The position numbers were made by a program, and so were the translations under genes. Below the pieces are notes generated by a model. That model was not told where the DNA came from. It saw nothing but the letters and a program-made list of their open reading frames with translations, and did not search any database. From an uncultured Actinomycetes bacterium (GTDB lineage Bacteria > Actinomycetota > Actinomycetes > Streptosporangiales > Streptosporangiaceae): 24,000 bases of DNA. This document shows, in pieces, positions 1-24,000 of the stretch; positions within the stretch are counted from its first letter, which is position 1; every line of letters begins with the position of its first letter. The stretch covers positions 281,591 to 305,590 of the forward strand of contig CAWDTK010000011.1 of NCBI GenBank assembly GCA_963805255.1. The letters are read 5' to 3'.

Positions 1-982
1 GGTAGTCGACGCCCATGTGGCTGGCGTCGAAGAGCTCGAAGTGGATCACGTCTTCGGATACCCCGATGTCGCGGAGGGTGGCGTAGAACGCTTCGGCGCC
101 CAGGTCGAGGAACCATTCGTCCCGGGTGCCGGCGTCGATCCAGATGGCGCGCAGCGACGGGAGCACGTCCGCATACCGGGGGGCCATCCGGACCGGATCC
201 CAGTCGAGCCAGCGCTGCCAGACGTCGGGCCGGATCTCCGCGGTCGCTGGGTCGAACGGCAAATCTACCGAGCCGTCCTTGTTGGCGGAAAAGCACGCCG
301 ACACCCCGAGCAGCATCAGCAGTTCGTGGTCCTCGGGCTTGGTGAACGGGACCCGCGACCGGAAATCATCCCACCAGCGCCAGATGCCGCCGTCGTAGCC
401 GCGCAGGTGCCGGGCCGACTTCGCGAACTCCGGGATGTAGGAGTACTCGTACAGCGAATCACCCGAGTGCGTAGCCAGCGCGCCGAACAGATCCGGCCGC
501 AGCATCGGGGTGATCATCGCGCCGAACCCTCCGCTGGATTTCCCCATGATCGCGCGGTGAGCCGGGGCCGCCTTGGTGCGGTAGTGCTCGTCCACCCAGG
601 GCACCACCTCGTCGCACAGGTAGGAGTGATACCGCCCGGTGCCGGGTGAGTCCACGAACTGGCTGCCGCCGTAGGAGGTCCATGCGTCGACAAACACGAC
701 GATCGCGGGCGGCGCGTCACCGCGCGCGAACACCGCGTCGGCCGCCTCCGGGAAGGGCTGCCGGTAGGGTGACCGGTTGCGCCACATGGCCACGTGGCCG
801 GTGTAGCCCTGGATGACGTAGACCGATGGGTACCGGCGGCCGGCGTCCTCCTCGTATCCCGGCGGCACGTAGACGAGCAACGGCCGCTCAGGCGGGTCCC
901 CCAGCGGGTTGCCCCGCAGTAGTTCGCTGATGATCACGTGCTCATCGATGCGTCCAGCCAGATCAGCGGACCAGGGCAGCAT
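1..982 (-). CDS. Esterase-family alpha/beta hydrolase (putative-esterase / esterase D-like), partial: 3' end lies beyond the left edge
   Basis: Absent from the ORF track because no stop codon lies in the window. Reverse-strand translation from the ATG at 982-980 gives MLPWSADLAGRIDEHVIISELLRGNPLGDPPERPLLVYVPPGYEEDAGRRYPSVYVIQGYTGH... The nucleophile elbow AIMGKSSGGFGAMIT (G-x-S-x-G) is encoded near 510-555. Third codon positions are almost all G/C in this frame. The listed + ORF 17..649 is its antisense shadow. Confidence 0.8.
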   Translation of the reverse strand, partial: MLPWSADLAGRIDEHVIISELLRGNPLGDPPERPLLVYVPPGYEEDAGRRYPSVYVIQGYTGHVAMWRNRSPYRQPFPEAADAVFARGDAPPAIVVFVDAWTSYGGSQFVDSPGTGRYHSYLCDEVVPWVDEHYRTKAAPAHRAIMGKSSGGFGAMITPMLRPDLFGALATHSGDSLYEYSYIPEFAKSARHLRGYDGGIWRWWDDFRSRVPFTKPEDHELLMLLGVSACFSANKDGSVDLPFDPATAEIRPDVWQRWLDWDPVRMAPRYADVLPSLRAIWIDAGTRDEWFLDLGAEAFYATLRDIGVSEDVIHFELFDASHMGVDY

Positions 983-1171
983 TTCCGGGTTCCTTCCAGG
1001 TGGCGGCTCGGCAGCAGGGGCGCATCCGGCGAGCCGATGGCCGGGGACAGTAAGCCGAACGGGCTTCGCCGCTGTGCATGTTCTTCCTATCCGACATCCG
1101 CAACCTGAGTATGGACAGTCCCCCACCAAATACTTAGTGTAATTTTTGAAACACTTATAGTGACCTGCTGA

Positions 1172-1978
1172 ATGCGCCGGCCCTCTGTTGCGGCGCGCAG
1201 CCGCGACGGACGGAGGCAGCCCTTGCTGGGTCCAGAGACATGGATCATCCTCGTGGCCGGACTGGTCAGCGCGGGCATCGCGGTGGCCATCGCGGTGCTC
1301 ATCAGGCACCGCGACTTCGAGCCCGAGGACGTCACCATCGGTTTTCTCGGGCCCTCGCTGGCCGCGCTGTACCTGCTCGTGCTCGCGCTGTCGCTGGCCA
1401 CCGAGTGGCAGACGATCAGCTCCGCTCAGCAGGCGGTCAGCAACGAGGCGGTCGCCGTCCGGCAGCTCTACTGGTCGGCCAGCGGGCTGCCTCCGGCGGC
1501 CGCAACCAGCCTGCGCGCGCAGGTCCGTGGCTACGTAACGACGGCCGTCAACCACGACTGGCCGCAGATGGAGCACGGCACGCTGGACGACCAGACCGAG
1601 CAGAAGCTGGCCGGGATGACCAGCTACGTGCTCCGGATCAATCCGGCGAATTCCGGCGCCGTGACCGCCCAGCAATACGCGCTGAGCCAGCTCAGCGTCA
1701 TGACCACGGCGCGCGCGCAGCGCGAGTCGACCGCGGAGTCGCAGTTGCCGAACGGCCTGATGGCCGCCGTCATCGCGACGTCGGTCGTGGTCAGCATGTT
1801 CCCGTTCGCCGGGGGAATCCGGTCGGCACCGGCGTCCATCGCGCTGGCGGCTCTCCAGGCCGCGATGGTAACCGTCGGCATCGTCGTCGTCTTCCAGCTC
1901 AATCACGCCTTTTCCGGGCCGCTCGCGGCGGGCTCGGGGCCGCTCTCCGCGGTGGCACAGCAGATCAGCGCGCGGTGA
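1172..1978 (+). CDS. DUF4239-like integral membrane protein
   Basis: 268-aa ORF with hydrophobic helices at both ends (WIILVAGLVSAGIAVAIAVLI, LAALYLLVLALSLA, LMAAVIATSVVVSMF, LQAAMVTVGIVVVF). The central segment EWQTISSAQQAVSNEAVAVRQLYWSASGLPPAAATSLRAQVRGYVTTAVNHDWPQM is typical of the DUF4239 family as I remember it. It is preceded by an AT-rich intergenic region (about 1100-1170). Confidence 0.75.
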   Translation: MRRPSVAARSRDGRRQPLLGPETWIILVAGLVSAGIAVAIAVLIRHRDFEPEDVTIGFLGPSLAALYLLVLALSLATEWQTISSAQQAVSNEAVAVRQLYWSASGLPPAAATSLRAQVRGYVTTAVNHDWPQMEHGTLDDQTEQKLAGMTSYVLRINPANSGAVTAQQYALSQLSVMTTARAQRESTAESQLPNGLMAAVIATSVVVSMFPFAGGIRSAPASIALAALQAAMVTVGIVVVFQLNHAFSGPLAAGSGPLSAVAQQISAR

Positions 1979-2700
1979 GGGCGCTCCGCACCGGGCTGGG
2001 ACCCGTCATCCGGGTGAGCGAGATCGCGACGGCTCTCCGCACCGGGCTGGGACCCGTCATCCGGGTGAGCGAGATCGCGACGGCTCTCCGCACCGGGCTG
2101 GGACCCGTCATCCGGGTGACCGAGATCGCGACGGCGCTCCGCACCGGGCTGGGACCCGTCATCCGGCTCAACATGGCGGTGCCCGCCATCGCCGCGCCGC
2201 TGGCGCTCGCCGCGGCTCCGCCACCGCACACCGGCGGCCTGCCGTACCCGTGGGGAGCGGGAGCGGCAGCGGCCGGCCCGCAGCCGACGCCTTTCCGGTC
2301 GTTTTTCTGGTCTCCGCAGCCGTCAGCGGCCGCCCGGCCCACGCCGGTCCCGCCCCCGCCAGCCGCCGGCCCGCCGCCGCATCCCCGGCCGTCACGGCCG
2401 CCGCGGCCGGCTGTCGTGAGCGCGGTGCCGCCCGCGCCGCTGACCCCGCCGCCGGCCGTCACGCCGCCGGCCGTCACACCGCCGGCCGTCACGCCGCCCA
2501 CCGTCACACCGCCGAAGCTGCGCCAGCCGCCGGCCCCGCTGACGCGTCCGGCGGCGGTGATCTACCGGGGCCGGGCCGCCCGGCTGCTCGCCCCGGCACC
2601 CCACCAGCCGCCGCCGTCCATCCCTCTGATCGTGCTCATCGCTACCGTCCTTACGCCGTGCGTCGCCGCCGCGGTCACCCGCTTCGCCAGGGGCCGTTAG
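1975..2700 (+). CDS. Hypothetical repeat- and proline-rich protein with a C-terminal membrane anchor (4 x 17-aa repeat, PPAVT x4, terminal TM helix)
   Basis: GTG at 1975 overlaps the TGA (1976-1978) of the upstream gene (GTGA coupling) and opens the frame of track ORF 1240..2700. It reads VRALRTGLGPVIRVSEIAT x ~4, then MAVPAIAAPLALAAA, a long Pro-rich tract, and IPLIVLIATVLTPCVAAAVTRFARGR*. G/C occupies about 18 of 20 third positions within a repeat unit, and the 51-bp unit is a multiple of 3. The start is uncertain; an alternative ATG lies at 2173. Confidence 0.5.
   Translation: MRALRTGLGPVIRVSEIATALRTGLGPVIRVSEIATALRTGLGPVIRVTEIATALRTGLGPVIRLNMAVPAIAAPLALAAAPPPHTGGLPYPWGAGAAAAGPQPTPFRSFFWSPQPSAAARPTPVPPPPAAGPPPHPRPSRPPRPAVVSAVPPAPLTPPPAVTPPAVTPPAVTPPTVTPPKLRQPPAPLTRPAAVIYRGRAARLLAPAPHQPPPSIPLIVLIATVLTPCVAAAVTRFARGR
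1984..2166. repeat. 51-bp tandem repeat, about 3.6 copies (ctccgcaccgggctgggacccgtcatccgggtgagcgagatcgcgacggct)
   Basis: Copies at 1984-2034 and 2035-2085 are identical. Copy 2086-2136 has 2 substitutions, and a 30-bp partial copy ends at 2166. Each unit contains a small hairpin (acccg-tcatc-cgggt). Confidence 0.95.
2449..2508. repeat. 15-bp tandem repeat x4 (ccgccggccgtcacg) encoding PPAVT
   Basis: Four adjacent units at 2449-2463, 2464-2478, 2479-2493 and 2494-2508. The last is diverged (PPTVT). The array is in frame with the 1975..2700 ORF. Confidence 0.85.
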
Positions 2701-2993
2701 GCCGGGCTCACCGGAGAGGCGTCAGGTGAGCCTGAACCACCGCGGTGATCTCGCCGGGGCCTCGTAGCTGGCCAGGTGGGCGGCGCCGCGGACGACCATG
2801 AACCGGGCTGCGGGATCGCGCGGGCGATCTGCGCACCGTGGCCGCGCATCTCGAACCTGAGCAGGCGGAAATGCTCCCGCAGCGCCGGGGCCTGCCTGTC
2901 CCACAGGCCCTGGCTGGTTCCGAACGACGTCCCGAGGGCCACGACCGGCGCGCCCTCCGGCCCCTCCAGCGTGGCCCGCAGGACCTCAGACAT
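2697..2993 (-). pseudogene. pcaD: 3-oxoadipate enol-lactonase (pcaD-type alpha/beta hydrolase) remnant with an internal deletion and frameshifts
   Basis: From the ATG at 2993 the frame reads MSEVLRATLEGPEGAPVVALGTSFGTSQGLWDRQAPALREHFRLLRFEMRGHG, an enol-lactonase-type N-terminus. The G-x-S-x-G catalytic core is missing. C-terminal-type residues RFMVVRGAAHLASYEAP (frame of ORF 2722..2904) and GEITAVVQAHL (third frame) follow directly. The ATG overlaps the TGA of the upstream remnant (gATGtcTGA). Confidence 0.65.
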
Positions 2994-3216
2994 CGAAGAA
3001 AACCGTCTCGTTGTCACCTTGCAGGCGGATGTCAAATCTCAGCGTTGCTCCGGGCTCCGGCACGGCAGCACCAGCGGCTGCTTCGGATCGAAGGGCAGTC
3101 GAGCGGTAACCGGCGTAGTCCAGCGGCGGGTGGACACCGCAAGGCCGGCCGTAGGACGGGAGGACCAGGCGGGACGGGGCAGCCGCGGCGGCGGTCACCG
3201 GCACGTCAGCGGTCAT
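2986..3216 (-). pseudogene. pcaH/pcaG: In-frame fusion remnant of the protocatechuate 3,4-dioxygenase beta subunit N-terminus (pcaH) and alpha subunit C-terminus (pcaG)
   Basis: 76-aa ORF. VHPPLDYAGYRSTALR resembles the conserved HP..DY.PYRSS.LR segment near the PcaH N-terminus. The last residues LRFDIRLQGDNETVFFDV resemble the PcaG C-terminus (..RFDI.LQGE.ETVFFD.). Everything between, about 400 codons in intact pcaHG, is absent. A strong SD (aggagg, 4 nt before the ATG at 3216) is retained. Confidence 0.65.
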
Positions 3217-3224
3217 ACGACCTC

Positions 3225-3989
3225 CTATTCCTTCGCTTTCGCGGTCAAGCCGCGCAGTGCGGCCAGCTCGGCCGGCGAGGGCGGGTCCACCGTGTGCAAC
3301 TGCGGCGCGGCGGCCAGGTCCCAGCCGGTTCTGCTCCGCGCGTCCTGGACTGTTACATCGGGGTACAGCCCGGTCAGCACGAATTCCTGCGTCGCCGGGT
3401 CCGGTTCAAGCACGCCGAGGTCGGTGATGATCTTGACGGGGCCGGCGCCGGTGAGGCCGAGGCGCTCGCGTGTTCCCGGGCCGGACCCGTACCCCACCGA
3501 CGTCACGAAGGCCACCCGCGCCACGAACGAGCGGAGCGTCTGCCGTACGACGACAATGACCTCACGGCAGGACGCGGCGATTTCGGGGGCGCCGCCGGAT
3601 CCGGGCAGCCGTGTCTTCGGGGCCGCGTAGTCCCCGCCGATGACCGTGGTGTTGATGTTGCCGAACTTGTCGATCTGGGCGGCACTGAGGAACCCGACGT
3701 CAATGCGGCCGGGCTGGAGCCAGTAGTTGAAGATTTCCGGGACGCTGACCACGGCGTCCGCGGTCTCGGCCAGGATGCCGTCGCCGATGGACAGCGGCAG
3801 CCGGCTTGGCTTGGCCCCGATCGTGCCCGACTCATAGATAAGGACAAGCCCGGGAGCGTGCGTGGCGCGGGCCAGGTTCGCCGCCGCGCTGGGCAGCCCG
3901 ATCCCGACGAAGCAGGTGACGTTGTCCCGCAGTGCCCGCGCGGCCGAGACCGTCATCATCTCGTCGGAACTGTAGTCCGGCATAGGCAC
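3225..3989 (-). CDS. pcaJ: 3-oxoadipate CoA-transferase subunit B (glutaconate-CoA-transferase-like family)
   Basis: 254-aa ORF: DEMMTVSAARALRDNVTCFVGIGLPSAAANLARATHAPGLVLIYESGTIGAKP...VVSVPEIFNYWLQPGRIDVGFLSAAQIDKFGNINTTVIG, the CoA-transferase B-subunit pattern known from actinomycete pcaJ. The GTG at 3989 abuts the pcaI stop (3990-3992). An alternative ATG lies at 3983. Confidence 0.85.
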   Translation of the reverse strand: MPMPDYSSDEMMTVSAARALRDNVTCFVGIGLPSAAANLARATHAPGLVLIYESGTIGAKPSRLPLSIGDGILAETADAVVSVPEIFNYWLQPGRIDVGFLSAAQIDKFGNINTTVIGGDYAAPKTRLPGSGGAPEIAASCREVIVVVRQTLRSFVARVAFVTSVGYGSGPGTRERLGLTGAGPVKIITDLGVLEPDPATQEFVLTGLYPDVTVQDARSRTGWDLAAAPQLHTVDPPSPAELAALRGLTAKAKE

Positions 3990-4973
3990 CTACTTTCCCT
4001 TTGCTGTGCCGGGCGCCGCTGTGCCGGGCGCCGCTGTGCCGGGCGCCGCTGTGCCGGGCGCCGCTGTGCCGGGCGCCGCTGTGCCGGGCGCCGCTGTGCC
4101 GGGCGCCGCTGTGCCGGGCGCCGCTGTGTCCGCCGGCCCGAAGATCTCGGTGTCCAGCCACCGCCCGAACGCATCCCGGTCGCGGGCGATCAGGTCCCAG
4201 GCCAGGTAGTAGTCGTTGTCGCGGTCGTAGTAGCCGAGGGCGTAGGACGGCCGGGAGCCGCCGGGGACCGCGGCCACGTAACTGACCGTCCACGACGGCA
4301 ATACCACGCCGCCGGGGCGCGGGTCGAGATGCGGCACGACCTCCTCCACCGTGACGATCGACCGGTGCGCGGCCAGTACCGCCTCCTTCTGCACCCCGGT
4401 GATGCCCCAGAATTGGACGTTCCCGCTGGTGTCGGCGCGCTGGGCGTGGATGATGGCCACGTCCGGGTTGACCGCGGACACGGCGGTGAGGATCTCGCCG
4501 GTGAACGGGCACGTGACGGGGCGGACGCTGGCCCCGTCCATTCCGCCGGAACCGTCCGTTACGTCGCCGGCACTTTCCATGAGACCGGTCCCGCTGTAGC
4601 CGCGCAGCACGCCGAACGGCAGCCCGGAGGCGCCCGCCACGTAGCGGTTCGCCATCCCCGCGTGGCTGTGTTCCTCCAGTACCAGCGGGGCCGGCCAGGA
4701 ATGCTCCACGGCGTCCCGGAACCGGTGCAGCGACCCGACGCCGGGGTTGCCGCCCCAGGAAAACACCAGCTTGCGTGCGCAGCCCGCCCCGATGAGCTGG
4801 TCGTAGATGAGATCGGGGGTCATCCGGATGAGGGTGAGGTCGCGCCGGCCCTGCCGGATCACCTCGTGCCCGGCGGCGAACGGGATCAGGTGGGTGAAGC
4901 CCTCCATAGCCACGGTGTCGCCGTCCCGCACGGCCAGCGCGACCGCCTCGGCCAGTGACACGATCTCGGCCAT
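3990..4973 (-). CDS. pcaI: 3-oxoadipate CoA-transferase subunit A, with a C-terminal (TAAPG)x8 repeat tail
   Basis: From the ATG at 4973: MAEIVSLAEAVALAVRDGDTVAMEGFTHLIPFAAGHEVIRQGRRDLTLIRMTPDLIYDQLIGAGCARKLVFSWGGNPGVGSLHRFRDAVEH...HAQRADTSGNVQFWGITGVQKEAV. This is the actinomycete PcaI / glutaconate CoA-transferase A pattern. The track ORF 3990..5264 extends further 5', but that part belongs to a pcaC remnant and non-coding DNA. Confidence 0.85.
   Translation of the reverse strand: MAEIVSLAEAVALAVRDGDTVAMEGFTHLIPFAAGHEVIRQGRRDLTLIRMTPDLIYDQLIGAGCARKLVFSWGGNPGVGSLHRFRDAVEHSWPAPLVLEEHSHAGMANRYVAGASGLPFGVLRGYSGTGLMESAGDVTDGSGGMDGASVRPVTCPFTGEILTAVSAVNPDVAIIHAQRADTSGNVQFWGITGVQKEAVLAAHRSIVTVEEVVPHLDPRPGGVVLPSWTVSYVAAVPGGSRPSYALGYYDRDNDYYLAWDLIARDRDAFGRWLDTEIFGPADTAAPGTAAPGTAAPGTAAPGTAAPGTAAPGTAAPGTAAPGTAKGK
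4003..4137. repeat. 15-bp tandem repeat (gctgtgccgggcgcc): 8 perfect copies plus 1 degenerate copy
   Basis: Perfect copies run back to back from 4003 to 4122, and the degenerate unit is at 4123-4137. The array is in frame on the minus strand, giving TAAPG x8 at the extreme C-terminus of pcaI. Confidence 0.95.
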
Positions 4974-5044
4974 ATCGCCCCCCGTTGGCGTCCACTGGGT
5001 GCACACTCGTTCGACATCCGTACAATAGCGGCCGTTTGCGGCGT

Positions 5045-5201
5045 CTATGTCAGGAGGGTCACCCGGAGGTCGTAGCGGGTGATGAAGTCCTGGAACGGCT
5101 CGGTGAAACGCAGTGGTGCTCGCGACGGCCCGGTCGACGTGCTCATCGCCGAGAACCTCGCGCCGGACGGACATGCCCTGCCGGGCCCGTTCGGCATCCA
5201 T
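5045..5201 (-). pseudogene. pcaC: 4-carboxymuconolactone decarboxylase (pcaC) N-terminal remnant, frameshifted and truncated
   Basis: From the ATG at 5201: MDAERARQGMSVRREVLGDEHVDRAVASTTAF matches the PcaC N-terminus pattern (..G..VRR.VLGD.HVDR....T.F). The expected continuation TEPFQDFITRY appears only after a 1-nt frame change and then stops (TAG at 5047-5045). About 80 further codons of a normal PcaC are missing. Confidence 0.55.
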
Positions 5202-5209
5202 GGTGGTCA

Positions 5210-6582
5210 GGCCATTCCTTTCGGTGCGCGGCGAGGGCGGCGTCGACGAACTCCCCGGCCGCACCCAGGTCAGCCGGCCGGATCGAGGGCCGATTCGATC
5301 TGCTCGGCCGTGATCCCCGCCGCCTCCAGCCGTTCCGCCGACTGCGGCAGGCCGAGCAGGACGTCACGGAGCGGAAGGCCGGCCGACACCGCGCGTGCCC
5401 CCGCCTCGGCGACGAGATCGTGCGCGGCCGCCCGGCCCAGCGTGTCCGCCAGCAGCGACGTCACGTGCTCGGCGAGCGGCAGCCCGTTGGCCACGGCCAG
5501 GTTGGCGCTCATCCGCGCCGAGTCCACGGTCAGGCCGGCGAGCATCTCGGCCGCCCAGGACGCGGCCGAGCCGGTCAGGCTGAGCAGGTCCGCCAGCGTT
5601 TCCCATTCGGCGTGCCAGGCGCCCGCGGCCCGCTGGTGCTCCTGCTCGGCCACGGTCACCATGGTCGCGAGCAGGCCCGGAACCCGCTTGGTACAGCCGA
5701 GTATGGCGATGGCGGCGACCGGGTTCTGCTTCTGCGGCATGGCCGAGGAGCCAGGCGCGCTTCGGCGAGCTGGGGCCCTCATGGACTTCTGCTACTTCCG
5801 ACTGCGACAGCAGGGTGACATCGCGCGCGATCTTGCCCAGCACGGCGGCTGCGCCAGCCAGCGCCCCGGCCAGCTCCACCATCCGCAGCCTGCTCGTGTG
5901 CCATGGCAGCACCGGCCGCGCCAGCCCCAGCTCGTCGGCCAGCAGCGCCGCCACCCGCGGTCCCGCGTCATCCAGGGCGGCCAGGGTGCCCGCCGCGCCG
6001 CCGAACTGCACGGCGAGCCGGTCCGCGCGGACCCGCGCGAGCCCGGCCCGCGCGTCGTCCAGAGCGGCCAGCCAGCCCGCCGCGACCAGGCCGAACGTCA
6101 CGGGGACGGCCTGCTGGAGGAGTGTTCGGCCGATCATGATCGTGGATCGGTGCGTTACCGCGAGCCCGGCGGCGGCCTGGGCGGCGGTGGCGAGATCGGC
6201 GCCGATGACGCCGAGCGCCTCGCGCGCCAGCAGCATGGCGGCGGTGTCCACGATGTCCTGGCTGGTCGCGCCGCGGTGTACGGCGCCCGCCGCGGTGCGG
6301 GGTACCTGTTTCATGAGGGCACGGCTCAGCGCGGGGACGGGGTTGTCGGCCAGCGCGGCCAGCGCGGCCAGTTCGGCCAGGTCGAAGTTCTCCGGGATGG
6401 CCGCCTTGGTCACCGCGGCGCCGGCCCCCGCGGGCGCGAGCCCGGCCCGCTCCAGCGCGCGGGCGAGCGCAGCCTCCACCTCCAGCATGGCCCGCAGCCA
6501 CGCGTGGTCCCCGGCGTCGACGCCGCCGCGGCGGAACACGCCGCCAAACATCACCCCGCGGCTCGCGTCCTGCTCAGACATG
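5210..6582 (-). pseudogene. pcaB: 3-carboxy-cis,cis-muconate cycloisomerase (fumarate-lyase superfamily) with at least two frame disruptions
   Basis: The ATG at 6582 is preceded by gaaaggag. The N-terminal about 270 codons (MSEQDAS...HAWLRAMLEVEAALARAL...HRGATSQDIVDTA...LLSQSEVAEVHEGP) are in the frame of ORF 5364..7115. The signature GSSAMPQKQNPV and the following about 150 codons are in the frame of ORF 5270..5782, so the frame switches within about 5745-5790. A TGA at 5272-5270 cuts ...ALDPAG*, while the conserved tail (Y)LGAAGEFVDAALAAHR continues in a third frame (ORF 5143..5367). Confidence 0.75.
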
Positions 6583-6666
6583 GTTTCGACCACTCCTTTC
6601 CACCGGGTCACGGGTCCCTCGCGGCACGTCTCGCTCGCGGACCACGATAGACGTAGGGTCGAGACC

Positions 6667-8025
6667 ATGAACGCGCCTTTGTTTGCGCTGGGCGGGCCAG
6701 GTCTCCCCCAGGAACGCCGCGTCGTGACCGAAATCCCCGGACCGGCCTCGCGTGAGCTGCTCGGGCGCCGGCAGCGTAGCGTCGCGCGGGGGGTCAGCCA
6801 TGTGCTTCCGGTGTTCATCACGGCTGCCGGCGGGGGCGTCCTGGTCGACGCCGACGGCAACTCGCTCATCGACTTCGGCTCGGGCATCGCCGTGGTGTCG
6901 GTGGGCAACGCCGCGCCGCGCGTGGTGGAGCGGGTCAGCGAGCAGGTCGCGCGGTTCACCCACACGTGCTTCATGGTCGCCCCGTACGAGGAGTACGTCG
7001 CGGTCTGCGAGGAACTCGCGCGCCGGACGCCGGGCGACCACGAGAAGCGTTCCGCGCTGCTCAACTCGGGCGCGGAGGCGGTCGAGAACGCCGTGAAGAT
7101 CGCGCGGCACGCCACCGGGCGCCAGGCGGTCGTCGCGTTCGACCACGCCTACCACGGGCGCACCAACCTCACCATGGCGCTGACCGCGAAGAACATGCCG
7201 TACAAGCAGGGGTTCGGCCCATTCGCCGGTGAGATCTACCGGGCGCCGATGGCCTACCCGCTGCGCTGGCCGGGCGGCCCGGAGGCCTGCCGGGCCCACG
7301 CGCTGGAGGTCATCACCGGGCTGATCCACACCCAAATCGGCGAGGAGAACGTGGCCGCCGTCATCATCGAGCCGATCCAGGGCGAGGGCGGGTTCATCGT
7401 GCCGCCGCCCGGGTTCCTGGCCGGGCTGGCCGAATTCTGCCGCACCTACGGGATCGTGCTGATCGCGGATGAGATCCAGACCGGTTTCTGCCGCACCGGC
7501 GACTGGTTCGCCTGTGAGCACGAGGGCGTCGTCCCCGACCTGATCACGACGGCCAAGGGGATCGCGGACGGGCTGCCACTCGCGGGGGTCACCGGGCGCG
7601 CCGACCTGATGGACTCGGTGCACGTGGGCGGCCTGGGCGGCACCTTTGGCGGCAACCCGGTGGCGTGCGCGGCCGCGCTCGGCGCGATCGAGACGATGGC
7701 CGCCGAGGGCCTGGCCGGGCGGGCCCGGCACATCGGCGACATCATGCTGCCCCGGCTGAACAAGCTCGCCGAGGCCACGCCCGGCATCGGGGAGGTCCGG
7801 GGCCGCGGCGCGATGATCGCCGTCGAGCTGGTCATGCCGGGCGGCCTCGAGCCCGCTCCCGCGGCGGCGGGTCAGGTCGCCAAGGCCTGCCACGCCGCCG
7901 GGCTGGTCGTGCTGACGTGCGGGACGTTCGGGAACGTGCTGCGCTTCCTGCCGCCGCTGGTCATCGGCGACGCGCTGCTCGAGGAGGGCCTGTCGATCCT
8001 GGAGGACGCCTTCGCCGCGCTGTAA
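6667..8025 (+). CDS. gabT: 4-aminobutyrate--2-oxoglutarate aminotransferase (class-III PLP aminotransferase)
   Basis: From the ATG at 6667: MNAPLFALGGPGLPQERRVVTEIPGPASRELLGRRQRSVARGV...DFGSGIAVVSVGN...AFDHAYHGRTNLTMALTAK.MPYKQGFGPFA.EIYRAP...IIEPIQGEGGFIVPP.GFL...LIADEIQTGFCRTG...DLITTAKGIADGLPL...GGLGGTFGGNPVACAAAL. This is a full-length GabT pattern including the PLP lysine (TTAKG). The upstream part of track ORF 5815..8025 is antisense to pcaB. Confidence 0.9.
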   Translation: MNAPLFALGGPGLPQERRVVTEIPGPASRELLGRRQRSVARGVSHVLPVFITAAGGGVLVDADGNSLIDFGSGIAVVSVGNAAPRVVERVSEQVARFTHTCFMVAPYEEYVAVCEELARRTPGDHEKRSALLNSGAEAVENAVKIARHATGRQAVVAFDHAYHGRTNLTMALTAKNMPYKQGFGPFAGEIYRAPMAYPLRWPGGPEACRAHALEVITGLIHTQIGEENVAAVIIEPIQGEGGFIVPPPGFLAGLAEFCRTYGIVLIADEIQTGFCRTGDWFACEHEGVVPDLITTAKGIADGLPLAGVTGRADLMDSVHVGGLGGTFGGNPVACAAALGAIETMAAEGLAGRARHIGDIMLPRLNKLAEATPGIGEVRGRGAMIAVELVMPGGLEPAPAAAGQVAKACHAAGLVVLTCGTFGNVLRFLPPLVIGDALLEEGLSILEDAFAAL

Positions 8026-8090
8026 CGATGGCCGGGAGACGATGGCCGGGAGACGATGGCCGGGAGCTAGGCATAAACGATGCCCGGGAG
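8025..8090. repeat. 14-bp tandem repeat (acgatggccgggag) x3 perfect, plus a fourth imperfect copy that carries the downstream gene's start codon
   Basis: Perfect units at 8025-8038, 8039-8052 and 8053-8066. A 10-bp spacer follows, then acgatgcccgggag at 8077-8090, whose ATG (8080) starts the next CDS. The array begins on the last base of the gabT stop codon (TAA 8023-8025). Confidence 0.9.
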
Positions 8091-8988
8091 CAAGGCGGAG
8101 CGGCACGGTGACCGTCGGCTCGCCGTGCATCGGGAACTGAGTTCCGGCCTGGCCGAGATCGTGCCCGATATCAGCCGGACGGACGCCTGGATTCTCTATC
8201 TCGCCGGTGCGCCGCAATCCCAGGTGGACCTGGCCGATCCGACGTACCTGGAGTTCGAGTACATTCGCCGGATCGCGCATCTGCTGGACGTCGCCGCCCC
8301 CGTGGGTGAGCCGCTGCGCGTGCTGCACCTGGGCGGCGGCGCGCTGACGCTGCCGCGCTACGTGGCGGCCACCCGTCCCGGCTCGGGCCAGCTCGTGGCG
8401 GAATCCGACGCGGCGCTGATGGACCTGGTCCGGGAGCATCTGCCGCTGGGCCGCCCGCGGCCGTCCCCGCGGCGGCTGCGGATCCGGATCGGTGACGCCC
8501 GGGAGGTCCTGGAGTCCGTGCGCGCGGCCAGCTTCGACGTCGTGATCAGCGATGTCTTCGCCGGGCCGCGGACTCCGGCGCATCTGACCACGGTGGAATG
8601 CGCCGCCGCGGCGGCGCGGGCGCTGCGGCCCGGCGGGATCTACGCCGTGAACGTGGCCGACGGGCCGCCGCTCCGGCACGCCAAGGAACAGGTCTCCACC
8701 ATCGGTTCCGTCTTCCCGTCCGGCTACATGATCGCTGAGCCCGCGGTGCTGCGCCGCCGCCGGTTCGGCAACCTGGTACTGGCCGGAAGCCGCCGCGCGT
8801 TCCCCGAAGAAGAACTGCGGCGCCGGGCGGCGGCCGACCCGTTTCCCGCCCGGCTGGTGTGCGGCGCGAACCTGGTGCGTTTCGCGGCCGGGGCGCGGGC
8901 CGTCACCGACGCGACCGCGCGGCCCTCCCCCCTGCCCCCGCCCGAGACGTTCGGCCCGCCGCCCCAGCGCCCGCCGGATCAGGCCTAG
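8080..8988 (+). CDS. Spermidine/spermine-synthase-like SAM-dependent methyltransferase-fold protein
   Basis: 302-aa ORF: ...WILYLAGAPQSQVDLADPTYLEFEYIRRIAHLLD...LRVLHLGGGALTLPRYVAATRPGS.QLVAESDAALMDLVREHL...DVVISDVFAG.RTPAHLTT.E....ARALRPGGIYAVNV. The Rossmann GxGxG-type motif and spermidine-synthase-like layout are common in actinobacteria. Confidence 0.75.
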   Translation: MPGSKAERHGDRRLAVHRELSSGLAEIVPDISRTDAWILYLAGAPQSQVDLADPTYLEFEYIRRIAHLLDVAAPVGEPLRVLHLGGGALTLPRYVAATRPGSGQLVAESDAALMDLVREHLPLGRPRPSPRRLRIRIGDAREVLESVRAASFDVVISDVFAGPRTPAHLTTVECAAAAARALRPGGIYAVNVADGPPLRHAKEQVSTIGSVFPSGYMIAEPAVLRRRRFGNLVLAGSRRAFPEEELRRRAAADPFPARLVCGANLVRFAAGARAVTDATARPSPLPPPETFGPPPQRPPDQA

Positions 8989-9008
8989 CCGGCCTCGCCC
9001 TCGGCGGA

Positions 9009-9520
9009 TCAGGCGTGAGTCGCTGTTCCGGTGCGGCGCATGCGGCCGGCCGCGTCGACAATCACGGCGACCAGATCAGCGAACCGCTCGTCCGGGTCGC
9101 CGAAGATGCGCGGTCCGGCCGCGACGACGTGCGGGTGGGTGTCCCGGTTCAGCTGCCCGGCGCGGCGCTCGAGGGAGTAGCGGTCATCGCCGACGGCCGC
9201 CGTCTGGGCGACGTCTCCGTATTCCGGCCTGAAGGCCGGCGCACAGACGGCCATATTGGTAGCGGTCATCGCCGGCGGCCGCCGTCTGGGCGACGGCGAC
9301 GTCTCCGTATTTCCGGCAGCGGAGCCGGATCCGCGTCGATCAGCGCGATCATGGCCCGGGTGCCGGGTATATGCCGATGATCGCGGACGGCCGCGTCACG
9401 GTGCCGACCCGGATATTCCTGCTGTCGCGGGTCACCGAGTCCTGGGCCGCGTCCCGGGACAGCGGCCCCCGCGTCGCGGTCGTGCCCGGCTCGGCGGACG
9501 GCTAGGCAGCGGCCCCCATC
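9009..9520 (-). pseudogene. Degenerate coding remnant of unknown family (frame breaks, in-frame stop, internal duplication)
   Basis: GC3-rich minus-strand coding signal is split over several frames. These are ...AEPGTTATRGPLSRDAAQDSVTRDSRNIRVGTVTRPSAIIGIYPAPGP* (preceded by an in-frame TAG), MIALIDADPAPLPE..., and ORF 9009..9269 (...PEYGDVAQTAAVGDDRYSLERRAGQLNRDTHPHVVAAGPRIFGDPDERFADLVAVIVDAAGRM...). I recognise no family. Confidence 0.3.
9177..9315. repeat. Local direct duplication: about 55-bp segment repeated 82 bp downstream, with a 6-bp and a 1-bp insertion
   Basis: gtagcggtcatcgccgacggccgccgtctgggcgacgtctccgtattccggc (from 9177) is matched by gtagcggtcatcgccggcggccgccgtctgggcgacGGCGACgtctccgtatTtccggc (from 9259). 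Confidence 0.85.
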
Positions 9521-9809
9521 GGCGGATAAACGAATTTGCCCACTCCGCCAGCGCCGGCCCGGGGTGTCCGCTACTCTGCTGAAGCTTGAGGACAGGGCGA
9601 TACCGACCGCCGGGCGGATTGCACGCGGGGGCCGGGGAATGGGACGTCTCGCTGCGGTCAGGCCAGCGAGCTGGCTGATCAGCGGGTCAGACGAGCTTGC
9701 TGACGCTTAGGCTTGGCGTCGGTGTCAGGGCGCACAGGCCGTCAGATGGTAGTGGAGGTACGGAGTTTGGCCAACGGGACCGCAGCGTGACATTGGCGTA
9801 GGAGCTTGC

Positions 9810-11213
9810 ATGGAGATGCCACCTCCCGGCTGGTATGAGGATCCCGTTGCCACGGGAGGCCTGCTGCGCTGGTGGGACGGGACGCAGTGGACGGAGCACA
9901 CCGCTCCCGCGGGAGGCGCCCCCCAGACCGCCATCGAGCAGGTGCCCGCCGCCGTCGAGCGTGCACCCGGGGTCGCTGCCGACCCGGCCACGCCGGACCC
10001 GGCCACGCCGGACTTGGGCTTGCCGGACTTGGGCTTGCCGGACTTGGGCTTGCCGGACTTGGGCTTGCCGGACTTGGGCTTGCCGGACTTGGGCTTGCCG
10101 GACTTGGTTTTGCCGGCTCCGGTGGCCCCGCCCGTTCCGCCCGTTCCGCCCAATGACGCTGACCCCTCACTGACCGACTGGTTCCAGAGCATTCCCTTTC
10201 CCGTGGTCCGCCGCGACGATCACGCCACCGCCAACTCGACGCGCGTGCTGGAGCGTGCGGGACCGGGGGCGCTGGCGGAAATTGGCTGGCCGCACGGCAC
10301 GCCGGTCACCGCGGGCGACACGCCCCTGCTGGAGCGCGGCGAAACGGCCGGGATGCTGCGCCGCAACCGCACCCGGCTGATGTGGGGGCTGGCCCTTGGC
10401 ACGGCCGTCGCCATGCTCATCACCGGCGTCCTGGTCGCGGTGTTCGGTTCCGCCCCGGCGGCGCACAGCACGCCGGCCGCCGCGGCGGGCCATCCGTCGG
10501 CCGTGCGGACGCTGACGCCGAAGGCGTCCGCGTCGCCGCCGAGCACGCCGTCGACGGTCCCTACGACCGGCACCCCGGTCACTGACCCCGCGTCCGGCCT
10601 GTCCTACGCGACGCTCGCCGCCCCATGGCAGGCCGGCTGCCCGGCGCCGATGAGCAACGCAGTGTTCACCTGGACGGCCGGGGAGAGCGCGGTGGCCGGG
10701 ACCCTCGCCTCGGCGGGCGGGGCCCCCTGGTACGCCAGCGCCTGTTCCGGCCTGCTCGGCCAGCAGTACCCCTACACCGGCGTCGCCGACCTGCCCCAGA
10801 CGGCGATGAACCTGGTCGGTGCGTTCGACCCGGCCTACTACACCGCCCTCCCGCACGTCCGGGCCACCCAGCAGAACAACCCGCTTCAGGTCAGCGGGCA
10901 TCCGGCGTGGATCGTGCAGTTCCTGATGACCTACCCGACCGCGGCCAGCCAGGGCCTGGCGTGGCAGACACAGCTCGGCGCGGTCGTGGTCGTGGACCGC
11001 GGCGCGGGGCAGCCGCCCGCCGTCATGTACGCCACGGTGCCGGACAACCTGGGCACCGCCAACGTCGGCGTGATCCTGGCCTCGATGCAGCTGAACGCCC
11101 CGGCAAGCCCGGCCACCCCGGCAAGCCCGGCCACCCCGGCAAGCCCGGCCACCCCGGCTTCGCCGCCGGCCCCCGCCGCCGCGAGCACTGCCCCTTCTGG
11201 CCCCAATCCCTAG
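9810..11213 (+). CDS. DUF2510-domain membrane protein with an internal (PDLGL)x7 repeat and a C-terminal (PASPAT)x4 repeat
   Basis: The ATG at 9810 lies 5 nt after taggag. The N-terminus PPPGWYEDPVATGGLLRWWDGTQWTEHT is the GWY.DP...RWWDG..WT motif of DUF2510. A single TM helix follows (LMWGLALGTAVAMLITGVLVAVFG), then a Ser/Thr/Pro linker and an extracytoplasmic domain of about 200 aa. GC3 is high throughout. Confidence 0.8.
   Translation: MEMPPPGWYEDPVATGGLLRWWDGTQWTEHTAPAGGAPQTAIEQVPAAVERAPGVAADPATPDPATPDLGLPDLGLPDLGLPDLGLPDLGLPDLGLPDLVLPAPVAPPVPPVPPNDADPSLTDWFQSIPFPVVRRDDHATANSTRVLERAGPGALAEIGWPHGTPVTAGDTPLLERGETAGMLRRNRTRLMWGLALGTAVAMLITGVLVAVFGSAPAAHSTPAAAAGHPSAVRTLTPKASASPPSTPSTVPTTGTPVTDPASGLSYATLAAPWQAGCPAPMSNAVFTWTAGESAVAGTLASAGGAPWYASACSGLLGQQYPYTGVADLPQTAMNLVGAFDPAYYTALPHVRATQQNNPLQVSGHPAWIVQFLMTYPTAASQGLAWQTQLGAVVVVDRGAGQPPAVMYATVPDNLGTANVGVILASMQLNAPASPATPASPATPASPATPASPPAPAAASTAPSGPNP
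9981..10115. repeat. 15-bp tandem repeats: gacccggccacgccg x2, then gacttgggcttgccg x6 perfect plus 1 variant
   Basis: Units run back to back from 9981. The six perfect PDLGL units cover 10011-10100, and the variant (gacttggttttgccg) is at 10101-10115. The array is in frame in the DUF2510 gene. Confidence 0.95.
11099..11160. repeat. 18-bp tandem repeat (ccggcaagcccggccacc) x3 perfect plus a partial copy, encoding PASPAT
   Basis: Units at 11099-11116, 11117-11134 and 11135-11152, then a diverged continuation. The array is in frame near the 3' end of the DUF2510 gene. Confidence 0.9.
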
Positions 11214-11245
11214 CGGTCCCAACCCCCTGCCGGTTCCGGCGAGCC

Positions 11246-12532
11246 CTACGCGGTTCCGCGCAGCGCGTCGGTCAGGATCGCCAGGCCCTCTCGCGCCTCG
11301 GGCTCGGTCAGGGTCAGCGGCGGCGCCATCCGCAGGGTGTTACCGAAAAGGCCGCCCTTGCCGATGAGCAAGCCCCGGGCCCGCGTTTCCTCCAGCATCC
11401 GGGCGGCCAGCGCCGGGCTGGGCTGGCCGGTCGCGGGGTCAACCAGGTCGATGGCGAACATCAGGCCCTTGCCGCGCACCTGCCCGGCGGCCGCGCACCC
11501 GGCCGCGGCGTCCCGCAGCCCCGTGATGATGATCCGGCCCAGCTCGCCGGCGTTGCGCTGCAGGTCGTGGGAGAGCAGGTAGTCCAGGGTCGCGCTGGCC
11601 GCGGTGGTGGAGACCGGGTTGCCGCCGAAGGTGGAGACCCCGTTCCCGCGCAGCCCGTCCAGCAGGCCGCCGCGCGCGACCACGCCGCCGATGGCGAACC
11701 CGTTGCCGAGTCCCTTGGCGAACGTCATCGCGTCGGGCACCACCCCGTGCGCGCCGATGCCCCAGAAGTGCTCGCCGGTGCGGCCCCACCCGGTCTGCAC
11801 CTCGTCGGAGATGAACAGGATGCCGTGCTCATCGAGCACGTCCTGGTACGCGGCGAACAGCCCGTCCGGGGGCATGGTGAAGCCGCCGACGCCCTGGATC
11901 GGCTCGGCGATCAGGCACGCGACGTCGGCCGGGTGCGCCGCGGTGGCCAGCACGTTCCGCAGGTCCGCGACACACGCCTCGATGTAGGCGCCGTCGGGCA
12001 TGCCGTCGAACGCGGGCAGGTGCCGGTCGGTGCCGTGCAGGTAATGCACGCCGAACGGGGCCAGCGAGGAGGGTTTCCAGCCGGCGTTGCCGGTGATCGC
12101 CACCGCGCCGAACGACCGGCCGTGATAGCTGTTCCGCAGCGCGAGCACCTGGTCGGCGCGCCGGGCGGCGGTCGCCAGCAGCAGCGCGGTCTCGTTGGCC
12201 TCGGTGCCGGAGTTGGTGAAGAACACCTTGGCGTCCGGGATCCCGGACAGCCGGGTGATCTTCTCGGCGAGCTCGACCTGGCTGCGGATGAGGTACAGCG
12301 TCGACGTGTGCACGATCCCCGACGCGATCTGCCGCTCGACGGCCTCGCGGACCTCGGGCACGTCGTAGCCGAGCATGTTGGTGAGGATCCCGCCGAAGAA
12401 GTCCAGGTAGCTGCGGCCAGCCGCGTCGGTGACCCGGCATCCCTTGCCGCTGACCAGCTCGATCGGCTCGTGGTAGTAGGTCGCGACCCAGCTGGGGATG
12501 ACGGCGCGATGGCGTGCGTACAGATCTGGCAT
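11246..12532 (-). CDS. Class-III (acetylornithine/omega-amino-acid type) PLP-dependent aminotransferase
   Basis: From the ATG at 12532: MPDLYARHRAVIPSWVATYYHEPIELVSGKGCRVTDAAGRSYLDFFGGILTNMLGY...FFTNSGTEANETALLLA...LRNSYHGRS...IAEPIQGVGGF..PP.G...ISDEVQTGWGRTG.HFWG....GV.PD.MTFAKGLGNG...STFGGNPV. The track ORF 11246..12859 over-extends 5' into AT-rich non-coding DNA. Confidence 0.9.
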   Translation of the reverse strand: MPDLYARHRAVIPSWVATYYHEPIELVSGKGCRVTDAAGRSYLDFFGGILTNMLGYDVPEVREAVERQIASGIVHTSTLYLIRSQVELAEKITRLSGIPDAKVFFTNSGTEANETALLLATAARRADQVLALRNSYHGRSFGAVAITGNAGWKPSSLAPFGVHYLHGTDRHLPAFDGMPDGAYIEACVADLRNVLATAAHPADVACLIAEPIQGVGGFTMPPDGLFAAYQDVLDEHGILFISDEVQTGWGRTGEHFWGIGAHGVVPDAMTFAKGLGNGFAIGGVVARGGLLDGLRGNGVSTFGGNPVSTTAASATLDYLLSHDLQRNAGELGRIIITGLRDAAAGCAAAGQVRGKGLMFAIDLVDPATGQPSPALAARMLEETRARGLLIGKGGLFGNTLRMAPPLTLTEPEAREGLAILTDALRGTA

Positions 12533-12852
12533 GGTCCCAGTCTGCCTGGTCAGGACGTCAGGTGCACGCGATGGAACTGGCCGACGTGGCGAGCCTGCAC
12601 GTCGCCCTGCTGGCCCGGGCCGCCGCGGCCGACCGGCGGCCAGGCTGAGATCCCGATCCCGAACGGGCCCAGCCACGCGTTGTCCCGCGGCACCAGAGTT
12701 ACGGGCAGAGTCTCTTTGGTGCACGCCAACCTGAAAGCCGCCGAGCATTACCCTGGCCACCTGCGCGTATCTATTTCCGATTACTAAGAGTACATTCGAA
12801 GTTACTGATAGTGCTCTTACGGCGGCTTTACGTCGGTAACGGGGGTATTGCG

Positions 12853-14067
12853 GTGACAAAGGACGCGGTTGCTGTGATTGAGAATCTCGATTCCTACTAT
12901 GCGCAGATGATGGACAGCATTACCGACTACGCGTTGATCCGGCTGGACGGACAGGGCACGGTCCGCAGCTGGCATGCGGGCGCGCAGCAACTGACCCAGT
13001 ACACGGCCGAGGAGATCCTCGGCAAGTCGGCGGCTCTGTTCTACACCGATGAGGATGCCGCCAGAGGGCTCGCAGAGGCGAACTTGCGCGCCGCCGCGGA
13101 GGCGGGCCGATATGAGACGGAGGGCTGGCGGACTGCTAAGGATGGTTCCCAGTTCTGGGCCTCTGTGGTGTTCACCGCCGTTCATGACCGGGCCGGGGAG
13201 GTGGGCGGGTATGTGATGGCGGCTCGCGACCTGACCCCCCAGCGGGAGCAGGAGCAGCGCCTGCGCGCCGTGGAGCAGCTGGTCAACAGCATTGCCGACT
13301 ACCAAGTGATCCGGTTCGACCGGGATGGCCTGGTGCGCTCGTGGAACCCGGGCGCGCAGAATCTCACCGGGTACGGGGCGGAAGAGGTCATCGGGCATCA
13401 CATCTCGATGTTCTACACCGAGGATGACGCCCAGTCCGGCGTGCTGGAGCGGGAGATGAGCGGTGCGGTCCGCGGCGGCAGCCTGGAGGTGGAGGGGTGG
13501 CGCATCCGCAAGGATGGCAGCCGGTTCTGGGCGAATATCGTGCTGAGCCCGATCCGGGACGATGATGGCGAGCTGACGGGATTTGTCAAGGTCGCCAGGG
13601 ACCTGACCGAGCGGCGCGAGCAGGAGCGGCTCGTGCAGCAGCAGCGTGATGAGATCCTGGAGCTGTCCACCCCGGTGATACAGGTCTGGGACAAGATCCT
13701 CATCCTGCCGCTCATTGGCACCCTGGACAGCGGGCGCGCGGCCCGGCTGACCGAGAGCCTGCTGCAGCGGATCGCCGCAGATCAGGCCGAAGTGGTGATT
13801 CTCGACATCAGCGGCGTGCCGGGAATCGACAGCGATGTCGCGCAGCATCTGCTGGAGACCGTGGCGGCGGCCCGGCTGATGGGCACCGACAGCATTCTCA
13901 GCGGCGTGCGCCCTGACACCGCCCAGTCCATGGTGCACCTGGGAATCGAGCTGGGTGGCCTGCGCAGCCGCACGAGCCTCAGGGACGCGCTGCAGCTTGC
14001 GCTGGGGCTGGTCCGGTCGCAGGACACGCAGGACAAGACCGCGAAGCAGGCCGGAGCCGGTGCCTGA
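12853..14067 (+). CDS. rsbR: RsbR-like stressosome sensor protein: two PAS domains plus a C-terminal STAS domain
   Basis: There are two PAS units (DYALIRLDGQGTVRSWHAGAQQLTQYTAEEILGK...EGWRTAKDGSQFWASVV and DYQVIRFDRDGLVRSWNPGAQNLTGYGAEEVIGH...EGWRIRKDGSRFWANIVL). The STAS region then aligns with B. subtilis RsbR (ELSTPVIQVWDKILILPLIGTLDSGRAARLTESLLQRI....AEVVILDISGVPGIDSDVAQHLL). The start is taken as the GTG at 12853, 7 nt after ggggg and at the end of the AT-rich region. The track start 12811 and the ATG at 12904 are alternatives. Confidence 0.85.
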   Translation: MTKDAVAVIENLDSYYAQMMDSITDYALIRLDGQGTVRSWHAGAQQLTQYTAEEILGKSAALFYTDEDAARGLAEANLRAAAEAGRYETEGWRTAKDGSQFWASVVFTAVHDRAGEVGGYVMAARDLTPQREQEQRLRAVEQLVNSIADYQVIRFDRDGLVRSWNPGAQNLTGYGAEEVIGHHISMFYTEDDAQSGVLEREMSGAVRGGSLEVEGWRIRKDGSRFWANIVLSPIRDDDGELTGFVKVARDLTERREQERLVQQQRDEILELSTPVIQVWDKILILPLIGTLDSGRAARLTESLLQRIAADQAEVVILDISGVPGIDSDVAQHLLETVAAARLMGTDSILSGVRPDTAQSMVHLGIELGGLRSRTSLRDALQLALGLVRSQDTQDKTAKQAGAGA

Positions 14068-14455
14068 CAAGATCCCCATCATGCAGATGGGGCAAGATCT
14101 CCTGATCACCCTGCAGGGTGAGCTTGATGACCTGACGGTCTTGTCGATCGAGCGGGACATCACCAGCGAGGTGGCCCGCACACATGCGCGCGGAACCCTG
14201 ATTGATGTCAGCGGCCTGGACGTGGTCGATTCGTTTGCGGCCCGGGTCCTGGCCCGCCTGGTACGGATGGTCCGCCTGCTCGGAGCCGAGACGGCCATCG
14301 TTGGCATCAGCCCCGCGGTGGCGATCACCCTCGTCGAGCTGGGCGTGTCCATGCCGGATGTGACGACCGCGCTCAACGCCGAAAAGGGCATGGCCCGGAT
14401 GCGCTGCCTGCGTGCCGACGACAGCATCCGGGTCCGTCATGACCATCACCGTTGA
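14060..14455 (+). CDS. rsbS: RsbS-like STAS-domain stressosome scaffold/antagonist protein
   Basis: VPDKIPIMQMGQDLLITLQGELDDLTVLSIERDI...GTLIDVSGLDVVDSFAARVLARLVRMVRLLGAETAIVGISPAVAITLVELG aligns along its length with B. subtilis RsbS (KIPILKL...LLVSIQWELDD...[20 protein letters not shown]...), including the phosphorylatable Ser in DSF. The GTG at 14060 overlaps the rsbR-like stop by 8 nt. Confidence 0.85.
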   Translation: MPDKIPIMQMGQDLLITLQGELDDLTVLSIERDITSEVARTHARGTLIDVSGLDVVDSFAARVLARLVRMVRLLGAETAIVGISPAVAITLVELGVSMPDVTTALNAEKGMARMRCLRADDSIRVRHDHHR

Positions 14456-14879
14456 CGGTCCGTCCGCTGATCTGCTGGCGATCACGACTGTCGTGATCGA
14501 CGGTGAGGCCGACCTGCTGCGCGTACGGTCCACGATCCGTGCGTACGCCCATGAGGCAGGGCTTGGCCTTACGGCGACCACCAAGCTGGTCACCGCGGGC
14601 AGCGAGCTGGCCCGCAATATCCTCCGCTATGCCACCGGTGGTCAGGGCGTCGCCTCCATCGAGCGGGCAGCCAGTGGCCAGCGCAGGGGTGTGCGGGCCG
14701 TGTTTGCCGACTGCGGCCCGGGTATCGCTGATCTCGACCTGGCGATGCGCTCCGGCTTCAGCACGAAGGGCGGCCTTGGGCTGGGGCTGCCTGGCAGCCG
14801 CCGGCTCAGCGACGAGTTCTCTATCGACTCCGCGCCTGGGCGCGGTACCAAGGTGGCGATCTGCCAGTGGGCTTGCTGA
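14439..14879 (+). CDS. rsbT: RsbT-like serine kinase (anti-sigma-factor-type HATPase)
   Basis: GEADLLRVRSTIRAYAHEAGLGLTATTKLVTAGSELARNILRYATGGQ...VFADCGPGIADLDLAMRSGFSTKGGLGLGLPGSRRLSDEFSIDSAPGRGTKV matches B. subtilis RsbT motif for motif (AISELARNIYLYAG.G...EDQGPGIPD....EDGFSTSGGLGAGLPGVKRLMDEFS). The ATG at 14439 overlaps the rsbS-like gene by 17 nt. Confidence 0.85.
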   Translation: MTITVDGPSADLLAITTVVIDGEADLLRVRSTIRAYAHEAGLGLTATTKLVTAGSELARNILRYATGGQGVASIERAASGQRRGVRAVFADCGPGIADLDLAMRSGFSTKGGLGLGLPGSRRLSDEFSIDSAPGRGTKVAICQWAC

Positions 14880-15910
14880 GGGTGGGCGGCATTCGCCAGC
14901 CGAGTCACCAGCGTTTCACCGTGTCGCATATCTCGGATGTGGGGGCGATCCGGCGGGCCGTCAGCGGCTACGCTGACCGGCTGCGAGCAGGCCCGGGGCT
15001 TGCGGACCGGGCCGGGCTGGCAGCGACCGAGCTAGCCACTAACCTGTTGCATCACGCGTTGCCGGGCGGCTGGATCCTGGCCCGTCCGCTGCCCCCGTCC
15101 GCGGTAGAGATTCTCGCGGTGGATCATGGCCCGGGCATCAACGACGCGACAGCCGCGGCCGGCGGCTGGTCATCCCCGCGGTACGGCCTGGGATGCGGAT
15201 TGGCGACGGTAGCCGGTGTCTCGTCATACTTCGGCATCCACTCCGGCCCGGGCTGCCCCACGACCGTCCTCGCGATCGTGGAGCCGAGTAATGCCATCCG
15301 GGCCGCAACGCTGCGGGCCCGGCCGCAGCGGTACTGGGCAGGCCTCTCGGTAGGCATCGACGAATCCTGCGGCGACGGCTGGGCCGTCGCCAAGGCCGGC
15401 GGCGGGATCACCGTCACCGTGGTCGATGGGCTAGGACACGGAGCATATGCGTCCATGGCCACCGACGCTGCCGTGGCCACGCTGGCCGACGACCCGGCCG
15501 ATCTCGATGGCTACCTGGCCCGTGCGAACGCGGCCATGCGCGGGACGCGCGGCGCCGTTGTGGCGGTCTGCCGGCTGGAACCCGCCCGGGGCCAGCTGCG
15601 CTGCCTGTCGGTAGGCAATGTCAGCGGAGCTATCCTGTGCGACGGCGAACAACGCATACTGACCTCCTGCAGAGGGACGGTCGGCACAGCCGCCATGGCT
15701 CCGCGAGCCAAGATCGACTGTTATCCATGGCCGCCCGGCGCCGTGCTAGCACTATGGACAGACGGGCTGGCCGGCCACATCGATTTGGCCGCATACGCAG
15801 ATGTGTTCACCGGCGACCCGGCGATCGCCGCTGCGGTACTGCACCGCGACCACACCTCAGACCGTGACGACTCCACCGTCGTAGTGGTCAGGAACCGGGC
15901 CGGGTCATGA
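14867..15910 (+). CDS. rsbX: RsbX-like PP2C (SpoIIE-family) phosphatase fused to an N-terminal RsbT/RsbW-like ATPase domain
   Basis: The N-terminal about 130 aa are anti-sigma-kinase-like (LAATELATNLLHHA..GGWIL...ILAVDHGPGI....GLGCGLATV). The C-terminal about 200 aa are PP2C/RsbX-like (CGDGWAV....ITVTVVDGLGHGAYASMAT...GAVVAVCRLE...LSVGNVSG...LALWTDGL...DDSTVVVV). The start (GTG 14867, alternative GTG 14882) overlaps the rsbT-like stop. Confidence 0.8.
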   Translation: MGLLRVGGIRQPSHQRFTVSHISDVGAIRRAVSGYADRLRAGPGLADRAGLAATELATNLLHHALPGGWILARPLPPSAVEILAVDHGPGINDATAAAGGWSSPRYGLGCGLATVAGVSSYFGIHSGPGCPTTVLAIVEPSNAIRAATLRARPQRYWAGLSVGIDESCGDGWAVAKAGGGITVTVVDGLGHGAYASMATDAAVATLADDPADLDGYLARANAAMRGTRGAVVAVCRLEPARGQLRCLSVGNVSGAILCDGEQRILTSCRGTVGTAAMAPRAKIDCYPWPPGAVLALWTDGLAGHIDLAAYADVFTGDPAIAAAVLHRDHTSDRDDSTVVVVRNRAGS

Positions 15911-15961
15911 CGGGCAGCACAGCGTCCGCGTTGCCCGCGACGATCACGCTCGACCCGGGCG

Positions 15962-18358
15962 ATGATCCGGAAGCGGCATCGCCACGCATCCGCGACCTGG
16001 GAGGTGATTGAGGACGTGGCGGCTGAGCATGCCGAGGGCGTCGATCGCGAGGTACGGGCGCTGCGGCTGGAGCTTGACCAGAGCAGCCAAGGCCTGCTTG
16101 CGCTGCACGCCGAACTGACCGACCAGCAGGAAGAGCTGGAGCGCGCCCGCGCCGTGGCCGAGCAGGCCACCCAGGATAAGTCGGACTTTCTGGCCAATAT
16201 GAGCCACGAGATACGATCCCCGATGAACGCGGTAGTAGGTTTCACCAGCCTGCTGCGGGCCACCGCGCTCACCTCTGAACAGGATGAGTACGTCGAGGCG
16301 ATCGAAGCCGCGGGCACGCATCTGCTGGGCGTCATCGAAGGCATCCTGGACCTATCCAGGATCGAGTCCGGGCTCCTGGAACTTGAGGACGTCCCCTTCG
16401 ATCTTTTCGCCTGCGTCGAGGACGCGGTCGACTTGCTGGCGGTCAGGGCCAGCGAGAAGAACGTGGCCCTTGCCGCGCTGTTCGCGCCCGGCATGCCCGC
16501 CCGCATCATGGGTGACGCACTCCGGCTCCGCCAGGTCCTGGTCAACCTGCTCGCCAACGCGGTGAAGTTCACCACTCACGGGCATGTAGCTGTCGAGGTG
16601 ACGCAGCGGCCAGCCGCCGGCGACTCCTGCGAGCTGGCCTTCCACATACGCGACACCGGCACCGGCATTCCCGCTGAGCGCATCGGCCAGCTCTTCGCCC
16701 CATACGCTCAGTCCGATGCATCAACTGCGCGTTCCCATGGCGGTACCGGACTCGGCCTGGCGATATGCCGTCAGCTAGCCGAACGGATGGGCGGCGCCAT
16801 AACGGTCGAGTCGGTCGTCGGCGAAGGCTCGACCTTTACCTGCACAATCCCCGCCCAGGTCGCCGGGCTCAGCCCCGCCGCCACGGACAGCGACCGGATC
16901 CTTTCGGGCGCCCAGGTTCTGCTGGTCAGCGATCGTGCGCTTTGCGCCGAAGCCATCGGCCGCCACCTCAGTGACTGGGGCGCTGAGGTTGTCACGGCCC
17001 AGTCCATCGACGCCGCCGTCGCCGGCGAATGGCCGCGAGCAGCGCTGGCGATCATCGACGCAAACGAGCCGGCCGCTCTCATCCGCGACATCGCGCGTCT
17101 CACCGCCGCCGCCGCGAACCCAGAACTGCCAATCGTCTGCGTGGCCACCACGGCCTGCCGGGCTGCCCTCGCCCGCGCGGGAGAACTCCGCCCATCGGTG
17201 CGCACCCCAGTCCGCCGGGACCACCTCCGCAAAGCAGCGCTCGCTGCCCTTGGCCATAGCAGGAAGCCCTCGCAGACAGCTAGCGCCGCGGCGCCGGGAC
17301 TCCCGGACGGCACCTGTGCCGACGACCGCCGCGGAATCCCTCCCGGAGACCTCAGCCCGGACAAGGCAGACGCAAGACTCACACCAGCGGTGCCGCCACC
17401 TACCCGGCACGTGCTCTACGTGGACGACAACACACTGCTGACCAGACTGGCCGAGCGCATCTTCGCCGCGGACCCTGCCGTCATCATGCAGACTGCGCCG
17501 GACGGCAAGACCGGCCTCGACATGGCCCGTCAGCAGCGACCGGACATCATCTTGCTCGACCTGGGTCTCTCCGACATGAGCGGCGAAGCCCTGCTTGGGC
17601 AGCTCCGCGCCGATGCCCGCACCCGGCCGATCCCCGCGGTCATCGTCAGCGGCGACATCGCACCCGCAACCATCGAACGTCTCACCGATCTCGGCGCAGC
17701 GGCCTACCTCACCAAGCCGTTCACCGCCTCGCAGCTCCGGGAGGTCGTCAACACGGCCGGTGGCCCGTCGTCCCCTCCGGACGGCGTCGCCCCCCTGGCG
17801 CCGCAGTTACGGGTGAGGGTTCCTGCCGGGCGGGAATCCGCCGGTCGCGACGGGGCCCCACGAGCGGGGCGTGATGCGCAGCAGCGACTTGTGCTGGCGG
17901 ATCATGGCCTGCCGGTACTCGTCCCAGTCCGGGTGCTCCCCGGCGATGGCGCGGTAGTAGTCGACCAGGGCGTCGGCGGCCTCCGGCGGGTCGATCACTT
18001 CCGCGTCCCCGTCGACCTGCACCCACGGGCCGTCGAAGTCGTCGGAGAGCACCAGCACACTGACCCGGGAATCCCGCCGGGCGTTGCGGATCTTGGCGCG
18101 TTCCGGGTACGTGGAGATCATGATCCGGCCGCCGGTGTCGACCCCGCACGTCACGGGCGACGCCTGCGGGCGGCCGTCGGCGCGGGTGGTCAGCACGATC
18201 GCGTGGTGGCGCGGCCGGATGAAGTCGATCAGCTCATCCCGGCTGACGGTGGTGTTGGTCGCGATCTGGGGGCTCACCGCTCCACCCTACAAGTCAGGAT
18301 TACCGGCACGGATGTAGCGGACATCAAGGCCAGGCCAGGTCGGCGTGGCGGACCTTGA
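15962..18358 (+). CDS. Soluble hybrid histidine kinase (coiled coil-HisKA-HATPase-pseudo-receiver-receiver). The ORF has no stop until 18358, and both start and end are suspect
   Basis: H-box DKSDFLANMSHEIRSPMNAV; N box LVNLLANAVKFT; G boxes IRDTGTGIP and GGTGLGLAICRQL; a degenerate receiver-like segment (about 16900-17250); a bona fide receiver (HVLYVDDN....RPDIILLDLGLSDMSG....VIVSGD....YLTKPF). Recognisable domains end near 17755. The remaining about 200 codons are the codon-aligned antisense of the convergent gene 17807..18277. There is no TM or sensor domain before the coiled coil. Confidence 0.7.
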   Translation: MIRKRHRHASATWEVIEDVAAEHAEGVDREVRALRLELDQSSQGLLALHAELTDQQEELERARAVAEQATQDKSDFLANMSHEIRSPMNAVVGFTSLLRATALTSEQDEYVEAIEAAGTHLLGVIEGILDLSRIESGLLELEDVPFDLFACVEDAVDLLAVRASEKNVALAALFAPGMPARIMGDALRLRQVLVNLLANAVKFTTHGHVAVEVTQRPAAGDSCELAFHIRDTGTGIPAERIGQLFAPYAQSDASTARSHGGTGLGLAICRQLAERMGGAITVESVVGEGSTFTCTIPAQVAGLSPAATDSDRILSGAQVLLVSDRALCAEAIGRHLSDWGAEVVTAQSIDAAVAGEWPRAALAIIDANEPAALIRDIARLTAAAANPELPIVCVATTACRAALARAGELRPSVRTPVRRDHLRKAALAALGHSRKPSQTASAAAPGLPDGTCADDRRGIPPGDLSPDKADARLTPAVPPPTRHVLYVDDNTLLTRLAERIFAADPAVIMQTAPDGKTGLDMARQQRPDIILLDLGLSDMSGEALLGQLRADARTRPIPAVIVSGDIAPATIERLTDLGAAAYLTKPFTASQLREVVNTAGGPSSPPDGVAPLAPQLRVRVPAGRESAGRDGAPRAGRDAQQRLVLADHGLPVLVPVRVLPGDGAVVVDQGVGGLRRVDHFRVPVDLHPRAVEVVGEHQHTDPGIPPGVADLGAFRVRGDHDPAAGVDPARHGRRLRAAVGAGGQHDRVVARPDEVDQLIPADGGVGRDLGAHRSTLQVRITGTDVADIKARPGRRGGP
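17807..18277 (-). CDS. Pyridoxamine 5'-phosphate oxidase-family (PPOX class, probably F420-dependent) protein
   Basis: 156-aa ORF: SRDELIDFIRPRHHAIVLTTRADGRPQASPVTCGVD..GRIMISTYPERAKIRNARRDSRVSVLVLSDDFDGPWVQVDGDAEV...YYRAIAGEHPDWDEYRQAM..Q.KSLLRITPRSWGPVATGGFP. This is the typical PPOX/FMN-binding split-barrel pattern of actinobacterial F420-class enzymes. The GTG start (18277) overlaps the TGA of upstream ORF 18274..18570. Confidence 0.8.
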   Translation of the reverse strand: MSPQIATNTTVSRDELIDFIRPRHHAIVLTTRADGRPQASPVTCGVDTGGRIMISTYPERAKIRNARRDSRVSVLVLSDDFDGPWVQVDGDAEVIDPPEAADALVDYYRAIAGEHPDWDEYRQAMIRQHKSLLRITPRSWGPVATGGFPPGRNPHP

Positions 18359-18459
18359 GCCGGCCGGTGAACTGCTGCCACTGCCCACTGGCGGGAGATC
18401 GCTGCTGCCGGGGGACAAAAGCCCCGAGCCTGCGAGGCCCGTACTGCGCACCGAGGGTC

Positions 18460-18570
18460 GCGTGACCGCGACCGGTGGCCGAAGGACCGCAGCCCCGCCA
18501 TCCGCTCGCCGCCGAACCAGCCGTAGCTGCGGAGCTGTCCGGGTGCCCGCTGCTCGGGGGTACTGGTCAC
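18460..18570 (-). pseudogene. N-terminal remnant (about 35 codons) of an IlvD/Edd-family sugar-acid / dihydroxy-acid dehydratase
   Basis: VTSTPEQRAPGQLRSYGWFGGERMAGLRSFGHRSRSR resembles the characteristic N-terminus of IlvD/Edd-family dehydratases (..LRS..WFG..D.LRSFGHRSR..Q.G). I see no dehydratase-like sequence in any frame after it, and a normal member has about 570 aa. Confidence 0.45.
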
Positions 18571-18634
18571 GGCCGCGCCCCCATCCCTGTGCCGGCCTCC
18601 TTTGGGCTGGCCCCGATGTTGTATTTGATGCCGA

Positions 18635-18898
18635 TCACGTTCGGGCCGCTTTGAGCAGGATAGACGCGGTGTCCGCGTCGCCGGCGGTGGCCGCGCGCAG
18701 GATCGCGTCGTGTTCGGCGGCTTCCGCCCGCCAGGCCGGTGCGCGCTGCCAGGCCGTCGCCGACACCAGCGCGGTCTGGTCTCTGAGGTCGTCGAGGACC
18801 CGGACGAGGAGGTCGTTACCGCAGCCGGGGTGGAGGACGCGGTACCGCATCGAAAAGTATCTTTTCCATGCTGCGATCTTCTTCGCCCGGCACGGCAC
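18635..18898 (-). pseudogene. C-terminal remnant of a GntR-family (FadR/FCD-type) transcription regulator
   Basis: ...RYRVLHPGCGNDLLVRVLDDLRDQTALVSATAWQRAPAWRAEAAEHDAILRAATAGDADTASILLKAART* fits the FCD effector-domain pattern (FH..L....GN..L...L..L......EH..I..A...GD...A). No winged-helix N-terminus exists, and only about 150 bp separate it from the zwf stop. Confidence 0.5.
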
Positions 18899-19051
18899 GG
18901 CGCGTCAGCCGGGCGGTCGCACCTGCTGCCCGCCGGCTGGCTGACAGGGCGGCCGCGAACGAAAGAGCGGGTGAGGCCATAGACCTCCGGATCCCCCCGG
19001 GCTACAGCCCACTCCTTCCACGGGGCGGGGCGGGGTGCGGGCGGTGGGCTG

Positions 19052-20548
19052 TTAGCGGGCGTCGGGGAGGTGCCAGCGGAAGGGGGCGATCAGGCGGCTG
19101 GTGGCCGGTTCCGGGCCCCAGGTGCCGGGCGCGTAGGGCTGGACCGGGGGCGGGTTCTGCAGCAGGGGCTCGGAGATCTCCCACAGCCGCTCGATACTGT
19201 ACGAGCTAGTGAACAGCAACTGATCGCCGAGCATGGCCAGCAGGATGAGGCGCTCGTACCCTTCCAGCGCCATCGCCTGCTGGAAGGAATCCTCGTAGCG
19301 GAACACCATCGACGCGGTGCCCAGCCCTACCTCCGGGCCCGGCTCCTTGGCCAGGAACCGGAGCGCGATCCAGCCGGGGTCTTCGAAGTCGATGATGAGC
19401 TCGTTGTAGGAGCCCGTCGGCGCGTCGTTCCGGTCGATGCGGAACATCCTCAGCGGCGGCTCGTGGAAGCCGAGGGTCACTGCCTGACGGCTCGCGCCCA
19501 TGTTCTTGCCGGAACGGAGGAAGAACGGGACGCCGGCCCAGCGCCAGTTCTCGATCTCGGCCCGCAGCGCGACCATCGTCTCGGTCTGGGAGCCCGGCGG
19601 GACGCCGGGCTCGTCGCGGTAGCCCTTGTACTGGCCGCGGACCACGTGCCGCACGTCGATGGGCCGGAGGGCGTCGTAGACCTTGCGCTTCTCGGCCCGC
19701 AGCGGCTCGGCCTCGAGCGAGGAGGGTGGCTCCATCGCGATGAAGCCCAGCACCTGGAGCAGGTGGGTGACGACCATGTCCCGGTAGGCGCCGGTCTGGT
19801 CGTAGAACTGGGCCCGCCCTTCGATCGAGAGGGTCTCCGGCACGTCGATCTGGACGTACCGGATGTTCTGCCGGTTCCAGATGGGCTCGAACAGGCCATT
19901 GGCGAACCGGAAGGCGAGGATGTTGTCGACCGATTCCTTGCCGAGGAAGTGATCGATGCGGAAGATCTGCGACTCGTCGAAGACCGCGTGCAGCTTGGCG
20001 TTCAGGTCACGCGCGGAGGCCAGGTCGTGGCCGAACGGCTTCTCGACGATGACGCGGGAACCCGGCGCGAGGTCCATCGCGCCGATCATCGCGACCACCG
20101 ACTCGAACGCCGCGGGCGGGACCGCGAGGTGGAACAGCCGGCGCGGGTTCCCGCCGATCTCCCTCTCCGCCTCTTGGACCGCGCTGGCCAGCGGGGCGGT
20201 GTTGTCCGGGTCCGCGCTGGCGAACGACAGGGACGCGGCGAACGCGTCCCACGCGTCCCACGCGTCCCCGGTCGGCTTGCTGTCGCCGAACTGCTCCACC
20301 GCCTGGCGCGCGTGCTCACGGAACGCCTCGGTGCTCATCGCGGATTCCGCCGGGGCGGAGCCGATAATCCGGTAGCGCTCCGGCATCAGGCCGGCCGCGG
20401 CCAGGTGGAACGCCCCCGGCAACAGTTTGCGCTTGGCCAGGTCGCCGGTGGCCCCGAACATCACGAAGACGTGGTTGTCGGGCCGCGGACCGGACCGACC
20501 GGCACGCCGGCGCCGCGACTGCGGCGCGGGCTGGCTCTGCGTGGTCAT
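19052..20548 (-). CDS. zwf: Glucose-6-phosphate 1-dehydrogenase
   Basis: 498-aa ORF with the dinucleotide-binding motif FVMFGATGDLAKRKLLP and the active-site motif RIDHFLGKE, plus ...EKPFGHDLASARDLN...NIRYVQIDV.ETL.IEGRA.FYD..GA.RDMV..HLLQ... The start ATG (20548) lies 3 nt after the gnd stop. Confidence 0.92.
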   Translation of the reverse strand: MTTQSQPAPQSRRRRAGRSGPRPDNHVFVMFGATGDLAKRKLLPGAFHLAAAGLMPERYRIIGSAPAESAMSTEAFREHARQAVEQFGDSKPTGDAWDAWDAFAASLSFASADPDNTAPLASAVQEAEREIGGNPRRLFHLAVPPAAFESVVAMIGAMDLAPGSRVIVEKPFGHDLASARDLNAKLHAVFDESQIFRIDHFLGKESVDNILAFRFANGLFEPIWNRQNIRYVQIDVPETLSIEGRAQFYDQTGAYRDMVVTHLLQVLGFIAMEPPSSLEAEPLRAEKRKVYDALRPIDVRHVVRGQYKGYRDEPGVPPGSQTETMVALRAEIENWRWAGVPFFLRSGKNMGASRQAVTLGFHEPPLRMFRIDRNDAPTGSYNELIIDFEDPGWIALRFLAKEPGPEVGLGTASMVFRYEDSFQQAMALEGYERLILLAMLGDQLLFTSSYSIERLWEISEPLLQNPPPVQPYAPGTWGPEPATSRLIAPFRWHLPDAR

Positions 20549-20551
20549 CGC

Positions 20552-21586
20552 TCAGTCCGCCTTCTTCTCCTGGTGGCCGCCAAATCCGGAGCGCATGGCG
20601 GACAGCACCTTGCCTGCAAACACGCCGTCGCCGCGGGAGTCAAAGCGCTCGTACAGCGCGGCGGTGATGGCAGCGGCCGGGACACCGGTGTCGATGGCCG
20701 CCTGAATCGTCCAGCGGCCCTCGCCGGAGTCCGACACGCGGCCGGTGTAGTCGCTGAGGTCGGGAGACTTGGCGAAGGCGTCGGCGGTCAGGTCGATCAG
20801 CCAGGAGCTGATCACCGACCCGCGCCGCCACAGTTCGGCGACCTCCCCGACGTCGATCGTGTACTGGTAGGCCCAGGGGTCGCGCAGCGGCGTGGTCTCG
20901 GCGTCGATCTCGTCCATGTGCTTGCCCGCGTCGGCGTGCTCGATGATGCTGAGTCCCTCCGCGATCGCGGCCATCATGCCGTACTCGACACCGTTGTGGA
21001 CCATCTTGACGAAGTGCCCGGCACCGTTCGGCCCGCAGTGCAGGTACCCCTCGGCGGCGGTGCTGCGGTCTTCCTTCCGGCTGGGGGTGGGCAGGGCGTC
21101 CCCCTTACCCGGCGCGATCGTCCTGAAGATCGGATCCAGCCGCGCGACCGGCTCGTCCTCACCGCCGATCATCAGGCAGAAGCCCCGCTCCAGGCCCCAT
21201 ACCCCGCCGCTGGTCCCGCAGTCGATGAAGTGGACGCCGCCGGCCTTGAGCGCCTTGGCCCGGACGATGTCGTCGCGGTAGTAGGAGTTGCCGCCGTCGA
21301 TCACGATGTCGCCGGCCTCCAGCAGCGGGCGCAGCTTGTCCAGCGTCGGCTGCACGATGCCGGCCGGCACCATGAGCCACAGCGCGCGCGGCTTGTCCAG
21401 CATGCCGACGAAGGTGGCCAGGTCGGTGGACCCGGTGGCGCCCTCCCCCTCGAGTCCCTTGACCGCGTTGGGGTTGATGTCGTACACGACGCAGTGGTGA
21501 CCGTCGCGCATCAGCCGCCGGACCAGGTTCGCGCCCATCCGGCCGAGCCCGATCATTCCCAGCTGCATCGGCTTGTCAGTAGGCAT
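20552..21586 (-). CDS. gnd: 6-phosphogluconate dehydrogenase, decarboxylating (short, about 340-aa YqeC/GntZ-like type)
   Basis: MQLGMIGLGRMGANLVRRL...GHHCVVYD...DGGNSYYRDD..RAK.L...G.HF.DCGTSGGVWGLERG.CLMIGG...HCGP.GAGHFVKMVHNG.EYG.M.A.AEG... The ATG at 21586 is preceded by ggggagg at 9-nt spacing. Confidence 0.9.
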   Translation of the reverse strand: MPTDKPMQLGMIGLGRMGANLVRRLMRDGHHCVVYDINPNAVKGLEGEGATGSTDLATFVGMLDKPRALWLMVPAGIVQPTLDKLRPLLEAGDIVIDGGNSYYRDDIVRAKALKAGGVHFIDCGTSGGVWGLERGFCLMIGGEDEPVARLDPIFRTIAPGKGDALPTPSRKEDRSTAAEGYLHCGPNGAGHFVKMVHNGVEYGMMAAIAEGLSIIEHADAGKHMDEIDAETTPLRDPWAYQYTIDVGEVAELWRRGSVISSWLIDLTADAFAKSPDLSDYTGRVSDSGEGRWTIQAAIDTGVPAAAITAALYERFDSRGDGVFAGKVLSAMRSGFGGHQEKKAD

Positions 21587-21608
21587 GGAAGTCAGCCTCC
21601 CCGTTTCT

Positions 21609-23240
21609 TCAGCGCTTCTTAAGGATGAGGTAACGACGGATCAGGGCGTTGGTGGAGGAGTCGTGCCTGAGCTCCGGCTCCTGCTCGCTCTCCAATTCCG
21701 GGACGATCTGCTGGGCCAGCACCTTGCCGAGCTCCACGCCCCACTGGTCGAACGAGTCGATGTCCCAGATCGTCCCCTGCGTGAACACGCTGTGCTCGTA
21801 CAGGGCCACCAGCGCGCCCAGCAGCCGGGGCGTGAGGATCTCGGCCAGCAGCACGTTGGTCGGGCGGTTGCCCTCCATCACCCGGTGCGGCACGACGTGG
21901 TCCGGCGTGCCCTCGGCCCGCACCTCGGCCTCGGTCTTGCCGAACGCCAGCGCCTGCGCCTGCGCGAACACGTTCGACGACAGCTTGTCGTGGTGGTCGC
22001 GCAGCGGGTTCAGCGACTTGCCGAACCCGATCAGGTCGACCGGGATCAGCGTCGTGCCCTGGTGGATGAGCTGGTAGAAGCTGTGCTGCCCGTTGGTGCC
22101 GGGCTCACCCCAGTACACGGCGCCGGTGTCGTAGTCCACGTGCCGCCCGCCCAGCGTGACGTGCTTGCCGTTGGACTCCATCGTGAGCTGCTGCAGGTAG
22201 GCGGGGAACCGCTTCAGGTACTGCTCGTACGGCATCACGCCGACGGTCTGCGCGCCGAAGAAGTCGCGGTACCACACGGCCAGCAGACCCATCAGCACCG
22301 GCAGGTTCCCCGCCAGCGGCGCGGTGCGGAAATGCTCGTCCATCTCGTGGAAGCCCGCGAGCATCTCATCGAAGTGGTCCGGGCCGACCGCCACCATGAC
22401 GGACAGGCCGATCGCGGAGTCCATCGAGTACCGGCCGCCGACCCAGTCCCAGAACTCGAACATGTTCGCGGTGTCGATGCCGAAATCACGGACCCGTTCG
22501 GCGTTGGTGGAGACCGCGACGAAGTGTTTGGCCACCGCGGCCTCGTCGCCGAGTTCGCTCACCACCCAGTCCCGCGCGGAGGTCGCGTTGGTGAGGGTCT
22601 CCAGCGTGCCGAACGTCTTGGAGGAGATGATGAACAGCGTCTCGTCGGCGGCCAGATCCCGGGTGGCCTCCACGAAGTCGGTGGCGTCGACGTTGGAGAC
22701 GAACCGGAACGTCAGGTCGCGCTGGGAGTAGTGGCGCAGGGCCTCGTACGCCATGACCGGCCCGAGGTCGGAACCGCCGATGCCGACGTTGACCACGTTG
22801 CGGATGCGCTTGCCGGTGAAGCCGGTCCACTCCCCCGACCGGATCCGGTCCGCGAACTGCCGCATCCGGCCGAGCACCTCGTGCACCTCGGCGACCACGT
22901 CGGTGCCGTCCACGATCAGCGACTCGCCCGCGGGCATGCGCAGGGCGACGTGCAGCACGGCGCGGTCCTCGGAGACGTTGATGTGCTCCCCGCGGAACAT
23001 CGCGTCGCGGTGCTCCGGCACGCCGGACTCTCCGGCCAGCTCGACCAGCAGCCGCATGGTCTCGTCGGTGACGCGGTTCTTGGAGTAGTCGAGGAAGATC
23101 CCGGCCGCTTCCGCGGTCAGCCGTTCCCCGCGGCCGGGGTCCTCGGCGAAGAGGTCACGCAGCTGCCGCCCCGCGATCTCATCATGGTGGCGCTGCAGTG
23201 CCTGCCACGCCTTCCGCTCCCGCAGCGGGATCGCTGACAT
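21609..23240 (-). CDS. pgi: Glucose-6-phosphate isomerase
   Basis: 543-aa ORF: ...[19 protein letters not shown]......R.AMF.GE.IN.SE.RAVLH.ALR...[14 protein letters not shown]......ISSKTF.T.ET..NA......AVSTN......GGRYS..SAIG......[16 protein letters not shown]. The ATG at 23240 is preceded by gaaggagga. Confidence 0.95.
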
Positions 23241-23349
23241 GTCTCCTCCTTCGTCCGCCCGCCGGTAAGGCCGGCCCTGGACACACTGTGCCTCGACGAG
23301 ATCGTTTCATGCACGGGTGAACGACCGGCCGCGGCCTCCCGGCTTGCCG

Positions 23350-23385
23350 CCAAAAAATCTCCCCGCCGGACGGCCCAGGTGGGGA
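23350..23385 (-). terminator. Candidate intrinsic terminator (GC-rich imperfect hairpin followed by a T6 tract on the minus strand)
   Basis: The minus strand reads ccccacctgggccgtccggcgggg agatttttt gg. The outer 4 bp (cccc/gggg) and inner cc/gg pairs form the stem, and the T6 run corresponds to the plus-strand A-run at 23352-23357. Canonical U-tract terminators are uncommon in DNA of this G+C, so it stands out. Confidence 0.4.
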
Positions 23386-23420
23386 CGAGCCGGGCACGTT
23401 CCTGGCCTGATTTAGCCGAA

Positions 23421-23449
23421 CGGGCCCGGCTGGGAGTCGAACCTCAGCC
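23421..23449 (-). other. tRNA-like 3' fragment (T-arm plus acceptor-like tail), not an intact tRNA
   Basis: The minus strand reads GGCTG(A)GGTTCGACTCCCAGCCGGGCCCG. GGTTCGACTCC is a canonical T-loop core, and the flanks pair as GCTGGG/CCCAGC if one A is bulged. No matching D-arm, anticodon arm or 5' acceptor strand lies at tRNA distance upstream. Confidence 0.3.
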
Positions 23450-23529
23450 CGAGCCGGTGCCGATGCCGGGGGTGGGCCGCGCGGTGCCGGTGTGCGTTGG
23501 CGATTGACCGAGTTTGGCCTTGAGGTCGC

Positions 23530-24000
23530 CGGGCATTTCGCCGGGGGCGGCATGCGCCCGAACTCGCCGGCCAGGGACGGGCTGCGCCGCGGCTCGATGA
23601 TCTCGCCGATCGCCAGATGGTCGATGACGATGCCGGCGGCGAGTGGCCAGTCGCCGGTTTCGGCGGCGTGCCGCACCGCGTCGGTGAGCTGGCCGTTCCG
23701 CTCGTACCACCCGGCCGCGCGCCTATGCAGGGCGGCCCTCCGGTCCGGGTACTCGCGGCTCAGCTTCAGCCGCAGCACCTCGGCGAACAACGGGTGGTAG
23801 CGGTACCACCCGGACCTGGTTGGCTGGACAAACCCGTTCGCGTGCGCCACGGCCGGCAGGATTGCCGCGGCCTGCTCGTTGCCGGTCAGTTCGCTGGCGG
23901 CCTGGGCGCTGACCTGCTCCAGGATGGACGTGCTCAGCAGGATGTCCCGGGCCTCAGGCGGCTGGGTGTTCAGAACCTCCGCCACCAGGTAGCCGGTCAG
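23530..24000 (-). pseudogene. LuxR/MalT-type large ATP-binding (LAL) regulator fragment: 5' part off-window, 3' half (TPR region and LuxR HTH) missing
   Basis: ...LTGYLVAEVLNTQPPEARDILLSTSILEQVSAQAASELTGNEQAAAILPAVAHANGFVQPTRSGWYRYHPLFAEVLRLKLSREYPDRRAALHRRAAGWYERNGQLTDAVRHAAETGDW is the mid-section pattern of MalT/LAL regulators (FL..TS.L....A.L...L......L..LE..N.F.......WYRYH.LF...LR..L......LH.RAA.WY...G....A..HA...GD). Similarity and GC3 bias fade near 23530. The open frame simply drifts on to 23182, overlapping pgi. Confidence 0.6.

Follow-up and report, generated by a model that had tools for sequence, protein, structure and literature searches.

In Corynebacterium and Rhodococcus, pcaIJ and pcaHGB are found in separate units. 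The pca operon of Streptomyces starts with pcaI and is repressed by PcaV, and its composition varies naturally, with pcaIJF missing from the pca operon of S. scabies (PMC3616709). The locus described here was analysed within a 24-kb stretch of DNA, the whole of which is referred to as the window. It shares with Streptomyces-type clusters the same seven enzyme functions and a pcaI that probably heads a regulated unit, and its composition has likewise varied. As in other actinobacterial pca clusters, PcaIJ is of the glutaconate-CoA-transferase type and not of the proteobacterial ScoAB type. On the other hand, the gene order is B-C-I-J-H-G-D, the operator-like motif (CGAAC-N3-TGTGC) is unlike the PcaV sites of Streptomyces (TCAGxxxxCTGA), and only stubs are left of four of the seven genes. 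No gene for 3-oxoadipyl-CoA thiolase (PcaF) was found in the window or in the extra flank of a second assembly (L148), and no regulator gene was found in the window.

The best explanation, to which we assign a probability of about 0.7, is that the locus is an eroded copy of a pcaBCIJHGD cluster with three real deletions, a pcaB that is likely intact, and a pcaIJ pair kept for activation of 3-oxoadipate. The locus involves neither a new mechanism nor a new gene family.

Gene order and internal deletions

On the minus strand of the window the genes read pcaB - pcaC' - pcaI - pcaJ - pcaH'::'pcaG - pcaD' (Table 1), in agreement with the original prediction. Each remnant matched its own Pca family (Pfam, NCBIfam), with homology far above chance, and in a close relative (L001) the seven genes are all intact and in the same order. 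Alignment of the two loci gave 84-96% nucleotide identity outside three gaps of about 420, 1217 and 490 bp. From homology and synteny, the locus is a partly eroded relic of the seven-gene pcaBCIJHGD cluster that uncultured Streptosporangiales/Trebonia-like soil and peat actinobacteria of this clade typically carry. A Shine-Dalgarno sequence and overlapping stop/start signals can be seen in the window sequence as they had been described. The pca region is rich in tandem repeats, and the relic region sits between pcaB and a bestrophin-like gene.

Table 1. Positions of the pca genes, remnants and associated features in the window.
Feature	Position	Strand	Evidence
pcaB (3-carboxy-cis,cis-muconate cycloisomerase)	5143..6581	-	Pfam Lyase_1/ADSL_C; NCBIfam TIGR02426; tblastn
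pcaC' (4-carboxymuconolactone decarboxylase)	5072..5201	-	tblastn with L001 PcaC, residues 3-44; TIGR02425 positions 2-42/123
Conserved non-coding element upstream of pcaI	4999..5030	-	Conservation across relatives
pcaI, CoA-transferase subunit A, 327 aa	3990..4973	-	Pfam CoA_trans; 1POI_A match E=2e-29
Perfect 15-bp x 8.4 tandem repeat encoding the PcaI (TAAPG)8 tail	4003..4128	-	Tandem Repeats Finder, 100% matches
pcaJ, CoA-transferase subunit B, 254 aa	3225..3989	-	Pfam CoA_trans; 1POI_B match E=6e-41
pcaH'::'pcaG fusion, 76-codon ORF	2986..3216	-	Pfam PCDO_beta_N; TIGR02423 positions 174-193/193
pcaD' (3-oxoadipate enol-lactonase)	2708..2993	-	TIGR02427 positions 5-51/251; alignments with L001, L003

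Three separate internal deletions have hit pcaC, pcaHG and pcaD. The pcaC remnant comprises 44 of 142 codons (about 45 had been predicted) and contains a +1 frameshift at 5108; the deletion of about 420 bp took the remaining gene together with about 170 bp of the pcaC-pcaI spacer, with its junction at about 5071-5063. The predicted collapse of pcaH and pcaG into 76 codons was also confirmed. The fusion ORF starts with codons ~1-40 of pcaH, which contain a -2 frameshift at ~3089, and ends with the last 19 codons of pcaG; the two parts are joined by about 23 nt of filler, and the deletion amounts to about 1217 bp relative to L001. Out of the 258 codons of pcaD, codons 1-53 and about 42 C-terminal codons remain, so that the prediction was close for the first part (about 55) and too low for the last (about 25). 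This deletion is in-frame, spans ~490 bp and is located at a CACGG microhomology (junction ~2839-2833), and two -1 frameshifts are found in the C-terminal part, at ~2814 and ~2757. The pcaHG and pcaC junctions showed no clear microhomology. The PcaD segment expected to carry the nucleophile is missing. A complete operon would require full-length PcaH, PcaG, PcaC and PcaD; the window encodes none of these, and the central segment of PcaD is gone. Four functions had been proposed to be lost by separate deletions; ring cleavage, decarboxylation and lactone hydrolysis (pcaHG, pcaC and pcaD) were removed in this way, and cycloisomerisation probably was not, pcaB being likely intact (see below).

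A second public assembly (L147/L148), 99.7-99.8% identical to the window and located on a different contig (196.5 kb versus 696.6 kb), has the same three deletions and the 76-aa ORF. That the deletions are artefacts of collapsed or mis-joined contigs, with full-length genes existing in the organism, is very improbable. In its favour, the source looks like a metagenome assembly from error-prone long reads, two assemblies of one population disagree by an indel roughly once per 700 bp, and tandem repeats are abundant in the region. However, the junctions and the 76-aa protein are identical on two different public contigs, the pcaD junction has only 5 nt of microhomology and no long repeat to collapse on, the remnants bear later frameshifts and substitutions, and the same genes bear other deletions in sister species. 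The early caveat that the assembly might have mis-called this region most likely holds for the frame breaks in pcaB; it does not hold for the three deletions, which are present in the second assembly too. A metagenome scan with the 76-aa fusion ORF returned ordinary PcaG C-termini and no locus covering residues 1-76, and is uninformative on independent assemblies.

The remnants pcaH' and pcaC' are little changed, with window-branch substitutions by codon position of 0/0/5 and 1/0/2, respectively, and the losses of pcaH and pcaC in the window therefore look recent. The idea that pcaD decayed long before the others was softened, as the difference in window-branch changes (16 versus 3 and 2) shrinks with a more distant third taxon.

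Frame breaks in pcaB

The pcaB sequence of the window is read in three frames (6581-5766, 5752-5273 and 5268-5197 by tblastn), as predicted, and TIGR02426 matches it in pieces (positions 16-264 and 265-338). The breaks are single extra bases (T and G) at 5753 and 5271, both at GCCGGC motifs. The second assembly lacks both bases and L147 encodes an intact PcaB (488-aa gene call), so the split is true of the window sequence and probably does not stand as biology. With bases 5753 and 5271 removed, the window encodes a PcaB of 478 aa with a translation identical to that of L147, and the ancestral state at the break sites (L001, L002, L003 and L014) is the L147 state. The sequences that would contradict real frameshifts at the two sites are GCGCCGGCTCC and GGCTACCTGG. 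Full-length PcaB scored 339 bits on TIGR02426 (cut-off 355.75), the same as PcaB from L001. The original pcaB stop codon has been lost, and the reading frame continues through the pcaC remnant, adding about 20 aa at the end of the protein.

Over 14 kb, 39 positions differ between the window and the second assembly; 30 of these are indels, and there are no substitutions outside repeats and GCCGGC sites. Because indels exceed substitutions, the differences point to error rather than divergence. Nine of the 21 discrepancy events fall within 2 nt of GCCGGC, a motif covering 3.1% of positions (P about 5e-9), and the copies of the motif at which breaks occur are not the same in the two assemblies. 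Nanopore consensus sequences are known to go wrong at methylation motifs (PMC6591954), and related MFD genomes are nanopore-only assemblies (PMC12313526). In this lineage GCCGGC is probably methylated. The frame breaks in pcaB are most likely assembly or consensus errors and not mutations; alternatively, the window may derive from a strain that truly has the bases at 5753 and 5271.

It is unlikely that both frameshifts are real and pcaB a true pseudogene, which would leave pcaIJ as the sole survivors of a fully dead protocatechuate operon. Such a reading would agree with the presence of both extra bases in the window, with neither insertion being in a long homopolymer, with the confinement of all frame breaks to the pca relics (none in about 18 kb of other coding sequence), and with the flat distribution of window-branch substitutions past the first break (4/4/6, small numbers). 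On the other hand, the second assembly lacks both bases, with an excess of indels over substitutions that fits error better than divergence, and both sites lie at a motif where discrepancies are strongly enriched. Moreover, the ancestral state in the four relatives is that of L147, relatives without pcaC and pcaHG keep pcaB, and window-branch substitutions in pcaB are biased towards third positions (10/9/29, p=1e-4), a bias still present in the 5' part of the gene. The argument that all six frameshifts across the window pca genes are real, there being none elsewhere, was dropped for the two pcaB sites given the second assembly.

Judging from the near-identical assembly and the error signature, the organism probably has an intact pcaB. 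Since the frame breaks are most likely assembly error, the retained set is probably pcaB plus pcaIJ, not pcaIJ alone, and pcaB also stands beside pcaIJ in relatives; the statement that only pcaIJ is intact is accordingly not supported. For pseudogene calls this is a caution: long-read consensus errors tied to a motif probably account for two of the six frameshifts, and a survey of pseudogenes in nanopore-only genomes would score too much decay, in this lineage above all at GCCGGC.

The CoA-transferase pair and the element upstream of pcaI

Both pcaI and pcaJ are full length, as predicted and as confirmed by Pfam domains and tblastn; the adjacent A and B subunits each contain a CoA_trans domain (PF01144, E=2e-21 and 2e-39). 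PcaJ comprises 254 aa from a GTG start or 252 aa from ATG, the public gene call starting two codons later, and is 90-94% identical in amino-acid sequence to its counterparts in L001-L003 and L014. An exact-protein look-up gave no match for the 254-aa form; the 252-aa form and the 76-aa fusion ORF each led to the public contig. With GctAB of Acidaminococcus fermentans (PDB 1POI, family I) the pair shares the two-subunit architecture, an end-to-end alignment and the ESG motif, in which Glu53 of PcaJ (IYESG; LIYESGTIG in the window aligned with IIVESGLMD in GctB) corresponds to the subunit B glutamate that we take, from the 1POI work, to be the catalytic residue. In contrast, identity to GctAB is limited, the gene context indicates 3-oxoadipate and not glutaconate, and the window PcaI has a (TAAPG)8 tail. 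PcaI scored 34.7 bits on TIGR02429 (pcaI_scoA_fam, cut-off 128.5) and PcaJ 39.5 bits on TIGR02428 (pcaJ_scoB_fam, cut-off 243.55), which places both outside the ScoAB-type subfamily. PcaIJ is a two-subunit family I CoA-transferase of the glutaconate-CoA-transferase type with a conserved catalytic Glu. Its putative specificity for 3-oxoadipate is suggested by gene context, with complete clusters in L001 and about 40 relatives.

The 11-aa loop insertion of PcaI and its C-terminal (TAAPG)x8 repeat are both at places where relatives differ naturally from one another. An independent repeat, (GAPEAAQ)x6, is found at the same site in PcaI from L014. The repeat interior has the same copy number and no difference between the two assemblies.

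A 32-nt element precedes pcaI and consists of a -10-like TATTGT followed by the palindrome-like CGAACGAGTGTGC (5013-5001), 40 nt before the ATG. It is identical to that of L003 and has 0-1 mismatches in L001, L002, L003 and L014. Of 78 related loci, 46 have the motif CG[CA]A[CA]N3-5TGTNC in the 180 nt preceding pcaI, compared with 0.01 expected, and the pca region of the window has it upstream of pcaI only. IclR-family regulator genes adjoin pcaIJ in L079 and L053. By its conservation, the element is a putative promoter and IclR-type operator; the PcaV (MarR) operator of Streptomyces was rejected as the identity of the motif, the sequences being unrelated. A simple sigma-70 promoter scan of 2400-7000 gave no match, and two terminator-like hits were at chance level. 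Because a conserved promoter/operator-like element precedes pcaI, pcaIJ probably forms its own regulated unit, which makes the single transcription unit of the original prediction doubtful.

Recurrence in relatives and retention of pcaIJ

In the sister species L002 and L003 the same genes have been hit by other deletions, which are not nested with those of the window. In L003, pcaC is missing along with most of pcaHG, and pcaB is kept beside pcaIJ; this species has PcaH 195-240 and PcaG 1-38, which are absent in the window, and lacks PcaH ~9-40, which the window has kept. In L002 pcaC, pcaHG and pcaD are wholly absent. Also L010, L056 and L053 (the cultured Planomonospora venezuelensis, with a pcaIJ-pcaF-pcaB-IclR unit) have, like L002, pcaB and pcaIJ together without pcaC, pcaHG and pcaD within 10 kb on either strand, so that the set is seen in two or three other lineages. 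None of these four loci shows remnants of the lost genes, whereas the window still has stubs and so records the transition; in L053 a thiolase and an IclR regulator also adjoin pcaB and pcaIJ, and both are absent in the window. The locus is an ordinary example of cluster erosion, which recurs among uncultured Streptosporangiales-like bacteria of soil and peat.

Pairwise dN/dS was 0.13-0.27 for pcaI and 0.10-0.26 for pcaJ, and window-branch substitutions by codon position were 6/2/16 and 10/6/20, mostly third positions, as expected if pcaIJ is under purifying selection. Since the losses may be recent, in the window lineage alone an intact pcaIJ is no proof of continued use. We nevertheless regard it as improbable that pcaIJ, with pcaB, serve no function and have simply not yet been struck in a cluster that recently became useless. 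The scarce divergence of pcaH' and pcaC', only at third positions, fits recent deletion; pcaJ has a modest non-synonymous excess on the window branch (16:20 versus 6:26 on the L001 branch, p=0.04) and on the L002 branch; and PcaI has gained a 40-aa repeat tail and the loop insertion. Against this, the PcaI insertions are at naturally variable sites, the catalytic Glu is kept, and the neighbours suffered three large deletions and four small indels in about 2.2 kb, with none in the 1.75 kb of pcaIJ or the upstream element. In L002, L010 and L056, pcaB and pcaIJ are full length with neighbours erased without trace, and L010 versus L005 gave dN/dS of 0.17-0.31. Of the two explanations first offered for the intact pair, recent decay agrees with the pcaH and pcaC losses; retention for use is favoured because pcaIJ is intact with low dN/dS where its neighbours are fully erased (L010).

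In the preferred explanation, an eroded cluster with retained pcaB and pcaIJ, three internal deletions took out the greater part of pcaC, nearly the whole of pcaHG and the centre of pcaD, small frameshifts arose later in the remnants, and the pcaB breaks of the window would be long-read consensus errors at the probably methylated GCCGGC motif. Both pcaB and pcaIJ would remain working, and the putative promoter and IclR-type operator would allow pcaIJ expression independent of the decayed neighbours. PcaIJ would probably still convert 3-oxoadipate to 3-oxoadipyl-CoA, with the substrate supplied by catechol or hydroxyquinol routes or by pca genes elsewhere in the genome, and the local ring-cleavage, decarboxylase and lactonase copies may have become dispensable.

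It is doubtful that pcaB and pcaIJ are a self-sufficient module, repeatedly kept by selection after loss of pcaHG, pcaC and pcaD. If so, they would serve something outside the classical protocatechuate route, possibly the scavenging of carboxymuconate or 3-oxoadipate released by neighbouring lignin degraders, and the window would record the transition to such a module.

The three microdeletions and the independent parallel deletions in sister species amount to recurrent loss of the protocatechuate ring-cleavage branch with the CoA-transferase step kept, which affects marker-gene inference of a role in the turnover of lignin-derived aromatics for these uncultured bacteria. Relics of pca genes were also observed at other loci (L022, L035 and L039), and many actinobacteria have pcaIJ homologues alone.

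Remnants of the pca genes and their deletions

In the close relative L001 (L numbers denote related loci) the genes pcaB-pcaC-pcaI-pcaJ-pcaH-pcaG-pcaD form one uninterrupted row, and the same gene order was found in about 40 other related loci. When the L001 proteins were searched against the window, PcaJ (residues 1-254) and PcaI (residues 1-272) matched in a single frame each and PcaB in three frames, while matches were also obtained for PcaC residues 3-44 (in two frames), PcaH residues 6-32, and PcaD residues 1-69 plus the C-terminal end. Each stub was assigned to its own family by Pfam and NCBIfam, and the predicted relic of pca genes is real. The stop/start overlaps and a GGAGG ahead of a 76-codon fusion ORF are present as originally described, as is the pcaD stub, except that its C-terminal part comprises about 42 codons and not 25.

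Features of the pca region and its surroundings (window coordinates)
Feature	Position	Description
PcaB residues 1-272	6581-5766	vs L001 protein; three pieces in three frames
PcaB residues 293-452	5752-5273
PcaB residues 454-479	5268-5197
pcaC stub		NCBIfam TIGR02425 positions 2-42 of 123
pcaH stub		Pfam PCDO_beta_N
pcaG stub		NCBIfam TIGR02423 positions 174-193 of 193
pcaD stub		NCBIfam TIGR02427 positions 5-51 of 251
pcaC deletion	junction about 5071-5063	~420 bp, codon 45 into pcaC-pcaI spacer
pcaHG deletion	junction about 3066-3042	~1217 bp, pcaH codon ~41 to 19 codons before pcaG end
pcaD deletion	junction about 2839-2833	~490 bp, internal, in frame; in CACGG microhomology
Conserved 32-nt stretch	5030-4999	0-1 base different in L001, L002, L003, L014
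Discrepancies, window vs L148	11169/11168, 10637, 10108-10101, 8987, 5753, 5271, 4139-4131, 2367/2361, 2275
Bestrophin-like gene	1172-1978	inside segment 983-2723
51-bp x3.7 tandem repeat	1980-2166	inside segment 983-2723
Very GC-rich, Pro-rich ORF	ends at 2700	hydrophobic C-terminus; inside segment 983-2723
Further short tandem repeats	8025-8066, 10007-10116, 11098-11158, 20233-20268	perfect or near-perfect
Class-III aminotransferase paralogues	6700-8025 and 11246-12859	3 kb apart, opposite strands

Nucleotide alignment of the window with L001 as reference revealed three gaps, so that the separate losses originally proposed hold for pcaC, pcaHG and pcaD, but probably not for pcaB, whose frame is most likely unbroken in the organism. 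Small indels are found in the stubs as well: +1 in pcaC' (5108), -2 in pcaH' (about 3089) and -1 twice in pcaD'. The three deletions are real, since they are common to a second assembly and sister species have their own versions. The second assembly (ENA ERZ25039458 contig_57474, 196.5 kb; L147/L148) is 99.7-99.8% identical to window positions 1-13984 and shares its pcaC stub, fusion ORF and pcaD stub; it is one of two public contigs on which the 76-aa fusion ORF is recorded. In L003 pcaC and most of pcaHG are gone and pcaD is still present, and in L002 pcaC, pcaHG and pcaD have been lost with no trace left. L003 retains PcaH 195-240 and PcaG 1-38, which are absent in the window, and is without PcaH ~9-40, which the window has; the end points are not nested, and the two pcaHG deletions are therefore independent.

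The pcaH' and pcaC' stubs have hardly changed (window-branch substitutions by codon position 0/0/5 and 1/0/2, respectively), and their deletions thus look recent. The flatter and larger set of changes in the pcaD stubs (8/6/13) hints that this gene was relaxed earlier, the numbers being small and the result dependent on the third taxon.

The reading frame of pcaB

The original prediction that only pcaIJ is intact is probably wrong, because the PcaB reading frame is unbroken in L147 and the breaks in the window lie at GCCGGC. Compared with L147, the window has single extra bases at 5753 and 5271; without them the gene encodes 478 aa that match the L147 protein exactly, GSSAMPQKQNP and the AGYLG tail being in frame as they are in every relative. 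At these two sites an intact pcaB would read GCGCCGGCTCC and GGCTACCTGG.

Over the 14 kb compared, 39 positions differ between the two assemblies, which represent the same population; 30 of them are indel positions, and almost no substitutions occur outside repeats. Nine of 21 discrepancy events fall within 2 nt of GCCGGC, although no more than 3.1% of positions are that close to the motif (P about 5e-9); the nine include all six events that window 1-9218 has outside the 51-bp repeat. The broken copies differ between the assemblies: L148 has breaks in a DUF2510 gene, a PAS gene and the pcaI tail, and the window in pcaB and in the spermidine-synthase-like gene, whose stop codon is altered. This clustering of mostly single-base indels suggests that GCCGGC is methylated and corrupts the long-read consensus, and hence that the organism has a restriction-modification system. 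Consensus errors in nanopore assemblies are documented to concentrate at methylation motifs (PMC6591954), and related MFD genomes are nanopore-only, assembled with Flye/Medaka (PMC12313526); contig naming and error profile point to the same data type for the window.

The evolutionary evidence agrees with an intact gene, in that window-branch pcaB substitutions are 10/9/29 by codon position (p=1e-4) and pairwise dN/dS (0.24-0.29) is not above the values between intact-operon genomes. Taken together, we put the probability that the pcaB frame breaks are artefacts at about 85%. At 5143-5201 the window has TGC where L001 and L014 have the pcaB stop TGA overlapping the pcaC ATG, whereby PcaB gains ~20 residues and the pcaC stub is read in another frame.

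The CoA-transferase genes and the element upstream of pcaI

As predicted, the CoA-transferase pair is conserved: PcaI and PcaJ are full length and under purifying selection (dN/dS 0.10-0.27), with mostly third-position substitutions on the window branch (pcaI 6/2/16, pcaJ 10/6/20). Among solved structures glutaconate CoA-transferase (1POI) is nearest to them, and the ESG glutamate of subunit B is kept. Neither protein reaches the cut-off of its ScoAB-type NCBIfam model, so that gene context is the basis for assigning 3-oxoadipate as substrate. PcaI has a loop insertion of 11 aa and a (TAAPG)8 tail (4003-4128), both within segments variable among relatives. The tail is a hotspot of perfect in-frame tandem repeats, L014 having an independent (GAPEAAQ)6 at the same spot (about 9800-9955); that of L010 is Pro-rich.

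Upstream of pcaI the conserved 32-nt stretch, in a spacer otherwise not conserved, includes a -10-like TATTGT followed by CGAACGAGTGTGC. Of 78 loci, 46 have a degenerate palindrome, CG[CA]A[CA]N3-5TGTNC, no more than 180 nt ahead of pcaI (0.01 expected); in the window's pca region the palindrome occurs nowhere else. Genes for IclR-family regulators adjoin pcaIJ in L079 (Micromonospora) and L053 (Planomonospora). As the identity of the motif, the Streptomyces PcaV operator was rejected, the two sequences being unrelated. We infer a putative internal promoter and operator, which would make pcaIJ independent of transcription through pcaB and pcaC'; given this conserved element, the single transcription unit originally proposed is probably two. 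In the aminotransferase-pcaB spacer (6582-6680), TATCGT is followed by CGAGCGAGACGTGC; this repeats the arrangement upstream of pcaI (TATTGT and CGAACGAGTGTGC) in degenerate form and may offer the putative regulator a second site. In L003 (about 9000-9110) a ~31-nt unit (ccgggtgaccctcccgactcctgacgtctgc), duplicated in tandem, takes the place of pcaC; the unit is related to the sequence directly upstream of the conserved pcaI element.

Erosion among relatives and the surroundings of the locus

The window is actinobacterial DNA (GC ~70%), and its nearest relatives by PcaJ identity, L001 (92%), L002 (91%), L003 (90%) and L014 (94%, partial match only), are Streptosporangiaceae/Trebonia-like genomes of uncultured bog and soil organisms. 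Synonymous distances make L002 the sister of L003 (dS about 0.06); those separating the window, L001 and this pair from one another are about equal (dS 0.2-0.28), with L014 falling outside them all.

In this group it is common for the cluster to have eroded around a pcaIJ core that stays constant. Loci L002, L010 and L056 have pcaB and pcaIJ without pcaC, pcaHG and pcaD, cultured Planomonospora venezuelensis has pcaI-pcaJ-thiolase-pcaB-IclR, further pca relics occur at L022, L035 and L039, and pcaIJ homologues stand on their own in many actinobacteria. The intact L005 is a closer relative of L010 (dN/dS 0.31 for pcaB, 0.17 for pcaI and 0.20 for pcaJ) than L056 is, and the losses in L010 and L056 are thus separate events. 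The locus is a case of ordinary, recurrent catabolic-cluster erosion with a sequencing artefact on top. It is of value chiefly as a warning to anyone calling pseudogenes in metagenome genomes built from long reads and, in a small way, as one more instance of peat and soil actinobacteria losing protocatechuate ring cleavage in parallel.

Neighbouring genes encode an esterase, bestrophin-like and spermidine-synthase-like proteins, signalling proteins and pentose-phosphate enzymes, and a GABA-type aminotransferase gene is divergent from pcaB; neither a thiolase nor a regulator of the pca genes was found in the 24-kb window. The ~1.7 kb that separates the esterase gene from the pcaD stub (983-2723) is absent from all 80 related loci; the other assembly has this segment as a single 499-aa ORF, with 7 positions different within its repeat. 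The further tandem repeats include an intergenic one (14 bp x3), one inside the DUF2510 gene (15 bp x7.3) and one of 18 bp x3.4, and the window lineage seems prone to small tandem duplications. The two class-III aminotransferase genes share about 68% nucleotide identity over ~300 bp.
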